Positions 1 through 64,000 of a DNA stretch of 64,000 nt are shown in pieces. Under the pieces are notes generated by a model. That model had not been told where the DNA came from and made no database searches. It was given only the letters and a program-made list of their open reading frames with translations. The stretch is from an uncultured Gammaproteobacteria bacterium. GTDB lineage: Bacteria; Patescibacteriota; Patescibacteriia; Magasanikbacterales; GCA-002688135. Numbering within the stretch: the stretch's first letter is position 1; every line of letters starts with the position of its first letter. The stretch is taken from NCBI GenBank assembly GCA_964536205.1, contig CAZHVT010000006.1, forward strand, positions 8,623 through 72,622, in the 5' to 3' direction. Both the position numbers and the translations under genes were made by a program.

Positions 1-927
1 GAGTTGCCTGTTTTGGGTTGCAAGCTCTTCGTGACTTTGTTCGGGTAGATCGAGCGTTTGTTGTAGCTCTTCTCGTGCTTCCCGAAGTTGATCCAGTGAC
101 TTGCCGAGATCTTCGATCATGCCGGCCATGTCTACTTCATCATCTTCACTCACACTTTCGTCGATACTTGCAGGCACTGGAGTTTCTTGCGCTGGTTCCT
201 GCGGAGGTTCTGGAGTCTCTACCTTCTTTTCTTCCAGTGCTGACTTGTCCAAAACTACATCATCTGCAAGGAATCCTGAAATCGACTCAAGAGTTTGGTC
301 TTTGCCAAGCGACACTCTGCGATATCGACGAGCTGCGTTCTCACTTTGTTTGATGCGGATGAGGCCCATATCCCTCAAAAAGTACAGGTCGCCTCGAAGT
401 GTTGAGGAGGCGACTCGATCTCCGTCACGCTCAAGTCGTTTGTCGATTGCAAGGGCATTTGGAATTACGAGTAATTCCCCAGCTTCCTTGTGCTCATGCA
501 ATAGTTGAACTATCACGCCCAGCACACGGGATCTCCGTTGTGCTGCTTTCGACGCTGGATTGCTTTGTGACGTATCGACATTTGATGTGGTGGACTGTGA
601 TTCAGGTTGGCTGCTGGATCTGTTTGATCCCCGAGCCATAACAATTGCCTTTGACTCATCGACAAGACAAATCGACAGAACCTTTCCAAATTCTGAACCG
701 TTTTGTCGATGAAGTGAAATTGCGCCTTGTTCTTTGAGGTGGCGCACTCGCAACTTCATCATGTCCATGTGATTGAAAGGCTTGTTGGTGCCTTTTCTCG
801 CTTGGATCCGTTCCAGAACGTCTTTTACGGAACCATTGAATTTGTGATCCGGTTGCTTTTTGAGCTCCACAACTACTTCGTTGTAGATGCGCTGTTTGTC
901 TGCATTGCTCAATGTGCGACGTGTCAT
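1..927 (-). CDS. hypothetical protein, 3'-partial (runs off window start); basic N-terminal region, possible winged-helix segment, acidic Glu/Asp-rich C-terminal part
   Basis: Hand translation of the minus strand gives an unbroken frame from an ATG (rc of 925-927, preceded by an AGGAGGA SD) down to position 1. It is absent from the ORF track because it has no stop in the window. Plus-strand ORFs 18-948 are its antisense shadows. Confidence 0.5.
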   Translation of the reverse strand, partial: MTRRTLSNADKQRIYNEVVVELKKQPDHKFNGSVKDVLERIQARKGTNKPFNHMDMMKLRVRHLKEQGAISLHRQNGSEFGKVLSICLVDESKAIVMARGSNRSSSQPESQSTTSNVDTSQSNPASKAAQRRSRVLGVIVQLLHEHKEAGELLVIPNALAIDKRLERDGDRVASSTLRGDLYFLRDMGLIRIKQSENAARRYRRVSLGKDQTLESISGFLADDVVLDKSALEEKKVETPEPPQEPAQETPVPASIDESVSEDDEVDMAGMIEDLGKSLDQLREAREELQQTLDLPEQSHEELATQNRQL

Positions 928-992
928 GAATTTCCTCCGTTGTTGTGACTTGGAATGAACACTCTAGAGCCTAGCATTATGTGTGTTATGTG

Positions 993-1742
993 TCAAGTAT
1001 TGAGTTGGGCTGTTTTAACGCTGTTTTGAGCGAATTCTAACTGCTGTTTTGTGTTAATTCCAATTGCTTGTTTTGGTGGAATTTCTATGGTGTGTACAGT
1101 TTTATGTTGTTGTGAAGCTATCTTGATGAGATCAGTGATGTATAGTTCTGATTGAGCGTTCTGATCTGATAGTTTATGAATGTTTTGATTCAGCCATGCT
1201 GTTTCAAAGAGATATGGTGATGCATTTACTTGTGTTATATCTCGTGTTATTGCGTTGGCATCTTTAAACTCGATGATGCTTGTGACGGTGTTATTTTTTT
1301 TGATTACTCGTCCCCAGTGTTCAAATGTTGCGTACCATTGTTGATAGTGAGGGACGGTTACGGTTCCAATTGTTGTAGTATTTTTGTTGGTTGCTGAAGC
1401 ACAGAATTTTTGAAATGTGTGTGTTTGAAAGAAGGGGTGATCTCCATAACAGACAAGTGTGTATTGGGATGTGATGTGTGGTAGTGCACATTGTAGTGCA
1501 TGACCTGTTCCGCGCGGTTTTTTTTGCGTTGCGTATTTTAAATCACATGGTAGTGTTTTTCTTATTTCGGTCTCGTTATCGCCAACAACAATGAGAGGGG
1601 TGGTGATGGATTGGCATGGTTTTAGTGCATCAATAAGATGTTGAATAATAGGTTTTCCATTTATTGGTATCAGTACTTTTGGGATATCTGATACCATTCG
1701 TGTGCCTTTTCCTGCCGCTAAAATTACTGGTTGTATTAACAT
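993..1742 (-). CDS. sugar-phosphate nucleotidyltransferase, GlmU N-terminal (uridyltransferase)-like domain only
   Basis: Contains LAAGKGTRM (the G-x-G-T-R nucleotide-binding loop), KPRGTGHAL and VCYGDHPF motifs typical of the GlmU/RmlA NTP-transferase fold. At 249 aa it has no left-handed beta-helix acetyltransferase part. Confidence 0.65.
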   Translation of the reverse strand: MLIQPVILAAGKGTRMVSDIPKVLIPINGKPIIQHLIDALKPCQSITTPLIVVGDNETEIRKTLPCDLKYATQKKPRGTGHALQCALPHITSQYTLVCYGDHPFFQTHTFQKFCASATNKNTTTIGTVTVPHYQQWYATFEHWGRVIKKNNTVTSIIEFKDANAITRDITQVNASPYLFETAWLNQNIHKLSDQNAQSELYITDLIKIASQQHKTVHTIEIPPKQAIGINTKQQLEFAQNSVKTAQLNT

Positions 1743-1764
1743 ATGTTTTGTATTTACATATATA

Positions 1765-1793
1765 TTGACATATTTAAATATGTTTGTTAATAT
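1765..1793 (+). promoter_or_regulatory. sigma70-like promoter (TTGACA-17-TAATAT) upstream of the 627-aa gene
   Basis: Hexamers and spacing read directly from the sequence. The intergenic tract is AT-rich. Confidence 0.35.
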
Positions 1794-1857
1794 TAGATGT
1801 GATTGGTGGTGTAATTAACATTGTCAATGTAAGCGTTCATTACAAGGTGAGGGATAC

Positions 1858-3741
1858 ATGGCACAGCGAATATTCATTAGATACCCAGTCGTCAGTGGCG
1901 GTTGGGACTATGTGCAGATTGATCCTGCACGAGCATCGTTGAATATGTTGACTGAGCTTTGGACAAAGGCTCGTCAGCAAGGCGGAGATATCAAGTATGT
2001 ACATGCCTTCGGGTATGAGAATTTGATCAGTAAGCAACACAACACAGATGAGTTGGATGAACTGATTGAGCAGGTTTTACATCCAATGCAAGTTGCGATT
2101 GATGGGAATTCCCCTGAAACATCTGCAACGCTCTCAAGTTTGACAACGGATATTCGTAAGCTGAAAGATGTATTTGCATCGATTGGATCTGGTCAAATAA
2201 AAGATGCCGAGCATAAGCTTCGGGATTTACTGTGGTCTATTCAATCTACAGTCTGTACTATCGCGAGCCTTCTCGAGTTTATTCAGGAAGAGGTTTCTGG
2301 GTTGAACTCCGTAAACCAATCATGGCAGAATGCTTCACAACTTAGTGATGATGCGCGTGGTTGGTATGACGATTGGTCAGAGCAAGCGATGAAGATCATC
2401 GAGTATGTCGGTGCATTGAAAGGGTTTCGTTCGACTATCGAATCGGAAACTCAACGCGCAACAATAGGTAAGCGTCATTTTGACCAAAGTGTAGCAGAGG
2501 CTCAAGTTATTTACTCCGAGTCTTTGTTGTTCCTCGATGATCCTGAATCTTTGGGGCATGACAATTTTTGCGAGCGTGCTCAAGCGTTTAGTGTTGATTG
2601 CTCGAAAGAGGATCGTACTGCGATGGAGCAAGACATTGCGAGTGCTCGTGAGCATATCGCACGATGTCGAGATCTCGCTAAGGCGTTGCACGAAGATTGG
2701 GTCAACGGCCGTACGGTATTGGTTCAGAAATCGGTTCAACTTAATCGAGACATTACTCGATGCGTAAATGCTTTACTGCATTCGCGAAATTCGTTTACAG
2801 GTTTGCGAGATGGTATTTTTGCGGACAAGCCTGCTCCATTCTCACTGAATGACCCTGCAATTTCTGAAGAGGATTTTTGTCTGGCTATGCAGTATGTGGA
2901 TTCATCGGAATGGATTCCAAGCCGCGCAAAAAGTCGCCTTGTTGCGTTAGCTCAAGCACTTCCAGAACATTATGGAAGTGAGCCGGAATGTTCCGCGGAA
3001 TTGGAACGGGCAATGTCATTTGCAATGCAACATATTGAGCGAATTGAATCCGATTGGAGACATGAAGATCAGAAATCAGGTGCAGATGAAAATCAAAGTT
3101 TCGGCTTTGTGATGCCGACGTTTGGTAAGTCTTCGTCATCTGACGATGAAGAAGATGATGACTCGGTTTCAGCTGAATCTCGACCGTCAGCAACTGATCG
3201 TGCAATCATTAAGCCTTCAGCTGCTCAGACGTTAGCTCGTCGCAATGGGAATGGTTCAGGTCAAGATGCTGCTTCTCAAAAAGGTGGTATTGAGGCAACG
3301 ATAGATTTGGAAATATTGTATTCTCGCGCTACGTTTGATCAGGTTCATGATTTGCTTCTGTGTTGTGGGTATGTCATAACGTGCAACGCGAGTGGCATCT
3401 CGCTGAGTAATGCAAATGCGTTGCTCAAAACGGTGCGTAAACTCAACTTGGTTCATCCGCGAATCTTGAATGTTTACTGGGATCGTATGCAGGATTACAT
3501 TGAAGAACCTGATAGATGCACGATTGTACAAGAGCGATCGAATCTGACTCGCATGTGGCGTTCTGCTAGCACTCCTTGGGTTAAGACTCTTCAGCCCATC
3601 AATAAATGGTGTTGGATGAAAGTCAGTCCTTACGCTCGTGAAATGTGCCAGTTTTTGATGGCGAAGTACGGCATTACTGCTGAACAGATTCGTGCAGCCA
3701 AGAAAGACAAGGATTCTGACGAGGGATGGGATCGTCGTTAA
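1858..3741 (+). CDS. hypothetical protein (627 aa), no recognisable domain; acidic Ser/Asp/Glu stretch around residue 430
   Basis: Long ORF with an SD (aaggtgaggg) 4 nt before the ATG. GC is ~48%, higher than the core genes. Confidence 0.6.
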   Translation: MAQRIFIRYPVVSGGWDYVQIDPARASLNMLTELWTKARQQGGDIKYVHAFGYENLISKQHNTDELDELIEQVLHPMQVAIDGNSPETSATLSSLTTDIRKLKDVFASIGSGQIKDAEHKLRDLLWSIQSTVCTIASLLEFIQEEVSGLNSVNQSWQNASQLSDDARGWYDDWSEQAMKIIEYVGALKGFRSTIESETQRATIGKRHFDQSVAEAQVIYSESLLFLDDPESLGHDNFCERAQAFSVDCSKEDRTAMEQDIASAREHIARCRDLAKALHEDWVNGRTVLVQKSVQLNRDITRCVNALLHSRNSFTGLRDGIFADKPAPFSLNDPAISEEDFCLAMQYVDSSEWIPSRAKSRLVALAQALPEHYGSEPECSAELERAMSFAMQHIERIESDWRHEDQKSGADENQSFGFVMPTFGKSSSSDDEEDDDSVSAESRPSATDRAIIKPSAAQTLARRNGNGSGQDAASQKGGIEATIDLEILYSRATFDQVHDLLLCCGYVITCNASGISLSNANALLKTVRKLNLVHPRILNVYWDRMQDYIEEPDRCTIVQERSNLTRMWRSASTPWVKTLQPINKWCWMKVSPYAREMCQFLMAKYGITAEQIRAAKKDKDSDEGWDRR

Positions 3742-3753
3742 TTAGATTTACAG

Positions 3754-3812
3754 GCTCCGACTACGGTCGGAGTTTTTTTAATAAAAAAATATCCCCGACC
3801 GTAGTCGGGGAG
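3754..3812. terminator. bidirectional rho-independent terminator pair between convergent genes
   Basis: ctccgactacggtcggag followed by a T7 run; then an A-run followed by ccccgaccgtagtcgggg for the minus-strand gene. Confidence 0.7.
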
Positions 3813-3816
3813 TGGC

Positions 3817-5871
3817 TTATCGCAACTTGTGCATGTGTTCGTGGAAGATCCGGTTTCCCTTCATTTCCAGGTCTGACATGAGTTGACGAGCTTGATCAGG
3901 CGACATGTGTGCTGCCGCCTCGTCATTTCTTTTGACAGTAAATTCGAAGTGGACGAAGCGAGCGAATTCGCTACAGATGGCACGCCAAATGTAGTTGTGC
4001 AGCGTGTTTGCTTTCTTCGCTTCTTGATAGCCTGGGGCTTTCGTGTTCAAGAGGATTGAGTTAATCGTTCCTCCTTCCACCATCATGATGGGGCACTCTG
4101 CGAGCACACCACCCATGGGGATGTCGTCATAGCGGAAGAAATACGTTTCGTCATCCATGACCATTCCGAAGACTTCTCGTGTGCTCCTGACTTCCTTGAC
4201 CACGATGTCACAAAAGGATTTGTGATCGGGGTTTTCGGAGTCGTATGCGGTGATGCGTACGATGCCAGGTGTTGCAGGCGTGAAGATGACACTGCGATTT
4301 CTGATCGTCATTGTGCCTGATCCGTTCTTGGACCACTTCAATTTTCCTTTCAGCTTGTCGACGTTGCTGGCGGTAACCTGCACAACTTCTGCTGTTGTGA
4401 TGGTTGCGTCAGATGGACTTGTGTGGAAGTAGCGCTGATTCACTACGGAATAGTGAGCCATGTCTGAAAATGCGGTTGAAACGACTTCAGCCACCACGTA
4501 AGCCGGGCCCATTGTCTCTGCTGTCATTCGAATGCCGGTATCAGTCCGTTGCACGTCTGTGCATCCCGACTTTTTGGTATTCCAGTCAATGTCCTTGTGC
4601 TTGATCAATCCTTGATCTCGAATCTCTTTTTTGATGGATGCGGTGATCTCGAATGTTTCACCGACCTCAACTTCTCGAGGGTGCTTCAGTTTGATTGCCA
4701 TGCCGGAAGGCACGTCATCAGGATTGTCTCCAGGTGTTTTGTCATCTGGTTTGACGGGCTTTTTCTTTGACTTGCCGTTGCTCGGAAGATCATTTTCGTC
4801 GATGTCCCAGAAGTCTTTGATCTTTGACATCAACTTCATGAATTCTTCTTTGTCATCACTGTTTTCGTCTGTCGGGGCTTCGAAGCCCAGATCTCGACGA
4901 ACAGCAGGCGCCAGTCGATTGAGTAGGCGGATGAATGGCAGTGTCAGTGGTTCGTTGGCGATAGAGCCAGCGATTCGTTCTCGACTTTCGGTTGTGTGAT
5001 TTTCAAACATCGCACAGCTGATGTGTCCAGCAACTTCGGGCAGCAGATAGATGGGATCCAGTGCGTATCCATCCATGTTGCGGCATGCTGTAACGAGCGT
5101 TCCGATTTTGCCTTCTCCGATGTCCTTTCCTGTCACTCGAACGTACCTGCGTGGACTGCTCTTCTTGAGCTTTGGACGCATGATGTCGATGCTGACAGTT
5201 CCGAGTCGCGGGTGAACTTCGACGAATTCGAATCGTTTTCCGATCAGATCGACGTCAGGGAGTTCCTCGATTTCGTCAATCGAGATCTTGTATTTCAGAT
5301 TGCTCGGCAGGCGAAGTGCGAGTTCTTGGGCTAGTCGATTACCTCGACCATCTTTGAACAGCTTGATTTTTTCCGGATGCAGATCGAAAATGATGAGCGT
5401 ACCGGTTTCGGAATCGTACGGCCACGTTTTATCGTTTTTCGGGAGAGCTTCTGGCCTCAACGCAATTTTGTTGATTGCGTTTTTACCACACTCACTTGTT
5501 TTCAGTGTGAATCTCACGACTGTGTCAGGAAGTTCCTTAGAGACGGTGACAACTGTCACGCTTGTGGACAGCGACATGAGCACCTGTTTGATGCCTGTCG
5601 CGTATTTGCCACGTTTCCCTTTGAGGATTTTCGAACGCGGTTTTCCGATTGAGACGAATTGATTTCGATTTGCTTCACCCATGCCTTCCCCGTCGTCGAG
5701 GATCATGAATTGCTTTCGATTATCGGTTCGGATCCGAATGGATTGTGCGTCCCAGTCCAAAGCATTCTTGATGAGCTCAATGATGCAGTGGATGATATCC
5801 TTTCCATCGAAGATTTCGTGAATGATATCGGGCTCAATCGTGGCGATAATGTCAGGTACTACTTGACTCAT
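3817..5871 (-). CDS. GHKL (Bergerat-fold) ATPase domain protein, MORC/MutL/Hsp90/TopoVI-B-like N-terminal ATPase, long C-terminal extension (684 aa)
   Basis: N-box ELIKNALDWDA and G1-box ILDDGEGMG lie near the N-terminus, with GKYATGIKQ as a G2-like motif. The SD is taggaga, 5 nt before the ATG. It sits 12 nt downstream of the partner gene (operon). Confidence 0.7.
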   Translation of the reverse strand: MSQVVPDIIATIEPDIIHEIFDGKDIIHCIIELIKNALDWDAQSIRIRTDNRKQFMILDDGEGMGEANRNQFVSIGKPRSKILKGKRGKYATGIKQVLMSLSTSVTVVTVSKELPDTVVRFTLKTSECGKNAINKIALRPEALPKNDKTWPYDSETGTLIIFDLHPEKIKLFKDGRGNRLAQELALRLPSNLKYKISIDEIEELPDVDLIGKRFEFVEVHPRLGTVSIDIMRPKLKKSSPRRYVRVTGKDIGEGKIGTLVTACRNMDGYALDPIYLLPEVAGHISCAMFENHTTESRERIAGSIANEPLTLPFIRLLNRLAPAVRRDLGFEAPTDENSDDKEEFMKLMSKIKDFWDIDENDLPSNGKSKKKPVKPDDKTPGDNPDDVPSGMAIKLKHPREVEVGETFEITASIKKEIRDQGLIKHKDIDWNTKKSGCTDVQRTDTGIRMTAETMGPAYVVAEVVSTAFSDMAHYSVVNQRYFHTSPSDATITTAEVVQVTASNVDKLKGKLKWSKNGSGTMTIRNRSVIFTPATPGIVRITAYDSENPDHKSFCDIVVKEVRSTREVFGMVMDDETYFFRYDDIPMGGVLAECPIMMVEGGTINSILLNTKAPGYQEAKKANTLHNYIWRAICSEFARFVHFEFTVKRNDEAAAHMSPDQARQLMSDLEMKGNRIFHEHMHKLR

Positions 5872-5883
5872 TTTTTTCTCCTA

Positions 5884-7308
5884 TTATTGTTGCCGTTCTT
5901 CATTGGGTTGACTTGCGAGATGTTCGCGCGAACTATCAAATAGCTCGCTTAGTTTTCCTGGGTATTCGTACGAGAATTGACGAATTGCCAATTCAAGTTC
6001 AGCCAGCTCTAAATCCATTTCATCTCGGAGTTTGGCGCGAATGCGCGTATCCTTGATTTGTGAACATACGTTTATCAATCCTCTGGTGATTTGTACTTGT
6101 GTCTTGAGGTCCTCAATAAACGATGTGCTTGGAGTTATGTTAAGCGATGCAAATCCGTTTTTAGTGAGACATAGCTCTACACCTGTTGGTGATGGGCTTC
6201 CGCCAATACTTTCCAGAGAAACCTTTTTTGTGTTTTTCTTGATTCGAGTTGGACGACTTGACGGTTTCGGTCTCTTGTCACCGTTAGAGCCTATTCTTGG
6301 TGATCTTGTGTTGCTCCGTTTCTTTTTACCCATTACGGGCATTTCGAACTCGGTGTCAGCTTCGCTTTTCGCCTCAGTTTTGGGTTCTGGTTCTTCTGGC
6401 TCTTTTGGAGTTGGTTTTTGTGTTTCTTTCGACAGACTTACAACAGGTTCTGATGGCTCAGTTTTTTGTGGTTCTGAATCAGACTCGACTGTGCGAAGAT
6501 ATTCTTCTGCACTGGCAATCATGAGTTCAATATGCTCAACAGAAGTGCGACCCTTCAAACCGTTATTGTAGGTCGTAACATGTACACCACACGCATGAGC
6601 TCTTAGGGGAGCCATGGTGATATGTGCCTTCATCCGATTGACAAGAACCTGCAATCGCAATGATGCTTCTTGTCGTTGTGATTTGACCTCTGTAAGTCGT
6701 TGTTCAATTAAGGTGTTGATTTTTGGATCTGTGATTGTGCTGTCGATTCTTTCGGCGATTTTTGGATCGGCGAGTTTCGCGATAGCCTCTTTTTTGGTTG
6801 CAAGTGCGTTTCGAACAATGTCTCGTAGATCTTCATCGAAGATTTTGCTGAATTCTTCGTGATTTGCAAATCCGGCAAAGTGTACGATGTGGATGTCCAT
6901 CAGATTGAATACACGCGCAACTGTATCGAGGTCGAAGTACGCAAGCGTGAGATAGTTTTGCGAAAGATTGTTCGAGAGCAGTGTGATTTTTTGCTCGAGC
7001 TCATTTTGTCCGAATTTTCGGCAGAAGTTTTGGAATGATTCGCCTTTTGTGACTACGGTTAAGCCGTTGTACAGTCGTCGAATCATGTTTCCAGAACAGT
7101 TGCAATAGCGAGCGAATTGTCGAAGCGTATTATGATTTCCCTTTGAAACCTTTTTACCCTTCCCATGCCTATCTCGGAATTTCGCATATTCGTCTATGCA
7201 TAACTGTCGAAGCTCGCGTTGTAACGGAATCATCTCCCTAATTTTGAGATGCGTCACAACCACATCTCGTTGCATTGCAGCTACTTTATGCGCATCGTAT
7301 TTTTTCAT
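5884..7308 (-). CDS. hypothetical protein, operon partner of the GHKL ATPase; Lys/Pro/Glu-rich low-complexity linker in the C-terminal half
   Basis: ORF 5884..7347. The start is reassigned to the internal ATG at 7308 (MKKYDAHKV...) because it has a good SD (gagaggtaag) whereas the first ATG has none. Confidence 0.55.
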   Translation of the reverse strand: MKKYDAHKVAAMQRDVVVTHLKIREMIPLQRELRQLCIDEYAKFRDRHGKGKKVSKGNHNTLRQFARYCNCSGNMIRRLYNGLTVVTKGESFQNFCRKFGQNELEQKITLLSNNLSQNYLTLAYFDLDTVARVFNLMDIHIVHFAGFANHEEFSKIFDEDLRDIVRNALATKKEAIAKLADPKIAERIDSTITDPKINTLIEQRLTEVKSQRQEASLRLQVLVNRMKAHITMAPLRAHACGVHVTTYNNGLKGRTSVEHIELMIASAEEYLRTVESDSEPQKTEPSEPVVSLSKETQKPTPKEPEEPEPKTEAKSEADTEFEMPVMGKKKRSNTRSPRIGSNGDKRPKPSSRPTRIKKNTKKVSLESIGGSPSPTGVELCLTKNGFASLNITPSTSFIEDLKTQVQITRGLINVCSQIKDTRIRAKLRDEMDLELAELELAIRQFSYEYPGKLSELFDSSREHLASQPNEERQQ

Positions 7309-7410
7309 CTTACCTCTCAATATTTCGTTGTAATGATCTGGAGCCATGAAAGGCTATTCAGGAATCAATAGTGGTATGTATCCCTGAATAACCTTCATTG
7401 CGTTCGATTA

Positions 7411-7439
7411 ATACTAGCTAGATTTAGTTCAATTGTCAA
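7411..7439 (-). promoter_or_regulatory. sigma70-like promoter (TTGACA-17-TAGTAT on the minus strand) for the 2-gene GHKL operon
   Basis: Reverse complement of 7411-7439. It is followed by a ~65-nt leader containing a 7-bp hairpin. Confidence 0.4.
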
Positions 7440-7582
7440 GTGTGTTCGTGTCAGCTGTTGCATCTTGTTTAATTTTTGAATTTGCCTGTAAATTTAGTCT
7501 TTTTTACTTAGGATGGGTATCTTGACTTAGCATGGTCATTGTGATAATTTCATGGCAATGTTCATTACAACAAGAGGTACAC

Positions 7583-8749
7583 ATGCAAGAATCAAATGCA
7601 AAGCGTGTTGTCCGCAGAATGTTTTATCGTGAATGTGTTGGTCAGTGGCTTGATCCGCATGAAATTGAGAACGGTAATATTCTGATTTTGATGGGAGATG
7701 AGCCATTGGAAATTCCTTACATTCAGGAATTGGGCTTTGATCCATTTAGTGTGTGTTCGGTTGAGAGAGATGAGGATATTTTTCGTAAGCAGCGGCGTAT
7801 GGTTGATGGGGGCGAAATTCAGGTTTCGCTATACTTTGGTCAGATGAAACGCTATCTCATGAAAATGCTTCATTGTTACAAGAAATTTGTTGTGCTGAAT
7901 TTGGACGTAGAGGGGAGCTATCGTTTCCAGCTTGATCCAGCTATGACATCTGTTGTGCAGTTTTGTGCAGCAAATCCTCGTACGGTTGTGGCGACGTATT
8001 CGTCAATTGGCCGAAATTTCAACACAGTGTGGGAAGGCATTAAGGCCCTCACATTACTTGTGTGGCTTGCACCAAAAAAGACACGTCAGCTGATGGCGAG
8101 TTTGGTTCATGCCTACACTGAGGCAGGGTGTACACAGCCGATTCGATTTGCTCTACGTGATGTGTTTTGGCTGGTGAGTCAGATTGAGCATCTTGTGCAG
8201 GCGTCAATGATTAAAGGTTGGATTTCGCGAGAAGAGTACGATTGTTTCAACCAAGGCTATGCCCTCTTGTGGAACTATGTGTTCACAAAGAGAAAGAAGA
8301 CGCTTCGGCTCCGCGACATTTACACCTTTGTTTCTTCTTGGACGCAGATTGAAGATGAAAATTCTTGTCTTCGAGTTCTGCCGTGTATGCATATGGGCAT
8401 CACAGATTTGATGCATGTATTATATCGCGCTCAGCGTCCTTGGATACAACGTTGTTACTTTACTCGTTATGAGGTTGCATCTCCATCTCGTCGACGAACT
8501 GTTCGAACCCATCTGAATCGATTGTGTGACTTGTTGATTTCTCGTCCTTTCATTTATGTCGATGAGGATGGTACTCGTCAGGATATTGATATTTCGTCTG
8601 TTCCTGAATGTGGTGTGGATGGATTCATTATTTGGAAAAATCCGCAGCGAAAGCAAAATTTGTATACAATGTTTCGGCCGCGTAGGTTGCGACCGGAGAA
8701 GTTTGGGCATGGTTCACATGCAGTAGAGTCTAGTTTAGGTCAACAGTAA
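7583..8749 (+). CDS. hypothetical protein (388 aa), first gene of the divergent operon
   Basis: The ORF is trimmed to the ATG at 7583, which is preceded by a gaggt SD. No recognisable motifs. Confidence 0.55.
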   Translation: MQESNAKRVVRRMFYRECVGQWLDPHEIENGNILILMGDEPLEIPYIQELGFDPFSVCSVERDEDIFRKQRRMVDGGEIQVSLYFGQMKRYLMKMLHCYKKFVVLNLDVEGSYRFQLDPAMTSVVQFCAANPRTVVATYSSIGRNFNTVWEGIKALTLLVWLAPKKTRQLMASLVHAYTEAGCTQPIRFALRDVFWLVSQIEHLVQASMIKGWISREEYDCFNQGYALLWNYVFTKRKKTLRLRDIYTFVSSWTQIEDENSCLRVLPCMHMGITDLMHVLYRAQRPWIQRCYFTRYEVASPSRRRTVRTHLNRLCDLLISRPFIYVDEDGTRQDIDISSVPECGVDGFIIWKNPQRKQNLYTMFRPRRLRPEKFGHGSHAVESSLGQQ

Positions 8750-8761
8750 GGAGGTTGAGTA

Positions 8762-9391
8762 ATGAGTGCTTTGCAAGATCGATTTTGGAAGGGAGGGCAA
8801 TTGACTCCTGTTGGTGTGCGTTTCGTTCGTGAATGCACAGAGGCTGGGGAGGATGTAGATCAGATTTTGTCGCGCATGGGGAGTAATTGTCCTAGAAATG
8901 CGCGAGTCATGATTGGTTTGTATGTAAGGACTACTGGCAGTAATGGTGGGTCTGCGGATACAAGTTCGTTGCCGAATATGTATGTGGCGAATGGAAAGCT
9001 AACTAAGGTTGGTAAGGACCGAGTGCATGCGTTGGCCACAAAAAGCGCAACCATCACTGCGCAAGAGATTCTCGATGAAATGGGAATTACGGAGATTTCC
9101 GAACGATCGATGCGTGCGTTTTTGGCGCATGCTCCGTCGAGACGTCCTCCGAAGAAAAAGAAGAAGTCTCGTAAAAAGAGACCTTCGGCAGTTTCAGGAG
9201 CTTTTGTAGTTAACGGTAGGCTGACTGCGGCTGGAAAGGTGCATATGTATGAGTTGGCCGCAAAAAGCGCAACCATCACTGCGCAAGAGATTCTCGATGA
9301 AATGGGAATTACGGAGATTTCCGAACGATCGATGCGTGCGTTTTTGGCGCATGCTCCGTCGAGACGTCCTCCGAGAAAAAAGAAGAAATAA
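8762..9391 (+). CDS. hypothetical repeat protein (209 aa): three ~70-aa repeats each ending in a basic PPKKKK/PPRKKK tail
   Basis: Strong SD (aaggagg). The two C-terminal repeats are identical over 38 aa (AKSATITAQEILDEMGITEISERSMRAFLAHAPSRRPP). Confidence 0.6.
   Translation: MSALQDRFWKGGQLTPVGVRFVRECTEAGEDVDQILSRMGSNCPRNARVMIGLYVRTTGSNGGSADTSSLPNMYVANGKLTKVGKDRVHALATKSATITAQEILDEMGITEISERSMRAFLAHAPSRRPPKKKKKSRKKRPSAVSGAFVVNGRLTAAGKVHMYELAAKSATITAQEILDEMGITEISERSMRAFLAHAPSRRPPRKKKK
9040..9375 (+). repeat. perfect 114-bp direct repeat (9040-9153 and 9262-9375, period 222 bp) inside the 209-aa gene
   Basis: Identical nucleotide strings read at both positions. The flanking parts of each unit have diverged. 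Confidence 0.85.
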
Positions 9392-9396
9392 AACAT

Positions 9397-9452
9397 CGCA
9401 TCTACGGATGCGTTTTTTTAATTAAAAAATCCTGCGCCTCGTGGGGGCAGGA
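9397..9452. terminator. back-to-back terminators (cgcatc-tacg-gatgcg + T7 for the plus strand; atcctgc..gcaggat preceded by an A-run for the minus strand)
   Basis: Stem-loops with U-runs on the appropriate strands between convergent genes. Confidence 0.65.
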
Positions 9453-9458
9453 TTGTGT

Positions 9459-9953
9459 CTACAGATCTCTGTTGAATCTTTCCACTCGATCTTCAAGAAT
9501 GCGATAAAGATGTGTGGGTGTTAGGCCTTGGATATCTTCGAATTGTTCGAGAATGCTGCATGTTGCATCGAATCGTTCGAGTGCATCTTCGTCATTGATT
9601 TCTGCGCGTGCTGCGTCTATATCGTATTCAACTTCTTCTGTTCCAGCATGTTCGATCATGTCTGCGATTTGCAGGATGGCGAGGCACATTTCTTTGTCCA
9701 TCAAGCCGGCGCTGACAAACATCCATTCCATCTGATCCATTGCGTCTTCGTGTTGAGCTTTACAGGCCTGTGAGACTACAACGCCCATAAACATCCAGCC
9801 CATGAAATCGCATGTGTCCACTTCTTCTCGAGTTAATCCACGTGACCAGAATTCTGGATCATGTTGTGTAGGATCAGATTCTTCGTCTGAAGTCAGCAGG
9901 GCCAACAGTTTTTCAAAAAATTGTTCACTTAGGTCTTCGGTTTTCAGATCCAT
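9459..9953 (-). CDS. small highly acidic hypothetical protein (164 aa, rich in D/E)
   Basis: The ORF is trimmed to the ATG at 9953, with an SD (aggaga) 6 nt upstream. Its composition is strongly acidic. Confidence 0.55.
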   Translation of the reverse strand: MDLKTEDLSEQFFEKLLALLTSDEESDPTQHDPEFWSRGLTREEVDTCDFMGWMFMGVVVSQACKAQHEDAMDQMEWMFVSAGLMDKEMCLAILQIADMIEHAGTEEVEYDIDAARAEINDEDALERFDATCSILEQFEDIQGLTPTHLYRILEDRVERFNRDL

Positions 9954-10092
9954 CAATTTTCTCCTTTAACTGGTTTTTTTGACCAAGTGCACTATAGTAG
10001 CATATTTTTAGTGTGCGTCAAGGGTGTTGGTATTTTTGGTGGTCATATGTTGTCTGATAAATTATACTGTATTTTGTCTATAATGTAGTTGT

Positions 10093-11862
10093 ATGAAACA
10101 TCGACTTTATCATAAGTCTCGCCGCCGGAAAGATGGTTTTCGCGCGCCAACTTCCACAACACTTCGGATTTCGATTTTTGGTGGGTTTATTGGTTTGTTT
10201 GTCACGCTTATTATTATTCGACTTTTTATTCTTCAAGTAATTGATATGAGTGTGTATCGACAGATGGCGTTTGGTGCGCAGAATTTGTCGGCGCAGTTGG
10301 ATGCTGTTCGTGGTGAGGTGTTTATGCGCTCTGTCCGTGATGGTGAATTGTCTCCATTGATATTGAATGAGGATCGTTTTTTGGTTTTTGCTGATGGTCG
10401 TCGATTGGAAGATCCATTTGCTACTGCGAGCCGCTTGGCAGAGATTATGAATGTTTCAGATGAGGAGGAAGTTGATTTGAAAAATAAGATGTCAGAAATT
10501 GGTTCGGATCCATATGAACCTTTGTTTAAATCTGTGAGTGAATTTGAGGCTGATAAGATTCGTGATGAGGATTTTTCCGGAATTGGTTTTGTGCGAGAGC
10601 CTCATCGATACTATCCAGAATCTGTGAGTGCATCGCATCTCACCGGATTTACGCAAATTAATGATGATAATGTTCGAGTGGGTCAGTATGGTTTGGAAGG
10701 GTATTTTGATCGAATTCTTTCTGGGCAAAGCGGAACGCTGTCTGGTGAGCGAGATCCGTTTGGAGCGTGGATTCCATTGTCCGAGCGATCTATCGAGGCT
10801 GCGAAAGATGGTCCGCGAATTATTACGACAATTGACCCAGCGATTCAGAAATTCGGATGTGATGTGTTGATTGAGGATATGCGTGAGTTTGAGGCGCGTA
10901 GTGCAACGCTTATTGTTATGAATCCTGAGACTGGCGAAATTCTCGCGATGTGTAATGTCCCTCATTATGATCCAAATAATTATCGGAATGTTGATGATAT
11001 TTCTGTTTTTAATAACTCATCGATTTTTACTCCTTATGAACCAGGATCTGTTTTTAAACCGATCACTATGGCGGCGGCATTGGATACAGATAAAGTTGAG
11101 CCGCAAACGACTTTTTATGATGAAGGTTTTGAAATAGTTGATGATTTTACGATTCGCAATGCAGCTGAAAAAAAATACGGTTTGTCCACCATGCGAGAAG
11201 TTTTAGTCGAGTCGATTAATACAGGTGTTATTTTTGCAGCGCGAAAAGTTGGACGTCATGATTTTGCAAAGTATGTTGAGCAGTTTGGTTTTGGGCGTGT
11301 GACCGGTTTAGAGTTGGATAGTGAAGTTACTGGAACGATCGAGAATGTGTATCGGAAGGGAGAGGTTTTTTTGGCGACGGCTTCGTTTGGGCAGGGAATT
11401 ACATCTACTCCAATGCAGCTGATCATGTCATATTCTGTTTTGGCTAATCATGGGAAGTTGCTGAAGCCTACGATTATTCATTCATTTGAATATGCTGATG
11501 GATCTGTTGAGACATTTGAACCGCAGGAAATTCGACAGGTTGTTTCATCGCGGACAGCTTCTCAAGTATCGTCTATGCTAGCTTCTGTTATAGAGGATGG
11601 TCATTCCACTCGAGCTGGAGTTGATGGATATTTGATTGGGGGGAAAACTGGAACTGCGCAAATTGCGGATGAGAGTGGTGGATATGGTGAAGAGTTTAAT
11701 CATACATTTATTGGATATGGGCCTGCTGATGATGCGAAATTTGTGATGTTAGTGAAATTTGAGAACCCGAATGAGCGATTTGCAGCTTCTACAGCAGTTC
11801 CTACATTTGGCAAAATTGCTGCGTTTTTGGTAGAGTATTTGGAGTTAGTACCTGATTTATAG
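10093..11862 (+). CDS. penicillin-binding protein, class B transpeptidase (FtsI/PBP2-like)
   Basis: SVFK (SxxK), SIN (SxN) and KTGTA (KTG) active-site motifs. N-terminal membrane anchor. Confidence 0.85.
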   Translation: MKHRLYHKSRRRKDGFRAPTSTTLRISIFGGFIGLFVTLIIIRLFILQVIDMSVYRQMAFGAQNLSAQLDAVRGEVFMRSVRDGELSPLILNEDRFLVFADGRRLEDPFATASRLAEIMNVSDEEEVDLKNKMSEIGSDPYEPLFKSVSEFEADKIRDEDFSGIGFVREPHRYYPESVSASHLTGFTQINDDNVRVGQYGLEGYFDRILSGQSGTLSGERDPFGAWIPLSERSIEAAKDGPRIITTIDPAIQKFGCDVLIEDMREFEARSATLIVMNPETGEILAMCNVPHYDPNNYRNVDDISVFNNSSIFTPYEPGSVFKPITMAAALDTDKVEPQTTFYDEGFEIVDDFTIRNAAEKKYGLSTMREVLVESINTGVIFAARKVGRHDFAKYVEQFGFGRVTGLELDSEVTGTIENVYRKGEVFLATASFGQGITSTPMQLIMSYSVLANHGKLLKPTIIHSFEYADGSVETFEPQEIRQVVSSRTASQVSSMLASVIEDGHSTRAGVDGYLIGGKTGTAQIADESGGYGEEFNHTFIGYGPADDAKFVMLVKFENPNERFAASTAVPTFGKIAAFLVEYLELVPDL

Positions 11863-11867
11863 GTTGT

Positions 11868-13157
11868 ATGAAAAATATTATCCAGAAAATCTTGAGGATG
11901 TACGCGCGGTTGTTATTAAAGAAGTATCAACCTCGCGTGATTGGTATTACAGGTTCTGTTGGAAAGACGTCTGCTAAGCAAGCTATTTTGGCTGTTCTTG
12001 CTGATCAATATAGAATTCGTGGAACGATCAAGAATTATAACAATGAGATTGGAGTACCGCTTACCATTATTGGAATGAAGTCTGGTGGACGATCTTTGTT
12101 GAAATGGTTGATGATTTTTTTGCGTGCGAGCTGGATGTTGGTGAAACGAGATCCGAATTTTTCCGAAATGTTGGTTTTGGAAATGGGTGCTGATCGTCCG
12201 GGTGATATTGCGTATTTAATGGAGATGGCTCCTGTTGATATGGGTGTGATTACAGCGATCGGTGAGGCTCATTATGAATATTTTAAAGATGTAAAAAGTA
12301 TTAAGAAAGAGAAGGGGATGATGGTGACGAATTTGTCAGAGGGCGGGATTGCGATTTTGAATGTTGATAATGATCATGCAGCGAGTTTGGTTGGTGATGT
12401 TGCTGGTAGGGTTGTTACATATGGATTTTCTTCAGAGGCTCATGTTCGAGCTTCAGATGTGTCGATTGCGTATCAAGAATTGAATGGACGTTCATTTCCT
12501 ACGGGCGTTCATTTTAAAATTGCATATGAGGGTGCGACTGTTCCAATATTTTTGCCGGGTGTGTTAGGTTCTCCGCATATGTTGGCTGCGCTTGCTGGAG
12601 TTGCGGTTGGTGTTGCGCATGGAATGAATCTACTTCAGATTGCAGAAACACTGCGAAAATTTGAGCCGCCGTGTGGAAGAATGAGAATTTTGCGTGGTGT
12701 AAAAGAAACGATTATTTTGGATGATACCTATAATGCGTCGCCTCTTGCGATGATTATGGCTTTGGATGCGATGCGTGATATCGATTTGAATGATGGTGCT
12801 CGGCGTTATGCAGTTTTGGGAGATATGTTGGAGCTTGGGAAAATTACGCGTGGTGCGCATGAGGATATTGGACATCGATTGCAAGCATTTAATGTTGATT
12901 ATTTGATTACTGTGGGAGAAGCTGCTAAACATATTGCCGAGGCAGCGAGTGCGCATGGGTTTGATGAGGATCGAATTGCGAGATTTGATGATGCGGAAGC
13001 TGCGGGAAAATATTTGGAGGATAGAATTCATCCCGGAGATGTAATGTTATTTAAGGGTTCGCAAGGTGTTCGTTTGGAAAAAGCAGTTTTGGAAGTGATG
13101 GGTGAGCCGATGCGAGCGGATAAGTTGTTGTGTCGGCAAGATGAAACGTGGAGTTAG
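11868..13157 (+). CDS. murF: UDP-N-acetylmuramoyl-tripeptide--D-alanyl-D-alanine ligase
   Basis: Mur ligase P-loop GITGSVGKTS and DDTYNASP motif. It lies directly after the PBP gene, as in dcw clusters. Confidence 0.85.
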   Translation: MKNIIQKILRMYARLLLKKYQPRVIGITGSVGKTSAKQAILAVLADQYRIRGTIKNYNNEIGVPLTIIGMKSGGRSLLKWLMIFLRASWMLVKRDPNFSEMLVLEMGADRPGDIAYLMEMAPVDMGVITAIGEAHYEYFKDVKSIKKEKGMMVTNLSEGGIAILNVDNDHAASLVGDVAGRVVTYGFSSEAHVRASDVSIAYQELNGRSFPTGVHFKIAYEGATVPIFLPGVLGSPHMLAALAGVAVGVAHGMNLLQIAETLRKFEPPCGRMRILRGVKETIILDDTYNASPLAMIMALDAMRDIDLNDGARRYAVLGDMLELGKITRGAHEDIGHRLQAFNVDYLITVGEAAKHIAEAASAHGFDEDRIARFDDAEAAGKYLEDRIHPGDVMLFKGSQGVRLEKAVLEVMGEPMRADKLLCRQDETWS

Positions 13158-13258
13158 ATAATTACCAATGACCAATGTCGGAGTCTCCCTAGGATGAGAG
13201 ACGAATCTATGGATTATCGCTTTACGATACATTCATTTGAAAATTGAAAATTAGTTCT

Positions 13259-13330
13259 GGTCCCATCGTCTAGTGGTTAGGACGCATGGTTCTCATCCAT
13301 GTAACGGGGGTTCGATTCCCCCTGGGATCA
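13259..13330 (+). tRNA. tRNA-Glu (anticodon CUC)
   Basis: Cloverleaf folded by hand: 7-bp acceptor stem (GGTCCCA / TGGGATC), anticodon stem CATGG/CCATG with loop TTCTCAT, T-arm GGGGG-TTCGATT-CCCCC, discriminator A. No encoded CCA. Confidence 0.75.
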
Positions 13331-13560
13331 TGAAATCACATTTACCTTACTGGTTGATTTGATATGTATACGATGCATAACGGGGGTTCCACCCCACTTG
13401 CTCGTTCCTCGCTCGGGGGTATCGTAGAGATTCCCCCTGGGATCATGAAATCAAATTTACCTTACCGGTTGATTTGATATGTATACGATGCATAACGGGG
13501 GTTCCACCCCACTTGCTCGTTCCTCGCTCGGGGGTATCGTAGAGATTCTCCCTGGGATCA
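13331..13560 (+). repeat. two 115-bp tandem direct repeats, each ending with a copy of the tRNA-Glu 3' end (gattccccctgggatca) and carrying a 39-nt insertion in the T-loop-like part
   Basis: The units 13331-13445 and 13446-13560 differ at 4 positions. Removing caccccacttgctcgttcctcgctcgggggtatcgtaga restores the tRNA T-arm exactly. Confidence 0.8.
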
Positions 13561-13605
13561 TGAAGAAAAGGCATCCGAGTAGGATGTTTTTTTGAAGGAG
13601 ACATT

Positions 13606-14643
13606 TTGATCATTATAATTGCCCAACTTGTTTTGATGAGTGAATGCAATACATACAGCGATTGTCCTGACGGGTTAGTATGCGTTGAGAATGTGTGCGT
13701 GAAACCGAAACCATTATGTGGATCCTGTTGGAAATCTGTGCAGTGTATGCCGAATTATAAGTGTTTGGGGTACGATGGTTTGGGTGGGATGTGTTTGCCG
13801 ATGGGGTGTGTTGTCGATGATGATTGTCCTCTTGGCATGAAGTGCATTTCGATTGGTGACGGTAATACAGCTTGCTGGGTGAAGCCTGCGATGGATGTGT
13901 GTGTTGGTACGACAATTTGGAAGGCTAATACGTGCGGCATGTTATATACTCCGTTTATCTACTGCGGAATGACAGACAAAACTTGCGTGCATGGAGATTG
14001 TTGTAAACGAGATTGCACAACGAAGCAGTGCGGAGAAGATGGGTGTTATGGGTCTTGTGGTATGTGTGGGATGGGGCAGGCTTGTATCGATCATAACTGC
14101 ACGACATGCATTCCGGGTGTGATTGATTATGAGATGTGTGGCAGTGTGTGCTCTGCGAAAATGCGAGTTTGTGATGTGAATGGTTCGTGGGGATTGTGGT
14201 CTACATGTAAGGATGATGCACTGTGTACGCCGGCTGATGGATTTCCAATTGAGTGTCATGCAGCAGAATGTCGTCCAGGTCATTCGTTTTCTGATTCGTG
14301 TGGAAATTGTGGAACGATGTCTATAATTTGTAATGGCGAATGTCGATGGGAAAGTGGAAGTTGTGTAAATGAAGGCCTGTGCAAAATTGGAGAAACTGCA
14401 CCTTGTGAGCAAAATGGAAAGCGAACCTGCACTGATATGTGTCGATGGAGTAAGTGCATTGTTTCTGCAGATGCAGCACCTCGAATTGTTGCAGAAGATC
14501 ATGTTATCAAAATTCCAATTCAGCGTCCGAAACCAAAAGCATCTGTAAAAGTTGTTCAAGGTTGTCAGATGTCACATCATAGTCATCAGTTTTCGATCAT
14601 TATTTTATTGTGTTGTTTGTTGGTTTTACATACTCGGCATTAA
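13606..14643 (+). CDS. cysteine-rich repeat protein (about 17% Cys; CxxDxDCPxGxxC-type modules) with a hydrophobic C-terminal tail
   Basis: Long ORF with an AAGGAG SD 5 nt before a TTG start (the first ATG is 10 codons downstream). Cys spacing is repeated throughout. Confidence 0.55.
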   Translation: MIIIIAQLVLMSECNTYSDCPDGLVCVENVCVKPKPLCGSCWKSVQCMPNYKCLGYDGLGGMCLPMGCVVDDDCPLGMKCISIGDGNTACWVKPAMDVCVGTTIWKANTCGMLYTPFIYCGMTDKTCVHGDCCKRDCTTKQCGEDGCYGSCGMCGMGQACIDHNCTTCIPGVIDYEMCGSVCSAKMRVCDVNGSWGLWSTCKDDALCTPADGFPIECHAAECRPGHSFSDSCGNCGTMSIICNGECRWESGSCVNEGLCKIGETAPCEQNGKRTCTDMCRWSKCIVSADAAPRIVAEDHVIKIPIQRPKPKASVKVVQGCQMSHHSHQFSIIILLCCLLVLHTRH

Positions 14644-14669
14644 GTCGAGTTTTTTGTTATAATCAGAAT

Positions 14670-15146
14670 ATGTTTTTCTTCAAAACGAATTACCAGAAAT
14701 CGCAGTCTGCGACAAAGGTGAAATTTAAGGTTCCGAAAGAAGCTGGGAAATTGGCTTTGCAGCTTTTGAAGTCAAAGGGTTCAGAAGAGGAGCGTCAGGA
14801 ATTGTCTGATGATTTGTTGGATGTTTTAGCAGATTGTGCCCGATTGGATATTGTGAAATTGAAGATTTCTGCGACAAATCAATATCATAAAAAAAGAGGT
14901 GGGCGGGTAGTGTATAAAAGATATGGGTATTACAAGCCTGATACAAAATACATTTATATTCAGAATCGAACTGCTGTTCGTGGGCAGATTTTAGCGCCGA
15001 AAACGTTTATTGATACGTTACTTCATGAGTGGATGCATCACTATGATTCGCAGAAATTGGGACTTAATTCGATCCATACAAAAGGCTTTTATATGCGCAT
15101 TAAAGATTTAAAAAAGAAGTTGGGTCTTCTTGACAATGTGACCTAA
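14670..15146 (+). CDS. small HExxH zinc-metallopeptidase-like protein (SprT/WLM-like motif TLLHEWMHHYD)
   Basis: ORF trimmed to the ATG at 14670. Single HEWMH motif. Basic N-terminal half. Confidence 0.45.
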   Translation: MFFFKTNYQKSQSATKVKFKVPKEAGKLALQLLKSKGSEEERQELSDDLLDVLADCARLDIVKLKISATNQYHKKRGGRVVYKRYGYYKPDTKYIYIQNRTAVRGQILAPKTFIDTLLHEWMHHYDSQKLGLNSIHTKGFYMRIKDLKKKLGLLDNVT

Positions 15147-15189
15147 ATGTTATATTCGTGATATAATGAATTCTATGGAGGTAAGATAT

Positions 15190-15912
15190 ATGCAAGACGG
15201 AAAAACATCAGTTCGAATTTTTATGGCGTCAGTATTATTTGTAATACTCGGCCTGACTGCGATGGTTATCGTACCTGTTTTTGCGTCTGCAGCGGGGCGT
15301 GCTGGTGAGGCTATCGCTGTTCAGCCTAAAGAGCCGTCAGGTTTTCTTGGTCAGGTTTTTACACTGGTTGGTGATTCGGTTAAAAATGCAGTTACGTTTA
15401 ATAATGAGAAGCAAGCTGATTTGTATGTAGAGCAAGCGAAAGAACGTATGCAGGAAGCAGCTTGGTTGGAAGCTTATGGCACGAGTGATAAAGATGAAAA
15501 GAAGAAGGATAAATTATTAGAGAAGGCTGGGAAATTGCAGGATAGGGCGACTTCAAAAATTGAAAAAGCTGCGGCGAAAGGAAAGGATGTTTCATCTGTT
15601 CAGGGTAGATTGCAAGCTAACTCTGATCTTTTAACAGTGATTGAAGATCCTGGGGTTGTCGATGCGCCTCCAGTAGAGGAAGATGCTCCGATTATTTTTA
15701 CACTTCCTACATTTACTTTTCCCGTTTTGAATTTGTTGGATTTGCATGCTGCAATTGAAGCTATTGAGCAAGATGATCGTGCACATCCTGATATGAAGGT
15801 GTATTTGGGATCTGTGAAAACAAAAGTGAAAAGTAGAATTGATAAAGGTGAAACTACAGTTGATCGTAATGCATCAAAAAAGCCGGCAGAGACCGGCGGA
15901 GGTGGGCGATAG
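15190..15912 (+). CDS. hypothetical membrane-anchored protein with a Lys/Glu-rich coiled-coil region
   Basis: ORF trimmed to the ATG at 15190 (SD ggaggtaag; extended -10 tgatataat at 15139-15147). N-terminal TM helix. Confidence 0.55.
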   Translation: MQDGKTSVRIFMASVLFVILGLTAMVIVPVFASAAGRAGEAIAVQPKEPSGFLGQVFTLVGDSVKNAVTFNNEKQADLYVEQAKERMQEAAWLEAYGTSDKDEKKKDKLLEKAGKLQDRATSKIEKAAAKGKDVSSVQGRLQANSDLLTVIEDPGVVDAPPVEEDAPIIFTLPTFTFPVLNLLDLHAAIEAIEQDDRAHPDMKVYLGSVKTKVKSRIDKGETTVDRNASKKPAETGGGGR

Positions 15913-15913
15913 T

Positions 15914-16441
15914 TTATTGTACGGCGTTGTACAAAGCGAGATAAAATACAATCATGATGATAAGAAATAGCCAGTACGCAATGGGTATTTTTTTTCTGCT
16001 TGGAAAATTTAGGATGTTATCTGGGACGTCGATTTCATGGGTTTTATTTTTTTTGCTTAATTTGATATGTATTGTTTCTTTTTTGAGAAGGCTTTTAATT
16101 TTTTTTGGCCATTCTACGACGCAAATTGTTTTTTCATTGAATAGCGCGTCAGTCATTCCAGTTCCAATACATTCATCAGATGATTTTGCGCGATATGTAT
16201 CGATATGCGCGAATCTACCTGCTTGTGTTTTCTTTTTGAGTTCGTACATTTGCATGAGTGTGAATGTTGGGCTTTTGACAGTTTGTGTAATTCCGAGAGC
16301 TTGCGCAATGCCTTTGGTAAGAGTTGTTTTTCCTGAACCTAAATTTCCTTCGAGTGTTACAACATCGCCAGCTTTTAAAGTTGCGCCGATTTTTCTCCCG
16401 AGTGACATTGTTTCTTGAGTTGTTTTTGTTTTTACAATCAT
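15914..16441 (-). CDS. tsaE: tRNA threonylcarbamoyladenosine biosynthesis protein TsaE, with a C-terminal hydrophobic extension
   Basis: LEGNLGSGKTTLTKGIAQALGI P-loop, VKSPTF and HIDTYR motifs. Overlaps the folD stop by 4 nt. Confidence 0.75.
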   Translation of the reverse strand: MIVKTKTTQETMSLGRKIGATLKAGDVVTLEGNLGSGKTTLTKGIAQALGITQTVKSPTFTLMQMYELKKKTQAGRFAHIDTYRAKSSDECIGTGMTDALFNEKTICVVEWPKKIKSLLKKETIHIKLSKKNKTHEIDVPDNILNFPSRKKIPIAYWLFLIIMIVFYLALYNAVQ

Positions 16442-17280
16442 GCGTTCAGTGATTTTTTATGTGTGAGTTCGACTGTGTTTGCGAGAAGCATTTCAATTGT
16501 AACTGGCCCCACACCATATGGAACTGGTGTTACAAATCCCTCCATTCCTTTGAGCTGTGCATAATCTACATCTCCTACAACTTTCCCACCATCAAGTTTT
16601 GTGATTCCAATATCAATGACGATTGCGCCCTCTTTGATGTGTTCTTTTCCAATTGCATGTGGTCGCCCAAGTGCTGTTACAATAATGTCAGCTGTTTTAG
16701 TTTCTTCTGGAATTGCTTGAGGAGTTGGTGCAAAAACTTTTACATCAACTTTTTCTCGTTCTAAAGCGATGCGAACTGGATCAGTAAAAATAGGATTGTT
16801 TCCAAGAATAACTGCGGTTTTGTGTGAGATTATTTCTTCAGTTTCATAAATAAGTGCCATGATTGCTCGTACTAAAACAGGTTTGTGAACGTCTGCGCCG
16901 CGCTTGTACATCGACATGTTGTCTGGATGAAATCCATCGACATCTTTTGTTGGATCCATTGTTTGGATGACATTATTTTCGTCGATATGTTTTGGCATCG
17001 GTAATTGTGTGATGATCGCATGGACTGAATCGTCATAGTTTAAAACTCGCATTTGTGCGAGGACATCAGATTCCGGTGTATCGCTATCATACAAATATTT
17101 TTTGAAATCGATTCCTGCGTCTCGAGCAGCTTGTTCTTTCAAACCTACATACAATCGTGATGATGCATTATCTCCAACCAAAATTACTGAAAGACCGGGT
17201 GTGATGCCGGTCTTTTCGATCGTGTTTTTTGTGCGCTCATGAATGCGCTTTGCAATTATGCGTCCATCTATTTTTTTCAT
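16438..17280 (-). CDS. folD: bifunctional methylenetetrahydrofolate dehydrogenase/cyclohydrolase
   Basis: FolD-like throughout (ILVGDNASSRLYV..., GxGxxG Rossmann motif). Start set to the ATG at 17280 (MKKIDGRIIA aligns with known FolD N-termini). The stop codon is TGA. Confidence 0.85.
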   Translation of the reverse strand: MKKIDGRIIAKRIHERTKNTIEKTGITPGLSVILVGDNASSRLYVGLKEQAARDAGIDFKKYLYDSDTPESDVLAQMRVLNYDDSVHAIITQLPMPKHIDENNVIQTMDPTKDVDGFHPDNMSMYKRGADVHKPVLVRAIMALIYETEEIISHKTAVILGNNPIFTDPVRIALEREKVDVKVFAPTPQAIPEETKTADIIVTALGRPHAIGKEHIKEGAIVIDIGITKLDGGKVVGDVDYAQLKGMEGFVTPVPYGVGPVTIEMLLANTVELTHKKSLNA

Positions 17281-17341
17281 ATGCTTGCCGTGCATCCTTG
17301 TGGTGCATGGTCATCCCGAGCGAAGTCGAGGGATCTCTAGT

Positions 17342-18583
17342 TTACAATTCGCTATAGAGAGGGAATTGCTTTGTAAGCGCTGCAATCTCTTCTCTTATGC
17401 GATTCAATACCACGGAATTATCGTGACTGTCAATTGCTTCTGCAATCCAATTTCCGATCGTTTCCATTTCTGCTTCCTTCATTCCGCGAGTCGTCAGAGC
17501 TGGTGTCCCTAGTCGAATTCCTGAAGGATCGAGCGGTGAACGAGGATCATCTGGAATCATATTTTTATTCACGGTAATTCCTGCTGCATCCAAAGCCTGC
17601 TCTGCCTGATGTCCTGAAACATTTTTATTTGTGACATTTATGAGAAGTAAATGATTGTCGGTTCCGCCAGTTATCAAATCAAAATTGTACTTGAGTAATG
17701 TCTGTGCAAGGGCTTGTGCATTTACTTTGATTTGCTTTGCGTATGTTTTGAATTCTGGGAGAAGCGCTTCTTTGAACGCGACAGCCTTTGCTGCGATTGC
17801 ATTTTCATGAGGTCCTCCTTGCAATCCAGGGAAAATTGATTTGTCGATTTTTTTTGCATGTTTCTTTTTGCACATGATCATTCCTCCGCGAGGGCCTCGC
17901 AATGTTTTGTGAGTTGTTGTTGTTACAACATCGAAAATTGGAACAGGATTATTTAATTCTCCTGCTGCTATCATTCCTGCTAAATGTGCGACATCTGCCA
18001 TTGTCAGCGCACCAACTTCATCTGCTATTTTTTGAAATGATTCGTAGTCTAGGTCGCGAGGGTATGCAGAGTATCCTGCGAGGATTAATTTTGGTTTGTG
18101 TTCGAGAGCCATTTCTCGTAATTGATCAAAATCGATTTTACCTGTTTCTATATTTGCTTTGTATCGCACGAAATTGAAAATTTTTGCCATGTGTGTGACA
18201 GGATGTCCGTGCGTTAAATGACCTCCGTGCGAAAGATCCATCCCTAAAATTGTGTCGCCTGGTTCAAGTAGTGCGAAATAAACTGCGATGTTTGCAGGAG
18301 CGCCAGAAAGCGGTTGCACATTTACATGTTCTGCACCGAATAATTCTTTGGCGCGATCAATTGCTAATTGCTCGATTGTATCAATGTGTTCACATCCTCC
18401 ATAATATCTTTTTCCTGGGTATCCTTCTGCATATTTATTTGTCGCAACCGATCCGAGCGCTTCCAAAACAGCCATGGACACAAAATTCTCCGAGGGGATC
18501 ATCTCGAGTGTGGTTTGTTGGCGATGGAGCTCTTTATCGAGTGCATCTCCAGTTTCGTTGTCGAATTCTTTAAGGTATTTCAT
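17342..18583 (-). CDS. glyA: serine hydroxymethyltransferase
   Basis: SHMT signature ([16 protein letters not shown]; PLP-Lys region [10 protein letters not shown]). The ORF is trimmed from 18805 to the ATG at 18583, since SHMT N-termini begin at MKYLKEFD. A -10 box lies 9 nt upstream with no SD, so the transcript is likely leaderless. Confidence 0.85.
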
Positions 18584-18651
18584 AGTGGCAATAGTATAGC
18601 TGAAAGCTGTAAATTTGTGAAATAAAAAAGCCCCAGTGTTTGGGGCCTGAT

Positions 18652-18954
18652 CTAGAAAATCCACATGATGAGTAGTGATACAACTACTCCGACGAGAAAG
18701 CCGATTGAGAGCAGTGTGGTTCTTTCGCGTTCGATGCTTAAGGCTTGCTGTCTTTCTGCAGTGGTTTTTTGCAGAGTCAACAATTCGAGATCGATGATAC
18801 TGCATGCTCTGATTAGCTCGAGCGTTTTGTGTGTGAAATATCTACATCGAAATTCGTTGGCTTGCTCGCTGCTGCTTCCGAATGAAGTTACGATGTGTTC
18901 GTATTCGAGCAAGAGAGACTGTAGTTTCTTGGCTTCCATTGCTGCGTGCAACAT
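18652..18954 (-). CDS. small tail-anchored membrane protein, paralog 1 of 3
   Basis: Cytosolic N-terminal part with an FGxxSxEAxxFK motif plus a single C-terminal TM helix. Has its own terminator (ggccccaaacactggggc + T-run). Confidence 0.5.
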
Positions 18955-19053
18955 GTGGTATCTCCTTGTGAAAGATCACATGTAAGTATATTTGGATTTA
19001 TGTGGTTTGTCAATAAAAAACAGCCACGTTTGTGGCTGCATTGAGAACCCTGA

Positions 19054-19311
19054 TTAGAGATTCATCGATAGGAGTGCGACGACGATGGTCATCACTAGCG
19101 CAGGGGCGATCCATCTCGTGATGCCTTTTTGTTCAATGCGGCTTTCTGTTCTGCGGTGCCTGTCGTCCATTGCGTAGAGTCTCTGGTGAAGTTCTGGTTC
19201 GTGCAGGTATTGATCTTTGAAGCGTTCGGCTTCTTTTGATCCGGGCCCGAACATCGTCAGGAAAGCTTTGTATTGAATGACGATTTCGTCGATTCCGTAT
19301 TGAGTAAGCAT
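19054..19311 (-). CDS. small tail-anchored membrane protein, paralog 2 of 3
   Basis: Same architecture and motif (TMFGPGSKEAERFKDQY). Terminator cagccacaaacgtggctg + T-run. Confidence 0.5.
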   Translation of the reverse strand: MLTQYGIDEIVIQYKAFLTMFGPGSKEAERFKDQYLHEPELHQRLYAMDDRHRRTESRIEQKGITRWIAPALVMTIVVALLSMNL

Positions 19312-19318
19312 GTTTCTC

Positions 19319-19588
19319 CTAAATCAGGATGATTAGTGCAAGCGCGATGAGGATAGCTGCGAGCATGGCGTAGGTGCCACGTCGATTCTCATGGAATTGA
19401 GTGATTGCTCCTTCCGGATTGGTGTCGTAGAGTCGATCGGTTTGAGCGAAGATTTTTTGCGCGTCGCTGTTTGACCAGTGGCGCTGCTTGAATTTCGCGG
19501 CTTCGATTGAATGTACACCGAATGTCTGGACGACATCGACGTACGTCATCACACGATCATGAGAAACAATTCGATTTTTCCGGTTCAT
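19319..19588 (-). CDS. small tail-anchored membrane protein, paralog 3 of 3
   Basis: Same architecture and motif (TFGVHSIEAAKFKQRHW). Lies 7 nt upstream of paralog 2. Confidence 0.5.
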   Translation of the reverse strand: MNRKNRIVSHDRVMTYVDVVQTFGVHSIEAAKFKQRHWSNSDAQKIFAQTDRLYDTNPEGAITQFHENRRGTYAMLAAILIALALIILI

Positions 19589-19660
19589 TGTGTACCTCTT
19601 TTGTGAAAAATATCTGCCTTCAACATAGTCTATTTTTCATGATTTGTCAAGTATCTAAGG

Positions 19661-20986
19661 ATGCTGTTTAATGGATATATGAATTTTGAGTCTGTAAAAA
19701 AGGTGCATTGTATAGGAATTGGTGGAATTGGCGTGTCAGCTATTGCACGCTATTTTTTGTCGTTGGGAGCAGTTGTTACGGGAACTGATGTTGCGGACTC
19801 TGATTTGATTGAGCAGTTGAAAAAAGAGGGGATTAATATTGTGATTGGACATTCATCTGATTATGTTCGGGATTCTGTGGATTTGGTTGTGTATTCTCCA
19901 GCTGTCCCAAAGGAAAATCCAGAACGTATTCAAGCTGCAAAACGAGACATTGTACAAATGAGCTATCCAGAAGTTTTGGGTGAGATTTCTAAAACGCGTC
20001 CGACAATTGCTGTTACAGGCATGCATGGAAAAAGTACGACGACCGCCATGTTGGGCGTTCTTTTTGAAACTGCTGGTTTGGATCCATTGGTAATTGTAGG
20101 TACGCAGGTTCCGCAATTTGAGAAGGAAAATATTCGTTTGTCACAGTCTGCTGATGCGCCATTTATTGTTGAGGCGTGTGAGTATCGTGGACATATGAAT
20201 TATTTGTCACCACAGATGGTGGTTATCACGAATATTGAGGAGGAGCATTTGGATTTTTATCGTGATATTCATCATATCATTGAGACGTTTCAGGAGTTTG
20301 TTGATCGTGTTCCTGCAGAGGGTACGATTGTGCGCTTGGAGCGAGATGCAATACTGCATCCATTAATGAGTGCAGCGGATGAATTGCAATGTGATCCTTC
20401 TGTTTTGGATATTGCGGGTGTCAGTGTTCCAGTTCCTGGTGAACACAATCGTGAGAATGCGGCTTTAGCTTATTGCGCTGCTCGGATGTGGGGAGTTAAG
20501 GATGATATGCTGAAGGCTGGGCTTGAGGCGTATTCTGGAATTTGGAGACGATTTGAAGTTGTCGGGTCTTATGATGATACAACAGTGATCTCAGATTATG
20601 GACATCATCCAACAGAAATTCGATCGACTTTGCAGGCAGCGCGCGATGCATATCCTGATAAGAAATTGTTGTTAGTTTTTCAGCCGCATCAATATGATCG
20701 TACGAAAAAATTGTTTGATGATTTCATTGATGAATTGCAAAAATGGGATGGGGTGGTAGTGGTTGATGTGTATGATGTTGCGGGACGAGAGGAATTGAAA
20801 AGTGTTGGTTCGCCGAACATTGTTGCAGCCTTGCAAGACTTGACTCGGGTGTGGTTTGGAGGATCTGTAGAAGATTCTCAATCTGTTGTTGAAAGATTGG
20901 CGTCGGATTTTGATGTTGTTGTGGTTATGGGGGCGGGGACTGTTGATGGAGTGGCGCGACGTATGACAAATAAAAAAAGCCCGTAG
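19661..20986 (+). CDS. murC: UDP-N-acetylmuramate--L-alanine ligase
   Basis: Mur ligase: N-terminal Rossmann GIGGIGVS, P-loop GMHGKSTTTAM. The exact start is uncertain (M1 or M7). Confidence 0.8.
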   Translation: MLFNGYMNFESVKKVHCIGIGGIGVSAIARYFLSLGAVVTGTDVADSDLIEQLKKEGINIVIGHSSDYVRDSVDLVVYSPAVPKENPERIQAAKRDIVQMSYPEVLGEISKTRPTIAVTGMHGKSTTTAMLGVLFETAGLDPLVIVGTQVPQFEKENIRLSQSADAPFIVEACEYRGHMNYLSPQMVVITNIEEEHLDFYRDIHHIIETFQEFVDRVPAEGTIVRLERDAILHPLMSAADELQCDPSVLDIAGVSVPVPGEHNRENAALAYCAARMWGVKDDMLKAGLEAYSGIWRRFEVVGSYDDTTVISDYGHHPTEIRSTLQAARDAYPDKKLLLVFQPHQYDRTKKLFDDFIDELQKWDGVVVVDVYDVAGREELKSVGSPNIVAALQDLTRVWFGGSVEDSQSVVERLASDFDVVVVMGAGTVDGVARRMTNKKSP

Positions 20987-20989
20987 GCT

Positions 20990-21130
20990 TTATTCGTCGT
21001 AGTAATCTTCATCAGGTTCATATGCATCCGAAACAGGTTTGTTGCCTATGAGTAGCATTATGAGAGCTGCGAGAAGAGGCAGAAATGTGAGGAAGAGAAT
21101 TACCTCTATAGGTTCAATCATCAACAGCAT
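20990..21130 (-). CDS. very small membrane protein (46 aa), not in ORF track
   Basis: SD ggaga 5 nt before the ATG. Single hydrophobic helix plus an acidic tail. Lies directly downstream of the 83-aa gene. Confidence 0.3.
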   Translation of the reverse strand: MLLMIEPIEVILFLTFLPLLAALIMLLIGNKPVSDAYEPDEDYYDE

Positions 21131-21132
21131 AC

Positions 21133-21384
21133 TTATCTCCGTTGCCTTCGGTACTCTGGCCCTTCTATGATTTTTGCTGGTTCACAGTATTTGCTGAACG
21201 TGCCTCCAGCCATTGGGTCGTCGTTTCCATATTCACGTTCGATGCAGTCGTGGGAAGGAGCGTAGATCCAGATACAAGTGAATATCGCGATAATAATTAC
21301 ACATATTGATGTGATGATCGCCCATTCTTTTCTGGTCATCTTTGGTTCGCTTGATGTCATGATTTGCCTCCTGTTGGTTATCAC
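21133..21384 (-). CDS. small membrane protein (83 aa)
   Basis: ORF with one TM helix. Confidence 0.4.
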   Translation of the reverse strand: MITNRRQIMTSSEPKMTRKEWAIITSICVIIIAIFTCIWIYAPSHDCIEREYGNDDPMAGGTFSKYCEPAKIIEGPEYRRQRR

Positions 21385-21415
21385 GTTAGACTAATTTTCA
21401 TGTATTGTCAATGAT

Positions 21416-22384
21416 ATGACAGAATTTGTAACACAATTAAAAACGCAACAAATAGCGGTTAAGCGTGATGTACCACTTTCTTCGTTTACCTCGTTTCACA
21501 TTGGTGGGCCGGCGAAATATTTTGCTGTTGTTGAGGATGAAAAGAATTTGGTTTTGTTGTTGAAATTGGCACGTGAACATGAGATTCCTGTTTTTATTAT
21601 GGGAGGTGGTTCTAACGTGTTGGTAGCAGATGAGGGGTTTGATGGTTTGGTAGTTCATTGTCAGTTACATCAGATTAAATTTGATGATTGTGTCGTGCAT
21701 GTTGATTCTGGAGTCATGACTGCTCAACTTGCTGGCAAAACTGTAGTACAGGGTTTAGCTGGATTGGAGTGGTCTGTAGGGATTCCTGGAAGAATTGGCG
21801 GGGCGATTCGTGGGAATGCAGGGGCTATGGGGGGAGAGTTTCGTGATGTCATTACGTCTGTTAGATACATTGATGATCATGGAGATATTCATGAGCGATC
21901 AAATGAAGCATGTGAGTTTGGATATCGTGAGAGTATTTTTAAGAAAACAAAAGATATTATTTTGGGATGTACTATACAACTTTCTCGCGGCGATAAAAAT
22001 GAATCGCAAAAAAAGATGAGAGATTATTTGTCTCATCGTAATACAACACAGCCGAAAGGATTTGGCAGTTCGGGTTGTATGTTTAAAAATTATGAGTGTG
22101 GAGATGATGAAGAAATTGAGAGATTGCGCGGTTTGGGTGTTCCTGATGGCATGCTTGAATCAAAACGGATTTCAGCAGGATGGTTAGTTGAGCATGCCGG
22201 CGCGAAGGGTGTGAAAGTTGGAGGTGCAGAAGTTTCTGATGTGCATGGAAACTTTGTGGTGAATGCTGGTGATGCAACAGCAGAGAATGTTCGAGATGTT
22301 GTCAATCAAGTTAAACAAAAAGTTAAGGATGTATTTGGACTTGATCTACATGAAGAGGTTCAGTATATTGGATTTGAGGCTTGA
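21416..22384 (+). CDS. murB: UDP-N-acetylenolpyruvoylglucosamine reductase
   Basis: FAD-binding MurB N-terminus (FTSFHIGGPAKYF, FIMGGGSNVL) and MurB C-terminal domain. Confidence 0.85.
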   Translation: MTEFVTQLKTQQIAVKRDVPLSSFTSFHIGGPAKYFAVVEDEKNLVLLLKLAREHEIPVFIMGGGSNVLVADEGFDGLVVHCQLHQIKFDDCVVHVDSGVMTAQLAGKTVVQGLAGLEWSVGIPGRIGGAIRGNAGAMGGEFRDVITSVRYIDDHGDIHERSNEACEFGYRESIFKKTKDIILGCTIQLSRGDKNESQKKMRDYLSHRNTTQPKGFGSSGCMFKNYECGDDEEIERLRGLGVPDGMLESKRISAGWLVEHAGAKGVKVGGAEVSDVHGNFVVNAGDATAENVRDVVNQVKQKVKDVFGLDLHEEVQYIGFEA

Positions 22385-22562
22385 TACACAATAGAGCTTT
22401 TGACAAAATTTCCACATTGAGACTCAATTTTCCAAAAAGTTTTTTGACTTAGCTATTGCTAGGCCTGCAAAATTTTTTGAATAATTGATCATTCAATCTG
22501 AAAATTTGTGTCTAAAAGTCTATTGTGTACCAAACCTCCGGATTAGTAATTAACGTAAACGT

Positions 22563-22895
22563 ATGCGAACCGAGATTAAGGCAACTAACATTGAGTTAAC
22601 CGATGCGATAAAAGAGCGAGTTCAGCTAAAGGCAAACATGTTGGATCGATTTATGAATGTTCCGCATGCGCCAACAAATCCGATTGCGTTTGTAGAAGTT
22701 GAAAAATTGACTGGTTCGCATCATAAAAAGGGTGATGTGTTTCGATGTGAATGGATGTTTGATTTAGGATCGAAGTTATTACGCGTAGAAAAAACCAGTG
22801 CTGATTTGTACAAATCAATTGAAAAGGTGAAGGATGAGATGGAGCGGCAACTTATTAGATTAAAGGAAAAGAATCTTTCAAAAAGACGTGCATAG
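22563..22895 (+). CDS. hpf: ribosome hibernation promoting factor / RaiA family (short form)
   Basis: N-terminus MRTEIKATNIELTDAIKERV is typical of the YfiA/HPF family. Confidence 0.7.
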   Translation: MRTEIKATNIELTDAIKERVQLKANMLDRFMNVPHAPTNPIAFVEVEKLTGSHHKKGDVFRCEWMFDLGSKLLRVEKTSADLYKSIEKVKDEMERQLIRLKEKNLSKRRA

Positions 22896-22924
22896 ATATA
22901 GTAATAGCAATTTCAGTTGAGGTA

Positions 22925-23078
22925 TTGACAAGCTCCTGCGTGTGTGCTATACAGACAGTAGCACCCCGCACTTACTTTGTGAGTAGTTAGGCTTCTGTGC
23001 ATCTCGAGGTGGAGAACAGAGGTGTGATGTGGTGTCGACGCACCTCGATTAGCCCGTAGCTTTGAGCTGCGGGTTTTT
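22925..23078 (+). ncRNA. candidate small RNA or attenuator: TTGACA-17-TATACA promoter, ~120-nt GC-rich structured transcript, intrinsic terminator
   Basis: Promoter at 22925-22953. An 8-9-bp hairpin (ctcgaggtg...cacctcgag). Terminator cccgtagctttgagctgcggg + T5 at 23053-23078. No ORF. Confidence 0.25.
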
Positions 23079-23159
23079 CATTCTCGACATTTTTAGTAGT
23101 TCATGCTATATTAATGTTTCTATTATGAAGTGGATATCGGGTCGAGCCCGGCATGACAT

Positions 23160-25880
23160 ATGAAAAAATTATTGAAATTTGTATTTGGTGATCCGATTGC
23201 CAAAGAGATGGGGAAGTTGCAATCGGAGATTCTTGAGGTTAATAAACTTGAGGAGGATTTTAAGAAATTATCAGATGAAGAACTTCGTGCGAAAACGGAG
23301 GAGTTTAAGAAGCGAATCGTGGCTGGTGAGAAAATAGATGATATGCTTTACGAGACGTTTGCAACAGTTCGGGAATCTGCGGTTCGTGTGTTGGGACAGC
23401 GTCATTATGATGTGCAGTTGATTGGGGGGCTTGTGTTGCATCGTCGTGGGATTGCAGAAATGAGAACTGGTGAGGGTAAAACGCTGACATCTACTTTGGC
23501 GACATATACTTCTGCTCTTGAAGGCAAAGGTGTGCATTTGGTGACGCCGAATGATTATTTGGCGAAACGTGATGCGGTTTGGATGGGGGAATTGTTGGCT
23601 GCGCTTGGTTTGTCTGTTGGGGTTGTGCAGGCTCAGCAGGAATCTTTTATTTATGATGCATCTTACATTCCAGAAACTCCGGAAGAGGCTGAAGACCATG
23701 ATGAAACCGCATCGTTTAAAGTTGAGATGGAATATTTGCGTCCATGTAACCGAAAGGAAGCGTATGGTGCGGATGTGACGTATGGAACGAATAATGAATT
23801 TGGTTTCGATTTTTTAAGAGATAACATGGTGATGGATCGTGATTCTATGGTGCAGCGTCCGCTCTATCATGCAATTATTGATGAGATTGATTCTATTTTG
23901 GTTGATGAGGCTCGAACGCCGTTGATTATTTCTGCTCCTGCGCAGGAGGGGACGGATCAGTATTATCGCTATGCGCAATTGGTTCGTGGTCTGCATATTG
24001 AGGAACATTATACGGTTGATGAAAAGGCGCGAAGTGCATTGCTTACGAGTGAGGGGATTGAGGCGATTGAAAAAGCGATGGGAGTTGGAAATCTCTATAC
24101 CGAAGCTGGGATGAAAGTTGTACATCATTTGGAAAACGCTTTGAAAGCAGAAGCAATTTTTAAGAAAGATAAAGATTATGTCGTGCAAGGTGAGGAGATT
24201 GTGATTGTTGATGAATTTACTGGTCGTATGATGTATGGACGTCGATATTCTGAAGGATTGCATCAAGCGATTGAAGCGAAAGAAAATGTGGCTATTCAAC
24301 GTGAGTCTGAGACACTCGCAACTATTACATTTCAAAATTATTTCCGTATGTATGAAAAGTTGTCAGGGATGACGGGTACGGCGGAAACTGAAGCAGAGGA
24401 GTTTGGGAAGATTTATGGATTGGAAGTGTTTTCAATTCCCACAAATAAACCTATTGCACGAAAGGATTTGCAGGATCGTATTTATGCGAGTGAGCGTGGG
24501 AAGTTTCAGGCGGTTATTCGTGAGATTAAGGAGCGTGCTGGGGCTGGTCAGCCGATTTTGGTTGGTACGGCTTCTATTGAGAAGAATGAATTATTTTCGG
24601 AATTATTGGATAAGGCTGGAGTTGAGCATCAAATGTTGAATGCGAAGAATCATGAGCGTGAGGCGCAAGTTGTTGCACAGGCCGGAAAACCTGGCGCGGT
24701 TACAGTTGCAACGAATATGGCTGGGCGTGGTGTTGATATTGTTCTTGGTGGGAATCCTCCGACAGAAGAAGATGCGAAAATTGTGAAGGATGCTGGAGGT
24801 TTGGCGGTGATTGCAACAGAGCGACATGATTCTCGACGTATCGATAATCAGTTGCGTGGACGTTCTGGGCGACAGGGTGACCCGGGGATGAGTCAGTTTT
24901 ATATTTCTGTTGAAGATGATTTGATGCGAATTTTTGGAAGTGATCGGATGAAGAACATCATGCAGAAATTGAATTTTCCTGAAGACATGCCAGTTGAAAA
25001 TGGTATTGTTTCAAAATCTTTGGAAACAGCGCAGCATAAAGTTGAGTCTCATAATTATGATATTCGAAAACATTTGTTGGAGTATGACGATGTTTTGAAT
25101 CGTCATCGAACTTCCGTGTATGCTCGACGTCGACAAGTTTTGACTTTGGCTGATTCTGAAGACCCGAAAGATTGGGAAGAATTGCATCAGCTGGCTATTC
25201 TCACCATTCATACAGAATTCAAAAATATTGTTTCGAACTATTTAGATCGCGAGGATGGCACGTGGGATGTAGATGGATTGGTAGATTCGCTTCGTTTGGT
25301 GATGCCATTGCCAGATAATTTGAAGGATCAGATTGTTGCGCATGCGACAGACAAAGAAGAACCAGAAGCTCGTATTGCTGCGCAGCAGGCTGTTTTGGAT
25401 ATGTTGAGTGGAATGGCTGATGAGCAATATGAGTTTTTGCGTAATAAGATTGGTGAGCCAGAGGAAATTGCAAAAATTGAAAAGAATGCGATGTTGCGAG
25501 CGATTGATTCTTTGTGGGTTGAACATTTAGTGGCAGTTCGGTATTTACGAAATTCGATTGGTTTGCAGGGATATGGTCAGCGCGATCCTTTGATTGAATA
25601 TAAGAAAATCGCGTTTAACATGTATCATGATTTGATGGCGGCGATTGATAATGAGATTACGACTACTTTATTTAGAATTGGACATGCTTCTGTTGAAGCG
25701 AAATCTTTGATGGATCGTGTTGGGGTTACGATGGCTGGAGCTGCGAAAATAATGGGAGCAAAGCATGCAACACAATCTCAACAAGGAACTCCGGGGAAGA
25801 CGGTCGAAAAAGTTGGCCGTAATGAACCATGTAGCTGTGGTTCTGGTAAGAAGTACAAGAAGTGCCACGGAAGCAATTAA
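23160..25880 (+). CDS. secA: preprotein translocase ATPase SecA (906 aa, C-terminal CxCGSGKKYKKCHG zinc motif)
   Basis: DEAD-motor motifs and the SecA zinc-binding tail. Confidence 0.95.
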   Translation: MKKLLKFVFGDPIAKEMGKLQSEILEVNKLEEDFKKLSDEELRAKTEEFKKRIVAGEKIDDMLYETFATVRESAVRVLGQRHYDVQLIGGLVLHRRGIAEMRTGEGKTLTSTLATYTSALEGKGVHLVTPNDYLAKRDAVWMGELLAALGLSVGVVQAQQESFIYDASYIPETPEEAEDHDETASFKVEMEYLRPCNRKEAYGADVTYGTNNEFGFDFLRDNMVMDRDSMVQRPLYHAIIDEIDSILVDEARTPLIISAPAQEGTDQYYRYAQLVRGLHIEEHYTVDEKARSALLTSEGIEAIEKAMGVGNLYTEAGMKVVHHLENALKAEAIFKKDKDYVVQGEEIVIVDEFTGRMMYGRRYSEGLHQAIEAKENVAIQRESETLATITFQNYFRMYEKLSGMTGTAETEAEEFGKIYGLEVFSIPTNKPIARKDLQDRIYASERGKFQAVIREIKERAGAGQPILVGTASIEKNELFSELLDKAGVEHQMLNAKNHEREAQVVAQAGKPGAVTVATNMAGRGVDIVLGGNPPTEEDAKIVKDAGGLAVIATERHDSRRIDNQLRGRSGRQGDPGMSQFYISVEDDLMRIFGSDRMKNIMQKLNFPEDMPVENGIVSKSLETAQHKVESHNYDIRKHLLEYDDVLNRHRTSVYARRRQVLTLADSEDPKDWEELHQLAILTIHTEFKNIVSNYLDREDGTWDVDGLVDSLRLVMPLPDNLKDQIVAHATDKEEPEARIAAQQAVLDMLSGMADEQYEFLRNKIGEPEEIAKIEKNAMLRAIDSLWVEHLVAVRYLRNSIGLQGYGQRDPLIEYKKIAFNMYHDLMAAIDNEITTTLFRIGHASVEAKSLMDRVGVTMAGAAKIMGAKHATQSQQGTPGKTVEKVGRNEPCSCGSGKKYKKCHGSN

Positions 25881-25910
25881 AAAAGCACTACGTTGTAGTG
25901 CTTTGTGATT

Positions 25911-26648
25911 CTAATCTTGCTGTTCTGTTGCGATCGGCGTATAGCCACGCTCGATTGCGGTTTCGGTAATGAGTTCTCTTGCGAAATCGAGTAAATCGTA
26001 TGAAAATAGGCGAACAGCGGGAGTGGAGTTTTTGACTCCGAGATATCCCATGGTTGCAACGCCGCGCATGCCCAATCCCATTGAACATGCTTCGATAACT
26101 TGTTGTCCGAGCTTAAGACCTAGTCTCATGATAATGTCTTGGCAATCGGCAAGTTTTTCTGGGTAGTCTTCTTTTTCCAACACCACCGTGCCAAGATCGT
26201 GAGCCATCTTAATGACAGCTATGCGATCATTTGTGAATGCGATACATTCATTGAGTTGTGCTGTGAGTCGCAATAGGAATGTTTTTGCCTGCTCATACCG
26301 TGCGTCCCAGATTGGATTATCAAGACTCTCTAGTTGTGAGTGTAGTTGTTTCATCAACGCTTTGTACGATTCGAGCTCATCAGGAGCTGGAAATTCGTTG
26401 ATCTTTACCTGCCACTTCGGAATTTTGATCCACGGATCTGGCGTCACATCATCGGGATGTGTATTGAGGAAATGGAGAATCATCCAGCGAGCAATTTGCA
26501 GTTGATCGTTGAGAAAGCTTTCTTCAGATACTTCAGTGAGGCCCGATGTTCTTTGTGGTCCTGATTGTAAAAAGACGAGTCCGAGTTGTGTGTTGCGAGC
26601 GATGTTCGCCACGTGCGTGCTCACAAACGGCTGTGGTTGTAGTTCCAT
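25911..26648 (-). CDS. hypothetical protein (245 aa)
   Basis: ORF convergent with secA. No confident motif. Confidence 0.5.
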   Translation of the reverse strand: MELQPQPFVSTHVANIARNTQLGLVFLQSGPQRTSGLTEVSEESFLNDQLQIARWMILHFLNTHPDDVTPDPWIKIPKWQVKINEFPAPDELESYKALMKQLHSQLESLDNPIWDARYEQAKTFLLRLTAQLNECIAFTNDRIAVIKMAHDLGTVVLEKEDYPEKLADCQDIIMRLGLKLGQQVIEACSMGLGMRGVATMGYLGVKNSTPAVRLFSYDLLDFARELITETAIERGYTPIATEQQD

Positions 26649-26762
26649 GCTTTCCTCTTTTTAATGAACGTTGTGCGAAGATATCTGTATGATACATTGC
26701 GGGGCTTTTTTAACAAAATTTTGTAGATATGTCAAGTATTTTGGATCCTCCTATTATCCACT

Positions 26763-26791
26763 TTGACCTGAAATGATTGGCGTAGTATAAT
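26763..26791 (+). promoter_or_regulatory. sigma70-like promoter (TTGACC-17-TATAAT) for secD; a leader of only ~6 nt implies a near-leaderless mRNA
   Basis: Hexamers read directly. The ATG at 26804 is 12 nt after the -10 box. Confidence 0.4.
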
Positions 26792-26803
26792 CCAGCCGAA
26801 TTT

Positions 26804-28891
26804 ATGGATAACCCGAAATGGCAGAAAAATCCCGTAAAAACAGTGAGCCGCTCAACCGTGCGTTGGGTGGTGTTTGGTATAGTGCTCTTGTTGGGCGCTT
26901 CTTTTATTTTTGATTTTCCAGGAGTTTATAATAAGGGAGTCAGTCATATTGAAGAGCGATATGGATTTTCATTTCCGAAAGTAGAGAAGGAAAGTCCGTA
27001 TGTGTTGGGATTGGATTTGAGAGGCGGTGCGCATTTGGTGTATGAGGCTGATGTGACAGGAATTGCAGAAATTGAACAACGAAGTGCTGTTGATGGAGTT
27101 CGTGATGTGATTGAACGTCGCGTCAATTCGTTGGGAGTTGCGGAGCCTGTGCTGCAAACGAATAAATCTGGAGAGCGATGGCGTGTGATTGTTGAGTTGG
27201 CAGGCGTGAAGGATGTACGAGAGGCGATTGATGCGATTGGAGAAACGCCGGTTTTGGAATTTAAGGAGTTGTCAGACGAACCACCACGTGATCTTACGCA
27301 GGAGGAATTGGATAAGTTGGTTGAGGTGAATGCGCAGGAATTAGAGCGTGCAAAAGATTTGTTGAAAAAAATTACAGTTGAGGGAGAGGAATTTGAAAAT
27401 ATTGCTAATGCAAATTCACAGGATATTCGATCTCGCGATAATGGTGGGTTAGTTGGATTTGTTCGTGAAGAGGGGATTTATGCTCCGTTGGTCGCGGCAA
27501 CAAAATCTCATCCGGTAAAATCAGTGTATCCGAAACTTGTTGAAAATGAAGAGGGTCACAATATTGTTCGTATCAATAGTGTTGATCGTGAGGGTGAGGA
27601 ATATGGAGTTGGACATATTTTGATTTGTCATGAAAAATCTCCGCAAGGATGTCCGGAAGCGCGTGGTCAATTGGATGCTCGTGCAAAAGCTGACGGAATT
27701 TATGCGAATATTTTGGATCGAAAGTTGCGGATGAATCAGGAGCAGATTAAGAAATTAGCAGTGGAGTTTTCTGAAGAGCCGGGAGTTGATGCGCGTGAGG
27801 GAGATTTTGGTTTTGTATCGATCGGCCAGTTGCCGCAAGCGTTAGAAGATTATGTTGTTGGTGCGCCGATTAATGAATTATCTGCACCGATTGAAACGGA
27901 GTTTGGTTTTCATTTGGTAGTTAAGTATGATCAGCGTCAATTAGAATTGTATAATCTATCTCGCATTTTAATTTCTAAGACGAGTGAAACAGATGTCTTG
28001 CCACAAAATGATCGATGGGCTTCAACAGGATTATCAGGGAAGCAATTAGAGCGTGCGAATTTGCAGTTTGAGCAGAATGGAGCGGCGATTGTTGGTATCC
28101 AATTTAATGACGAAGGACGTAAGTTGTTTGGTGAATTAACTACAAAGCATGTAGGAAGTTTGATTGCGATTTTCTTGGATGGTCAACCTATTAGCACACC
28201 TGTTGTGAATCAGCCGATTTTGGGTGGTAGTGCGGTGATTCAAGGAAATTTTACCATTGAATCTGCAAAAACTTTGGCGCAACGATTAAACGCTGGTGCG
28301 CTTCCTGTTCCTATTGAATTAGTCAGTCAGTCTACTGTTGGAGCTTCGCTTGGAGCGGATACTCTTGAAAAGAGTGTTCAGGCTGGATTGATTGGTTTGT
28401 TGCTTGTTATTATTTTCATGATCGCATTTTACAGATTGCCTGGCTTGGTTTCGTCGATTTCTTTGATCTTGTATTTGTTATTGGTTCTCGCGGTTTTCAA
28501 AATTGTACCTGTTACGCTTACGGCCGCTTCGATTGCTGGTTTGGTGCTCTCTTTGGGAATGGCGATTGATGCGAATATTCTGATTTTTGAGAGAATGAAA
28601 GAGGAGTTGCAAGATGGAAAATCATTGTCTCAATCTCTTGAGATAGGCTTTAATCGTGCGTGGTTTGCGATTCGTGCATCAAATATGTCTAGTGCAATTA
28701 CTGCTGTCATTTTGATTTATCTTTCAACGAGTATTGTGAAGGGATTTGCTGTGACATTGTTGATTGGTATTGCGATGAGTGTGTTCACGGCTGTGACAAT
28801 TACGCGGTACCTCATGCGATTTGTAATTGGATTCACAAAAGCACGACCAATTTGGTATTTGGGCGCAAGCTCTAAACGAGATGACACATAA
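26804..28891 (+). CDS. secD: protein-export membrane protein SecD with a ~230-aa periplasmic insertion containing two parvulin (PpiC)-type PPIase-like segments
   Basis: LGLDLRGGAHLVYE and GVAEPVLQ SecD motifs plus C-terminal TM helices. The inserted segments match parvulin motifs (GGLVGFV...GHNIVRI; GDFGFVS...TEFGFHLVVK). Confidence 0.85.
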   Translation: MDNPKWQKNPVKTVSRSTVRWVVFGIVLLLGASFIFDFPGVYNKGVSHIEERYGFSFPKVEKESPYVLGLDLRGGAHLVYEADVTGIAEIEQRSAVDGVRDVIERRVNSLGVAEPVLQTNKSGERWRVIVELAGVKDVREAIDAIGETPVLEFKELSDEPPRDLTQEELDKLVEVNAQELERAKDLLKKITVEGEEFENIANANSQDIRSRDNGGLVGFVREEGIYAPLVAATKSHPVKSVYPKLVENEEGHNIVRINSVDREGEEYGVGHILICHEKSPQGCPEARGQLDARAKADGIYANILDRKLRMNQEQIKKLAVEFSEEPGVDAREGDFGFVSIGQLPQALEDYVVGAPINELSAPIETEFGFHLVVKYDQRQLELYNLSRILISKTSETDVLPQNDRWASTGLSGKQLERANLQFEQNGAAIVGIQFNDEGRKLFGELTTKHVGSLIAIFLDGQPISTPVVNQPILGGSAVIQGNFTIESAKTLAQRLNAGALPVPIELVSQSTVGASLGADTLEKSVQAGLIGLLLVIIFMIAFYRLPGLVSSISLILYLLLVLAVFKIVPVTLTAASIAGLVLSLGMAIDANILIFERMKEELQDGKSLSQSLEIGFNRAWFAIRASNMSSAITAVILIYLSTSIVKGFAVTLLIGIAMSVFTAVTITRYLMRFVIGFTKARPIWYLGASSKRDDT

Positions 28892-28892
28892 T

Positions 28893-29795
28893 ATGAAATT
28901 CGACATCATAGGAAAACGAAAATATTGGTACAGCTTTTCCGCTCTTGTAATTGGAGCGTGTGTTGCAGCGATGTTGATGTATGGTTTTAATTTAGGAATT
29001 GATTTTAAGGAAGGTGCGCTTATTGAATTGAATTTTGAGGGAGAGCGTCCAGCGATAGAGTCATTACAAGGTGTTTTGGAGGCACAAGAATTAGAGGGTG
29101 GGCAGGTTGTGTATTTGGGAGATGAGAATGTTCTGATGAGAACTGAACCGCTTGGCCCTGAAAAGCATAATGCATTACTCGCAGCGCTTGATGAAAGTTT
29201 TGGCGCTGAAGTTTATTCTGAAGAGCGATTTGAAACTATTGGTCCGACTATTTCTGAAGAGCTTCGGCGTAAATCGATTAACATGGCAGTCGGTGTGATT
29301 TTCGCGATTATTGTGTATTTGACGTGGGTATTTCGCAGTGTTTCAAAACCTGTTGCAAGTTGGAAGTATGGGGTGATTGCGGTTTTTGCTTTGATTCATG
29401 ATGTGATTGTGCCAGCAGGAGTATTTGCATATTTGGGACAATTTTTGGGAATTCAGATCGATACATTGTTTGTAACAGCCATGCTGACCGTTATGGGGTT
29501 TTCTGTGCATGATACAATTGTTGTGTTTGATATGGTTCGTGAGACGATTTCTGATGGTGCGACTTCTTTTGAGAAGGCTGTGAATGATAGCGTGAATAAA
29601 ACGCTTTCACGATCTATCAATACATCACTAACAACACTTGTTGTTTTGGCAGCGATTTATTTCCTTGGTGGTGAGAGTGTGCGATACTTTTCACTTGCTA
29701 TGATGATTGGAATTGTTACTGGAACGTACTCATCGATTTTCTTTGCTTCACCACTCCTCGTTTCATGGTATAATAGGCAATATAAGAAATCATGA
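28893..29795 (+). CDS. secF: protein-export membrane protein SecF
   Basis: The ORF is trimmed to the ATG at 28893 (MKFDIIGKRKYWYS, a typical SecF start), 1 nt after the secD stop. Confidence 0.85.
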   Translation: MKFDIIGKRKYWYSFSALVIGACVAAMLMYGFNLGIDFKEGALIELNFEGERPAIESLQGVLEAQELEGGQVVYLGDENVLMRTEPLGPEKHNALLAALDESFGAEVYSEERFETIGPTISEELRRKSINMAVGVIFAIIVYLTWVFRSVSKPVASWKYGVIAVFALIHDVIVPAGVFAYLGQFLGIQIDTLFVTAMLTVMGFSVHDTIVVFDMVRETISDGATSFEKAVNDSVNKTLSRSINTSLTTLVVLAAIYFLGGESVRYFSLAMMIGIVTGTYSSIFFASPLLVSWYNRQYKKS

Positions 29796-30175
29796 ATATG
29801 AATATTGATAAACCACCGTCAGGAGAGCGCATGCCCAGCGTTTTTGACCAGCTTGATGAAGTCGATGATATAGTGAATGAGACATTGAGAGATATCAGAC
29901 AAGACAATGCTCGTAGAGAGCTTGTGCTGCGTGCATTTGAGGGGATCAAGGAGGCTGCTGAAATTAAACAGAAATTTGATCATGCTATGAAGTTGTTGAA
30001 GGATCACGCTGGCGATCGGAGCCGTGCATACTATGTCTCTGGGCGTATTACCTCTCTTAGAGAATTTTTAGAAAATGTTCCTGATGCAGGTGAAGTGAAT
30101 GATCCTTATGAGGATATAGATTATATTCAAAACGTAGAGAGATTACTAGATGATGTTATCGAAGAGCTTGGCTGA
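29792..30175 (+). CDS. hypothetical acidic cytoplasmic protein (127 aa), overlaps secF stop (ATGA)
   Basis: ORF with 4-nt overlap coupling to secF. Confidence 0.5.
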   Translation: MNMNIDKPPSGERMPSVFDQLDEVDDIVNETLRDIRQDNARRELVLRAFEGIKEAAEIKQKFDHAMKLLKDHAGDRSRAYYVSGRITSLREFLENVPDAGEVNDPYEDIDYIQNVERLLDDVIEELG

Positions 30176-30193
30176 GTAAATTGGTGTCTTAAT

Positions 30194-30223
30194 TAAAAAC
30201 CACCCTCGTAGGGTGGTGTTTTA
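30194..30223. terminator. bidirectional terminator (accaccc-tcgta-gggtggt flanked by A-run and T-run)
   Basis: Perfect 7-bp stem between convergent genes. Confidence 0.65.
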
Positions 30224-30667
30224 TTGGAAGAATTTTTCTTGTGGATGCTGCTCCTGGAATTTTTCGGCGGCTTGTTTGAATTTCGGATGTTCGATTGGTT
30301 TTCCTTCCTCGTCAAATGCGAGAAGGGGAATCATTTTTATGTGTAGTTCGCGTAGTCCCGTGTCATCCTTGGAACATTCCACCGCTGGAACTGTGGTCGG
30401 ACCGTTTGGATTTACGATTACGTATACTGCTACAATTTTTCCGTCTGTTTGATCCCATGGTATTGCGCTTTTGCAAATCGTAGTTAATTCAGCAGGTAGA
30501 GTATTGCGACTATTTTTTACTGATGGTCGGCAGACGAGATCTTCAAAACCTGGGCAATTTCTTCCATAATTTAGAGTTGCGAATTCTGTGAATTCTTTTC
30601 CTCCGCTTATCCATTTCATTTCAATCAAGTATGCTCTTTCGTGGTTGACGAGATTTCTGATATCCAT
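30221..30667 (-). CDS. hypothetical protein (148 aa); weak PD-(D/E)xK-like signature (D..EMK)
   Basis: The ORF is trimmed to the ATG at 30667 with SD aaagga. The nuclease-fold suggestion is speculative. Confidence 0.45.
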   Translation of the reverse strand: MDIRNLVNHERAYLIEMKWISGGKEFTEFATLNYGRNCPGFEDLVCRPSVKNSRNTLPAELTTICKSAIPWDQTDGKIVAVYVIVNPNGPTTVPAVECSKDDTGLRELHIKMIPLLAFDEEGKPIEHPKFKQAAEKFQEQHPQEKFFQ

Positions 30668-30789
30668 GTTATTTCCTTTTGTGATGAGCGAATCTGAACC
30701 GTACAAAGAATTTGCCTAATTGTCAAGTTTCAATCTGTACAAAAGCAAAAAAATGTGCTATACTAGTACAACTAAATTAAGGAGACTCT

Positions 30790-30951
30790 ATGTACGATTT
30801 GTTTTACCGACACCTATTGGCGATTGTGTTTACCACGGTGTTGGCATGTATGTTTTGGGGTGGATATATTGCCGGATCAAATGGATGGCCATGGGCGTGG
30901 GCTGTATTGATTCCGCTTTATTTTTATATTTTTAGCCGATTTAAAGGTTAA
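30790..30951 (+). CDS. small integral membrane protein (53 aa, two hydrophobic helices), not in ORF track
   Basis: AAGGAGA SD 4 nt before the ATG. An extended -10 (tgtgctatact) lies upstream. Its stop is 8 nt before the 464-aa gene. Confidence 0.4.
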   Translation: MYDLFYRHLLAIVFTTVLACMFWGGYIAGSNGWPWAWAVLIPLYFYIFSRFKG

Positions 30952-30959
30952 TAATTCTC

Positions 30960-32354
30960 ATGTCGATTGAAACTGTTTTAATGGATATTGGAGAATTTTT
31001 TCTTCGTCTTGCAAACGATCGTCTTTTTTTGGCACATTTTTTGCAGAATTGGGGTTGGGCTTTTTTTGTGTGGCCGTTTATTTGGATGGGTCATATGATT
31101 TTTGTGTATTATCGAATTGCCGAGAATCGTTCAAAGTGGGAATGGATGTTGTTAGCGATTGATGTTCCAAAAGATAATGAACAGGGTCCGCGTGCAGTTG
31201 AGAATATTTTTGCACAATTGGCCGGTGCGCATGCATCTCAAGATATAGAAGAAATTCATTTTGGGGGTGAAACACAGAAATGGTTTTCGTTTGAGATAGT
31301 CTCGATTGAGGGGTATGTGCAATTTTTGATTTGGACAGAAAAGGCATATCGAAATTTAATTGAGGCTACGATTTACGCGCAATATCCTGATGCTGAAATT
31401 ACAGAGGTTGAGGACTATACAACTAGCGTTCCAGATACTTTTCCAAATGATGAGTGGGATGTATGGGGAGCCGATTTTAAATTAGTTAAGCAACAGCATT
31501 ATCCAATTCGCTCTCATATTGAGTATGAGGATTCGATGTCAAAGGTGTATCATGATCCTATGACAGCGTTAATTGAAACAATGAGTCGTATGGGCCCAGG
31601 AGAGCAATTGTGGATGCAAATCTTGATTAAACCGATTGGAATTAAGTGGAAAGAGGCTGGGTATGAGTTGGTTGGTAAATTAGCGGGGAAGCCGAAAAAG
31701 GAAGTTATGAGTATGATGGGCAAAGCTGGAAAGATTCCGGGGCAGATTTGGGATGGAATTATGACACATGGTTTTGGCGGCGCAGGATTTGAGGCTGCAG
31801 AAAAGGAGCGCGAAATGCCATCCATGCTTTTGCATCTTACGCCGGGGGAAAAAGTTGTTATTGAGGGTATTGAGCGAAAGTTATCGAAGATTGGATTTAG
31901 TTGCAAGATCCGTATTTTGTATGTTGGAAAGAAGGGGTATTTTAAGAAATCAAATGCTGTACAGGCTATTGTGGGATCAATCAAGCAATTCAATACTGAA
32001 AATATGAATGCGATTATTCCTGATATGTCTAAGACCGCTGTGACTGCCCATTATGTGTTTAAGGATCAGCGAAAGAATTGGCGAAAGAATCGTATTATGG
32101 CGTGGTACAAGAAAAGAAGTCATTGGGCTGGAACTGCTGAATTTGTATTGAATACAGAAGAGCTTGCGACGATTTGGCATTTTCCTGTTACATCTGAAGG
32201 TAGGGCTGGCGCGCCGATGTTATCACAGACAAAAGCGAAGAAGAGTGAGGCTCCGTCATATTTGCCGACTGAAAATGAAAATCCATTTAAGGCGTCCGGG
32301 GTGGCTCCACCGGCTGCGGGTAAGGGTGAAGCGCCGGTTGATTTACCTACTTGA
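30960..32354 (+). CDS. hypothetical membrane protein (464 aa) with N-terminal TM helices, upstream partner of the TraD/VirD4-like ATPase
   Basis: ORF. N-terminal segment WGWAFFVWPFIWMGHMIFVYY. Pro/Ala/Gly-rich tail. Confidence 0.55.
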   Translation: MSIETVLMDIGEFFLRLANDRLFLAHFLQNWGWAFFVWPFIWMGHMIFVYYRIAENRSKWEWMLLAIDVPKDNEQGPRAVENIFAQLAGAHASQDIEEIHFGGETQKWFSFEIVSIEGYVQFLIWTEKAYRNLIEATIYAQYPDAEITEVEDYTTSVPDTFPNDEWDVWGADFKLVKQQHYPIRSHIEYEDSMSKVYHDPMTALIETMSRMGPGEQLWMQILIKPIGIKWKEAGYELVGKLAGKPKKEVMSMMGKAGKIPGQIWDGIMTHGFGGAGFEAAEKEREMPSMLLHLTPGEKVVIEGIERKLSKIGFSCKIRILYVGKKGYFKKSNAVQAIVGSIKQFNTENMNAIIPDMSKTAVTAHYVFKDQRKNWRKNRIMAWYKKRSHWAGTAEFVLNTEELATIWHFPVTSEGRAGAPMLSQTKAKKSEAPSYLPTENENPFKASGVAPPAAGKGEAPVDLPT

Positions 32355-32432
32355 GCGTTTAGCTTTTAGCGTTTAGCGGTTAGGGGTGCTTTCTACTGAA
32401 CACTAAACGCTTAACGCTAATCGCTTAACGCT
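32355..32432 (+). promoter_or_regulatory. 78-bp imperfect palindrome filling the whole intergenic gap and abutting the ATPase start codon
   Basis: Arms gcgtttagcttttagcgtttagcgg... and ...ctaaacgcttaacgctaatcgcttaacgct. No SD before the ATG at 32433. Confidence 0.5.
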
Positions 32433-34373
32433 ATGATTGAATACGATCACGATCACGAAAATGAAATCATCTACTTTGGTGAAACTAACTTCCGTAACAA
32501 GAAGCGGCGTTTTGGTATTAAGACAGATGATCGTCGCAGGCACATGTACATTGTGGGAAAGACTGGTATGGGTAAGACAACGTTACTTGAGAATTTGGTG
32601 ATTCAAGATATTCAAAAGGGTCATGGTGTTGCGTATTTGGATCCTCACGGAGATACAGCTGAGAAGATTTTGGATCATATTCCATCTCATCGTATTAATG
32701 ATGTCATTTATTTTAATCCTGGGGATTTGGGTAATCCCGTAGGGTTTAATGTTTTGGAGTCTGTTGATCCTGATAAAAAGCATTTAGTGACCGCTGGATT
32801 GATGGGGGTTTTCAAAAAGATTTGGCCGGATGTTTGGTCTGCTCGCATGGAATATATTTTGATGAATGCGATTATGGCGTTGCTTGAGGTTCCTGATGCG
32901 ACACTTTTGGGAATTTCGAGGTTGTTGGCCGATAAGACATATCGTGCGCAGGTTGTTGAGCGTATCACTGATCCGATTGTAAAAGCTTTTTGGCGTGATG
33001 AGTTTGGGAATTACACAGATGATTTTGCAAGTGTAGCTGTTGCACCAATTCAAAATAAGGTAGGACAATTTTTGTCTGCATCAATTATTCGAAATATTGT
33101 AAGTCAGGTAAAATCCACGTTTGATATTCGAAATGTTATGGATGAGGGAAAGATTCTGATTGTGAATTTGTCGAAAGGTAAGGTTGGTGAGGATAATTCA
33201 TATTTGTTGGGTGGTATGATTGTTACGAAAATTCAGCTTTCTGCGATGGAGCGTGTTGATATTAAAAATGAGGATGATCGTCGTGATTTTTATTTGTATG
33301 TTGATGAGTTTCAGAATTTTGCGACAGAAGCTTTTGCGGTGATTTTGTCAGAGGCTCGAAAGTACCATTTGAATTTAATCATGGCACATCAATATATTGC
33401 ACAGCTTGAGAATCAAGGTTCGACAGTTATTCGTGATGCTGTGTTTGGAAATGTAGGTACGTTGGTTGCGATGCGAGTTGGTGCTGCTGATGCAGAATTT
33501 TTGGAAAAAGAATTTGAGCCGCGATTTACGATGAATGATTTAGTGAATCTTTCCAAGTTTACGGTGTATTTACGACTGATGATTGATGGTGCTGCAAGTG
33601 AGCCGTTTTCTGCAAATTCGTTAGCGCCGATTTCAAAGCCAACAGGTAGTTATGACAAAGTTATTCGAGCGTCGCGTGAGCGTTTTGCGGTGAAGCGTGA
33701 TGTTATGGAGAAGAAGATTCAAAAATTTTCTGAAGCTATGCAAGGTTCTATGGTTGAGGCTAAGGCTGCAGCAAAGGCTGCGAAGGCTGCAAAAAAGAAG
33801 CCGAAGATTGTTGCAAAGTGTACTGATTGTGGAAACGAATTTAATCCTCCATTTCGTCCGACAGGAGATAGACCGGTGTATTGTCCGGATTGTTATGAGT
33901 TGCGAAAGCAGGGTATTACGCCAACTGCGAAAAATCATGTTCACAAAGCTGGAGCTCCGCCAGATAAATTAGATGCTCCAGTAACTCGAACAGATGCTCC
34001 GCCTGCTCGTACGGTACCAACTCAATCAACTCCGCCTGCGTCTCAAGCAAGTAGCCCTAGTTCATCTCAGCGGTATGAACAACGGCAGCAACGTCGCAGT
34101 CAGCGAACTCAATCTGATCGAGCGGCTAAGCCAATCGCAAGACCTCGTCCTCAAGCATCAGATACTGCAGATGAAATTAGTTTAGCGGATGCTCTAAAGA
34201 GTGCTCCTCAACCTAAGAAAAAACAGAGGGATCAGCGTAATTCTCGAACATCATCACCTCAACAACCATCTCAATCGCGTCATCATTATAAGAAAAACAA
34301 TCAGTCTTTTGATAAAAAAGATGATTCATCCTCCCCAAACAAGATGCAGCCTGGAGATGTTGTGAAATTTTAG
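32433..34373 (+). CDS. P-loop ATPase of the TraD/TraG/VirD4 (type IV coupling protein, AAA_10/DUF87-like) family with C-terminal CxxC..CxxC zinc ribbon and low-complexity tail
   Basis: Walker A GKTGMGKTT, Walker B LYVDEFQNF. Zinc ribbon CTDCGNEF...CPDCY. Confidence 0.65.
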   Translation: MIEYDHDHENEIIYFGETNFRNKKRRFGIKTDDRRRHMYIVGKTGMGKTTLLENLVIQDIQKGHGVAYLDPHGDTAEKILDHIPSHRINDVIYFNPGDLGNPVGFNVLESVDPDKKHLVTAGLMGVFKKIWPDVWSARMEYILMNAIMALLEVPDATLLGISRLLADKTYRAQVVERITDPIVKAFWRDEFGNYTDDFASVAVAPIQNKVGQFLSASIIRNIVSQVKSTFDIRNVMDEGKILIVNLSKGKVGEDNSYLLGGMIVTKIQLSAMERVDIKNEDDRRDFYLYVDEFQNFATEAFAVILSEARKYHLNLIMAHQYIAQLENQGSTVIRDAVFGNVGTLVAMRVGAADAEFLEKEFEPRFTMNDLVNLSKFTVYLRLMIDGAASEPFSANSLAPISKPTGSYDKVIRASRERFAVKRDVMEKKIQKFSEAMQGSMVEAKAAAKAAKAAKKKPKIVAKCTDCGNEFNPPFRPTGDRPVYCPDCYELRKQGITPTAKNHVHKAGAPPDKLDAPVTRTDAPPARTVPTQSTPPASQASSPSSSQRYEQRQQRRSQRTQSDRAAKPIARPRPQASDTADEISLADALKSAPQPKKKQRDQRNSRTSSPQQPSQSRHHYKKNNQSFDKKDDSSSPNKMQPGDVVKF

Positions 34374-34434
34374 TCTTTTCTGTGTATAAGTAGGCATATC
34401 TGTTTGATGTGTTGTGTTATACTAATTTTTCATG

Positions 34435-34459
34435 GGTCCCGGCCTTCGCCGGGATGACA
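34435..34459. repeat. copy of the dispersed hairpin repeat (tcccggccttcgccgggatgac)
   Basis: 1 mismatch to the arm at 63922-63943. Confidence 0.6.
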
Positions 34460-34470
34460 ATTTATAGCTT

Positions 34471-36729
34471 ATGCAATCTACAACCTTTATTCGTCGAGCT
34501 GTCACCACGCTTCTTGTTGCCGTCACCGTTTTGATGCCGGTTTTTTTTCTGCCTTATACTCTTGAGGTATTGGAGTTGAATAAGCATTTTTTGTTGTATG
34601 GATTAGTTCTGCTGGCTTTGATGTTATGGCTGCTTGAAGGCGCTATCACGAGAAAATTTGTTATTCACCGATCTGCGTTTGATGTGCCTGTTGTGGTGTA
34701 TTTAGGGGTTATTGTTTTGGCTGGGCTTTTTTCACTTGATCGTTTTTTAAGTTTTGTTGGTGATTACAATAATATTCAGATGAGTGTATTGGCGGTTGTA
34801 TTTTTGATTGCGTATGCGTTTTTGGTAACGCAAGTATTTATTACTGATCGATCCCGTTTGTATTTGCTGGCCAGCGCAGCTGGTGGAGGTGTGTTAGCTG
34901 GGATTTGGTTTTTGTTGGATAAATTTAAGATTGTTGAATTTTCGGATTTTAGTGTGATTATTTCTAATTCGACTTCGTTGTCGAATTCTGAATTTGGAGT
35001 GTATTTAGTGATGTTGTTGTTGGGTTCTGTTGCGCTGTTGTCTGTGAAAAAGAAATCTTTTTTGATTGATGGGATGGCAGGGTTTGTTGGTTTGTTGTCT
35101 CTGTTTATATTGCTCTCTTTGGGATTTAAGGTTGTCTATATTATTTTGGGTATTGGGCTTGCGATTTTGTTGGCCTTTATGTTGACCTATGCTGATTATC
35201 TGCGATTACCCTGGATTACAGCAACATTTGCATTGATAGTACTTGCTGTTTTATTTGTATTTTTGAAGACGCCTCGATTAGTTGATTTTGATCTTCCTGT
35301 TGAGATCGCTTTGGGGGTTGGATCTTCCTATGATGTTGCATGGGGGGCGGTGACTGAAAATACAAAACAATTTTTAATAGGATCTGGACCTGCGACATTT
35401 GTTCATGACTTTTCTCAATTTAAACCTGAAGCATTGAATGCTAACAATTTTGCGTGGAGAATTAGATTTGGAAAGCCCTACTCGACGTTTGTTTCGATGA
35501 TTGCGGAAACGGGCATTGTGGGAGCGCTGGCCTTTGTGTTTTTAGTTTTGATTGTGTTGGGATATATAACTGGATTGTGGATGCGATCTTTGAGTGAGAA
35601 AGCTCGATCTGCTGGTGCATTTAATGCAAAATCCTCGTTTGTGTATTTGATTGCACCTGTTTGGATTACGCTGTTTGTTGCCATGTTTTTTGTTCACATA
35701 TCCATCAATTTATGGTTATTGTTTTTCATGTTGTTGGCTATGTTGTCGTCAACACTCATGCCATCTGCAAAGCATGATGTTGTTGAAATTTCGTTGAAAA
35801 GTTCACCGCAATATCTGCTGGCAACGTCGTTTAGTGTTGTATTATTATTCGCAGGTGGGATTGTTTTTGCAATTTTTTCCGGAAGATACTATGCAGCAGA
35901 GGTTCAATATACTGATGCGCAAACAACTGCGTCGTCTCCTGCACAGCAAATTAGCATGCTTACCAATGCTACGAATTTAAATAAAAAAAGTTCGCGATAT
36001 CGTGTTGCACTTGCTCAGTCATATCTTAATGAGGCGCGTGTCATTGCTGGACAGGCTGATGGATCGCCAGATTTGATTGCAAGACTTGTTGCAAAGGCAG
36101 TTGATGAAGCTCGTATTGCGACAGAAACTTCGCCGCGAAGTGTTGATACATGGGAAACATTGGCAAATATGTATTTAAATGCTCGATCGTTTACGCTTCA
36201 AGTTATTCCGTTTGTGTCAGATTCGTTTGAAAAGGCTGTTGCGCTTGAGCCGGCGAATCCTGTGTTGCATCTACAACTCGGACAAGCAAAATATGCAGAA
36301 GGTAAAACTACGGAGGCTAAGGAGTCATTTGAGGAAGCAATTCGGTTGAAGGGAGATTATTTGGATGCTTATATTCAGTTGTCTGCATATTATGAAAAGG
36401 AGAATGATTTGGATCGAGCGATTACAGAATTAGAAAGAGCATTACAGGTTGGAAAACAGAATGATGTCTTCTTGTTTCAGTTAGGTCGTTTGTATTTCAA
36501 TCGAGCGAATGATGGTGATTGGGATCTTGCGTTGACTGTTTTCAACGCAGCGCTTGCGGTTAATCCAAATAATGCAAATGCGTTGTTTAGTGCTGGTGTA
36601 ATTTTTGACCGCCGAGGTGACAGAGAAGTTGCATTGAGATATTTTGAAGAAGTTTTGAAACGTGATCCAGGGAATGAATCTGTTGCAACTCGGGTAAAGC
36701 AATTAAGAGGTATTCTTGGTATTCAATAG
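34471..36729 (+). CDS. O-antigen ligase/polymerase-like polytopic membrane protein with C-terminal TPR repeats
   Basis: More than 10 predicted TM helices. C-terminal tetratricopeptide repeats (e.g. ALEPANPVLHLQLGQAKYAEGKTTEAKESFEEAIRL). Confidence 0.6.
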   Translation: MQSTTFIRRAVTTLLVAVTVLMPVFFLPYTLEVLELNKHFLLYGLVLLALMLWLLEGAITRKFVIHRSAFDVPVVVYLGVIVLAGLFSLDRFLSFVGDYNNIQMSVLAVVFLIAYAFLVTQVFITDRSRLYLLASAAGGGVLAGIWFLLDKFKIVEFSDFSVIISNSTSLSNSEFGVYLVMLLLGSVALLSVKKKSFLIDGMAGFVGLLSLFILLSLGFKVVYIILGIGLAILLAFMLTYADYLRLPWITATFALIVLAVLFVFLKTPRLVDFDLPVEIALGVGSSYDVAWGAVTENTKQFLIGSGPATFVHDFSQFKPEALNANNFAWRIRFGKPYSTFVSMIAETGIVGALAFVFLVLIVLGYITGLWMRSLSEKARSAGAFNAKSSFVYLIAPVWITLFVAMFFVHISINLWLLFFMLLAMLSSTLMPSAKHDVVEISLKSSPQYLLATSFSVVLLFAGGIVFAIFSGRYYAAEVQYTDAQTTASSPAQQISMLTNATNLNKKSSRYRVALAQSYLNEARVIAGQADGSPDLIARLVAKAVDEARIATETSPRSVDTWETLANMYLNARSFTLQVIPFVSDSFEKAVALEPANPVLHLQLGQAKYAEGKTTEAKESFEEAIRLKGDYLDAYIQLSAYYEKENDLDRAITELERALQVGKQNDVFLFQLGRLYFNRANDGDWDLALTVFNAALAVNPNNANALFSAGVIFDRRGDREVALRYFEEVLKRDPGNESVATRVKQLRGILGIQ

Positions 36730-37372
36730 TATGTTGACCGTTATTTGTGGGCCGATGTTTTCAGGAAAAACTGCAGAGTTGATCCGTTTGGTTCGGCGTG
36801 ATCGGATTGGCGGTCGCCGTGTTCAGCTTTTTAAATTTGAGCATGATGCGCGTTATGCTGATAAGAATCAGATGGCATCTATGGATGGTGTTCATTTGGA
36901 AGCAGTTCCTGTATCGGATAGTAAACAGGTTTTAGCACGCTTAGATCGGAGTTGTAATGATGTGGTGATCGATGAGGTTCAGTTTTTTGATGATGGGATT
37001 ATTGATGTGATTCGTGCATTAGTTGAAAGTCGTGTGTATGTGAAGGTTGCGGGATTAACTTTGGATTTTCGTGGCGAGGCGTTTCCGTTTGCTTCTGGAG
37101 AGCGGACTATGGCTGATTTGCTTGTTTCTGCAGACAATGTCGTACAACTGAGCGCTGTGTGTACTGGAATGCGTCCTGATGGGCGCGTTTGTGGTAATAC
37201 AGCATCTCGCACGCAACGATTAATTGACGGTACAGCTGCGTCATATAATAGTCCTGTGCATATTATTGGTGCGGCTGAACTGTATGAAGCGAGATGTTTT
37301 AAGCATCATGAAATTCCTGGCAAACCTGAATGTCCGGTCACACTTGAGCAGTGCATGTTGGAATTGGCTTAG
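36716..37372 (+). CDS. tdk: thymidine kinase
   Basis: P-loop CGPMFSGKT, DEVQFF motif and C-terminal Cys cluster. The start is either TTG 36716 (SD aagagg at 5 nt) or ATG 36731. Confidence 0.8.
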   Translation: MVFNSMLTVICGPMFSGKTAELIRLVRRDRIGGRRVQLFKFEHDARYADKNQMASMDGVHLEAVPVSDSKQVLARLDRSCNDVVIDEVQFFDDGIIDVIRALVESRVYVKVAGLTLDFRGEAFPFASGERTMADLLVSADNVVQLSAVCTGMRPDGRVCGNTASRTQRLIDGTAASYNSPVHIIGAAELYEARCFKHHEIPGKPECPVTLEQCMLELA

Positions 37373-37380
37373 TCGAGAAA

Positions 37381-37485
37381 TCTAAAAATCTAAAAATCCA
37401 GAAAGCGATAAAGCGATAAAGCGATAAAGCGATTAAACAGAATGGCTGCACTGTTTTTAGTTTTCTGGATTTTTTGCTTTATCGT
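37381..37485. repeat. octamer microsatellites (aaatctaa x2, agcgataa x3.5) embedded in a ~17-bp-stem imperfect hairpin
   Basis: Read directly. ccagaaagcgataaagc pairs with gctttatcgttttctgg. Confidence 0.6.
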
Positions 37486-37533
37486 TTTCTGATGAACGTT
37501 GACTTTTGATAATCTTTCAAATAGGGTACACAC

Positions 37534-38595
37534 ATGACTAATCAACGCGTATTGTTAGCTTTATCAGGCGGGGTGGATAGTGCTGTTGCGGCGCATTTTT
37601 TGTTACAAGAAGGTTATGAAGTGATTGGCGCATTTATGAAATGTTGGTCTGGAGATCACGGATTTGACCCCTGTTGGATTGAAGATCGGCGCGATGCATT
37701 ACAAGTTGCAGCTCAATTAGGAATTCCAGTTGAAACGTTTGATTATGAAGATGCGTATCGTGAACATGTCACAGAATACATGTATGCGGAATATGCAGCT
37801 GGACGTACGCCGAATCCTGATGTGCTTTGTAATTCTTTAGTGAAGTTTGAATTATTATTGGAAGATGCAAAAAAATTAAATTGTGATTTTATTGCGACAG
37901 GACATTATGCACGAGTTGAAAAGCGTGGTGACAGATTTTCATTATTACAGGGAGTTGATTCAAAAAAAGATCAGTCATATTTTTTGCATAGATTAACACA
38001 AAAGCAACTTTCAAAAACATTATTTCCTTTGGGTCGTAAAACTAAAGATGAGATTCGTAGAATTGCCAAGGATTTGAATTTATGTGTTGCAGATAAGCGT
38101 TCTACGCGTGGAATTTGTTTTGTTGGTAATGTCGCATTAAAAACTTTTTTGAAAGAGCGTTTGCCAGAAAAAAAAGGTGTTATCAAAGATACTGATGGAA
38201 ATGTGATTGGTGAACATGATGGTGTGCAATTTTTTACCATTGGTCAGCGTAAGGGATTTGGTGTTGGGGGTGGAGTGCCGTATTATGTAGTTGAGAAGGA
38301 TGCTTTGGAAAATGTAGTTACTGTTGCTGCTGGTGATGATCATCCTGCTTTGTTGGCTTCTTGTGTATCTTTAAAAAATACTCATTGGATTCGAGCACCT
38401 CGTGGTGATGAGGATTTAATTGGACGTGTTCGATATTTGCATTCTGGTGAACCACTTACATTGCAAAATAATTCTGCAACCTTTTCATCGCCCATATCAT
38501 CAGTTCCACCCGGACAATTTCTTGTAATATATAGTGGCGATGAATGTTTGGGGGGTGCTGTTATTGACACAGTACAAACGGCGTGCTATTCATGA
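37534..38595 (+). CDS. mnmA: tRNA-specific 2-thiouridylase
   Basis: PP-loop SGGVDSAVAA and C-terminal MnmA domains. Confidence 0.85.
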   Translation: MTNQRVLLALSGGVDSAVAAHFLLQEGYEVIGAFMKCWSGDHGFDPCWIEDRRDALQVAAQLGIPVETFDYEDAYREHVTEYMYAEYAAGRTPNPDVLCNSLVKFELLLEDAKKLNCDFIATGHYARVEKRGDRFSLLQGVDSKKDQSYFLHRLTQKQLSKTLFPLGRKTKDEIRRIAKDLNLCVADKRSTRGICFVGNVALKTFLKERLPEKKGVIKDTDGNVIGEHDGVQFFTIGQRKGFGVGGGVPYYVVEKDALENVVTVAAGDDHPALLASCVSLKNTHWIRAPRGDEDLIGRVRYLHSGEPLTLQNNSATFSSPISSVPPGQFLVIYSGDECLGGAVIDTVQTACYS

Positions 38596-38615
38596 ACATA
38601 TTCAAAGGAGGATAC

Positions 38616-38921
38616 ATGTACGATTCGGGTAGAGAATTTCGTTTCGGATTATTGATTGGATTCTTTGTTGCATCGATTATTAGTCTTCATGCGTACGGCT
38701 GGTCCCATCATATTTCGATGCTTGTTACAGGCATTACGATCATTTTGTGCATTCCGTATGTACTTGAGTATGGAACGGTGCATTATGCGCGTGCTCGGGC
38801 TACGCTCTTGCGTGAGCGGCATTTGCATAGATTTCAGTCTCAAGACCCCTCTGATCGCAAACAGCGCATTGCGCGTCAAACACATTTACATGCAGTAGAA
38901 GACAATAGCGAGCCAGAGTAG
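38616..38921 (+). CDS. small membrane protein (101 aa)
   Basis: The ORF is trimmed to the ATG at 38616 with SD aaaggagga. Two TM helices. Confidence 0.45.
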   Translation: MYDSGREFRFGLLIGFFVASIISLHAYGWSHHISMLVTGITIILCIPYVLEYGTVHYARARATLLRERHLHRFQSQDPSDRKQRIARQTHLHAVEDNSEPE

Positions 38922-38922
38922 T

Positions 38923-38951
38923 ACCTGTACCCACGCGGTGCAGGTTTTTTC
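38923..38951 (+). terminator. rho-independent terminator
   Basis: acctgtac...gtgcaggt stem followed by T6. Confidence 0.55.
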
Positions 38952-39021
38952 TTGCCCAAACATTCGTATTTTACTAAACTATCTATTCGATTCCATAATT
39001 CATGATTCCCGATTCATACTT

Positions 39022-40785
39022 ATGACTGCACATCAATTACGAGAAACATACATCAAATTTTTTGTAGAGAAAGGGCATACACATATTCCATCTGCGTCTT
39101 TGGTTCCTGATAATGATCCTTCTGTATTATTTACTACAGCTGGGATGCATCCGCTTGTACCGTATTTAATGGGCGAGGCTCATCCTTCTGGTACTCGTTT
39201 GGTTGACTATCAGAAATGTGTGCGTACAGGAGATATTGATGAGGTCGGTGATAATACTCATCTTACTTTTTTTGAGATGCTGGGGAATTGGTCGCTGGGA
39301 GATTATTTTAAGGATGATTCGATTGCATGGAGTTTTGAATTTCTTACTTCAGATAAATGGCTTGGTTTATCTTTAGATATGTTGGCTGTAAGTGTTTTCG
39401 CTGGTGATGATGATGCCGCGCGTGATGAGGAGTCTGCAAAATTGTGGCTAGAGTTGGGAATTTCAGAAAAACGTATTGCGTATTTGGATAAGAATGAAAA
39501 TTGGTGGCCAGCCGGCGGAAAGCATCCTGGCCCTCAAGGACCTGACACAGAAATTTTTTATTGGACTGGGGGAGTTGATGTGCCTGAAGAATTTGATCCT
39601 GAAGATGATCGATGGGTTGAGATTTGGAATAATGTTTTTATGCAGTTTGAGAAAGTTGGGGATGATTTAAAACCGCTTGCGCAGAAGAATGTTGATACCG
39701 GAATGGGATTAGAACGAACTGCGGCTGTATTGCAAGGCCAAGTTAGCGTATACGATACAGAGTTGTTTAGACCTATTATTGAAACGATTGAGAAGTTTGC
39801 AGATGAAGGATCTTCTGAAATTTCGATTAGAATTATTTCTGATCACCTTCGGTCTGCTACGTTTATGTTGGCTGATCGAGCTGGATTAACTCCCTCAAAT
39901 GTTGATCAAGGGTATATCATTCGTCGTTTGATCCGTCGCGCAATTCGTCATGGTCGTATGATTGGTATTGAGGATGCATTTATTGTTGATATCGCTCGAG
40001 TTGTTATTTCTGAATATTCTGACGCATACCCAGAACTTTCTGAAAATCAGGATCATGTTATTGAGAGTTTGCAGCGTGAGGAAGAAAAATTTTCTAAGAC
40101 AATTAAGCGAGGTCTGAAGGAATTCGAAAAGATGATCGCGAAGCACGAGTTGTCAGGAGAACATGCATTTCAATTATTTTCTACATACGGTTTTCCACTG
40201 GAGTTAACAATTGAGCTGGCTCGTGAGAAGGGACAAGCTGTCGACCATGTGGCGTTTGATGCGGAATTTAAGAAACATCAGGATTTGTCTCGTGCAGGAG
40301 CTGGCCAGAAGTTTGCTGGTGGTTTAGCTGATAATGATCCTAAAACTGTGATGGGTCATACCGCAACTCATTTATTACATGCTGCGCTGCGTGAAGTTTT
40401 GGGAGATCATGTTGAGCAGAAGGGTTCTAACATTACTGCAAAACGTTTGAGATTTGATTTCTCTCATCCAGATAAATTGACTGATGATGAAAAAGCTCGA
40501 GTTGAAGCAATTGTGAATAGTAATATTGAGAGTGATTTACCTGTCCAATTTGAAATGCTTACAGTTGAAGAGGCTAAGGAGCGTGGGGCGATTGGATTGT
40601 TTGATGATGCATATGCAAAAATCGGAGATAAAATTAAGGTGTATTTTGTTGGTGATGCGTCATCTGAAATTTGTGGCGGTCCACATGTGCAGTCAACTGG
40701 TGAGATTGGAAGTTTTACCATCATTAAGGAAGAATCTAGTTCGCAAGGAATCCGACGTATTAAGGCGGTTGTTGGATCAGAATGA
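39022..40785 (+). CDS. alaS: alanine--tRNA ligase, short form (catalytic + tRNA-binding + editing domains; no C-terminal C-Ala/DHHA1-like domain)
   Basis: N-terminus FFVEKGHTHIPSASLVP...FTTAGMHPL. Editing-site HTATHLLHAAL and ICGGPHV motifs. The start is set to the ATG at 39022 (MTAHQLRETY). Confidence 0.8.
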   Translation: MTAHQLRETYIKFFVEKGHTHIPSASLVPDNDPSVLFTTAGMHPLVPYLMGEAHPSGTRLVDYQKCVRTGDIDEVGDNTHLTFFEMLGNWSLGDYFKDDSIAWSFEFLTSDKWLGLSLDMLAVSVFAGDDDAARDEESAKLWLELGISEKRIAYLDKNENWWPAGGKHPGPQGPDTEIFYWTGGVDVPEEFDPEDDRWVEIWNNVFMQFEKVGDDLKPLAQKNVDTGMGLERTAAVLQGQVSVYDTELFRPIIETIEKFADEGSSEISIRIISDHLRSATFMLADRAGLTPSNVDQGYIIRRLIRRAIRHGRMIGIEDAFIVDIARVVISEYSDAYPELSENQDHVIESLQREEEKFSKTIKRGLKEFEKMIAKHELSGEHAFQLFSTYGFPLELTIELAREKGQAVDHVAFDAEFKKHQDLSRAGAGQKFAGGLADNDPKTVMGHTATHLLHAALREVLGDHVEQKGSNITAKRLRFDFSHPDKLTDDEKARVEAIVNSNIESDLPVQFEMLTVEEAKERGAIGLFDDAYAKIGDKIKVYFVGDASSEICGGPHVQSTGEIGSFTIIKEESSSQGIRRIKAVVGSE

Positions 40786-40950
40786 CCAATTTTCAAATAA
40801 CAATGTTCATGTAAATTCTAAGCTCTAAACTCGAAATTCAAAAAAGTTGCGGTGTTTAGGGTTTAGTGTTTGCAATTTGAGATTTGTTTGAACATTGTTA
40901 TTTGATCATTGTATTTTTTAAGCTTGTGATTTTATCCTAGACATGTTAGA

Positions 40951-41181
40951 ATGTTGCCAATTATGCCAAAGAAAGACGACGCCATTACACTTCGAGGAAC
41001 CGTGGAGGAAGTTCTACCAGGTGCTAAATTTAAGATAAAGTTAGAATCAGGCCAAACCGTCATGGGTCATTTGGCTGGAAAGTTACGCAGATTTCGTATT
41101 CGTATTGTGATAGGTGATGATGTTCAGGTTGAATTTTCACCCTACGATCTAACGAAAGGAAGAGTCGTATACCGGTTTTAG
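40951..41181 (+). CDS. infA: translation initiation factor IF-1
   Basis: S1-like fold sequence TLRGTVEEVLPGAKFKIKLESGQTVMGHLAGKLRRFRIRIVIGDDVQVEFSPYDLTKGRVVYRF. The start is M1 or M5 (40963). A TTGTGA-17-TAGAAT promoter ends ~10 nt upstream. Confidence 0.85.
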   Translation: MLPIMPKKDDAITLRGTVEEVLPGAKFKIKLESGQTVMGHLAGKLRRFRIRIVIGDDVQVEFSPYDLTKGRVVYRF

Positions 41182-41350
41182 TCTAAAATTAGTGTAGTAT
41201 TAATCCACATGTATATATTGACAAAAATGCAAGTCTTTACTATACTTTGGCCACAACATAATAGTTAACTAGTCAGCCAGGCTGCCCAATTATCGGGCTT
41301 AAATATGCTCCGCTGGCGATCATTTTTTTCAAGAGGAGGAAAACACGAAT

Positions 41351-41464
41351 ATGAAAGTTTCTGCGTCTGTAAAAAAACGCTGCAAAGATTGCAAAATTGT
41401 AAGACGTGGGAAACGCGTTCATGTTTTGTGTAAGACAAAAAAGCATAAGCAACGACAAGGATAA
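41351..41464 (+). CDS. rpmJ: 50S ribosomal protein L36 (37 aa), absent from ORF track because <60 aa
   Basis: [37 protein letters not shown], a C-x2-C...C-x4-H zinc ribbon. SD gaggagga. Preceded by a TTGACA-17-TATACT promoter and a ~110-nt leader. Confidence 0.85.
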
Positions 41465-41465
41465 T

Positions 41466-41855
41466 ATGGCAACACGTATTTCAGGAGTCATTTTAGATGA
41501 CAACAAGCGCGTACAGATTGGACTGACCAAGATTTTTGGTGTTGGGGCTACTCGTGCATTGAATATTTTGAAACAGTCTGGTGTAGATCGAAATACTAAG
41601 ATTAAAGATCTATCAGAAGCAGAGATTGCTGGAATTCGTCAGATTATTGAAAAAGATATTACAGTTGAGGGTGATTTGAGACGTGAGATTGTGTCAAATA
41701 TTCAACGATTGAAACAGATTAAATCGTATCGCGGATCACGTCATTCCCGAAACCTGCCAGTTCATGGACAACGAACAAAAACCAACAGTCGAACTGTTCG
41801 TGGAAATAAGCGAAACACGATGGGAAGCGGACGTGTCGCAGTAAGTAAAACCTAG
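41466..41855 (+). CDS. rpsM: 30S ribosomal protein S13
   Basis: MATRISGVILDDNKRVQIGLTKIFGVG... The ORF is trimmed to the ATG at 41466, 1 nt after the rpmJ stop. Confidence 0.9.
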   Translation: MATRISGVILDDNKRVQIGLTKIFGVGATRALNILKQSGVDRNTKIKDLSEAEIAGIRQIIEKDITVEGDLRREIVSNIQRLKQIKSYRGSRHSRNLPVHGQRTKTNSRTVRGNKRNTMGSGRVAVSKT

Positions 41856-41858
41856 AAT

Positions 41859-42329
41859 ATGTCAGACGAACAACCATCACTAGACCCCGTCGCAGAGGCA
41901 GCAGCCGCAATTTTGGCAGCGCCGAAGCAGACAGGTGCAAAGAATAAGAATAGCAAGCGCAAGAAAAAGCGTGCTGACCGTAATGTGCCAGTAGCTATTA
42001 TTTACGTGCAGGTTAGTTATAATAATACATTGATGACAGCAACTGATTTGCAGGGTGATACGCTTGCATGGTCGTCTGCTGGTGCGTGTGGATTCCGTGG
42101 GCCTAAAAAAGCCACACCATATGCAGCGAATGTTACTACTCGTGTGTTGGTTGAAAAATGCAAGAAGTTTAATGTTAAAGAAGCTCATGTGTTTGTGAAG
42201 GGTGTTGGATCTGGTCGTGAATCTGCGATTCGATCAATTCATTCTGGAGGAATCAATGTTTTATCAATTAAGGATGTTACGCCTATTCCACATAATGGAT
42301 GCAGACGTCGTAAACCACGTAGAATTTAA
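41859..42329 (+). CDS. rpsK: 30S ribosomal protein S11 with Lys-rich N-terminal extension
   Basis: VAIIYVQVSYNNTLMTATD...GFRGPKKATPYAA. Confidence 0.9.
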   Translation: MSDEQPSLDPVAEAAAAILAAPKQTGAKNKNSKRKKKRADRNVPVAIIYVQVSYNNTLMTATDLQGDTLAWSSAGACGFRGPKKATPYAANVTTRVLVEKCKKFNVKEAHVFVKGVGSGRESAIRSIHSGGINVLSIKDVTPIPHNGCRRRKPRRI

Positions 42330-42330
42330 T

Positions 42331-42951
42331 ATGCCTTCAAAAGTAGCAATGAAATGTAAAGTGTGTCGTCAGTTCGGAGAATCAGTCTGCGGACGTCCTC
42401 GCTGTGCTGTTAAACGACGTCAAACTCCTCCTGGACAACACGGGCCACTTAAAGCTGCGAAACGTCGTCGTCAAACTGATTATGGAAAGCAATTGACTGA
42501 AAAACAGAAAGCTCGTGCAATTTACAATATTTTGGAAAAGCAATTCCGCAAGTACGTTGCTTCAGCAACAACACATAAGGGAAATACTGCTGTGAATTTG
42601 CAACGCATGCTTGAGAATCGTTTAGATAATGCTGTGTATCGATTAGGACTTGCTCCTACACGTCGTGCTGCACGTCAAATGGTTGGGCATGGACTGATTT
42701 TTGTTGATGGTAAGGCGTTGAGTATTCCTTCATATCAAGTTTCAGTTGGACAAACTATTTCAGTCAAACCGAAAATTCAGAAGGGTAAATTGGGAGATTC
42801 AATTGCGCCTCGTTTGGAAAACATGACACTGCCTTCATGGCTCACACTAGATACTGCTGCTATGAGTGGGAAGGTTGTGAGCGAAGCTACTGAAGCTGAT
42901 TTTGATAAATCATTTGACGCTGGGCAAATCATCGAGTTTTACTCAAGATAA
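42331..42951 (+). CDS. rpsD: 30S ribosomal protein S4 (zinc-ribbon form)
   Basis: Start at ATG 42331 (the ORF track's 42202 start overlaps rpsK in another frame). CKVCR...C...C N-terminus. S4 RNA-binding domain. Confidence 0.9.
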   Translation: MPSKVAMKCKVCRQFGESVCGRPRCAVKRRQTPPGQHGPLKAAKRRRQTDYGKQLTEKQKARAIYNILEKQFRKYVASATTHKGNTAVNLQRMLENRLDNAVYRLGLAPTRRAARQMVGHGLIFVDGKALSIPSYQVSVGQTISVKPKIQKGKLGDSIAPRLENMTLPSWLTLDTAAMSGKVVSEATEADFDKSFDAGQIIEFYSR

Positions 42952-42978
42952 AAACAAATACATATTTATTCCACATCT

Positions 42979-43707
42979 ATGGAACAATTACTGCATCCAT
43001 CAATAGTCAAAATCGAAGCGGGTGAGTCTAAAGCTCATGCGCGCGCTATTGTTGAGCCATGTTATTTTGGCTACGGACAGACATTAGGAAATGCGTTGCG
43101 ACGCGTATTATTGTCATCACTGCCCGGAGCTGCTGTAACTGCAGTGAAAATTAAGGGAGTTTCTCATGAGTTTTCCTCAATGGAAGGCGTGAAAGAAGAT
43201 GTTGTAGAAATCTTATTGAATTTGAAACAGTTAAATTTGAAGTTGCATACACCAGAAGCGCGATTGAAAGTTGATGTGAAAGGTAAGAAGCAAGTCACTG
43301 CTGGAGATATTGCGCCAAATGCTGATGCTGAAGTCGCAAATCCAGAGTTAGTTATCGCTACATTAACTGATGACAAATTGGAATTTTCAATGGATATCTT
43401 GGTTGAGCAGGGTAGAGGATATATTCCAGTTGAAGAGCGAGAGACAAAAGATTTGGAATTAGGAACAATTGCGGTTGATTCAATTTACAATCCAGTCGTA
43501 AATATTGGTTACAAAACAGAAGATGTTCGTGTGGGTGATGTGACTGATTATGAACGATTGGTATTAGATATTGAAACTGATGGAACTATTGAACCAGAAG
43601 AAGCATTAAAACAGGCGTCACAAATCCTTGTAGACCATTTCACCATTGTGCGAGATGGACTTGGAGGAACACCTGCACCTGAAACTGCTGAAGAACCCGT
43701 AGAATAA
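42979..43707 (+). CDS. rpoA: DNA-directed RNA polymerase alpha subunit, N-terminal domain only (242 aa, no alpha-CTD)
   Basis: The alpha-NTD is conserved (GQTLGNALRRVLLSSLPGAAV). The protein ends in an acidic tail, and rplQ starts 18 nt later. Confidence 0.85.
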   Translation: MEQLLHPSIVKIEAGESKAHARAIVEPCYFGYGQTLGNALRRVLLSSLPGAAVTAVKIKGVSHEFSSMEGVKEDVVEILLNLKQLNLKLHTPEARLKVDVKGKKQVTAGDIAPNADAEVANPELVIATLTDDKLEFSMDILVEQGRGYIPVEERETKDLELGTIAVDSIYNPVVNIGYKTEDVRVGDVTDYERLVLDIETDGTIEPEEALKQASQILVDHFTIVRDGLGGTPAPETAEEPVE

Positions 43708-43724
43708 ATTCATAATTCATAAAC

Positions 43725-44075
43725 ATGCGTCATCGAATTAAGAAAACAACTTTTGGAAGGAAGAAGGCCCCTCGCGAGGCTATGCTTCGGAACCTTGCAC
43801 AGAGTGTTGTTTTGTATGAAAAAGTCACTACGACACAAGCGAAAGCCAAGGCTATCCGGCCTATTGTTGAGAAGTTAGTTACGCGCGGTTCTGAATCTAC
43901 ATTGGCAAATCGTCGACATTTGATGAAGTATTTGTATGATGAGAAAGCTGTAAATAAAATTTTGGAGGTTTTAGGTCCGAAATATAAAGAACGAGCTGGC
44001 GGATACACACGCATTACTAAAATTGCAAATCGTTTGGGAGATAACTCTCCTATGGCGGTGATTGAATTTGTATAA
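43725..44075 (+). CDS. rplQ: 50S ribosomal protein L17
   Basis: MRHRIKKTTFGRKKAPREAMLRNL... Confidence 0.9.
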   Translation: MRHRIKKTTFGRKKAPREAMLRNLAQSVVLYEKVTTTQAKAKAIRPIVEKLVTRGSESTLANRRHLMKYLYDEKAVNKILEVLGPKYKERAGGYTRITKIANRLGDNSPMAVIEFV

Positions 44076-44076
44076 T

Positions 44077-44448
44077 ATGCCTTTTGTACAACCACAAGTA
44101 AAAAGAGAAACTCATGTGCTTGATGCAACTGGACAAACTCCGGGGCGTTTGGCTACGCAAATTTCTCGATTGCTCCAGGGAAAGCATAAGGTAAATTATG
44201 AACCACAGTGGGATCTTGGAGATTCAATTGTAGTTCAAAATGTTTCTGCTATGTCGATTTCAGAAAAGAAGGGACTACAGAAAATTTATTATCATTATTC
44301 TGGATATCCTGGTGGAATGAAGGAACGAAAATTGAAAAATGTTTTTGCAGAGCGTCCAGAACGTGTACTGTATTTAGCGGTATATCGTATGCTTCCAAAA
44401 AACAAGTTGCGTGATCGTATGATTAAACGTCTTGTTATTAATCGATAA
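44077..44448 (+). CDS. rplM: 50S ribosomal protein L13
   Basis: Starts at MPFVQPQVKRETHVLDATGQ. Confidence 0.85.
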   Translation: MPFVQPQVKRETHVLDATGQTPGRLATQISRLLQGKHKVNYEPQWDLGDSIVVQNVSAMSISEKKGLQKIYYHYSGYPGGMKERKLKNVFAERPERVLYLAVYRMLPKNKLRDRMIKRLVINR

Positions 44449-44450
44449 GT

Positions 44451-44873
44451 ATGGCTGAAGAAAAAGTACAACAAGAAGAAACAAGAAAATATACTCCAGC
44501 TGTTGGACGTCGTAAGGCTGCAAGTGCTCGAATTCGATTATTTGAGAGTGGGAAAGGTGAGGTTGTAGTTAATGGTAAACCACTTGCTACGCATCTTCCC
44601 GTTGAAACCATGCAAACAACTGTACTCAAGCCTTTGAATGTTGTTGGGCAGGCTAAATCGTTTGATGTAAGTGCAAAAGTTTTGGGCGGGGGATTGGCTG
44701 GGCATGCGGATGCGATTTCTTTGGGAATTGCTCGCGCATTAGTTGCTCATAATCCTGAATATCGTCCCGCTTTGAAAGCCGCAGGATTGTTGATGCGAGA
44801 TGCACGAGAAAAAGAACGAAAGAAACCAGGATTGAAGAAGGCGCGTAAAGCAGCACAGTGGTCAAAACGATAA
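44451..44873 (+). CDS. rpsI: 30S ribosomal protein S9
   Basis: GRRKAASARIRL...C-terminal KKPGLKKARKAAQWSKR. Confidence 0.9.
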   Translation: MAEEKVQQEETRKYTPAVGRRKAASARIRLFESGKGEVVVNGKPLATHLPVETMQTTVLKPLNVVGQAKSFDVSAKVLGGGLAGHADAISLGIARALVAHNPEYRPALKAAGLLMRDAREKERKKPGLKKARKAAQWSKR

Positions 44874-44888
44874 ACTTCAAAAAAATCA

Positions 44889-44911
44889 AAACCTCCTCAC
44901 GGAGGTTTTTT
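44889..44911 (+). terminator. rho-independent terminator after rpsI (aacctcc-tcac-ggaggtt + T6), followed by a TTGACA-17-TATATT promoter (44913-44941)
   Basis: Read directly. Confidence 0.65.
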
Positions 44912-44972
44912 GGTTGACAGATGGCAGTATTGCTGTTATATTTGCAGCGGATCATTTTAATGGGGTACAGCT

Positions 44973-45893
44973 GTGAATCAAGAAAGTGTCAGATGGTATT
45001 TGAATACTGATGAGCCTGGAGTCTTTTTCACGCTTAATCTCGTAAAGATTTTAGCAGTGAATGTTGGGATTGCCCTTTTCATTTCTTTGAGCTTTAGCAT
45101 TTTTTGGTGGATTGATGATTACCAAGAATATGCAACATGGCAGGCAGTTGCTGGAAATGTGTGTCCGAGTGATCATCTTGATTTTAAATCTGCATGCCGT
45201 GATGGTTCAGAGATTCGGGATGTGATCCTTGACGAGCAATATCCTTTTGAACTGGTTCGCGGACAGCGAGAATGGCTTGATGAGCTCATTAGGGATTCAG
45301 AGCTGGATACCGGTGCAGATCACACGTCACTTGAAGATAGGGAATGGGTGGTTTCTGTAGCAAAATCTGGAGTGGTTCCTGACGATATGATTGAACCACC
45401 ATTTGAAGCAAATAATGGTTGGGGTTTATTCATATTTTCCATGAAAACCGGTGTGATTTCTACCCTTTTCTATCTTGCTTTTGTTTGTATGTTCTTGTTT
45501 TTCCAACATTCAATTACACGAACACGATACGCTGTGGTGCGTCAACGCATTGCATCATCTCTTGATTCTGACTTGTTGGGGATCTTCAACATTGCTCACC
45601 TGAAATTGCGCCGATTGCGAGATCTTGCCTCTAGTTCCACTAAGGTAGATGAACTGACAGAAGTACAGAAGACTGCTCAGCAACTCACAACTGAATTGAT
45701 TGAATTGGTTGTTATTCAGATGAGTCGTGATGAGGAGTCGCGCGTGCATCAAGTTTCTGTGCTGTCCAGTGATCTCAGTGAGGTTTCTGATGATGTTCAT
45801 CGTTTGCTTCATGTCGCGCGTGCATCTGCTGAAGCAGAAAAAGTGCATGCAGAAGCTGATGATGCACCAGATGGCGCCGTGCCATCTTCCTAA
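44973..45893 (+). CDS. hypothetical membrane protein (306 aa, GTG start)
   Basis: ORF with a GTG start ~30 nt after the promoter -10. Two hydrophobic segments. Acidic coiled-coil C-terminus. Confidence 0.5.
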   Translation: MNQESVRWYLNTDEPGVFFTLNLVKILAVNVGIALFISLSFSIFWWIDDYQEYATWQAVAGNVCPSDHLDFKSACRDGSEIRDVILDEQYPFELVRGQREWLDELIRDSELDTGADHTSLEDREWVVSVAKSGVVPDDMIEPPFEANNGWGLFIFSMKTGVISTLFYLAFVCMFLFFQHSITRTRYAVVRQRIASSLDSDLLGIFNIAHLKLRRLRDLASSSTKVDELTEVQKTAQQLTTELIELVVIQMSRDEESRVHQVSVLSSDLSEVSDDVHRLLHVARASAEAEKVHAEADDAPDGAVPSS

Positions 45894-45900
45894 TCAAATT

Positions 45901-45924
45901 CCCAGCCATATGCTGGGTTTTTTA
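45901..45924 (+). terminator. rho-independent terminator (cccagc-cata-tgctggg + T6)
   Basis: Read directly. Confidence 0.65.
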
Positions 45925-45960
45925 TTTGAATTTGACATGTAAACATCATATACTAGCTGT

Positions 45961-47475
45961 ATGAGAAAGAGTGTCGCTCACAATACGATCTGGCTGACCG
46001 GGAGTTTGGTAGCACAAAAAGTGCTGTCTTTTGTTTACTTTGCGATTATTGCTCGGCAGCTTGGGGTGGAGGAGACTGGATTGTATGTATTTGCTTTGGC
46101 GTTTACTGCGCTGTTTGGGATTTTCGCGGATTTTGGTCTGACGCCTGTTGTGATTCGTGAAGTCGCGAAAGAAAGAGACCATTCTCAATTTTCTCCACAT
46201 GTTAAGACTAAGTTGATCGTAAGCTTGAGATTGAAGGCACTATTCATTATTTTGTCTGCTGCAGCAGCTGTTGGTTTTGCGAAATTATTGGGATATGAAG
46301 ATCGTACGATTTGGATAGTTCTTGCGACCTCTGGTGTGATGATGCTCGATGCAATCCATGTGTTTGCATATGGAATTTTGCGCGGTGTTCAGAATTTGCG
46401 TTATGAGGCGATTGGGATGTTTGGTGGGCAGCTATTAGTTGTGCTGTTGGGAGGATATGTTTTGTATACCAGCGGTTCGATCTTTTTACTTGTCGGTGCA
46501 CTCGCAGTTGGAAGTTTATTTAATGTGATTAATGGTGTGTATCATGTTTTGCGTGCTGGCATCAAAATTCCTCTTGTTTATAAAGTCACGCTTGGAGATG
46601 TGAAGGGTTTATTACGGATGGCGTGGCCGTTTGCAGCAGCTGGAATTCTAGCAAGAGGGTATGCGCAGATTGATGTAGTTCTTCTTTCTAAGATGTCTGG
46701 ACTTTCCGCAGTTGGATTATATGCAGTTCCATCTAAGATTGTATTTGCGTTTCAGTTTATTCCGATTGCATTGGCTGCGGCATTGTATCCTGCAATGAGT
46801 CGTGCGTTTGTTGCAAGTCGTGAAAAACTTGCACGTATCGTTCATATTTCCATGACGTACTTAATGTTTCTCGCGATTCCTCTCATTGTAATTTTACTCA
46901 CAATGAGCCCAGTCATTATCACATATGTTTTCGGCGAAGCGTATATTTCGAGTATTATTTTGCTTCAGATATTGTCAATTTCGATGTTATTCGGATTCAT
47001 TGACTTTCCGATCGGATCACTGTTAAATGCGGTTCATAAGCAGCATTTGCAAACAGCTTCGATGTTTATCACGTTGTTGACTAATTTGGGACTTAACCTT
47101 GTCTTAATCCCTCGATATGGGGCTCTAGGAGCCACTATAGCGGCTGTTATTGGTCAAACCGTACTATTTATCTCTGGACTGTATTTCGCGCGTAAAGTCA
47201 TTCGTTGGGATGCATCTCTATTACTTTCACGAGCTGTGCGCATGTTAGCTAGTGGAGGAGTTGTTGCAACACTTGCCTTGCTTTTGCTTCCTCGACTTAC
47301 CATTGTTCTCGAAAATTTCTCTCAAGCCGGACAATCGTTGTATTTGTTTGCTACATTACTCGGAGCACTTGCAGGACTTGGAATCGTATATCTTATTTTG
47401 ATTTTTGTACTTCGTGCGATTACCATCGCGGAGGTAAAAACTTTTATTGGAACGTATCTAAAAAAACATGGCTAG
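45961..47475 (+). CDS. polysaccharide/oligosaccharide flippase (Wzx/MOP superfamily) membrane protein
   Basis: About 14 predicted TM helices. N-terminal pattern typical of Wzx-like flippases. Confidence 0.65.
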   Translation: MRKSVAHNTIWLTGSLVAQKVLSFVYFAIIARQLGVEETGLYVFALAFTALFGIFADFGLTPVVIREVAKERDHSQFSPHVKTKLIVSLRLKALFIILSAAAAVGFAKLLGYEDRTIWIVLATSGVMMLDAIHVFAYGILRGVQNLRYEAIGMFGGQLLVVLLGGYVLYTSGSIFLLVGALAVGSLFNVINGVYHVLRAGIKIPLVYKVTLGDVKGLLRMAWPFAAAGILARGYAQIDVVLLSKMSGLSAVGLYAVPSKIVFAFQFIPIALAAALYPAMSRAFVASREKLARIVHISMTYLMFLAIPLIVILLTMSPVIITYVFGEAYISSIILLQILSISMLFGFIDFPIGSLLNAVHKQHLQTASMFITLLTNLGLNLVLIPRYGALGATIAAVIGQTVLFISGLYFARKVIRWDASLLLSRAVRMLASGGVVATLALLLLPRLTIVLENFSQAGQSLYLFATLLGALAGLGIVYLILIFVLRAITIAEVKTFIGTYLKKHG

Positions 47476-49213
47476 AATAGTATTACTTACGCTTGAATAC
47501 CCTCCATTCAAAGGAGGTGTGGCGGAATATTTAGGGGGCCTACGAAATGCATGTGACGAAGCTGGTCACGAATTTTTTGTCCTTGCACCACGTGGGGTGC
47601 ATGGTGAGGCATCTGAAGCTCACATCGAAACTCCATTCTTTTCAAAATTTATATGGCCGCGATGGCTGCTTCCTGCATTTCGATTGGCACAGAGAGTGCG
47701 AGATATCAAACCTGATTATGTGATGATTAGTCATGTGCTTCCGGTCGGTTTGATGGCGATGATTATTAAACGCCTGACTGGGATTCCATATATTAGTGTT
47801 GTGCATGGTTTGGATATAGCGAAACCGAAAGGAATTAAGCGATGGCTTATCAAACATGTTTTGAAGCGTTCTGCATTAATTATTTGTAATAGTAACAATA
47901 CAAAGAGGATTGCCGATTCTTATAACGTCGGTACAGATTCTCAAGTTGTGTATCCCGGGATTGTTCCGTTTGATCCGATTGTGTCTGCTCGTGAGGGGTA
48001 TCGGATTTTGAGTGTTGGGAGACTAGTTGAACGAAAGGGTTTTGATACATTGATTTGTGCCATGCCGAATGTCTTGAAGAAATGCCCTGATGCTCATCTC
48101 ACTATTGCGGGAGATGGTCCGCAGCGTGAAGATTTAGAAGGACTTGTCGATTCATTAGATTTGAGAGAGTCTATAACATTTGAAGGTTCTGCAGAACGTG
48201 ATCGATTGCATGCGTTGTATTCACGAAGTGATTTGTTTTGTTTGTTGCCGAGAGAAATTGACGGAGATGTTGAAGGCTTTGGAATTGTGTTTTTAGAAGC
48301 TGCGATGCACAGCTTGCCGGCTGTTGCCGGAGGTTCTGGTGGAGTGAGTGAAGCTGTGCAACATGATGTTTCTGGATTTGTGTGTGATCCAACTCATTCT
48401 GATTCGATTTCTGATCGTATTATTACGTTGCTTTCAAATGAATCAATGAGTGTTCAAATGGGAATAGATGCGCGTGAGCGAGTTTTGGAGAATTTTACTT
48501 GGGATGTAACTGCTCAACCTCTTTTGAATTGGCTGCAGCAGGAGAAAGTTTCTGTGATTATTCCTGTTTTTAATCACGCGGATGAGTTGGAGAAATGTTT
48601 AGAAAGTGTTTTTATTCAGAGTTATAAAAATATTGAAGTGATTGTTGTTGATGATGGGAGTGAGATCCCAATAGTGAACGATGATCCTCGAGTAAAACTT
48701 ATTCGACAGGAAAACAAAGGAGCGCCTGCTGCACGAAATACAGGATTTCGAAATTCAAATGGAGAGTATGTGATTTTTTGTGATGCTGACGTTGCCATGA
48801 AATCTGATATGTTGCAGCGCATGATGAGTGCGTTACATTCATCTGATGCAGCGTATGCGTATTCATCATTTTATTTCGGATTTAAAAAGTTTGCGGTTTC
48901 AGAATTTGATGCATCTCTACTCAAGAATGAAAATTATATTCATACGACGTCTTTGATTCGTCGGAGTGATTTTCCTGGATTTGATGAGTCTTTGAATCGA
49001 TTTCAGGATTGGGATTTGTGGTTGAGTATGCTTGAGCAGAACAAAAAAGGAGTTGGGATTTCTGAAGTGTTATTTTCTGTGAAACCACGCAAACTCGGCA
49101 TGAGTCATTGGCTTCCACGCTTTGCATATAGATTTTCAAAACTTCCGCAAGTAAAATCGTATAACGATGCGAAGCAAGTCATTAATACAAAACATTCGTT
49201 ACATGAAGCGTAA
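47468..49213 (+). CDS. bifunctional glycosyltransferase: N-terminal GT4 (GT-B) domain fused to C-terminal GT2 (GT-A) domain
   Basis: GT4 motif EGFGIVFLEAAMHSLPAVAG. GT2 motif VSVIIPVFNHADELEKCLESV...VVDDGS with DAD. Confidence 0.7.
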   Translation: MARIVLLTLEYPPFKGGVAEYLGGLRNACDEAGHEFFVLAPRGVHGEASEAHIETPFFSKFIWPRWLLPAFRLAQRVRDIKPDYVMISHVLPVGLMAMIIKRLTGIPYISVVHGLDIAKPKGIKRWLIKHVLKRSALIICNSNNTKRIADSYNVGTDSQVVYPGIVPFDPIVSAREGYRILSVGRLVERKGFDTLICAMPNVLKKCPDAHLTIAGDGPQREDLEGLVDSLDLRESITFEGSAERDRLHALYSRSDLFCLLPREIDGDVEGFGIVFLEAAMHSLPAVAGGSGGVSEAVQHDVSGFVCDPTHSDSISDRIITLLSNESMSVQMGIDARERVLENFTWDVTAQPLLNWLQQEKVSVIIPVFNHADELEKCLESVFIQSYKNIEVIVVDDGSEIPIVNDDPRVKLIRQENKGAPAARNTGFRNSNGEYVIFCDADVAMKSDMLQRMMSALHSSDAAYAYSSFYFGFKKFAVSEFDASLLKNENYIHTTSLIRRSDFPGFDESLNRFQDWDLWLSMLEQNKKGVGISEVLFSVKPRKLGMSHWLPRFAYRFSKLPQVKSYNDAKQVINTKHSLHEA

Positions 49214-50660
49214 AATTTTCACAGCTATTTTACTTATTGCATTACTGGAGGCAACCTCACTCCTTGCTTTTTTCCATCCGCAAACCGAAATCTATAGTTT
49301 AGGTTTGTTCGGTTTGATTGCTGCTTTGCTTACGTACAGAAAGCTTGAGCATGGTCTTTTTCTGATTTTTGGTGAGTCGATTGTGAGCTCGTTTGGGCGA
49401 ATGCTCTCGTATGAAACTCTTTCATTGCGCATGTTGTTATTTTTTGTGGTTTTGTTTGTATGGTCTGTAAAACATGTTCCGACCTCGACACAGGGACGCA
49501 AAAAATTGGCCAAGGATTTTAATTCATCTGGCATAAGTTCGCCTCTTTTTGTTTTGTTGATACTTTTAGCGATCGCGTTTCAGCATGGTGTTTTTGCTGG
49601 AAGGGATATCATGACAGTTTTCAATGATTTTAATGGATATTTGTTTTTACTGCTTTTCATTCCTATCGCGACGATGAAATTCTCTGAATCGTCTTTTTCT
49701 TATTTCACTCGATTCATGACTATTGCGCTTTCATGGTTGATCGTTAAAAGTCTGATTATTTTCACTTATTTCTCTCATGTCTCACAACCATTTTTTGATT
49801 CTTGGTTTTACATTTGGCTCCGGGATATGCGTGTCGCTGAAATTACTCCATATGGAGATGGATTGGTTCGTGTGTTTTTGCAATCCCATATTTTTGTTGC
49901 TTTGGTATTTATTGTACTTGTTACGTTGCCCTCAAAATATAGGCCAAAGCATTTTACAAAACTACTGCTTGGTGTGACTTCTGTTGTTATGTTAAGTCTC
50001 TCTAGAAGTATGTGGCTGGGAGTTGGTTTTGTTTGTGTATGCCTTGTTGTGTGGCTCATCTATCGCAAGAAACTTGGATTAGTAAAGCGCATGAGTGTCA
50101 TAGGATTTTCTTCTATTCTTCTTGGATATGTCGTGATTCATGCGTTGTATATTTTGCCGTTTGGAGTGCATGAGAATCGTGCTCCACTTCATACATTGTT
50201 TACGCAACGAGTTCAGGCGATTGATTCTGAAGTTGCGGCGGCGAGTCGTTGGGAGCAGCTTCCTATTTTGTGGCGTGCTGTTACAGAAAAACCGATTCTT
50301 GGTCACGGATTTGGGAAATCTCTTATTATTAAAAATCCTCATGATTCATCGGTCAAAGAAGAGCGAACTGCGTTTGAGTGGGGATGGTTGGATATTTGGA
50401 TTAAGGCTGGGATATTGGGGGTGCTTACGTATGTGTGGCTTTTGTACAAAGTCATGAGAAGTGTATATCGATTACAATTGCCAAAAGGAAACTGCCAAGT
50501 TAAGCGCGGATTGGTTTGTACGGTTTTAGCCCTAATTATCACTAATATTTTCACTCCATATTTAAATCATCCTTTAGGAATTGGTGTTTTATCAATGATT
50601 TTTCTAACTGCGTTATTGTTGCGAAGTGGTTTACAGAATCACAATACTAAAATTACATAA
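49203..50660 (+). CDS. O-antigen polymerase/ligase-like (Wzy_C-type) polytopic membrane protein
   Basis: The ORF is trimmed to the ATG at 49203 (11-nt overlap with the upstream GT). Multiple TM helices with a large loop. Confidence 0.55.
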   Translation: MKRKIFTAILLIALLEATSLLAFFHPQTEIYSLGLFGLIAALLTYRKLEHGLFLIFGESIVSSFGRMLSYETLSLRMLLFFVVLFVWSVKHVPTSTQGRKKLAKDFNSSGISSPLFVLLILLAIAFQHGVFAGRDIMTVFNDFNGYLFLLLFIPIATMKFSESSFSYFTRFMTIALSWLIVKSLIIFTYFSHVSQPFFDSWFYIWLRDMRVAEITPYGDGLVRVFLQSHIFVALVFIVLVTLPSKYRPKHFTKLLLGVTSVVMLSLSRSMWLGVGFVCVCLVVWLIYRKKLGLVKRMSVIGFSSILLGYVVIHALYILPFGVHENRAPLHTLFTQRVQAIDSEVAAASRWEQLPILWRAVTEKPILGHGFGKSLIIKNPHDSSVKEERTAFEWGWLDIWIKAGILGVLTYVWLLYKVMRSVYRLQLPKGNCQVKRGLVCTVLALIITNIFTPYLNHPLGIGVLSMIFLTALLLRSGLQNHNTKIT

Positions 50661-50696
50661 ATACCGGTTTTTAGATATGTTGGATCTCCATGAGCA

Positions 50697-50725
50697 TTGA
50701 CAAAACCGGTTTTTTGTGTTATTAT
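50697..50725 (+). promoter_or_regulatory. promoter A: TTGACA-17-TATTAT, with AACCGGTT palindromes at 50663-50670 and within the spacer
   Basis: Consensus hexamers. Near-identical to the promoter at 51470-51498 and related to the one at 60962-60995. Confidence 0.55.
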
Positions 50726-50826
50726 GTTCGTAATTCTTGGGTGTATATCCAAGTCGTTGCCGAAAGGTAATTAGGGTGTTTGCTTGCGCATCTTCATTGC
50801 AAGTGTTCTTTTAAAGGAGTAGATGT

Positions 50827-51387
50827 ATGTCTACGGGAATGATGGGCTTCATGCCGAGTAATTGTCAGAACTGCAGTGATACCCGATGTGGTGGGAATTG
50901 TCATTCCTCCTATGATTTGGGTCCGTGCCCCATCTGTTGTCGTACGCGCTGTAATGACGCGAGTCACCTGACTGTTTTGCAGTTCGGAGGCGAAGGCGGT
51001 GGCGGAGGGAAAAGCATTGTGAGTCCCGGTGGTCCAACAGGAAAGCGTCCGGAGAAGTGGTGGAAACTCGAGAGTTGGTGGTATCGCTTTGTGAATTTCT
51101 GCATCGTCAAGGGGCCCAATGAGATGTCTCTCATGATGAGCAATCACGGCGATCGAGATCCGCTCAAGGCCACACGGGTTCAGTTCTTCATCGCGCCAGC
51201 GGGAAAGGAGCAGGAAGCTTGTGGGATGCTGTGCCAGATCAAAGGACTGACTCACAGCGAGTTCCTTCATGGATGGGAGATTACTGGTAGTGCGCTGATC
51301 AATGGCACCGGCGATATCGATGCTGCGGTTGACTTCCACGCCACCTACAACCACCAGACGCGAATTGGCACACTAATATTCATGTAA
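50827..51387 (+). CDS. small protein family member 1 (186 aa): Cys-rich N-terminus + Gly-rich linker + conserved ~110-aa C-terminal domain (WW..WW...IVKGPNEM...)
   Basis: SD ggagtag. GC ~52% versus ~38% for its neighbours. Paralog of 51567..51998. Confidence 0.6.
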   Translation: MSTGMMGFMPSNCQNCSDTRCGGNCHSSYDLGPCPICCRTRCNDASHLTVLQFGGEGGGGGKSIVSPGGPTGKRPEKWWKLESWWYRFVNFCIVKGPNEMSLMMSNHGDRDPLKATRVQFFIAPAGKEQEACGMLCQIKGLTHSEFLHGWEITGSALINGTGDIDAAVDFHATYNHQTRIGTLIFM

Positions 51388-51407
51388 TCGACGGTACGCC
51401 GTCACAA

Positions 51408-51445
51408 AGACCCTCGCATGGGATATGCGGGGGTCTAGTTTTTTA
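51408..51445 (+). terminator. rho-independent terminator (agaccctcgcatgggatatgcgggggtct + T-run), duplicated at 52012-52049
   Basis: Read directly. Confidence 0.7.
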
Positions 51446-51469
51446 TATAATTTAGCTACTGCTCTGGGG

Positions 51470-51498
51470 TTGACAGATGCGGCTTTTTCTGCTATTAT
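51470..51498 (+). promoter_or_regulatory. promoter B: TTGACA-17-TATTAT (paralogous copy of promoter A)
   Basis: Identical hexamers and the same gtt after the -10. The downstream UTR element gtgttcttttaa..ggagtagaYgtATGtct is conserved. Confidence 0.55.
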
Positions 51499-51566
51499 GT
51501 TGTTATCTTTGAGTGTTCTTTTAACCGCACTGGTGTATTCCAGTGCTTGCACATAGGAGTAGACGT

Positions 51567-51998
51567 ATGTCTAACGAAACCCCTTTTTGGATGACGGAAG
51601 AAGGTAAGTCTGGGATCGCGGCCATGAAAGAGAGTCCTACTGCGAAGCCTGCCCAAGATGGTCAGCGCTGGTGGGTTAAGCAAAACTGGTGGGAGACCTG
51701 TAAGAGTTTTCATATCGTTGGAGAAGGTCCCAATGAGATGAAGCTGTCGATGTCACTGTTTGGTCCGCGCGACGTGCAGGCTTGCACCACGGTGTATTTC
51801 AAGATTCGTCCCACATCTGGTCCGGATCTTTCTCACCGGCGGTTTGTTTGTCTCATCGACGGCATCCGTCATTCTGCCTTTCCTGATACGTGGGAATTGA
51901 CCGGCCTCGCGCATGTTGGTGCACGGTGGATTCCGTTCACCGCTGATTACTCGATCCCCAACAAGAGAACCGGGATGATCATTCTCAACCCGAGCTAA
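51567..51998 (+). CDS. small protein family member 2 (143 aa): low-complexity N-terminus + the same conserved C-terminal domain (WWVKQNWW...IVGEGPNEM...)
   Basis: The ORF is trimmed to the ATG at 51567 to match the conserved SD/start context of member 1. Confidence 0.55.
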   Translation: MSNETPFWMTEEGKSGIAAMKESPTAKPAQDGQRWWVKQNWWETCKSFHIVGEGPNEMKLSMSLFGPRDVQACTTVYFKIRPTSGPDLSHRRFVCLIDGIRHSAFPDTWELTGLAHVGARWIPFTADYSIPNKRTGMIILNPS

Positions 51999-52011
51999 GG
52001 CTCACGAACAA

Positions 52012-52049
52012 AGACCCTCGCAGGGATATGCGGGGGTCTAGTTTTTTTT
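52012..52049 (+). terminator. rho-independent terminator (second copy)
   Basis: agaccctcgcagggatatgcgggggtct + T8. Confidence 0.7.
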
Positions 52050-52053
52050 ACAA

Positions 52054-52089
52054 ATATCAGTACCGGGTACTAGTACCCGGTACTGATAT
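52054..52089. repeat. perfect 36-bp palindrome ATATCAGTACCGGGTACTAGTACCCGGTACTGATAT abutting the fmt stop
   Basis: Read directly. It sits between convergent gene ends. Confidence 0.8.
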
Positions 52090-53025
52090 TTAGGAGGGGA
52101 GACCGTAGCCGTTAAGGTATTGTTCTCCGGTTATCCATTTTTTTCCTTCTGGCTGCACTTCATCTAGTACTAATGCATCGCCACCACATTGTACGGCAAT
52201 CGACCCCTCGTGTTCAAAATACTCTCCAGGTTTTCCATCTCGTCCGATATTTCGGGCGCTTTTTATTTTTAATCGTTTTCCATTTATCATGCAATATGTT
52301 CCAGGCTCTGGATTGAGTGCGCGGATGCGCCGTTCTAAACTTACTGCATCCTTATCCCAAAACAATGATCCGTCATTTGTAGTTATCATTTTGGTGAAAG
52401 AAGCCTTGTTGTGATTTTGCTCAACCGGTTTTAATGTTCCGTTTATGTATAGTGCCAAAGCTTCTGGAATGATGTTTGCAGATAGTCGAGAGAGTGTATC
52501 TGATAATTCCTGATATGTTTCGTTTCCATTTAATTTGTATTCCATTTGCGTCAGAATTGGTCCGTGATCCATTTGCTCATCAATCAACATGATACTCGTT
52601 CCGGTTTTATGATTACCTTTTAAAATTGCGTATTGGATTGGTGCTGGGCCGCGGTATTCTGGGAGTAGGGAAGGGTGAACATTTACAGTTTTAAACTTCG
52701 GCATGTTGAGTAGATTGTCTGGGATGAGTTTTCCGTATGCGACCACACATGCAATATCCGCATTCATTTTTTTTATCTGTTCATCAATTGAACCATCTTT
52801 GAGTGATTCTGGTTGTAGCGGCAAAATTGATTTTGTTTTTGACCATTCTTTGACAGGAGATTCCTTCAGCTCTTTTTTTCGTCCGGCTGGTTTGTCTGGT
52901 TGTGTAATCACTCCGATAATATAGAACCGTTGATCATTTGCGATGGATTCAAAAATCGGGACTGCAAAATCTGATGTCCCGATGAGTAGAATATTTATTA
53001 TGTCAGAGGAGTGATTGTTTTTCAT
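52090..53025 (-). CDS. fmt: methionyl-tRNA formyltransferase
   Basis: Formyltransferase N-terminal domain (ILLIGTSDFAVPIF; HPSLLPEYRG) and C-terminal domain. Overlaps def by 23 nt. Confidence 0.85.
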   Translation of the reverse strand: MKNNHSSDIINILLIGTSDFAVPIFESIANDQRFYIIGVITQPDKPAGRKKELKESPVKEWSKTKSILPLQPESLKDGSIDEQIKKMNADIACVVAYGKLIPDNLLNMPKFKTVNVHPSLLPEYRGPAPIQYAILKGNHKTGTSIMLIDEQMDHGPILTQMEYKLNGNETYQELSDTLSRLSANIIPEALALYINGTLKPVEQNHNKASFTKMITTNDGSLFWDKDAVSLERRIRALNPEPGTYCMINGKRLKIKSARNIGRDGKPGEYFEHEGSIAVQCGGDALVLDEVQPEGKKWITGEQYLNGYGLPS

Positions 53026-53512
53026 CAGTATCTTTATCTAAATAGTCTGCTTTGTCGATGAATAGAATTCCATCGAGATGATCAATTTCGTGTTGTGTAA
53101 CTCTTGAGAGCCATCCTTTGGCTTTTATCTTTACTTTTTTTCCATTCTCATCCAGAGCTTTAATGTGCACTGCTTTTGGTCGCGTTACTGGCCCAAATAC
53201 ATTTGGAACAGACAAGCATCCTTCCTGCATACTAATCGTAGTTTTGGAATTCCACGTAATTTCCGGATTGATCAAAACACGAGGATTTTTTCCTACATCA
53301 GAAACGAAACAAATTCTTTTTTGCACACCAACCTGCGGAGCTGCTATTCCAATTCCATCATCTTCGAGCATTGTTTTGTATAGTTCTGATAGGAATTTTT
53401 TCATTTTATCAGTTTGCAATTCTTCTATCGAAACAGCCTCCGAAACTTCTCGGAGTTGTGGGTTAGGATCTGTGAGAACTTTGAGTCCTTTTTTTGCTGG
53501 TTGTATCGTCAT
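53003..53512 (-). CDS. def: peptide deformylase
   Basis: Motifs GIGIAAPQVG, EGCLS and QHEIDHLDG. Confidence 0.9.
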   Translation of the reverse strand: MTIQPAKKGLKVLTDPNPQLREVSEAVSIEELQTDKMKKFLSELYKTMLEDDGIGIAAPQVGVQKRICFVSDVGKNPRVLINPEITWNSKTTISMQEGCLSVPNVFGPVTRPKAVHIKALDENGKKVKIKAKGWLSRVTQHEIDHLDGILFIDKADYLDKDTDEKQSLL

Positions 53513-53520
53513 AATCGCGA

Positions 53521-55317
53521 CTAGGATAACAGAGAATTTGGGTCAATGTCAACCTTCATGCCTTGCTTCAAAAGTGGTGTGATTTCCTGTGCCTGCTTCC
53601 ACCATGCGTTAGGATCTAGCTTACACAAAACTGCATATCGTTTATTTTTTCCTCGCGTTTCAGGCAGTAGAGGGTAAGACATTACCTCAATTCCTTTTAG
53701 ATTCTGCGAGATTGTTTGCACTAATTTATTCATTGTCGCTATTGCTTGCGGAGCCTCGAGTGATATCTTCATCAATTTTGAGTGCGGAGGATATTTCAGT
53801 TGTTTTCTAACTGCGTTTTCCGATTTGAGAAATGGTTGAAGTTTTCCGGAAATAAGTGCTTCAAATACAGCGTGATCTGGGGCATGTGTTTGAATAATAA
53901 AACTTCCATCGTTTGATTGCGCGATTCCATTCATTGTTGCAAATAATGCCAAACCTCGCTCTGCAGCATTATATTCGGGGATATTTAATATATGATCTGC
54001 ATCAACAACTCCGAATAATGTAACGCCGAAATCGTGGATGTATGGAATTGCTGCTGTTGTTCCGATGATTATCAACGGCTTATCTAGTGTAATGTTTTTT
54101 TGTTTTTCATCTGCCGTCCATTCGATAACATGCACCTTGTCTCCGAATTGTTTGCCAGCCCAATGCGCGATCTGTTGGATCCCTGCTCCTTGATAGCGAA
54201 GTGTTATGCCGCTACATTTATGGCAATTTGTAGGAACTTCTACCGCGCTTTTGCAATGTCTGCATAAAGCTTTGTTATCACCGAGCGTGTAGGGTAGAAA
54301 ACATGAGACGCATGAAAATATGTATCCACAATCTCTACAGCGAAGCATTTGCGCAAATCCTTTTTTATTTATGAATAGAAATACTGATTCTTCCTTCTCA
54401 ATACTTTCGTGCATGTGGCGATCCAATGTAGAACTTATGATCTCGTAATTTCCTGCGCCGCGTTCTTTTGTCATGTTTGCAATGGTGATGTTGGTTGGCT
54501 TGCGTTTTCCGATTTGAGACAGATTTTTTTTTGAGACGCTGTTTATGGTTGTGAACTTTGGCGTTCGACTGAAATACGTAACATCTGCCCCTAATCGTTC
54601 TGCGATATCATGTACACGATAGCGCGGGGCTTGATCCCAGCTTTTGTGATCTTGCCATTCTTCATCTATCACAATAACTTTTTCAAGATTATATAGAGGG
54701 AGAAATGCAGCAGATCTTGTCCCAATCACAACTTGTTCACCATTTCGCACTTTCAACCATGCCTCTCGTTTTTCTTTTACCGACATCGTACTCTCCCACG
54801 AAACTGCACTAAAATGTAGATGCCTCATTTCAAGTAGTTGTGTGATTTGTGGGACAAGAATCAAAATTTGTCCGGTAGCTTTTTTAATTTCTTCTTTGAT
54901 CATCTTATGATACGACTTTACATCCGTGTATCGTACGACTTTCTTGCTTCCTGATTTTGTATTGTGTTTTATGGGTAAAAGCTCGACTTTTGTCAGAGAT
55001 CTTTTTTGTAATGAGGGAAGCATCATGGTGATAATGACACTTGGCGCAACTCCATATACACGAGCAACTTCGTTAGCGAATTTCACAGCGCGTCCTGACA
55101 AGAAAGGGGTTTGATTGAGAAGTCTTGTGATTGGTTTCAGTTTCCCTTTGTGTATTGATGTGTCTGTTGTGCCAGATACACATCCCAAAATCGAACTTGA
55201 TCGAAATGGAATTTCTACCAGTTGTCCAACCTCAACTTTCATTCCCTCTGGAATTGCATAATCAAAATATCCCATTTTCATGGGCATGCGTTTGAGTGGG
55301 ATGATGTGTGCGATCAT
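53521..55317 (-). CDS. priA: primosomal protein N' (replication restart helicase PriA), short form
   Basis: Superfamily-2 helicase core with the PriA-type Cys-rich zinc insertion CRDCGYIFSCVSC...CRHC...CHKC. Confidence 0.8.
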   Translation of the reverse strand: MIAHIIPLKRMPMKMGYFDYAIPEGMKVEVGQLVEIPFRSSSILGCVSGTTDTSIHKGKLKPITRLLNQTPFLSGRAVKFANEVARVYGVAPSVIITMMLPSLQKRSLTKVELLPIKHNTKSGSKKVVRYTDVKSYHKMIKEEIKKATGQILILVPQITQLLEMRHLHFSAVSWESTMSVKEKREAWLKVRNGEQVVIGTRSAAFLPLYNLEKVIVIDEEWQDHKSWDQAPRYRVHDIAERLGADVTYFSRTPKFTTINSVSKKNLSQIGKRKPTNITIANMTKERGAGNYEIISSTLDRHMHESIEKEESVFLFINKKGFAQMLRCRDCGYIFSCVSCFLPYTLGDNKALCRHCKSAVEVPTNCHKCSGITLRYQGAGIQQIAHWAGKQFGDKVHVIEWTADEKQKNITLDKPLIIIGTTAAIPYIHDFGVTLFGVVDADHILNIPEYNAAERGLALFATMNGIAQSNDGSFIIQTHAPDHAVFEALISGKLQPFLKSENAVRKQLKYPPHSKLMKISLEAPQAIATMNKLVQTISQNLKGIEVMSYPLLPETRGKNKRYAVLCKLDPNAWWKQAQEITPLLKQGMKVDIDPNSLLS

Positions 55318-56111
55318 TAGTGTAGTTTAAAAAGAGTAGTAATGTGTCCGACGCCGTGCGGTGCTTCGTATGATAGAACTTTCGGTTTTGTTTTTACTCG
55401 GTTGAGCATTCCAAATAACATCAATAATGGACCATACGCGCATGTTGCTGCATCTTCAACTAACTGTGACTTCATGTTTATCAAGTCACTCGTATGTGTT
55501 TCTTTTAAAATCTCTTGAATTTTTTTATCGAACTTCTCTGCGTTTTTGTTAAATCCTGCGGGAGATGAAGTTGTAAGTGCGTGTGATAAGTCTGCGGAAG
55601 CCAACACGCCCATTCGTTTATTTGATTGCATTGCGATACCTTTCAGAATGTAACCGCAATCTATATGAGCTTGAGCGTTGAGTTGAGATGATCGAACGAT
55701 AATAATTTTTGTATGTTTCAATGCATCGATGAAATGGAGCAGAGGAATCGCAGCCGCATAATCACATTCACCAGAACCGTCGATCATAAATGGAACGCTT
55801 TCTTTTTTTCCAGCCTCTCGAATATTTGAGACGACATGTGTATCAACTTTGAATGTTCCTTCCGTAATCAAATCTCCAAAACTTTTTAAATCGATGTGTA
55901 ATTCTGGATGACCTGAAATTGCAAATGAGTGTGCGCGCTGTGGGCCATGTGGCGATAAAACAAACAGTGTATCCAGTTGTGCGATATACAATTCTTTTTT
56001 TATTTTCTTCAGCGATGCCAGTGTATCATCAAAATCACCGACAGCCTTTTTGCCGATGACTTTATGTAATAGTGGAGAGTGTGGTACGACAGCTGCGAAG
56101 TGTAAACTCAT
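55317..56111 (-). CDS. class III extradiol dioxygenase (LigB)/MEMO1-family-like protein
   Basis: N-terminal AVVPHSPLL resembles the LigB-family HIPAL motif, and conserved His residues are present (LSPHGP, ADLSHAL). The assignment rests on these motifs only. Confidence 0.45.
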   Translation of the reverse strand: MSLHFAAVVPHSPLLHKVIGKKAVGDFDDTLASLKKIKKELYIAQLDTLFVLSPHGPQRAHSFAISGHPELHIDLKSFGDLITEGTFKVDTHVVSNIREAGKKESVPFMIDGSGECDYAAAIPLLHFIDALKHTKIIIVRSSQLNAQAHIDCGYILKGIAMQSNKRMGVLASADLSHALTTSSPAGFNKNAEKFDKKIQEILKETHTSDLINMKSQLVEDAATCAYGPLLMLFGMLNRVKTKPKVLSYEAPHGVGHITTLFKLH

Positions 56112-56249
56112 ATAGATTAATTACCAATGACCAAATAACCATGACCAAACAAATCTCAAATATCAATTTTAATTCTCAAACGTCGCGTTTTTGGAGTTTG
56201 TATTTTTGGAATTTGCTTGAGATTTGTGATGTGATACTTGTTATTTATT

Positions 56250-57605
56250 TCATGAAGCTCCTTGCAATGCTTCTGCTTCAGGATGTAACTCGAATAACGT
56301 GTCTCCAATCCATGCCACATCATCAAATGAAAATCCGAGTTGGGCGAATGTTTGTTCGTCAGGAATATATCTTCGTTCACCATTTGAAATTAAATATACT
56401 TTTGAATCGCCAATATTTGCGATGAGCGAGCCATCTTTAAATGTGATGGGATCGCCATCAAAATAATCTGCGAGTGCATCATCGTCTATTACCACTGGTG
56501 GTTCACCATTGAAATTTGAGGCAAGTAATCCATCACTCAACAATTCATGCTTCACGCCATTTTTTACATAGTAGGTGAGTGTGGAATTGCGAGCCTGCAA
56601 AAGTGCTCCGGTTGGATACGCAGATGCAGAAGTAATCATAGTGCCAATTTTGTAATGCGCGATTTCTGAAGGCACAACATCGATAATTTCCAGCGGATTA
56701 AATCCCAAAGATCTCATAGCTTCTTGAGATGCGAATTGCAACAACTCTTCGTCTACCAATAAATATGTTCTGATTCCTTGTCGAAGTAGAGAATAATTTT
56801 CATAGCTCATTGGAATTCCTTCGTCGATCATGTTGATGTCAGCGCGGTCGATAGTGACAATATCATTCTCATCGAAATACGAAACTAAAACTGACATTGA
56901 TGTGACGCGCCGACGTTTTCCTCGTTCTAAATACCACACATCTGGATCTTGATCTGCTTTCACGAGTAATCCGTCTGGATAGTCACGCTCAAACCATCGT
57001 CGCCAAATTGTTCGGAAATTTTTGTTTCCCTCAAGATGTGGTGTGTACGTATAGAGAAATGCAGTTGCATCATTTACTGGAATGACAACTTTTTCATCTA
57101 TCTTATATTCTTGCAACGCTCGTTTTATCCAAGGGTGTGAGCGTTTGTTTTCGATGTAAAATCTGAAGAGTGCGGCTGTTGAATCTACCTGCGTTGCAAA
57201 TCCCATGTGTTTTTTTATTCCCGGATCGCTTACATCACATGAATCACATACTGCAAATCCTGTTGCCCAATTGAGTTGTGAGAGGGAAGGGGATGGGTCT
57301 GTGATGAGTGACATTTCTTTTTGTAACATTACCAAAAGCACACGAGGGTTGATGTTGCTTCGTTGTGCAGCTCCGTAGATGATTTCGGCTGCAGATTTTT
57401 GTATATTATCGATGTCAAAAAAACGAAGGGATTTTAGAGCGCCGTTGTGGGCATCCAAAAGATTCTGGATATCATCGACATCCATCGTTCCCACATTCAC
57501 TAAATCTTTGTCCGTAATTACAAAACTTGGATTGAATTCTTCTTGTGCAGCTGCTGCGTTTGGCGCAATCAACACCAAAATAAGTCCGAAAACTAGCTTT
57601 TTCAT
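56250..57605 (-). CDS. secreted hypothetical protein (451 aa, signal peptide, internal YxxxNGxRRxI-type repeats)
   Basis: N-terminal MKKLVFGLILVLIAPNAAAA signal peptide. A TTGTCA-17-TATAAT promoter ends 8 nt before the ATG, which implies a leaderless mRNA. Confidence 0.6.
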   Translation of the reverse strand: MKKLVFGLILVLIAPNAAAAQEEFNPSFVITDKDLVNVGTMDVDDIQNLLDAHNGALKSLRFFDIDNIQKSAAEIIYGAAQRSNINPRVLLVMLQKEMSLITDPSPSLSQLNWATGFAVCDSCDVSDPGIKKHMGFATQVDSTAALFRFYIENKRSHPWIKRALQEYKIDEKVVIPVNDATAFLYTYTPHLEGNKNFRTIWRRWFERDYPDGLLVKADQDPDVWYLERGKRRRVTSMSVLVSYFDENDIVTIDRADINMIDEGIPMSYENYSLLRQGIRTYLLVDEELLQFASQEAMRSLGFNPLEIIDVVPSEIAHYKIGTMITSASAYPTGALLQARNSTLTYYVKNGVKHELLSDGLLASNFNGEPPVVIDDDALADYFDGDPITFKDGSLIANIGDSKVYLISNGERRYIPDEQTFAQLGFSFDDVAWIGDTLFELHPEAEALQGAS

Positions 57606-57671
57606 ACATCGTAATTATACGTCTTTTGTCGGGTGTTGACAATGATCCACAATTCTGTTATTGTATCCTCA

Positions 57672-58040
57672 TCCACGTTGAAGACCGCGTTATTCTAGTG
57701 TAGGTAGCGTATGGCGTCAGCAACATGTTCTTGAAAACGTATTCAACTTTCACACCATAAAAACTTGAGGGTACGGCCGAATTCGAGCCGATGGATGATC
57801 CTCATCAAAATTTTATTGATCCGTGGCCACGGATGGTGGAGTCGACTTGTACTGACTCAGAGAGTTTGACCGGCCAATCAATCACGTTGGAACGAATACG
57901 GAAACCTGAATGTGAACGGCAACTTCAGTTGTGCGTACAAAATACATAGGGAGGCTGCGCGAGTAGCCTCCCGACCCAATCAATTGAGAGTCGCAAGCGA
58001 CTTTCTAGTGGAGACGCCCAGCGTCTCCCTTTTTTATCCA
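57672..58040 (+). other. GC-rich (~50%) ORF-poor intergenic block with a TTGACA-17-TATTGT promoter (57636-57665) and two terminator-like hairpins; candidate ncRNA or small-protein locus
   Basis: No ORF >52 aa on either strand. Hairpins gggaggctgcgcgagtagcctccc and ggagacgcccagcgtctcc + T6. Composition is atypical for an AT-rich genome. Confidence 0.25.
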
Positions 58041-58079
58041 AAAAAATCAAAGTCGGAGTTCGAACTCCGACTTTGATTT
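58040..58079. terminator. bidirectional terminator: perfect palindrome aatcaaagtcggagttcgaactccgactttgatt flanked by A/T runs (clpB 3' end)
   Basis: Read directly. Confidence 0.65.
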
Positions 58080-58092
58080 TCAGACTTTTTAT

Positions 58093-60762
58093 TTAGGCTG
58101 TTGCTTTTGAAGTCTTTTTCATGACGGCCGCGACTCCGAGTTTGATTTTTTCGTTTTCGGCATCAATTTTTACTGTGTCTCCGGATGTTACATTTCCTTT
58201 GACAATCTCCATTGCAAGGGGATCGAGGATTTCTGTTTGGATTAATCGCTTGAGTGGGCGAGCGCCGAATGTAACATCATATCCTCGTTCTGCTAATACA
58301 TCTTTTACTGCATCGGAACATGTGACGGTGATTTTCTTTTTTGCTAATCGCTCCACTACGCGCGCTAATTGTAACTCAACAATTTCCTTGATGTTTTCTT
58401 TTGAGAGGGGATGGAAGATAATTACTTCATCCAATCGATTCAAGAATTCTGGCTTGAACTCTTCTTTCAATCCTTCACGAACGCGATCTTCCATGCGCTT
58501 TTCCAAATCATCTTCTTCTTCCGCGCCGAATCCAAGTGTGCCGCGCTCTGATAATCGCAAGATATCTTCTGATCCAACATTGGATGTCATGATGATAATA
58601 GTGTTTTTGAAGTTTACAACTCGGCCTTTTGAATCGGTTAAACGTCCATCTTCAAGAATTTGTAGTAACATATTAAATACGTCCGGATGCGCTTTTTCAA
58701 TTTCATCAAATAATACAACAGAATAAGGTTTGCGTCGGATGATTTCTGTAATTTGTCCACCTTCTTCATGGCCGACATAGCCAGGAGGGGAGCCAGTCAT
58801 TTTTGCAACAGAATGTTTTTCCATGTATTCAGACATGTCGATACGAACGAGAGATTCCTCATCATTGAACATGAATTCTGCGAGGGCTCGTGCTAATTCA
58901 GTTTTTCCGACTCCAGTAGGACCCAAGAAAATGAATGAACCAATTGGACGATTCTCCTCGGCGATTCCCGATCGTGAACGTCGCACTGCATTTGCCACAG
59001 CAGTCACTGCTTCGGATTGTCCGATCACACGACTATCAATTTCTTTTTCCATGCGTGCTAGTTTTTTCAATTCTTCCTCAAGCATCTTTGAAACAGGAAT
59101 TCCTGTCCATCGCGCAACAACAGATGCAATATCCTCATCATTCACTTCTTCTTTCAAAATGCGTCGCGAGATTTGTGTTTTTTGTAGATCTTTTTGTGTG
59201 GCTAAAATTTTGCGTTCCAATTCTGGAATTGTGCTATATCGAATTTCCGCTACTTTTTGCAAATCAGAATGACGTTCGGCAATTTCCGCTTTTTGTCGTG
59301 CTTGTTCTAACTTCTTTTTGAAATCACGAATTTTCGAAATGATTTTCTTTTCAGAATTCCATTGGATTTCTAAAGCTGAACTTTTCTCTTTTAATTCTGC
59401 AAGTTCACGCTCAATCTTTTTAAGACGATCGCCAGCTTCTTTATCTTTTTCTTTTTCAAGCGCTTTTTTCTCAATTTCCAATCGCATTTGATCTCGTTTC
59501 ATTCTGTCCAAATCATCTGGCATAGAATCGATTTCCATACGCAATGCCGATGCTGCTTCATCAATACAATCAATGGCTTTGTCTGGAAGTTGTCGATCTG
59601 AAATATATCGATCTGATAATTCCGCAGCTTTAATAACTGCGGCGTCTGTAATACGCACACCATGATGGACTTCGTATTTTTCTTTAATTCCACGCAAAAT
59701 CGCAATGGTGTCATCAACAGAAGATTCCTGCACCATCACTGGCTGGAATCGACGCTCAAGTGCCGCATCCTTTTCGATATATTTTTGATATTCTTTGATG
59801 GTTGTTGCGCCGATCGCATGTAGTTCTCCGCGAGCGAGAGCTGGCTTTAAGAGATTCGCTGCATCAATCGCGCCTTCTGCAGATCCCGCGCCAACTAAGG
59901 TATGCAACTCATCAATAAAGAGAATGATATTCCCCTCAGATTTATTGATTTCCTTCAAAACAGCCTTGAGGCGATCTTCAAATTCACCGCGGAATTTTGT
60001 TCCAGCCACAAGAGATCCCAAATCCAATTGGATGAGTTCTTTGTCTAACAATGATTCTGGCACGTCTCCATCTGCAATTCGCTGCGCTAAACCTTCTGCG
60101 ACGGCGGTTTTTCCCACACCCGGTTCACCGATGAGCACAGGGTTGTTTTTTGTTCGGCGTGTTACTACTTGCATCACGCGGCGAATTTCCATATCTCGTC
60201 CAATCACAGGATCGAGCTTTTCTTGTTTTGCTAATTGTGTGAGATTGATACCGTATTTTTCGAGTGCTTGGAATTTTGATTCTGGTTCTGGTGAATCTAC
60301 TTTTTGATTGCCGCGGATTTCTACCAGTGTTTTTTGTACATCGCTATATCGCAATCCGAAATGTCGAAGCAATCCATGAATTGAATTCCGAGATGACAAA
60401 AATCCGAGCAAAATATGTTCAGTTGAAATATATTCATCTTTCATTTTGTGTGCCTCCTGTCCAGAGGCTCCGAGAATACTCATGGTTTCGGGCGAGAGAT
60501 AAATTTGCCCGACATTGAATGAGTTATTTGAATAACCTTGTTGTTTTGGTAAACGTCCTAAAAATCTATTGATGGATGATCGCATGGCGTTAATATCGAT
60601 GCCGAGTTTTGCGACGGTCGCGACCACCGTAGAATTTGATTGTTCGATCAGAGCCTTAAAAAGATGAATCGGCTCAATTTGAGGCTGACCATTTTCTATT
60701 GAAATTTGATGCGCGTGTTGGAGCGCTTCTTGGGATTTGGTAGTAAAATTATTTGGAATCAT
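58093..60762 (-). CDS. clpB: ATP-dependent chaperone ClpB (Hsp100 disaggregase)
   Basis: N-domain, two AAA+ modules (GEPGVGKTA; GPTGVGKTE) and the middle coiled-coil. 889 aa. Confidence 0.95.
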
Positions 60763-60774
60763 AATCCTTTGATT

Positions 60775-60796
60775 CCCCTCCCTATAAAGGGAGGGG
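60775..60796 (-). promoter_or_regulatory. perfect 8-bp hairpin in the clpB 5' UTR pairing the SD-like GGGAGGGG with CCCCTCCC (candidate SD-sequestering RNA thermometer)
   Basis: cccctccc-tataaa-gggagggg 12 nt upstream of the ATG. A second G/C hairpin lies at 60800-60826. Confidence 0.35.
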
Positions 60797-60869
60797 TTAG
60801 GGGAGGGTGTAATTTAACCCCCTCCTGACTTCCCCCTGACAGAGGAGGAACATTTCTATAATGTCTGTT

Positions 60870-60896
60870 TTAGCACTCTCTACCTGTGAGTGCTAA
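60870..60896. promoter_or_regulatory. CIRCE operator (HrcA binding site) TTAGCACTC-N9-GAGTGCTAA upstream of clpB, overlapping a minus-strand TTGACT-17-TACATT promoter (60895-60923)
   Basis: Exact match to the CIRCE consensus inverted repeat. Positioned immediately downstream of the -10, as in classical HrcA-controlled promoters. Confidence 0.8.
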
Positions 60897-60961
60897 TGTA
60901 ACGGATATCCACAAAAAAGTCAAGTATATATAGAATATAGCACAATATCGCGGAAAAGGCA

Positions 60962-60995
60962 TTGACAAACCCCGTTTTTTGTGTCATTTTATTAT
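60962..60995 (+). promoter_or_regulatory. promoter C: TTGACAAACCCCGTTTTTTGTGT(catt)TTATTAT, a diverged copy of promoters A/B with a 4-nt insertion
   Basis: 25 of 27 nt identical to promoter A through the spacer. It drives the tandem small-protein pair. Confidence 0.4.
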
Positions 60996-61042
60996 GTTGT
61001 TCTATCACACATGAATGTTACTATTGAGAGAGGAGGACAAAA

Positions 61043-61321
61043 TTGAGTGCTGTTTCAGATAGCTTACTGGTGAGTTTTCATGAACTTGTATATGTGAAGG
61101 TCAGCTGGAGAGAGGAGGATTTTGACCCTCTTAGTTCAGCGCCATCAGATTGTGCAAAAGAGTTCCGATCGTGGCTTGAGATCCACGAAATCACAGCCGT
61201 ACTTTCAACCAGCGAAACTGACTGCTGGGGAGGTTTATCTGGTTTTTATAAGCCAGCTGATGCTACAACAATCAAGAATTGGCTCAGTAGACACGAAGCA
61301 ACCATTAAGGAGGAGGGTTAA
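61043..61321 (+). CDS. small hypothetical protein (92 aa, TTG start), tandem paralog 1
   Basis: AGGAGGA SD 5 nt before the TTG. Shares a C-terminal W(L)xxx(E/G)ATIK motif and a CW motif with the next gene. Confidence 0.5.
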   Translation: MSAVSDSLLVSFHELVYVKVSWREEDFDPLSSAPSDCAKEFRSWLEIHEITAVLSTSETDCWGGLSGFYKPADATTIKNWLSRHEATIKEEG

Positions 61322-61322
61322 A

Positions 61323-61643
61323 TTGAGCACTTCATTTAACATAGTTCCGCTTGATAGAGACATCATTGAGATTACCCTGACTACTCAAGGAATAGGGAGG
61401 AGCTATACTCAGGCGAGTCTACTTGAGTACTTCAAGAAGTGGGTCGCAGATTCTGATATCAGACCGGAAATGAGCCCCGCGATCAGTACTGCAAGTACGG
61501 GAAATGATGTCTTTTGCTGGTCGAAGTTCAAGAAGGAGGACGCCAACCGAGTCATTTCTTGGCTGATGAACAACGGCGCGACGATCAAGAATGATTTCAG
61601 AGCCAATCGTGGCCCCACTCACAAGCGACTATTTTCCGATTAG
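61323..61643 (+). CDS. small hypothetical protein (106 aa, TTG start), tandem paralog 2
   Basis: aaggaggagggt SD. The TTG lies 1 nt after the upstream stop. The ORF track's 61122 start lies in the upstream gene. Confidence 0.5.
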   Translation: MSTSFNIVPLDRDIIEITLTTQGIGRSYTQASLLEYFKKWVADSDIRPEMSPAISTASTGNDVFCWSKFKKEDANRVISWLMNNGATIKNDFRANRGPTHKRLFSD

Positions 61644-61651
61644 AGAAAGAA

Positions 61652-61686
61652 CCCTGCACCTACGTGGTGCAGGGCTTTTCTTTTTC
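61652..61686 (+). terminator. rho-independent terminator (ccctgcacc-tacg-tggtgcaggg + T-run)
   Basis: Read directly. Confidence 0.7.
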
Positions 61687-61712
61687 TACCTTTTAGAGTA
61701 AGATCGGCGACT

Positions 61713-62480
61713 ATGATCAACTTCATGGGAGCACGATTAGATCCCTTTCCAACCGTCGTTATTGAGAATCGATTGGTTGATTTTTTATGTGGGGATGATA
61801 CGAAATTAATTACAACTCCAAATCCGGAGATGTTAATTTTGGGACAAAAGAGTGAGGATTTACAGACCGTTTTGCATCAGTCAGATTTGGGATGTGTTGA
61901 TGGAACTGGAGTTGTTGGGGTTTTGAAAATGAAGGGAATTCATGGTGTTGAGCGCGTGACTGGGGTTGATACGATGTGGACGTTAGCAAAGCTGTGTAGC
62001 GAGCAGAATAAAAAAATAATGTTGGTTGGAGCGCGTCCTGGGGTTGCTGCAGAGGCGAAACAGATGTTATTAGCGAAGTATCCCAATCTACATATTCATT
62101 CGTATGTGGGGCCGAATATGTCATACAAAATTGAGGGGACGAGTCCGTTTGCAAAAGACGATGAAGAGGTTTTGCAAGAAATCGAGAATTTCCAGCCGGA
62201 TGTTTTAGCGATTGCACTTGGAGCAGGGAAGCAGGAAATCTGGCTCAACAAGTATAAGGATCGATTTTCAAGTGTGAAAATTTTGATTGGGATTGGCGGG
62301 GCTTTTGATATGATTAGTGGTGCATTACCTCGTGCACCTTTGTTTTTCCGGAAGATTGGATTAGAATGGATGTGGCGATTGCTTTTACAGCCGACTCGCA
62401 TTGCACGCATTATGCGCGCGGTTGTGGTATTTCCACTGACAGCTATTAAACATGATATTTCCTATGAGCGTAAGAGTTAG
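61713..62480 (+). CDS. WecB/TagA/CpsF-family glycosyltransferase (GT26)
   Basis: Family-typical TPNPEMLI...GIGGAFDMISG...WMWRLLLQP motifs. Confidence 0.7.
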   Translation: MINFMGARLDPFPTVVIENRLVDFLCGDDTKLITTPNPEMLILGQKSEDLQTVLHQSDLGCVDGTGVVGVLKMKGIHGVERVTGVDTMWTLAKLCSEQNKKIMLVGARPGVAAEAKQMLLAKYPNLHIHSYVGPNMSYKIEGTSPFAKDDEEVLQEIENFQPDVLAIALGAGKQEIWLNKYKDRFSSVKILIGIGGAFDMISGALPRAPLFFRKIGLEWMWRLLLQPTRIARIMRAVVVFPLTAIKHDISYERKS

Positions 62481-63852
62481 ATTAGCACCGTCTCCAACAG
62501 GCTTTATTCATTTAGGTACATTGCGTGTTGCTTTGTACGATTATTTTTTTGCAAAACAAAACGGTGGAAAATTTATTTTGCGGATTGAGGATACAGATCA
62601 ATCTCGTGAAGTTGAAGGTGCTGTTGCAAATATTTTGAAAACGTTGCGTTGGGCAGGATTGACTCCAGATGAAGGTCCAGAGAAATTAGGAGGGGAGTAT
62701 GGGCCGTATACGCAATCTGAGCGCTTGGATATATATAGAACTCATGTCGATGGATTGTTAGCTTCAGGACATGCGTATTGGTGTGATTGTTCGCAAGAAA
62801 CCCTCAAAGAATCTCGCGAGCAACATCTTGGTTATCCTGGATTTTGTCGTGATAAAAAACTTGAGAGTGGGGACGTGGTTCGATTGAAAGTTCCGAAAAA
62901 TGGAGAGACGAAATTCACTGATTTGATTCGTGGTGAGATTTCCATTCCAAATAAAGATACTGATGATCAGATTATTTTAAAGTCTGATGGATTTCCGACG
63001 TATCATTTGGCGGTTGTTGTTGATGATCATTTGATGGAGATTTCGCATGTGTTTCGTGGAGAGGAATGGATTGCGTCGACTCCGAAACATGTGTTGTTGT
63101 ATGAAGCTTTTGGGTGGGATGCTCCGCAATATGCGCATCTACCTCTGCTTTTGAATCCAGATAAATCTAAATTATCGAAGCGACAGGGCGATGTTGCGGT
63201 TGAGGATTATATTGCGAAAGGTTATCTTCCTGAAGCTTTGTTGAATTTTATTGCATTGCAAGGTTGGAATCCAAAGGGTGATCAAGAATTGTACGACATG
63301 GATGAGCTCACAAAATTGTTTGATATTTCGAAAGTGAATTCTTCTGGAAGTGTGGTAAATTTTGAAAAGTTGGATTGGATGCAATCGCATTATATTAAGG
63401 AGATGTCTGATGGAGAATTATTGAAAGTTGCAAAACCGTTTTTGAAGAGGGAAGTTGATGATGAGAAGTTGGGGAAGATTTTGGATATGTTGAAAGATCG
63501 ATTGGTTAGGTTATCTGAAATTGATGAGCTTTCGGATTTTGTATTTGAATTACCTGATTATGATCCAGACATTTTGATTTGGAAGAAATCTGATGTTGTT
63601 ACTGCAACATCCATGCTACAAGAACTCAGGGAATATTTTGAAAATGCTAATTGTTCTGATGCAAAAAAACTTCAGGAAGATCTCACGAGTTGGATTGCCC
63701 AGCATGAATATAAGAATGGTGATGTATTGTGGCCGCTTCGCACCGCTCTCTCTGGTCAAAAAAACTCTCCGCCTCCGTTTGCAATTGCGTATGTTCTTGG
63801 AAAAGAGGAAGTACTTTCTCGACTCCAAACCGCGATTAAAAAACTTTCTTAA
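62464..63852 (+). CDS. gltX: glutamate--tRNA ligase
   Basis: HIGH-region PSPTGFIHLGTLRVAL and the KLSKRQG (KMSKS) motif. The ORF is trimmed to the ATG at 62464. Confidence 0.85.
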   Translation: MSVRVRLAPSPTGFIHLGTLRVALYDYFFAKQNGGKFILRIEDTDQSREVEGAVANILKTLRWAGLTPDEGPEKLGGEYGPYTQSERLDIYRTHVDGLLASGHAYWCDCSQETLKESREQHLGYPGFCRDKKLESGDVVRLKVPKNGETKFTDLIRGEISIPNKDTDDQIILKSDGFPTYHLAVVVDDHLMEISHVFRGEEWIASTPKHVLLYEAFGWDAPQYAHLPLLLNPDKSKLSKRQGDVAVEDYIAKGYLPEALLNFIALQGWNPKGDQELYDMDELTKLFDISKVNSSGSVVNFEKLDWMQSHYIKEMSDGELLKVAKPFLKREVDDEKLGKILDMLKDRLVRLSEIDELSDFVFELPDYDPDILIWKKSDVVTATSMLQELREYFENANCSDAKKLQEDLTSWIAQHEYKNGDVLWPLRTALSGQKNSPPPFAIAYVLGKEEVLSRLQTAIKKLS

Positions 63853-63875
63853 ATCGCCAGCGTACTTCACCAACC

Positions 63876-63948
63876 GTCATCCCGGCGTAGGCCGGGCTCC
63901 ATCGTATTTAACAGCATGGATCCCGGCCTACGCCGGGATGACGTTTTT
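63876..63948. repeat. 22-bp perfect inverted repeat (cgtcatcccggcgtaggccggg / cccggcctacgccgggatgacg) with 24-nt spacer, followed by T5; it terminates gltX, and each arm is a copy of the dispersed hairpin repeat
   Basis: Read directly. Each arm also contains the small ccggc-NNNN-gccgg hairpin. Confidence 0.75.
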
Positions 63949-64000
63949 AGGTACTTTGTGTTATACTTTTAAGGTATGCAAACCGCGCGTGTATTAGTGG

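What the first reader, a model, noticed from the sequence alone, without database searches (positions are those of the whole stretch)
1..9956. GC-elevated ~10-kb block of lineage-specific genes centred on a MORC-like GHKL ATPase two-gene operon
Genes in 1-9956 run at ~45-50% GC against ~37-40% for the flanking core genes (PBP, murF). The block holds a 627-aa ORFan, a 474-aa ORFan that precedes and is probably co-transcribed with a 684-aa protein, a divergent operon (388 aa + 209-aa repeat protein), and a 164-aa hyper-acidic protein. The 684-aa protein has an N-terminal Bergerat-fold ATPase (ELIKNALDWDA, ILDDGEGMG), the MORC/MutL/TopoVI-B arrangement rather than a histidine-kinase one. Prokaryotic MORC-like GHKL ATPases occur mainly in phage-defence and conflict systems, so this may be an undescribed two-component defence or chromatin-type module. 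No integrase is visible.
Basis: partly seen in the sequence, partly recalled or inferred. Interest (0 to 1): 0.7.

Follow-up and report, generated by a model that had tools for sequence, protein, structure and literature searches.

The report
CPR-specific MORC-like ATPase four-gene cassette
The flagged block holds a real MORC/MutL-type ATPase, but it belongs to a fast-evolving cassette of four to five genes (methyltransferase-fold protein, DNA-binding partner, ATPase, large helical protein) found only in ultra-small CPR bacteria; it matches no described defence system and its function is untested.

Summary
The 684-aa protein has an N-terminal GHKL ATPase of the MORC/MutL type: Pfam HATPase_c_3 E=6e-13, and best PDB profile hit MORC2 at 4e-10.

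Two points need correcting.

**GC contrast.** It is modest: 43-49% in the block against 42±3% in the rest of the window. PBP2 and murF are at 42-43%, not 37-40%. A low-GC core gene (glmU-N-like, 993-1742) sits inside the block.

**Unit size.** The unit is not a two-gene operon. Four families recur together in at least 11 independent Patescibacteria loci with different flanks:
- B: the 474-aa protein with Xre-type HTH.
- C: the GHKL protein, with Ig-like domains and a C-terminal domain.
- D: the 627-aa helical protein.

The C family has about 100 clusters at 50% identity. Cassette proteins diverge 2-4 times faster than neighbouring PBP2/murF. The cassette is absent from that locus in two relatives. 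No nuclease, helicase or integrase is detectable, and there is no phage or plasmid copy. The window protein has no PADLOC hit, though some relatives weakly match Tiamat TmtA.

Best reading: a new paraMORC-type, methyltransferase-linked system acting on nucleic acid. A defence or silencing role is plausible but unproven.

The parts
1..927 (-). First 309 codons of a 399-aa ORFan with a wHTH-like segment and a C-terminal coiled coil. It is GC-elevated (48%) but is not part of the conserved cassette.
   Evidence: Full gene is in L003 14945-16144. No Pfam hit. Sub-threshold NCBIfam hits to a phage wHTH family and to SMC-like coiled coil. No homologue in the other cassette loci.
993..1742 (-). Core gene inside the block: a 249-aa sugar-1-phosphate nucleotidyltransferase resembling the N-terminal half of GlmU. 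GC is low (38%, GC3 0.28).
   Evidence: Pfam NTP_transf_3 at 2e-22. NCBIfam glmU at 3e-55 over model positions 4-239 of 452. GC.
1858..3741 (+). D: a 627-aa, mostly helical protein with an acidic low-complexity linker and a conserved C-terminal domain. It is convergent with C and forms its own transcription unit.
   Evidence: Homologues lie convergent to the GHKL gene in L001, L007, L012, L014, L016, L017/18, L019 and L022. No significant Pfam or PDB match. Promoter-like site at 1765-1793.
3752..3811 (.). Pair of convergent intrinsic-terminator-like hairpins between D and C.
   Evidence: + 3752-3775; - 3811-3792. Inverted repeat I1.
3817..5871 (-). C: a 684-aa MORC/MutL-like GHKL ATPase. Residues ~1-235 are the GHKL domain. 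Residues ~236-340 are a conserved middle domain with invariant G282 and R297. A charged linker follows, then two Ig-like beta domains (~390-560) and a conserved C-terminal domain (~565-684).
   Evidence: HATPase_c_3 at 6e-13. Profile against PDB: MORC2 4e-10, MORC3, MutL/PMS2; residues 420-584 resemble an Ig-repeat surface protein. Motif conservation. The family has 100 clusters at E<1e-30. The AF2 model is unusable except for the beta domains.
5884..7308 (-). B: a 474-aa basic protein (pI 9.2) with Xre-type HTH module(s), a PEK-rich linker and a conserved ~110-aa C-terminal domain. It lies 12 nt upstream of C.
   Evidence: Always immediately upstream of C. Family members hit HTH_31 (1.5e-5), HTH_26 and HTH_3. 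Weak HipB/HigA-like PDB hits. Alignment A6 supports M14 as the start.
7411..7439 (-). Promoter-like site for the B-C unit, in the 235-nt divergent intergenic region.
   Evidence: 10 of 12 consensus matches. This is a consensus match only.
7583..8749 (+). A: a 388-aa protein with a class-I (Rossmann-like) SAM-methyltransferase fold that carries a long helical insert. The invariant motif N-L-D-V-E-G-S-Y sits at the motif-IV position.
8762..9391 (+). A': a 209-aa very basic protein (pI 10.5) made of HTH-like units with poly-K tails. The last unit was duplicated recently. In other genomes the same unit is fused to the C-terminus of A.
   Evidence: Fusion seen in L001 7159-8622, L012 10001-11398 and P0007/P0009/P0010. 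183-nt repeat at 89% identity. Single unit in L006. Weak repressor/HTH hits only.
9397..9412 (.). Bidirectional terminator-like hairpin between A' and the acidic-protein gene.
9459..9953 (-). A 164-aa hyper-acidic protein (pI 4.07). It is restricted to this lineage and is not part of the conserved cassette.
   Evidence: The only homologue is in the syntenic L006 (51% identity). The gene in the same position in L010 is an unrelated lipoprotein. Composition.

Best explanation
The core of the block is a conserved cassette, specific to Patescibacteria (CPR), in three adjacent transcription units:
- A + A': a methyltransferase-fold protein with an HTH-like DNA-binding unit.
- B + C: an Xre-HTH adaptor with a MORC/MutL-like GHKL ATPase.
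- D: a large helical protein.

I read it as a new paraMORC-type, methyltransferase-linked system that acts on nucleic acid. Most likely it is a self/non-self or silencing system.

Proposed mechanism:
- A, targeted by A', uses SAM to mark the cell's own DNA.
- B binds DNA through its HTH modules and recruits C through its conserved C-terminal domain.
- C dimerises on ATP binding and clamps or compacts DNA, as MORC and MutL do.
- D acts as scaffold or effector.
- Because no nuclease or helicase is detectable, the output is more likely trapping or silencing of unmarked DNA than cleavage.

Shown:
- The gene set and its co-inheritance.
- The GHKL identity, with intact catalytic motifs.
- The methyltransferase fold of A, the HTH in the B family and the A-A' fusion.
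- Fast divergence and patchy presence.

Inferred: the substrate (DNA rather than RNA), methyltransferase activity, the protein contacts, the role of D, and any role in defence.
For: **Co-inheritance.**
- B, C and D occur together, in the same relative order, in every complete locus recovered.
- A occurs in most of them.
- No other family recurs beyond close relatives.
- The flanking housekeeping genes differ: PBP2/murF; gatB/miaA; RNase HII/NusA/H+-PPase; smpB/IF3; dnaE/ftsW.

**Fusion.** The A' unit is fused to A in several genomes.

**C.** HATPase_c_3 in 69 of 71 members. The nearest solved relatives are MORC2/3 and MutL/PMS2. The ATP-binding and catalytic residues are nearly invariant, and so is a basic residue, R297, in the next domain.

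**A.** A confident AF2 model with a class-I methyltransferase fold. S59/E61, G86 and N106-D108-E110-G111-Y113 are invariant.

**B.** Xre-type HTH hits in family members. A, A' and B are basic.

**Theme.**
- paraMORC GHKL ATPases are typically linked to methyltransferases in R-M-like operons (PMC2292703).
- The nearest non-family GHKL recovered, L008, sits next to an N6-DNA methylase (PMC8011034).
- Of 71 family members, 22 weakly match Tiamat TmtA, 5 match MzaB and 2 match a type II REase model.
- The window protein's GHKL part resembles BbrUII/HgiDII restriction enzymes at 1.4e-8.

**Evolution.**
- Identity to syntenic L006 is 87-90% for PBP2/murF but only 44-69% for A/B/C.
- L017-L019 and L022 show the same pattern.
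- The cassette is absent at the PBP2-murF locus in L023 and L024.
- The family has about 100 clusters at 50% identity. PBP2 alone gives more than 3,300 clusters at 90% identity among the 8,000 candidates scored.
- Third-position GC deviates from the host.
Against: - No nuclease, helicase, TIR or other effector domain was found in any of the four families.
- The window proteins have no PADLOC hit.
- The cassette is never next to known defence or mobile-element genes. It sits among cell-wall and translation genes, and stays near PBP2-murF in four related genomes, which looks like stable vertical inheritance.
- A's best structural match is a tRNA methyltransferase (Trm1), not a DNA methyltransferase, and A lacks a glycine-rich SAM loop.
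- A is missing from some loci: L022, L017-L019 and L015.
- The S5/transducer domain that makes GHKL proteins of this class active machines could not be demonstrated.
- Nothing here was tested experimentally.
Confidence: 0.35

Rival explanations
1. A lineage-specific chromosome-biology module rather than immunity. B, A' and D would bind the nucleoid, C would act as an ATP-driven DNA clamp or compactor, and A would be a regulatory methyltransferase. The role would be nucleoid organisation, gene silencing, or coupling of the chromosome to cell-wall growth and division in CPR cells.
For: - The cassette lies between the mreBCD-PBP and PBP2-murF clusters in the window's organism.
- It lies next to PBP2-murF in L006, L021 and L022, near a murF homologue in L016, and directly after ftsW/rodA in L014.
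- It is stably inherited in the same neighbourhood across genomes down to 54% PBP2 identity.
- It has no mobile-element genes and no nuclease.
- Its proteins are soluble, basic and HTH-rich.
Against: - It is absent from that locus in L023 and L024.
- The family is rare relative to core genes.
- It diverges 2-4 times faster than its neighbours, which is unusual for a core cell-biology machine.
- In other lineages the flanks are unrelated to the cell wall.
Confidence: 0.25
2. An RNA- or protein-directed module. A would be a Trm1-like tRNA/rRNA methyltransferase. C would be an Hsp90-like GHKL remodeller of an RNP or protein client. B would be merely its transcriptional regulator.
For: - The N-L-D-V-E-G-S motif resembles the D-L-D-P-F-G-S motif of Trm1. 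That comparison is from my own knowledge and is a lead only.
- HtpG/Hsp90 appear among weaker GHKL hits.
- Xre-type HTH proteins are often simple regulators.
Against: - The GHKL profile is far closer to MORC and MutL (4e-10 to 1e-6) than to HtpG (1e-4).
- B keeps a conserved C-terminal domain and is strictly co-oriented with C. That looks more like a subunit than a regulator.
- A' and B carry multiple DNA-type HTH units.
- Housekeeping RNA methyltransferases do not usually evolve this fast or occur this patchily.
Confidence: 0.12
3. Cargo of a decayed mobile element or prophage. The GC-elevated ORFans would be foreign DNA inserted between cell-wall operons, with no current cellular role beyond their own maintenance.
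For: - Third-position GC is higher than the host's in most loci.
- About 12.7 kb is inserted relative to the contiguous mreBCD-PBP-PBP2-murF arrangement of L023.
- Several lineage-restricted ORFans lie in the block: the 399-aa and 164-aa proteins.
- One weak phage-family hit: phrog_6203 at 2e-9 over the GHKL part.
Against: - No integrase, transposase, replication or structural genes, and no flanking repeats.
- No match in 50,697 phage or 72,556 plasmid records, nor in IMG/VR contigs.
- The inserted stretch also carries greA, a glycosyltransferase gene and a glmU-like gene.
- The ATPase motifs are intact across 71 diverged members, which argues for purifying selection on function.
Confidence: 0.08

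Closest known systems
Prokaryotic MORC / paraMORC GHKL ATPases of restriction-modification-like operons (Iyer, Abhiman & Aravind 2008, PMC2292703)
   Same: - The GHKL (HATPase_c_3) domain is N-terminal, with all ATP-binding motifs intact.
- The nearest solved relatives are MORC2/3 and MutL.
- The gene is linked to a methyltransferase-fold gene and to HTH proteins.
- Distribution is sporadic.
   Different: - No SF2 helicase, RE-fold/HNH/Vsr nuclease or DNA-methylase Pfam domain lies in the neighbourhood.
- The S5 domain and the MORC-specific motif are not demonstrable.
- C carries two Ig-like domains and its own C-terminal domain.
- The partners A, B and D are new families.
- The cassette is restricted to CPR.
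Tiamat (TmtA) single-gene anti-phage system, and Shedu type I-D / paraMORC3 (GHKL + DUF4263 nuclease, e.g. VcSduA, PMC12137116)
   Same: - 22 of 71 family members give weak hits to PADLOC TmtA models, best 6e-11.
- Both have an N-terminal GHKL ATPase on a ~650-700-aa protein.
- VcSduA needs its GHKL glutamate for defence (PMC12137116).
   Different: - The window protein does not hit TmtA even at E<=0.1.
- No PD-(D/E)xK or DUF4263 domain was found in C in 71 members.
- One sub-threshold SduA_C hit in one D homologue lacks conserved catalytic residues.
- Tiamat and Shedu are single genes, whereas this is a four- to five-gene cassette.
BbrUII/HgiDII-family type II restriction enzymes (NCBIfam NF050001) and MzaB of the MZA system
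   Same: The GHKL part (residues 30-185) aligns to positions 25-188 of the 659-position BbrUII/HgiDII model at E=1.4e-8. Overall protein length is similar. Five family members weakly hit MzaB.
   Different: The score is 34 bits against a family cut-off of 550. Nothing beyond the GHKL domain aligns. No cognate DNA methylase of a known family is present.
Trm1 (tRNA m2,2G26 methyltransferase) and class-I SAM methyltransferases, for protein A
   Same: - An acidic residue ends strand 2.
- A conserved D-x-x-G-S-type motif follows strand 4.
   Different: - Sequence identity is about 10%, with no sequence-level match.
- There is no glycine-rich motif I.
- A 110-residue helical insert is present.
- A is linked or fused to an HTH-like unit and to a GHKL operon, not to tRNA-modification genes.
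HATPase_c_3 + HEF_HK + HATPase_c 'two-component-like' paraMORC relatives (PMC8011034)
   Same: These are the nearest non-family GHKL proteins recovered (L008/L009, 30-34% identity over the GHKL domain). They are ~700 aa long and lie directly downstream of an N6-DNA methylase.
   Different: They have a second, C-terminal HATPase_c and different partners (a 222-aa protein and an MBL hydrolase). They come from Acidimicrobiia, and B and D are absent.

Membership tests
GHKL (Bergerat-fold) ATPase superfamily, HATPase_c_3 branch | Motifs I (E-x-x-x-N), II (D-x-G-x-G), III (G-rich lid) and IV (T) in N-to-C order; Pfam PF13589 above its gathering score. | tested here: met
   PF13589 at 49.4 bits against a cut-off of 25, and 69 of 71 relatives hit it. 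E32, N36, D59, G61, G63, G93 and T109 are conserved in 67-71 of 71 members.
MORC family proper | An S5-fold (transducer) domain directly after the GHKL domain that supplies a conserved basic residue. | tested here: inconclusive
   No S5-type Pfam family (Morc6_S5, DNA_mis_repair and similar) hit in 71 members at E<=0.01. The AF2 model of C has pLDDT 42 and is unusable there. A conserved ~100-residue domain follows the GHKL domain, with invariant G282 and R297 in 70 of 71 members. R297 could be the basic finger.
MORC family proper | The MORC-specific G-h-X-h-h-p-X-X-R-h-l motif in the S5 domain (PMC2292703). | tested here: inconclusive
   Two segments have the G-(7)-R spacing: L-G224-x-V-x-h-E-L-Y-R232-P (G 64/71, R 53/71) and G282-x-I-x-x-x-F-L-[RK]290 (G 71/71, basic 39/71). 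Neither fits the hydrophobic positions well, and their structural location is unknown.
MORC family proper | Closest sequence relatives are MORCs rather than other GHKL families. | tested here: met
   Family profile against PDB: MORC2 4e-10, MORC3 4e-8, MutL/PMS2/MLH1 5e-7 to 3e-6, HtpG 1e-4, GyrB 1e-3. Only residues 28-121 align.
paraMORC-type R-M-like system (PMC2292703) | Conserved neighbourhood with a DNA methylase plus a nuclease and/or an SF2 helicase. | tested here: not met
   A methyltransferase-fold gene (A) is linked, but it is not a recognised DNA methylase. No nuclease or helicase domain lies in or next to the cassette in any locus.
Tiamat (TmtA) | Match to a PADLOC TmtA model, and a single-gene system with a GHKL domain and a PD-(D/E)xK nuclease (the nuclease is stated in bioRxiv 10.1101/2024.10.26.620412; the GHKL domain is recalled from memory). 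| tested here: not met
   The window protein has no TmtA hit at E<=0.1. 22 of 71 relatives have weak hits, best 6e-11; the region matched is not reported. No PD-(D/E)xK signature is conserved: P278/E279 are variable and the C-terminal domain has no D...(D/E)xK.
Shedu type I-D / paraMORC3 | A C-terminal DUF4263 (SduA_C) nuclease domain on the GHKL protein. | tested here: not met
   No SduA_C hit in 71 C-family members. There is one sub-threshold hit (19.9 bits against a cut-off of 27) in one D homologue out of the 10 D-family sequences scanned. It falls in a helical region with no conserved acidic or lysine residues.
Class-I SAM-dependent methyltransferase (protein A) | Seven-stranded Rossmann-like methyltransferase fold. 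| tested here: met
   [not shown]
Class-I SAM-dependent methyltransferase (protein A) | SAM-binding motif I (G-x-G-x-G-type loop) and catalytic activity. | tested here: inconclusive
   Motif I reads L-L-G-D-E-P, with a single Gly. The acidic residue after strand 2 (E61), G86 and N106-D108-E110-G111-Y113 are invariant. SAM binding and activity cannot be tested with these tools.
Genomic island / integrated mobile element | An integrase or transposase, flanking direct repeats or a tRNA att site, and compositional deviation. | tested here: not met
   There is no integrase or transposase and no flanking repeats. The tRNA-Glu 3'-end repeats at 13314-13564 are local and have no distal copy. Only the compositional deviation is present.

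The most novel reading that the evidence does not exclude
The cassette is a nuclease-free immune or silencing system. A methyltransferase-fold enzyme marks self DNA. A MORC-type ATPase, loaded by an HTH adaptor, then clamps and compacts unmarked invading DNA. That would be a bacterial counterpart of eukaryotic MORC/DNA-methylation silencing, and possibly informative about its origin, and it would be found in CPR bacteria with minimal genomes.
Probability: 0.12. Interest if true: 0.85.

Novelty: new variant of a known kind. Interest (0 to 1): 0.55.

Why it matters
Prokaryotic MORC/paraMORC ATPases are thought to be the ancestors of eukaryotic chromatin-silencing MORCs. Only nuclease-fused forms (Shedu I-D; Tiamat's domain make-up is partly from memory) have any experimental support.

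This cassette pairs a MORC-like ATPase with a methyltransferase-fold protein and DNA-binding partners, with no detectable nuclease. It occurs in bacteria whose reduced genomes keep few accessory genes. If it proves to be a defence or silencing system, it would add a new mechanism: clamping rather than cutting. It would also give function to four protein families that currently carry no name or annotation in the sources searched.

If it turns out to be a cell-biology module, it would be a rare handle on CPR chromosome organisation.

Either way, the family definitions here give a concrete target for experiments: 71 aligned C sequences and at least 11 loci carrying B and C, with D and usually A wherever the contig reaches that far.

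Tried and rejected
1. **AF2 of the GHKL protein.** A 3-sequence alignment gave pLDDT 42, unusable for the middle and C-terminal domains. I submitted it before the exhaustive search showed that a 71-sequence alignment was available, and both AF2 jobs were then spent.
2. **Foldseek afdb50.** This library was not available.
3. **Single-sequence and 3-sequence PDB searches of C.** They gave nothing or only weak MORC2 hits. The 71-sequence profile was needed.
4. **Hidden nuclease.**
   - The SduA_C hit in one D homologue was rejected. It is below the cut-off, seen in one of the 10 D-family sequences scanned, in a helical region with no conserved catalytic residues.
   - A 'P278-E279...E295-x-R297' PD-(D/E)xK-like reading of C's middle domain was rejected because P278 and E279 are variable.
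   - The 'V-H-x-L-x-x-N' stretch in C's C-terminal domain does not fit HNH spacing (my own reading).
5. **Mobile-element tests.** No flanking repeats were found. The tRNA-Glu 3'-end repeats are local only. Phage, plasmid and IMG/VR searches were empty.
6. **Extra cassette members.**
   - The 164-aa acidic protein has a homologue only in the syntenic L006; the gene in that position in L010 is an unrelated lipoprotein.
   - The 399-aa protein has no homologue in any other genome's locus.
7. **High GC3 as an expression signal.** Rejected: rpoA and rpsI have the lowest GC3 in the window.
8. **Antisense ORFs over C.** The long ones in L002 and L019 are probably by-products of high GC3. The window has no continuous antisense ORF.
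9. **Metagenome scan with the 71-sequence alignment.** A 14-sequence subset worked.

Full report
**1. What is in the sequence**

- D: 627 aa, 1858-3741 (+).
- C: 684 aa, 3817-5871 (-).
- B: 5884-7347 (-).
- A: 388 aa, 7583-8749 (+).
- A': 209 aa, 8762-9391 (+).
- An acidic 164/165-aa protein, 9459-9956 (-).

- 1-927 (-) is the first 309 codons of a 399-aa ORF that runs off the window.
- 993-1742 (-) is a 249-aa nucleotidyltransferase matching the N-terminal half of GlmU.

B and C are 12 nt apart. Terminator-like hairpins separate D from C (3752-3811) and A' from the acidic gene (9397-9412). Promoter-like sites precede D and B. That gives three transcription units: D, B-C and A-A'. All eight proteins lack transmembrane-type hydrophobic segments. 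A, A' and B are basic, and the small protein has pI 4.07.

**2. Composition**

- Block genes have 43-49% GC, with GC3 of 0.40-0.56. The glmU-like gene is the exception at 38%.
- The other 44 ORFs in the window average 42.0±3.3% GC and GC3 of 0.36±0.08. Mann-Whitney p is about 0.01.
- The deviation lies at third codon positions. GC1 and GC2 do not differ.
- It is not an expression signature, because rpoA and rpsI have the lowest GC3 in the window.

**3. The GHKL protein (C)**

- Pfam HATPase_c_3 scores E=6e-13, above the family threshold.
- An exhaustive HMMER search found 372 relatives at E<=1e-3 and 100 at E<1e-30. These are 50%-identity cluster representatives. Most of the best 150 listed are 630-730 aa and match end to end. 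The word-indexed search had found only three.
- In a 71-sequence alignment the catalytic Glu, the Mg-binding Asn, D-x-G-x-G, the lid glycines and the motif-IV Thr are conserved in 67-71 sequences.
- That profile's best solved relatives are MORC2 (4e-10), MORC3 and MutL/PMS2/MLH1. HtpG and GyrB follow. Only residues 28-121 align.
- Residues 420-584 resemble Ig-repeat surface proteins. These are also the only parts of the failed AF2 model with moderate confidence.
- Between the GHKL domain and a charged linker lies a conserved ~100-residue domain with invariant G282 and R297 in 70 of 71 sequences. It could be the S5/transducer domain with its basic finger, but neither Pfam nor the model can show that.
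- 'MORC-like GHKL' is therefore justified. 'MORC family member' is not established.

**4. The unit is larger than two genes**

I fetched the contexts of relatives of C, A and PBP2. HMM scans of those loci and all-against-all BLAST then identified the recurring families.
- B is always immediately upstream of C, and D is always convergent downstream. This holds in every locus with enough sequence: the window with L003-5, L001, L007, L012/13, L014, L016, L017/18, L019 and L022.
- In L015 a B-like gene, C and an 870-aa convergent gene take those positions.
- A is adjacent in the window, L001, L002, L006, L010/11, L012/13, L014, L016 and L020, and on one JGI contig. L007 carries only a marginal A-like ORF of 563 aa (E=3e-4).
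- The HTH-like unit of A' is fused to the C-terminus of A in L001, L012 and three database proteins.
- Apart from housekeeping flanks shared between a few loci, no other gene family recurs.
- Named hosts are a Parcubacteria MAG and a Saccharibacteria MAG. The window's own PBP2 is closest to Magasanikbacteria-type Patescibacteria.
- The flanks differ:
  - PBP2/murF
  - gatB...miaA
  - RNase HII/NusA/H+-PPase
  - smpB/IF3/L20
  - dnaE/ftsW...L25/purA

**5. The partner proteins**

- **A.** AF2 with 9 sequences gave pLDDT 82 and pTM 0.83.
  - No sequence-level match exists.
  - The invariant residues sit where methyltransferases bind SAM and substrate: E61 after strand 2, G86, and N106-L-D108-V-E110-G111-S-Y113 after strand 4. 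Motif I has only one glycine.
- **B.** Family members hit Xre-type HTH families, with HTH_31 at 1.5e-5. All share a ~110-residue C-terminal domain.
- **D.** It is helical, with no significant match.
- No nuclease, helicase or other effector domain was found in any of the four.

**6. Evolutionary behaviour**

| Comparison | Housekeeping identity | Cassette identity |
|---|---|---|
| Window vs syntenic L006 | PBP2 90%, murF 87% | A 58%, B 44%, C 69% (N-terminal part), A' 68% |
| L017 vs L019 | H+-PPase 87% | B 57%, D 50% |
| Window vs L022 | PBP2 and murF 54% | C 29%, B 28%, D 22% |

- The cassette therefore diverges several times faster than its neighbours.
- In the window's clade it stays near PBP2-murF while moving around:
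  - directly upstream in the window and L006
  - 9.5 kb upstream in L021
  - directly downstream in L022.
- Two relatives at 47-48% PBP2 identity have no A, B, C or D within 10 kb of PBP2.
- One of them, L023, has mreBCD-PBP-PBP2-murF contiguous. The window's organism has about 12.7 kb inserted there, and that stretch also carries greA, a glycosyltransferase gene and the glmU-like gene.
- So the cassette is neither a clean island nor a universal module.
- There are no integrases and no flanking repeats. Phage, plasmid and IMG/VR searches found no copies.

**7. Comparison with known systems**

- PADLOC gives nothing for the window proteins.
- Of the 71 C-family members, 22 weakly match Tiamat TmtA models (best 6e-11), 5 match MzaB and 2 match a type II REase model.
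- NCBIfam aligns the GHKL part to BbrUII/HgiDII restriction enzymes at 1.4e-8, far below the family cut-off.
- The nearest non-family GHKL proteins, from Acidimicrobiia (L008/9), have the described HATPase_c_3...HATPase_c architecture and sit next to an N6-DNA methylase (PMC8011034).
- The literature links paraMORC ATPases to R-M-like operons with methylases, helicases and nucleases (PMC2292703). It shows that a GHKL-DUF4263 fusion, VcSduA, defends against phage (PMC12137116).
- Full-text searches found no description of this cassette.

**8. Interpretation**

- The best-supported reading is a new, CPR-restricted variant of the 'paraMORC with methyltransferase' theme. It would be a multi-subunit machine acting on nucleic acid, in which A/A' modify, B targets, C clamps using ATP, and D is scaffold or effector.
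- Fast divergence, patchy presence and deviant codon composition favour a conflict (defence or silencing) role.
- The lack of any effector, the housekeeping neighbourhoods and the locally stable inheritance favour a cellular chromosome-biology role.
- I put these at about 0.35 and 0.25. An RNA/protein-directed reading gets 0.12 and mobile-element cargo 0.08.

**9. Unexplained**

- C has higher GC3 than its co-transcribed partner B in 11 of 11 loci. The extremes include 0.83 against 0.68 and 0.70 against 0.46.
- C also exceeds the flanking genes in 9 of 11 loci.
- The elevation is uniform along the gene.
- Transfer of the whole cassette cannot explain a difference within one operon.

Noticed in passing
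window 13258-13564: The 3' end of tRNA-Glu(CTC) begins 2.2 tandem copies of a 115-nt unit at 98% identity. Each unit recreates a T-arm-like segment and the tRNA's terminal 21 nt. No other copy exists in the window, so it does not delimit the block. It may be a scar of repeated integration or excision, or of slippage.
   Followed up: partly
C genes in the window, L001, L006, L007, L010, L012, L014-L017 and L022: The GHKL gene has higher third-position GC than the co-transcribed B gene in 11 of 11 loci, and higher than flanking genes in 9 of 11, by up to +0.39. The elevation is uniform along the gene. It is not an expression-type bias, because rpoA and rpsI have the lowest GC3 in the window. Unexplained.
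   Followed up: partly
window 50827-51387, 51543-51998, 61122-61643, 41880-42188 (-), 25911-26648 (-): Further GC3-rich ORFs (GC3 0.45-0.59 against a background of 0.36) with no Pfam hit. These may be other lineage-specific or foreign genes, or non-coding features. The 51-52 kb stretch has the highest GC in the window (0.52).
   Followed up: no
window 8983-9387: A 183-nt segment of the 209-aa gene is duplicated at 89% identity with 222-nt spacing. The orthologue in the syntenic Parcubacteria contig L006 has a single unit (136 aa), so the duplication is recent.
   Followed up: yes
L023 (GCA_039738915.1) 5576-13155 compared with L003 2715-22055: This works as an 'empty site'. A relative has mreB-mreC-mreD-PBP-PBP2-murF-murB contiguous. 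The window's organism has about 12.7 kb inserted between the two PBP genes: greA, DUF2304, a GT4 gene, an 89-aa ORF, the 399-aa ORF, the glmU-N-like gene and the cassette.
   Followed up: yes
window/L006/L021/L022 (PBP2-murF), L016 10512-11855 (murF-like), L014 4559-5656 (ftsW/rodA): The cassette lies next to cell-wall or division genes in several independent loci. This could be chance in small genomes, or a hint of a functional or regulatory link.
   Followed up: partly
L002 1660-3858 (-) and L019 7995-9986 (-): Long ORFs of 732 and 663 aa run antisense across the whole GHKL gene and are similar to each other. They are probably a by-product of high GC3 in the sense frame. The window has only short antisense ORFs.
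   Followed up: partly
L008 8709-13669 (Acidimicrobiales MAG): An outgroup system with an N6-DNA methylase, a 708-aa protein carrying an N-terminal HATPase_c_3 and a C-terminal HATPase_c, a 222-aa protein and an MBL-fold hydrolase. The GHKL protein has the domain order (N-terminal HATPase_c_3, C-terminal HATPase_c, upstream methylase) of the described HEF_HK-type paraMORC relatives; HEF_HK itself gave no Pfam hit.
   Followed up: partly
window 993-1742: The glmU-like gene encodes only the uridyltransferase half (249 aa) and lacks the acetyltransferase left-handed beta-helix domain. Its GC is among the lowest in the window.
   Followed up: no
L010 633-2089 and L012 5155-8906: In some genomes B, C or D are split into two adjacent ORFs: B 197+263 aa, C 178+479 aa, D 325+232 aa. 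These are either real gene fission at domain borders or frameshift errors in the assemblies.
   Followed up: no

Follow-up and report, generated by a model that had tools for sequence, protein, structure and literature searches.

The tRNA-Glu(CUC) locus

The window, by which we mean the whole 64-kb stretch of DNA analysed, holds a single tRNA gene, tRNA-Glu(CUC), on which ARAGORN and Rfam agree. We used the limits given by Rfam (13259–13330, 72 nt); ARAGORN places the same tRNA at 13258–13331. The features around it are as follows.

11868–13157, plus strand: murF, encoding a Mur ligase (Pfam); 5′ neighbour of tRNA-Glu(CUC) in all nine lineages examined (adjacency judged on loci L001–L005, L014, L015 and L098–L100)
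13259–13330, plus strand: tRNA-Glu(CUC), 72 nt, no encoded CCA (ARAGORN; Rfam RF00005, 63.7 bits, E 3e-13)
13331–13445, plus strand: unit 1, 115 nt; TGAA and hairpin A (about 13335–13363), linker, block A, insert, block O
13378–13389, plus strand: block A of unit 1, TAACGGGGGTTC, equal to tRNA positions 45–56
13390–13428 (unit 1) and 13505–13543 (unit 2), plus strand: 39-nt insert, CACCCC...GGGGGTATCGTAGA, interrupting the T-loop-like part
13429–13445, plus strand: block O of unit 1, GATTCCCCCTGGGATCA, equal to tRNA positions 57–73
13446–13560, plus strand: unit 2, 115 nt; block A 13493–13504, insert 13505–13543, block O 13544–13560
13561–13593, plus strand: probable intrinsic terminator of the tRNA-Glu transcription unit, TGAAGAAAAGG, hairpin, TTTTTTT; stem detected by search
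13606–14643, plus strand: Cys-rich ORF, 345 aa, TTG start, GGAG 7 nt upstream, weak match to DUF7107
14670–15146 (listed from 14610): small ORF with an HEWMH motif, no Pfam or NCBIfam family

Tandem Repeats Finder called the array at 13314–13564 with a period of 115, 2.2 copies, 97% matches and a score of 481. The parent of the repeated blocks is the tRNA itself, in which block A occupies 13302–13313 and block O 13314–13330. Both units run in the same order, from TGAA through hairpin A and a linker of 15–19 nt to block A, the 39-nt insert and block O, which reads GATTC(C/T)CCCTGGGATCA and is again followed by TGAA. The repeat GATTC(C/T)CCCTGGGATCATGAA thus recurs at 13314, 13429 and 13544, beginning each time between T-loop positions 56 and 57. 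The two units differ at three positions (13339/13454, C/A; 13351/13466, T/C; 13434/13549, C/T), and the change from C to T at 13549, in block O of unit 2, preserves a G-U pair. The 39-mer of the insert occurs twice in the window and in none of 100 shuffles of it, and nhmmer with a profile of the unit returned no further copies in the window or in 880 kb of related loci. The original prediction had described a tRNA-Glu(CUC) gene followed directly by two 97%-identical 115-bp units, each ending with the tRNA 3′ end and carrying a 39-nt insertion, with a Cys-rich ORF and an HExxH-type protein downstream; this description of the sequence was borne out throughout.

Past the array lies the hairpin CATCC-GAGTA-GGATG (13572–13586), which together with its T7 run spans 13572–13593. 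The flanks of this terminator match those of the tRNA terminator in the related locus L002 (TGAMGAAAG...TTTTTTTGAAGG). In the gap between murF and the tRNA, GAGTCTCCCTAGGATGAGAGA at 13181–13201 is 67% similar to block O and contains a small inverted repeat (GTCTC...GAGAC); it is either a chance resemblance or a very decayed additional copy. Immediately 5′ of the tRNA, TTGAAAA is repeated 2.3 times (13237–13252), and TTTGAA stands at the equivalent place in the related locus L001, which also has a good promoter-like site (TTGACG-17-TATCAT) 15 nt 5′ of its tRNA. Two short reading frames over the array were set aside: a 10-aa ORF, ATGAAATCA...TGA, at the unit starts, in which both unit differences are non-synonymous and for which L001 has no ATG, and a minus-strand ORF of 68 aa (13443–13649), which overlaps repeat and terminator and was treated as spurious.

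The locus is a conserved cell-wall cluster of PBP, MurF and tRNA-Glu. PBP and MurF lie 5′ of the tRNA, and the Cys-rich protein, the HExxH protein and a DUF5667 protein 3′ of it; TsaE, FolD and SHMT come next on the opposite strand, and further on are a Mur ligase, MurB, SecA and SecDF. The best named relatives of MurF belong to Patescibacteria/Magasanikbacteria at about 50% identity, with only three lineages above 57%. With 78% identity between window and L001, the HExxH protein is more conserved than MurF (71%), which marks it as a strongly constrained clade-specific protein. The DUF5667 gene (15166–15912) is without a similarly sized counterpart in L001, where the space from the HExxH gene to tsaE has only a 57-aa call (9290–9463); this is the one real difference in gene content near the tRNA, and its distance from the repeats is 1.6 kb.

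The GGAG of the Cys-rich ORF starts 3 nt past the T7 run, and the spacing is equally tight in L002. This leaves no room for a promoter between terminator and ORF, so expression of the Cys-rich gene seems to depend on read-through from murF/tRNA-Glu. A promoter-like match at 13592–13619 overlaps the start codon of the ORF. Elsewhere in the window, 19 kb from the tRNA, an ORF at 32433–34373 has a treble-clef zinc finger along with coupling-protein domains of the TrwB/TraG type. No other gene seen resembles a conjugation or secretion component, and no recombinase lies near this ORF. GC skew is strongly positive (0.15–0.32) over most of the window and falls to about 0 or below at 52–60 kb, coinciding with a switch of genes to the minus strand.

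The array in related lineages

A search of a collection of 5.8 billion proteins restricted the Cys-rich protein to three lineages, which differ in the number of units.

Window lineage (window, L096): two units; tRNA, two units, terminator, Cys-rich gene
L001 lineage (L001, L006, L013): one unit of 120 nt; gene order as in the window
L002 lineage (L002, L003): no unit; tRNA, directly a hairpin with T7, then the Cys-rich orthologue

In L001 and L013 the order is PBP-MurF-tRNA-Glu, one unit, terminator, the orthologues of the Cys-rich and HExxH proteins, and TsaE-FolD-SHMT. MurF identity is 71–72% in every pair of the three lineages, and that of the Cys-rich protein 47–52%. Since the lineages are equidistant by MurF, inheritance of the array with loss in L002 is indistinguishable from gain after L002 had split off. 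More distant lineages (50–57% MurF identity) retain the adjacency of MurF and tRNA-Glu(CUC), and no units were present in L005, L098, L099 and L100, whose sequence continues past the tRNA; L014 and L015, which end inside the tRNA, were left out of this count.

Pattern scans of genome and metagenome collections widened the set little. The exact window-type pattern had no match in GTDB genomes. A looser pattern gave seven matches there, of which only the L001 contig is real, the other six being chance occurrences in GC-rich genomes, and the sole match in the metagenome scan was a JGI contig identical to L001. Unit-bearing material in the collections searched therefore comes to three unit sequences from two lineages, and with only two such lineages the evidence from conservation and covariation is thin. 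A dispersed miniature repeat of the MITE, REP or PATE kind was rejected: copies lie solely at the tRNA-Glu locus, and the collection scans gave those two lineages only.

The contig CAZHXK010000013.1, which carries L001/L006, is titled 'uncultured Gammaproteobacteria bacterium', yet its gene order and its MurF (71%) match the window, whose MurF relatives are Patescibacteria. The label of this bin, or the bin itself, looks wrong.

Each unit follows its own tRNA

The unit of L001 has the build of those in the window: hairpin A (core TTACCTTA), linker, block A, a 43-nt insert and block O. Both inserts begin with CACCCC and end with TCGGGGGTATCG.AGA. Their alignment outscores 3000 of 3000 shuffles, with the signal coming from the two ends; the middle is CU-rich in both species, and its conservation as sequence is not significant (p=0.16). 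The unit 5′ parts are weakly similar between the species (p=0.03), and four pairs of hairpin A show compensatory double changes. The flanking intergenic DNA is barely alignable or not alignable at all (tRNA leader, p=0.04; spacer after the array, p=0.19). In L002, the hairpin TTGCCTTACCGGCAA with T7, a genuine terminator, aligns with hairpin A of the units.

Within the blocks, four positions distinguish the tRNA of the window from that of L001 (C48/T48, G49/C49, C65/G65 and G68/A68), of which 49 and 65 are pairing partners, and the four bases past the discriminator are TGAA in the window and TATA in L001. In each genome the unit matches its own tRNA at all four positions and in the four bases past the discriminator. 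This matching is the most unusual feature of the locus. The shared insert and hairpin A argue that the unit arose once; it follows that the blocks must either have undergone homogenisation against the resident tRNA or be under selection to match it.

Predicted fold of the units

The minimum free energy (MFE) fold predicted for each unit consists of three hairpins, A, B and C, rather than a tRNA. In the model, hairpin B (GGGG-UUCCA-CCCC) forms when the CACCCC of the insert closes with block A, and hairpin C, with a stem of 11–12 bp (CUCGGGGG-U-AUC / GAU-U-CCCCC-U-GGG), takes its 5′ strand and loop from CGGGGGTATCGTAGA of the insert and its partner strand from block O, leaving AUCA as a 3′ tail. 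The loop of hairpin C would be GUAGA in the window and GAGA in L001, and the CU-rich stretch ACTTGCTCGTTCCTCGCT of the insert is predicted to be single-stranded between hairpins B and C.

If a tRNA-like T stem of block A with block O is enforced, the fold lies 8–10 kcal/mol above the three-hairpin minimum, a cost on which a tRNA-like fold of the unit was rejected as improbable. The description of the units as a T-loop with a 39-nt insertion is consequently apt for the sequence and probably wrong for the structure. ARAGORN and Rfam RF00005 found no tRNA in the units, which lack a cloverleaf, and no Rfam family matched them even at E up to 10. The latter search included T-box RF00230, and a T-box leader was rejected, GAGA in the loop of hairpin C and UGGU being isolated coincidences. 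As regards an archaeal-type intron in the T-loop, with its bulge-helix-bulge motif, the organism is bacterial (Patescibacteria) and no tRNA 5′ half is present in the unit. In L001, hairpins A and B and two others score as terminator-like (six sites versus 0.5 expected).

Further pairings were considered and discarded. An 11-nt pairing of the leader (13220–13230) with the loop of hairpin C is about what chance would give, and the match that L001 shows at this place, CGAGAG, is direct instead of complementary. Antiterminator pairing of the units with the final hairpin amounts to only 5 bp and is not conserved. A primer-binding site, on the minus strand against the tRNA 3′ end, was also rejected: it lacks the TGG that would pair with CCA, and there is no reverse transcriptase among the screened ORFs.

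Integration and cargo

The original prediction read the units as scars of serial tRNA-targeted integration and excision, and the downstream genes as remaining cargo. One feature of att sites was found, a direct repeat of the tRNA 3′ end that starts in the T-loop, a sublocation at which integrases cross over. The remaining observations speak against the scar. No integrase, resolvase or transposase was detected with Pfam among 43 ORFs screened across the 64-kb window, and the non-repeat sequence that separates the tRNA-tail repeats is only 98 nt. GC content at the locus (0.44 and 0.41) is ordinary compared with 0.39–0.48 across the window. As for a viral or phage counterpart, IMG/VR had no exact match to a corresponding attP, GGGGGTATCG(N)AGAGATTC; a looser viral pattern gave 79 matches, all unrelated, and blastn against 50,697 phage records returned none. 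Comparison with the lineages that have one and no units showed neither foreign DNA nor a break of synteny at the repeats.

The cargo part of the scar reading is refuted outright. Orthologues of the downstream genes occupy the same position in the lineages with one unit and with none; as both the Cys-rich and the HExxH gene occur with units and without, they are conserved residents, and as judged from these sequence comparisons the Cys-rich ORF is a conserved neighbour and not cargo. The original prediction had also named what would count against it, namely relatives carrying the same repeats in a conserved non-mobile context, with the units a processed part of a longer tRNA precursor. A relative with the same repeat in such a context exists, which bears out the first of these two points. 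A repeated tRNA 3′ end alone is therefore insufficient to call an integration scar or to name the neighbours cargo.

A proposed inherited local duplication

We favour, with moderate confidence, an origin of the array by local tandem duplication of the tRNA 3′ part and the trailer hairpin, vertically inherited, homogenised, variable by slippage and transcribed as a trailer. This reading is preferred because the scar is at odds with the findings on integrase, cargo, synteny, composition and element counterparts, and because a neutral scar would diverge as the spacers do. The duplicated module would have comprised tRNA-Glu from the variable loop to the discriminator, four trailer bases and the hairpin that follows. 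In the copies, the T-arm region would have been rebuilt into two hairpins (B, and C with its G(U)AGA loop) with the CU-rich linker between them, and the module would already have existed before at least two Patescibacteria species diverged from their common ancestor. Template switching or gene conversion over short tracts may have held the tRNA-like blocks to the sequence of the resident tRNA, and the 21-nt direct repeats could, by slipping or recombining unequally, shift the copy number among 0, 1 and 2.

The units (13331–13560) lie between the tRNA and the locus's only T-tract hairpin (13572–13593), and no promoter-like site was found within them. This arrangement makes it most likely that the units are produced as a 3′ trailer on the tRNA-Glu precursor, which would be removed when the 3′ end of the CCA-less tRNA matures. 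In L001, hairpin A precedes a T-run and scores as terminator-like, so the unit there may be transcribed by read-through only. The anatomy of the array, its conservation and synteny, its concerted pattern and the lack of signs of a mobile element are observed, and the mechanism of duplication, gene conversion, co-transcription and processing are steps that we infer.

Two further observations count against duplication. The blocks of identity are only 12 and 17 nt, short for conversion of the RecA type, and the homology breaks exactly midway through the T-loop, where integrases cross over. If the duplication reading is right, the repeats represent an inherited, concertedly evolving appendage of a tRNA gene within a core cell-wall cluster; if the units are neutral, they are a compact example of gene conversion on blocks of 12–17 nt.

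Alternative explanations

It is possible, though unlikely, that the units are a functional tRNA-derived small RNA or a cis-acting leader; an array of tRNA-derived small RNAs, which the original prediction gave as its alternative, would be consistent with the data. The RNA would be about 115 nt with three hairpins, cut from the tRNA-Glu precursor, and would bind a target through its exposed CU-rich linker or through the loop that contains GAGA, the candidates being a tRNA-binding protein, purine tracts resembling Shine-Dalgarno sequences and the CUC anticodon loop. As a leader, the units would adjust the level of read-through into the Cys-rich gene, whose start immediately follows the terminator. 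Conservation is what recommends a function. Between species, the non-tRNA parts of the unit have diverged less than the intergenic DNA on either side, compensatory changes maintain hairpin A, hairpins B and C are retained in sequence apart from the GAGA/GUAGA difference in the loop, and the linker is CU-rich in both species. The unit has moreover been kept despite 21-nt direct repeats that ease its deletion, and the tight spacing of T-tract and GGAG, with expression that seems to need upstream transcription, suits a small RNA or leader. This conservation is, however, drawn from two lineages, and it does not extend significantly to the sequence of the linker. The units match no Rfam family, and L002 has no unit despite the same neighbouring genes. 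In L001 a terminator-like hairpin stands before the unit. By inspection, anti-Shine-Dalgarno pairing of the linker with the downstream ribosome-binding sites comes to only 4–5 bp per species and was discarded.

A more specific proposal, speculative and in our judgement improbable, is that the unit is an undescribed tRNA-derived non-coding RNA module whose rebuilt hairpins and linker are under selection. It would be made in one or two copies from the tRNA-Glu precursor, would owe its match with the parent tRNA to a role as mimic of, or partner for, tRNA-Glu or the enzymes that process tRNAs, and would perhaps gate read-through into the Cys-rich gene. Were the units stable RNAs, they would be a rare bacterial small RNA assembled from rearranged pieces of the parent tRNA, in a group, the Patescibacteria, whose RNA biology is almost unexplored.

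That the units are relic att sites is quite improbable. Here an element, or a gene-less 'mini-CIME', would have targeted the T-loop of the ancestral tRNA-Glu; its interior would then have been deleted, leaving the fused P′ and P arms flanked by two crossover-segment copies, and the remnant would later have been duplicated. Like att core repeats, GATTCCCCCTGGGATCA(TGAA) starts midway through the T-loop and runs beyond the end of the tRNA, and copy number differs among lineages. In addition, a conserved non-tRNA motif (GGGGGTATCG.AGA) adjoins the repeat upstream; real attR sites such as the Dehalococcoides ssrA direct repeats have a conserved non-gene motif in just this place (PMC3146451), which counts against the duplication reading. 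Set against these likenesses are the lack of an integrase among the 43 ORFs in 64 kb, the lack of genes between the repeats, the unbroken synteny and the absence of the motif from the viral and phage sequences searched. A neutral scar should also decay like its intergenic neighbours, yet in both species the blocks still have the same sequence as the resident tRNA, and a single integration would not predict block A (tRNA positions 45–56) upstream of the insert.

Degenerate full-length tRNA-Glu pseudogenes, that is, tandem duplicates of the whole gene with an insertion in the T-loop, are very improbable. The arithmetic is suggestive, as the unit without its insert measures 76 nt in both species, a tRNA plus a 4-nt spacer, and in the MAFFT alignment the 5′ part of the unit falls against the D-arm region (TAATTGGTAGG versus, in L001, TAATGGTTAGG). 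The resemblance between the 5′ parts of unit and tRNA nevertheless lacks significance (window, p=0.43 and 0.61; L001, p=0.08), and the 5′ hairpin fits the L002 terminator better. ARAGORN and Rfam detect no tRNA in the units, and the energetic cost of the T stem also stands against this reading.

Collapse or expansion of a repeat during assembly can practically be dismissed: short-read assemblies do often break at the array (L016 stops within unit 1, and L097 begins where unit 2 ends), but an ENA assembly from another sample (L096) reproduces the locus base for base (100% identity over 5,038 bp), with both units and their three unit-specific differences, and the one-unit version is the same in an NCBI MAG and a JGI contig. 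The identity of these assemblies also means that population variation is absent from them. Short-read contigs of L014, L015, L016 and L097 end inside tRNA-Glu or the units, making this a recurrent assembly breakpoint, and such breakage may conceal similar arrays in other lineages.

Comparison with known systems

Our literature search found no description of T-loop insertions or of similar arrays in Patescibacteria. The nearest parallels lie in four systems. The external transcribed spacers 3′ of tRNAs, such as 3′ETS-leuZ of E. coli, are non-coding RNAs that lie between a tRNA and its terminator and are freed by tRNA 3′ processing. The units share that position, and by analogy release by 3′ processing would follow; in contrast to 3′ETS-leuZ, the spacer here is itself assembled out of copies of the tRNA 3′ part and repeats in tandem. 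As in mascRNA/MALAT1 (RF01684), a T-arm-like hairpin with the 3′ strand of the acceptor could draw tRNA-processing enzymes. RF01684, however, matches only the true tRNA (22 bits versus a threshold of 42.5) and not the units, for which three separate hairpins are predicted.

Pseudo-tRNAs beside islands, such as tRNA-Other of Bacillus cereus (PMC3399842), are likewise tRNA-derived, non-decoding and adjacent to a tRNA locus. The units differ in having neither a cloverleaf nor an island and in being partial copies with an internal insertion.

A resemblance in form also exists to the attL/attR repeats of tRNA and tmRNA genes, as in the ssrA islands of Dehalococcoides (PMC3146451), where a copy of 17–21 nt of the gene 3′ end, starting from the T-loop, lies downstream in direct orientation with the conserved motif just upstream of it. 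Unlike those repeats, the ones described here are 115 bp apart, with no genes between them and no integrase module, synteny break or compositional shift, and the array is conserved at the orthologous site in another species, where it tracks that species' own tRNA.

Follow-up and report, generated by a model that had tools for sequence, protein, structure and literature searches.

Two small adjacent genes, each endowed with its own promoter and terminator, lie in the interval that separates wzy from fmt, two convergent housekeeping genes of a Parcubacteria (CPR) genome. The question raised by this locus is what kind of genetic unit these genes represent, how they came to be there and how their expression is controlled. 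Gene A (186 aa, positions 50827-51387) and gene B (143 aa, positions 51567-51998), both delimited as open reading frames and by a BLASTP comparison of one with the other (with dN/dS in addition for A), are neighbored by wzy, a glycosyltransferase gene, fmt, def and priA in the 64,000-nucleotide stretch of DNA that was analysed as a whole, hereafter called the window. The explanation preferred here, tentatively and with a probability put at somewhat less than even, is that A and B are moron-like, horizontally acquired transcription units under translational control, possibly autoregulated, and that they belong to a very rare orphan family.

The original prediction had described the two products as paralogs that share a C-terminal domain and bear unrelated N-termini, and both parts of this description were borne out. 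A BLASTP comparison of A with B gives a significant alignment (E=1e-17, 33% identity over 144 columns) in which a C-terminal domain of about 120 aa is common to both proteins and in which the motifs WW..WW, GPNEM and H-S..WE.TG are present as claimed. This domain occupies residues 64-186 of A (51016-51384) and residues ~23-143 of B (51633-51995). The modularity lies at the N-termini: the Cys-rich extension of A (residues 1-63) contains 8 Cys and an internal repeat of 12 aa and leads into a Gly-rich linker, and the N-terminus of B is short and of a non-Cys type. The shared domain is predicted to be all-beta, only tentatively because the AlphaFold models are poor; two runs reached a pLDDT of 51 and 60, at which the fold is not predictable. 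None of the family proteins carries a signal peptide or a transmembrane segment, their isoelectric points (6.4-8.5) are near-neutral and not basic, and the neighborhood of the cassette offers no partner gene of the toxin, immunity, secretion or C39-peptidase type. The proteins are predicted to be small and soluble, and they are read here as binding modules rather than as enzymes or secreted toxins. The dN/dS ratio of the domain is 0.28, still below 1, between A and A', its ortholog in the sister genome ARS125, and the ratio is 0.08 between two further members of the family, P0003 and P0006, which indicates strong purifying selection. These two ratios show that the genes code for protein. With regard to a possible target of a diversity-generating retroelement, no repeated copy of any coding segment is found within 50500-52200, and divergence runs along the whole length of the gene.

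The family known at present consists of five sequences (A, B, A', P0003 and P0006) that represent effectively three lineages, with B more closely related to the P0003 clade than it is to A. A HMMER search that covered 1.8 billion protein representatives exhaustively returned only A, B and one relative of 107 aa; A' had escaped detection since the MAG in which it lies is devoid of protein annotation. A 2729-aa protein reached E=1e-5 in this search as the sum of 10 weak stretches and was judged spurious; its repeats look cadherin-like on reading the sequence. No match was found for A, B, A' or P0003 in Pfam, NCBIfam, PHROGs or PADLOC, and no protein relative among metagenome contigs, IMG/VR viral contigs, GenBank phages or plasmids. 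A sequence profile run against the PDB produced no significant match, the IgG Fc alone appearing at E~0.3; an Ig fold was considered and rejected, the pattern of a B-strand Cys and a C-strand Trp being similar but the domain too short past the Trp. In these respects the family resembles the ORFans of CPR genomes, since it has neither an annotated domain nor a homolog beyond a few closely related uncultured genomes. It differs from them by a defined and conserved regulatory architecture and by the evidence that the whole unit moves or is exchanged.

Both genes are self-contained transcription units, as had been proposed, each one provided with its own promoter, leader, Shine-Dalgarno (SD) sequence and terminator, all on the + strand. 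The promoters of A (50697-50725, near-identical in ARS125) and of B (51470-51498) read TTGACA-17-TATTAT with an upstream TG and are near-consensus sigma-70 promoters, with 11 of 12 consensus matches. Their near-identity, part of the original prediction, holds for the hexamers and was overstated for the 17-nt spacers, which match at 11 of 17 positions. Strong expression may be deduced only from this promoter consensus. Two boxes conserved in ARS125 and 42 nt apart accompany promoter A: AATACCGGTTTTT (50660-50672), a candidate operator half that abuts the wzy stop codon, and AAAACCGGTTTTT (50702-50714). The palindromes AACCGGTT said to flank this promoter do exist, but the second sits within the promoter spacer and does not flank it. 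At the other end, the intrinsic terminator of A (51408-51444), identified by terminator prediction and by comparison with B and ARS125, comprises a stem-loop at 51408-51436 followed by T6. The terminator of B (52012-52049) ends in T8; the two stem-loops, announced as near-identical, differ by a 1-nt indel only (51408-51436 vs 52012-52039), with stems of 11-13 bp ahead of the T runs. Gene A alone has an additional 3' UTR hairpin, GACGG-UACG-CCGUC (51390-51403), which was read from the sequence and is identical in ARS125. Where cassette B meets the fmt stop codon there is a perfect 40-nt palindrome (52052-52091), to which no strand is assigned; it is absent from ARS125 and whether it is part of the cassette is uncertain. 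No other copy of the terminator occurs in the 64-kb window or in the genome contigs. The possibility that it is a dispersed repeat or the end of a mobile element was rejected, all 21 metagenome matches being chance matches without stem context. Integron gene cassettes are promoterless, unlike A and B with their own consensus promoters, and, unlike an attC site, the 3' hairpin with its T run has the form of an intrinsic terminator, and a search of the collections turned up no further occurrence of its sequence.

The composition of the two genes sets them apart from their surroundings. Gene A has a coding GC of 0.531 and a GC3 of 0.59, gene B a coding GC of 0.525 and a GC3 of 0.58, to be compared with a GC of 0.38-0.43 and a GC3 of 0.28-0.37 in the neighboring genes, the GC3 of the ARS125 neighbors falling within the same range. 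A and B hold the highest GC of any 430-bp segment of the window (0.547, for a mean of 0.421 and a standard deviation of 0.034). The cassette had been described as ~52% GC in a ~38% genome: the high GC stands and persists over the full genes (0.53 vs 0.42), but the background amounts to ~42% over the window and to 38-41% in the neighbor genes. An unusual global structure of the mRNA was considered as the cause of the high GC and was not convincing (z of -0.6 for A and -2.1 for B). All family members have a GC3 of 0.55-0.62, and the neighbor of P0003 in contig L005 one of 0.31. Judged from these values, the codon usage of the family is foreign to the host.

The same site in related genomes argues in favor of an insertion. 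In a relative with 75% fmt identity, wzy adjoins fmt with only ~30 bp between them and neither A nor B is present, which together with the foreign codon usage upholds the proposed acquisition. The cassette is absent from L014. In ARS125, of which fmt is 92% identical, A' is present and B absent, and the slot taken by B in the window is occupied by an unrelated gene of 130 aa. The description of the cassette as portable fits the P0003/P0006 unit, for which the contigs L005 and L006 share homology only over the segment that starts at the -10 box and ends at the terminator, the upstream DNA being unrelated. A second such unit was noticed in the same window, at 44914-45917. Phage morons, a concept due to Juhala and Hendrix, are independent transcription units added to phage genomes (PMC3594210). 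The A and B units resemble them by their sigma-70 promoters and intrinsic terminators, by a composition that differs from that of the flanks and by being extra DNA relative to L014 and, for B, to ARS125. They differ from morons by their location amid chromosomal housekeeping genes, without phage or prophage and without match in PHROGs, IMG/VR or the GenBank phages.

Comparison with ARS125 also shows which parts of the unit are held constant. Synonymous sites between the two genomes are nearly saturated (dS ~1.2, range 1.1-1.3), and the neighboring genes are 76-84% identical in DNA. Between A and A', the leader is 85.5% identical and the 3' UTR with the terminator 90.9%; the shared domain is 66% identical in DNA and 59% in protein, and the Cys-rich N-terminus 37% in DNA, its protein sequence being unalignable. 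On these alignments, the non-coding parts are constrained far more than synonymous sites, and the coding sequence evolves fast, faster than its neighbors, the Cys-rich N-terminal extension of A being the fastest of all. The view that the cassette has duplicated as a self-contained unit is correct in that A and B are paralogs with near-identical flanks, but it is too simple, the coding sequences being old paralogs with saturated synonymous sites. The terminator of A is even a closer match to that of B than to that of its own ortholog in ARS125. Since the coding sequences are old and the flanks almost identical, either the flanks have been homogenised or the coding sequences have been swapped.

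A and B might instead be conflict genes, that is, fast-evolving effectors, toxins, immunity proteins or factors directed against phages or against defence systems, borne by a moron-like unit that stems from a phage or mobile element, in which case the leader would merely tune expression. This explanation, which comes close to the original prediction, is considered unlikely, with a modest chance of being correct. It would account for the patchy, lineage-specific presence of the genes, their variable slot, foreign GC3, elevated dN/dS and hypervariable Cys-rich N-terminus, and for a promoter and terminator of their own as in phage morons (PMC3594210); an ABC exporter is moreover encoded near P0006. 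This exporter, however, contains only ABC_membrane and ABC_tran domains and no C39. The database searches against PADLOC, PHROGs, Pfam, NCBIfam, IMG/VR, GenBank phages and plasmids returned nothing that would support a conflict function, and the proteins are devoid of signal peptide, transmembrane segment and secretion or toxin partner gene. The neighbors are housekeeping genes, and the dN/dS between P0003 and P0006, like that of A, is below 1. The effector, bacteriocin or immunity-like role of the original prediction is not sustained by the same Pfam, PADLOC and PHROG searches, protein features and gene neighborhood. Compared with class II bacteriocins, the LQFGG of A has a Q at position -4 in place of a hydrophobic residue and no exporter or immunity gene is nearby. 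Compared with polymorphic toxin and immunity systems, no Pfam, NCBIfam or PADLOC domain is present and the adjacent genes are paralogs of one another, not a toxin-immunity pair.

A moron-like unit under translational control differs from a phage moron in one further respect, since the conserved structured leader of A and B lies outside the definition of a moron. In A, folding and covariation delineate a leader hairpin with a GUAU loop (CUUGGGU-GUAU-AUCCAAG, 50736-50753), in which four of the four substitutions relative to ARS125 keep the pairing. Folding predicts two more leader hairpins (50756-50804), both conserved in ARS125, the one at 50756-50771 having a GAAA tetraloop. They are followed by a pyrimidine-rich 13-mer, AGTGTTCTTTTAA (50802-50814), a candidate anti-SD predicted to pair with AGGAG. 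The SD AGGAG and a start-codon hairpin come next (50815-50834; folding, covariation and covariance model), the hairpin GUAGA-UGUAUG-UCUAC (50819-50834) enclosing the AUG at 50827. In B, the candidate anti-SD (51512-51524) precedes a leader hairpin with a GUAU-containing loop (GCACUGG-UGUAUU-CCAGUGC, 51527-51546; folding and covariance model) and the SD AGGAG with its start-codon hairpin (51555-51573; covariance model and A/B comparison), UAGAC-GUAU-GUCUA (51560-51573), with the AUG at 51567. The 5' UTR and SD block that the two genes had been predicted to share was thus recovered, the 13-mer being identical at 50802 and 51512, and 18 of 19 positions agreeing between the copies of AGGAGTAGAYGTATGTCTA at 50815 and 51555. 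The pairings predicted around the SD and the AUG are UGUUCUU:AGGAGUA and GUAGA:UCUAC, and every family member has a pyrimidine tract predicted to be able to pair with its SD.

All five family genes have a GUAU-loop hairpin in the leader and another that surrounds the AUG, both with covarying stems. Across these ten hairpins, which were initially chosen by eye, the GUAU loop is invariant, 88.9% of the cells are paired and six of six pairs have changed on both sides. Their covariation score of 0.95 compares with 0.31 in shuffles, none of 500 reaching 0.95, and with no more than 0.21 after sliding of the partners. A covariance model built from P0003 and P0006 only and run over 81 kb on both strands gave as its top three matches the B leader hairpin (23.9 bits, E=2e-4), the B start hairpin (18 bits, E=0.019) and the A' start hairpin; the leader hairpins of A and A' scored weakly in this leave-out test. 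The full model produced no other match above 11 bits in 99 kb, and the control on 158 kb of unrelated DNA yielded one match of 20.6 bits. Single-sequence folds of the leaders are not significant (z of -1.3 for A and -0.8 for B), and Rfam contains no family that matches at its gathering score or at E<=5. Four IMG/VR matches to the start-hairpin sequence head unrelated phage genes, at about the frequency expected by chance.

On the preferred reading of A and B as acquired, translationally controlled units, two stand-alone units would have been inserted between wzy and fmt, their products being paralogous small, soluble and predicted all-beta proteins. The mRNA would be made constitutively and stabilised by its terminator hairpin and by the hairpin that lies close to the predicted 5' end. 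Translation would be gated at initiation by sequestration of the SD and the AUG, and a trans-acting factor would bind the paired GUAU loops. The most economical candidate for this factor would be the encoded protein itself, acting as an autogenous repressor of translation, since the motif accompanies the gene into different hosts and contexts. Such autoregulation is purely conjectural; the proteins lack a basic character and match none of the known RNA-binding folds. In translational operators, a repressor binds a hairpin at the SD or AUG, as do the MS2 and PP7 coat proteins on the replicase start, T4 RegA, the E. coli ThrRS on its leader, and CsrA, and a pair of hairpins with a common loop is the classical site layout for a dimeric or two-site RNA-binding repressor. 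A and B are comparable in that a start-codon hairpin is combined with an upstream hairpin of the same loop, with conserved loops and covarying stems. They differ in that the loop YGUAUN matches none of these systems nor any Rfam family and that the encoded protein is unlike these repressors. It is even conceivable, although quite unlikely, that A and B are portable self-regulating mini-genes in which a beta domain of ~100 aa forms a new fold that binds GUAU-loop hairpins and represses its own translation. The domain would then bind both the leader hairpin and the AUG hairpin, the module would be autonomous in any CPR host that acquires it, and the hypervariable Cys-rich extension of A would provide a second, fast-evolving interaction surface.

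The leader hairpins might instead serve high expression, as stabilisers of the mRNA and not as repressor sites. The stem-loop close to the predicted 5' end would, together with the strong terminator at the 3' end, shield an intensely transcribed and translated message for an abundant structural or binding protein, the GUAU loop being a feature of RNase resistance or of ribosome loading. The chance of this explanation is rather small. Near-consensus promoters with their upstream TG, a strong and well-spaced SD and very stable terminators are in line with it, and so is a first hairpin that starts soon after the -10 box (10 nt in A, 28 nt in B and 5 nt in L005), a layout like that of the ompA-type and aprE-type 5' mRNA stabilisers. 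The difference in this position between A and B nevertheless speaks against it, the SD and AUG lie in predicted pairings instead of being exposed, and the codon usage is unlike that of the host ribosomal-protein genes (GC3 0.28-0.31).

The predicted pairing of the U-rich tract with AGGAG and the AUG set inside a short hairpin could also point to an RNA thermometer or stress unit, in which a U-rich anti-SD and a weak AUG hairpin would open in response to temperature or another physical cue and a stress-induced small protein would be made. The ibpA, agsA and hsp17 genes combine a monocistronic layout with a strong promoter and several leader hairpins, and the present genes, tandem paralogs with predicted all-beta products, can be likened to them. 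The similarity extends to the fourU and ROSE elements, by the multi-hairpin 5' UTR, the predicted U-rich:AGGA(G) pairing and the weak hairpin around the AUG, and to the small heat-shock genes under their control, by the small, monocistronic and strongly promoted nature of A and B. This explanation is decidedly improbable. No thermometer family of Rfam matches even at E<=5, and the recurrence of the same invariant GUAU loop in two hairpins is left unexplained. The product is not an HSP20: it lacks an alpha-crystallin domain, with no Pfam match at E<=1 and an hhalign probability below 1% against five small heat-shock protein sequences. The lineage was moreover recovered from a mesopelagic Tara Oceans sample, and the mesopelagic is a thermally stable habitat.

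Finally, the proposal that the GC-rich stretches are RNA genes or chance reading frames, or that the antisense frame is the real one, for which the lack of database homologs and an in-phase antisense ORF of 186 aa over A (with a similar one in ARS125) could be invoked, is practically inconceivable given the sense-frame similarity of A and B despite diverged DNA, the dN/dS of 0.08-0.28, the conserved SD and AUG ahead of the sense frame, the absence of any Rfam match and an antisense frame that is interrupted in B and open only because TTA, CTA and TCA codons are almost absent.

In A and B, an orphan family carries its promoter, structured leader and terminator along with it, and its control RNA shows about tenfold better conservation than synonymous sites. 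If the GUAU hairpins are a protein-binding operator, they would constitute a new RNA motif and protein pair, and an acquired gene would bring its own regulation. If they are not, the locus would still represent a clean case of moron-like gene gain outside phages. The unit at 44914-45917 suggests that such units may be a general route of gene acquisition in these genomes. The genomes of the CPR (Patescibacteria) are full of unannotated genes and, to our knowledge, almost nothing is known of post-transcriptional regulation in these bacteria, for which this locus provides a compact and testable case.

The two neighbouring small-protein genes A (50827-51387, 186 aa) and B (51567-51998, 143 aa) lie on the same strand, and their products align by BLASTP over 144 columns with 33% identity (E=1e-17). 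The motifs WW-x4-WW, GPNEM, I-x-G-x-x-H-S, W-E-x-T-G and Y...R-x-G are present in this alignment, which bears out the paralogy claimed in the original prediction. As also predicted, each gene possesses its own TTGACA-17-TATTAT promoter (50697-50725 for A, 51470-51498 for B; both with an upstream TG and 11/12 matches) and a strong downstream terminator (51408-51436 and 52012-52039, respectively). Four blocks, including the promoter hexamers, are common to both units: the 13-mer AGTGTTCTTTTAA shows no mismatch, the 19-mer AGGAGTAGAYGTATGTCTA, which spans the Shine-Dalgarno (SD) sequence and the start codon, is equal at 18 of 19 positions, and the terminator blocks of ~42 nt are a single indel apart. 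The cassette formed by the two units between wzy and fmt is GC-rich as announced, with a coding GC of 0.531 (A) and 0.525 (B) against a window mean of 0.421, and a third-position GC (GC3) of 0.59 and 0.58 against 0.28-0.37 in neighbouring genes; it is the highest GC anywhere in the 64-kb window. The palindromes described as AACCGGTT exist as two boxes 42 nt apart, which actually read AATACCGGTTTTT (50660) and AAAACCGGTTTTT (50702), the latter within the promoter spacer. With such minor corrections, the initial observation is confirmed.

The family is extremely rare. No match for its proteins was found in Pfam, NCBIfam, PHROGs or PADLOC, and exhaustive HMMER searching across 1.84 billion cluster representatives brought up only four proteins: A, B, the clear homolog P0003 (107 aa, E=4e-6, motif GPNNMQIMMSVFG) and a 2729-aa repeat protein judged spurious as a family member. 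P0006, encoded on another contig, is a variant 90% identical to P0003. The single addition of word-indexed searches was a Tara Oceans fragment whose sequence equals residues 1-100 of A', the 183-aa ortholog of A. A' was detected by a locus scan with fmt, at the same position as A, in unannotated DNA of the sister genome 'Parcubacteria group bacterium ARS125', whose fmt is 92% identical. No relatives were found in IMG/VR, the searched JGI metagenome contigs, GenBank phages or PLSDB plasmids. The proteins are soluble, with a near-neutral pI and no signal peptide or transmembrane segment. Two AlphaFold runs gave all-beta models of low confidence (pLDDT 51 and 60), for which Foldseek found no match in PDB and BFVD.

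The surroundings of the two homologs can be described as well. Just 3' of the P0003 terminator, a locally GC-rich stretch (L005 664-774, 53% GC) holds a small Cys-rich ORF (...GGCSCNCAQCDIGAHCRNRQRGCNV*) resembling the N-terminus of A; it could be a separate partner gene, fused to the domain in A, or a product of chance. P0006 adjoins, on a short contig (L006 3-2484), a divergently oriented ABC exporter of 569 aa (ABC_membrane + ABC_tran) and two small proteins predicted to lie in the membrane (96 and 68 aa).

Gene order is collinear between the window and ARS125. In a relative with ~75% fmt identity, ~30 bp separates wzy from fmt, and the cassette is therefore an insertion specific to this lineage, lying between two convergent housekeeping genes. 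In ARS125, A' is present and B is absent, its slot being occupied by an unrelated 130-aa gene of host-like GC on the opposite strand (L007 8922-9360). The promoter of this gene (TTGACG-17-TATACT) ends only ~8 nt upstream of the ATG, and its mRNA may be leaderless; its sole match is a weak one to PADLOC PDC-M53A (E=0.011). B shares 40-42% identity with the P0003 clade, A only 24%, and synonymous sites are saturated between A and B, which are therefore old paralogs. Their terminators are nevertheless near-identical, whereas that of A' differs at two stem positions with pairing kept; the flanks have thus been homogenised, either via gene conversion or via a swap of coding sequences into a common expression frame. 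Duplication as one unit had been proposed: the paralogy stands, but a simple duplication fails to explain old coding sequences with homogenised flanks. On the contigs of P0003 and P0006, homology starts at the -10 box and ends with the terminator, and the upstream DNA is unrelated; the whole unit is therefore found in different contexts. It is present in hosts of different GC.

Evolutionary rates between the window and ARS125 set A apart. In the flanking region with wzy, GT and fmt, DNA identity is 76-84%, and these neighbours have a dS of 1.1-1.3 and a dN/dS of 0.05-0.12. For the shared domain of A, identity is 66% (DNA) and 59% (protein), with a dS of 1.2 and a dN/dS of 0.28: the A protein evolves faster than the neighbouring proteins. 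Its first ~60 codons, Cys-rich in A and A' alike, are effectively unalignable (37% DNA identity). The 5' flank is 85.5% identical and the 3' UTR with terminator 90.9%, so that these non-coding flanks evolve about ten times slower than synonymous sites. A dN/dS of 0.08 between P0003 and P0006 indicates real proteins under constraint. GC3 is 0.55-0.62 in every family member despite their divergence, which points to codon-choice selection or repeated import rather than a recent one-off transfer.

Within the Cys-rich N-terminus of A, a short stretch is repeated at a distance of 36 nt, or 12 aa (50860-50916); the copies AATTGTCAGAACTGCAGTGAT and AATTGTCATTCCTCCTATGAT encode NCQNCSD and NCHSSYD. This repeat hints at expansion by tandem duplication, a process that may be one reason why the region has diverged so rapidly from A'. 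A (50794-51354, minus strand, 186 aa) and A' (L007 9412-10080, plus strand, 222 aa) are each overlapped by a long antisense ORF that keeps the phase of the sense codons. This frame stays open because TTA, CTA and TCA codons are nearly absent from family genes (0-3 per gene versus 21/311 codons in fmt); the open frame probably just follows from codon bias, although the codon avoidance is striking.

Two further features of the window are absent from ARS125. A perfect 40-nt palindrome without spacer, AAATATCAGTACCGGGTACT|AGTACCCGGTACTGATATTT (52052-52091), single-copy in the window, sits exactly between terminator B and the fmt stop codon, where ARS125 has just AAATATCAGGCTTATTTAGG; it may mark a recombination site or be the scar of an insertion. 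Another stand-alone unit (44914-45917) comprises a TTGACA-17-TATATT promoter, a 306-aa ORF (44973-45893) with no above-threshold Pfam match and a terminator (45901-45917). In ARS125 the rpsI terminator directly abuts the flippase promoter. The sequence 'TTTTTT..TTGA' occurs at both junctions and looks like the trace of an insertion of the unit that separated a terminator tail from a -35 box. Its GC3 (0.35) is host-like, unlike that of A and B.

A short hairpin encloses the start codon of all five family genes: GUAGA-UGUAUG-UCUAC in A and A', UAGAC-GUAU-GUCUA in B, and GUGAC-GUAU-GUCAC in P0003 and P0006. A second one, with the same loop, lies in each leader (5' UTR): CUUGGGU-GUAU-AUCCAAG in A, GCACUGG-UGUAUU-CCAGUGC in B, GUACUUGU-GUAU-ACAAGUAC in P0003 and GCGCUUGU-GUAU-GCACGCGC in P0006. 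When the ten hairpins, picked by eye, are aligned in register, GUAU is invariant, 88.9% of the cells of the 6-bp stem are paired and both-side changes occur at every pair; covariation scores 0.95, whereas shuffles score 0.31 (0/500 reach 0.95) and sliding the partners gives no more than 0.21. Because of this selection by eye, a covariance model was built from the four P0003/P0006 hairpins only and searched, filters off, against the window and ARS125. The top three matches were the B leader hairpin (23.9 bits, E=2e-4) and the start hairpins of B (18 bits) and A' (17.5 bits); the A start hairpin came seventh, and those in the leaders of A and A' were weak. The full model gave no other match above 11 bits in 99 kb. 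Unrelated control DNA totalling 158 kb yielded one match at 20.6 bits. Between A and A', 4/4 substitutions in the leader hairpin keep pairing, and two compensatory pairs distinguish the leader hairpins of P0003 and P0006. A U-rich tract, within the 13-mer in A and B and CUCUUCC in P0003, is predicted to pair with the SD. No match to any Rfam family was obtained. The exact 18 nt of the P0003 initiation region (GGAGGTGACGTATGTCAC) also head unrelated phage genes, whose products start with MSQ, on four IMG/VR viral contigs (L036-L039, two near-identical), about the number expected by chance; caution is required, as the start-codon hairpin on its own is not family-specific.

With its own promoters and terminators, foreign GC and status as extra DNA relative to close relatives, the cassette shares the anatomy of phage morons (PMC3594210). 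It lies outside any phage, and therefore resembles a moron in how it works but is not itself one. The effector, bacteriocin or immunity-like role originally proposed received no direct support, and the idea of a conflict gene with a leader that does no more than adjust expression is doubtful. Hairpins acting purely as mRNA stabilisers for very high expression are rather unlikely, and a leader serving as a temperature sensor, in the manner of an RNA thermometer, is quite improbable. Control of translation initiation is suggested by the conserved leader, by the predicted SD pairing and by the GUAU hairpins, which come in pairs. The same loop in two hairpins whose stems are free to vary looks like a protein-binding operator. 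Since the motif moves with the gene across hosts, the most parsimonious binding factor would be the gene product itself; a conserved factor of the host would be compatible too. The locus is real, well-delimited and unusual. It represents a new orphan protein family and a new candidate cis-regulatory RNA motif, carried as stand-alone units in a CPR genome, and autoregulatory RNA binding, if true, would raise its interest.
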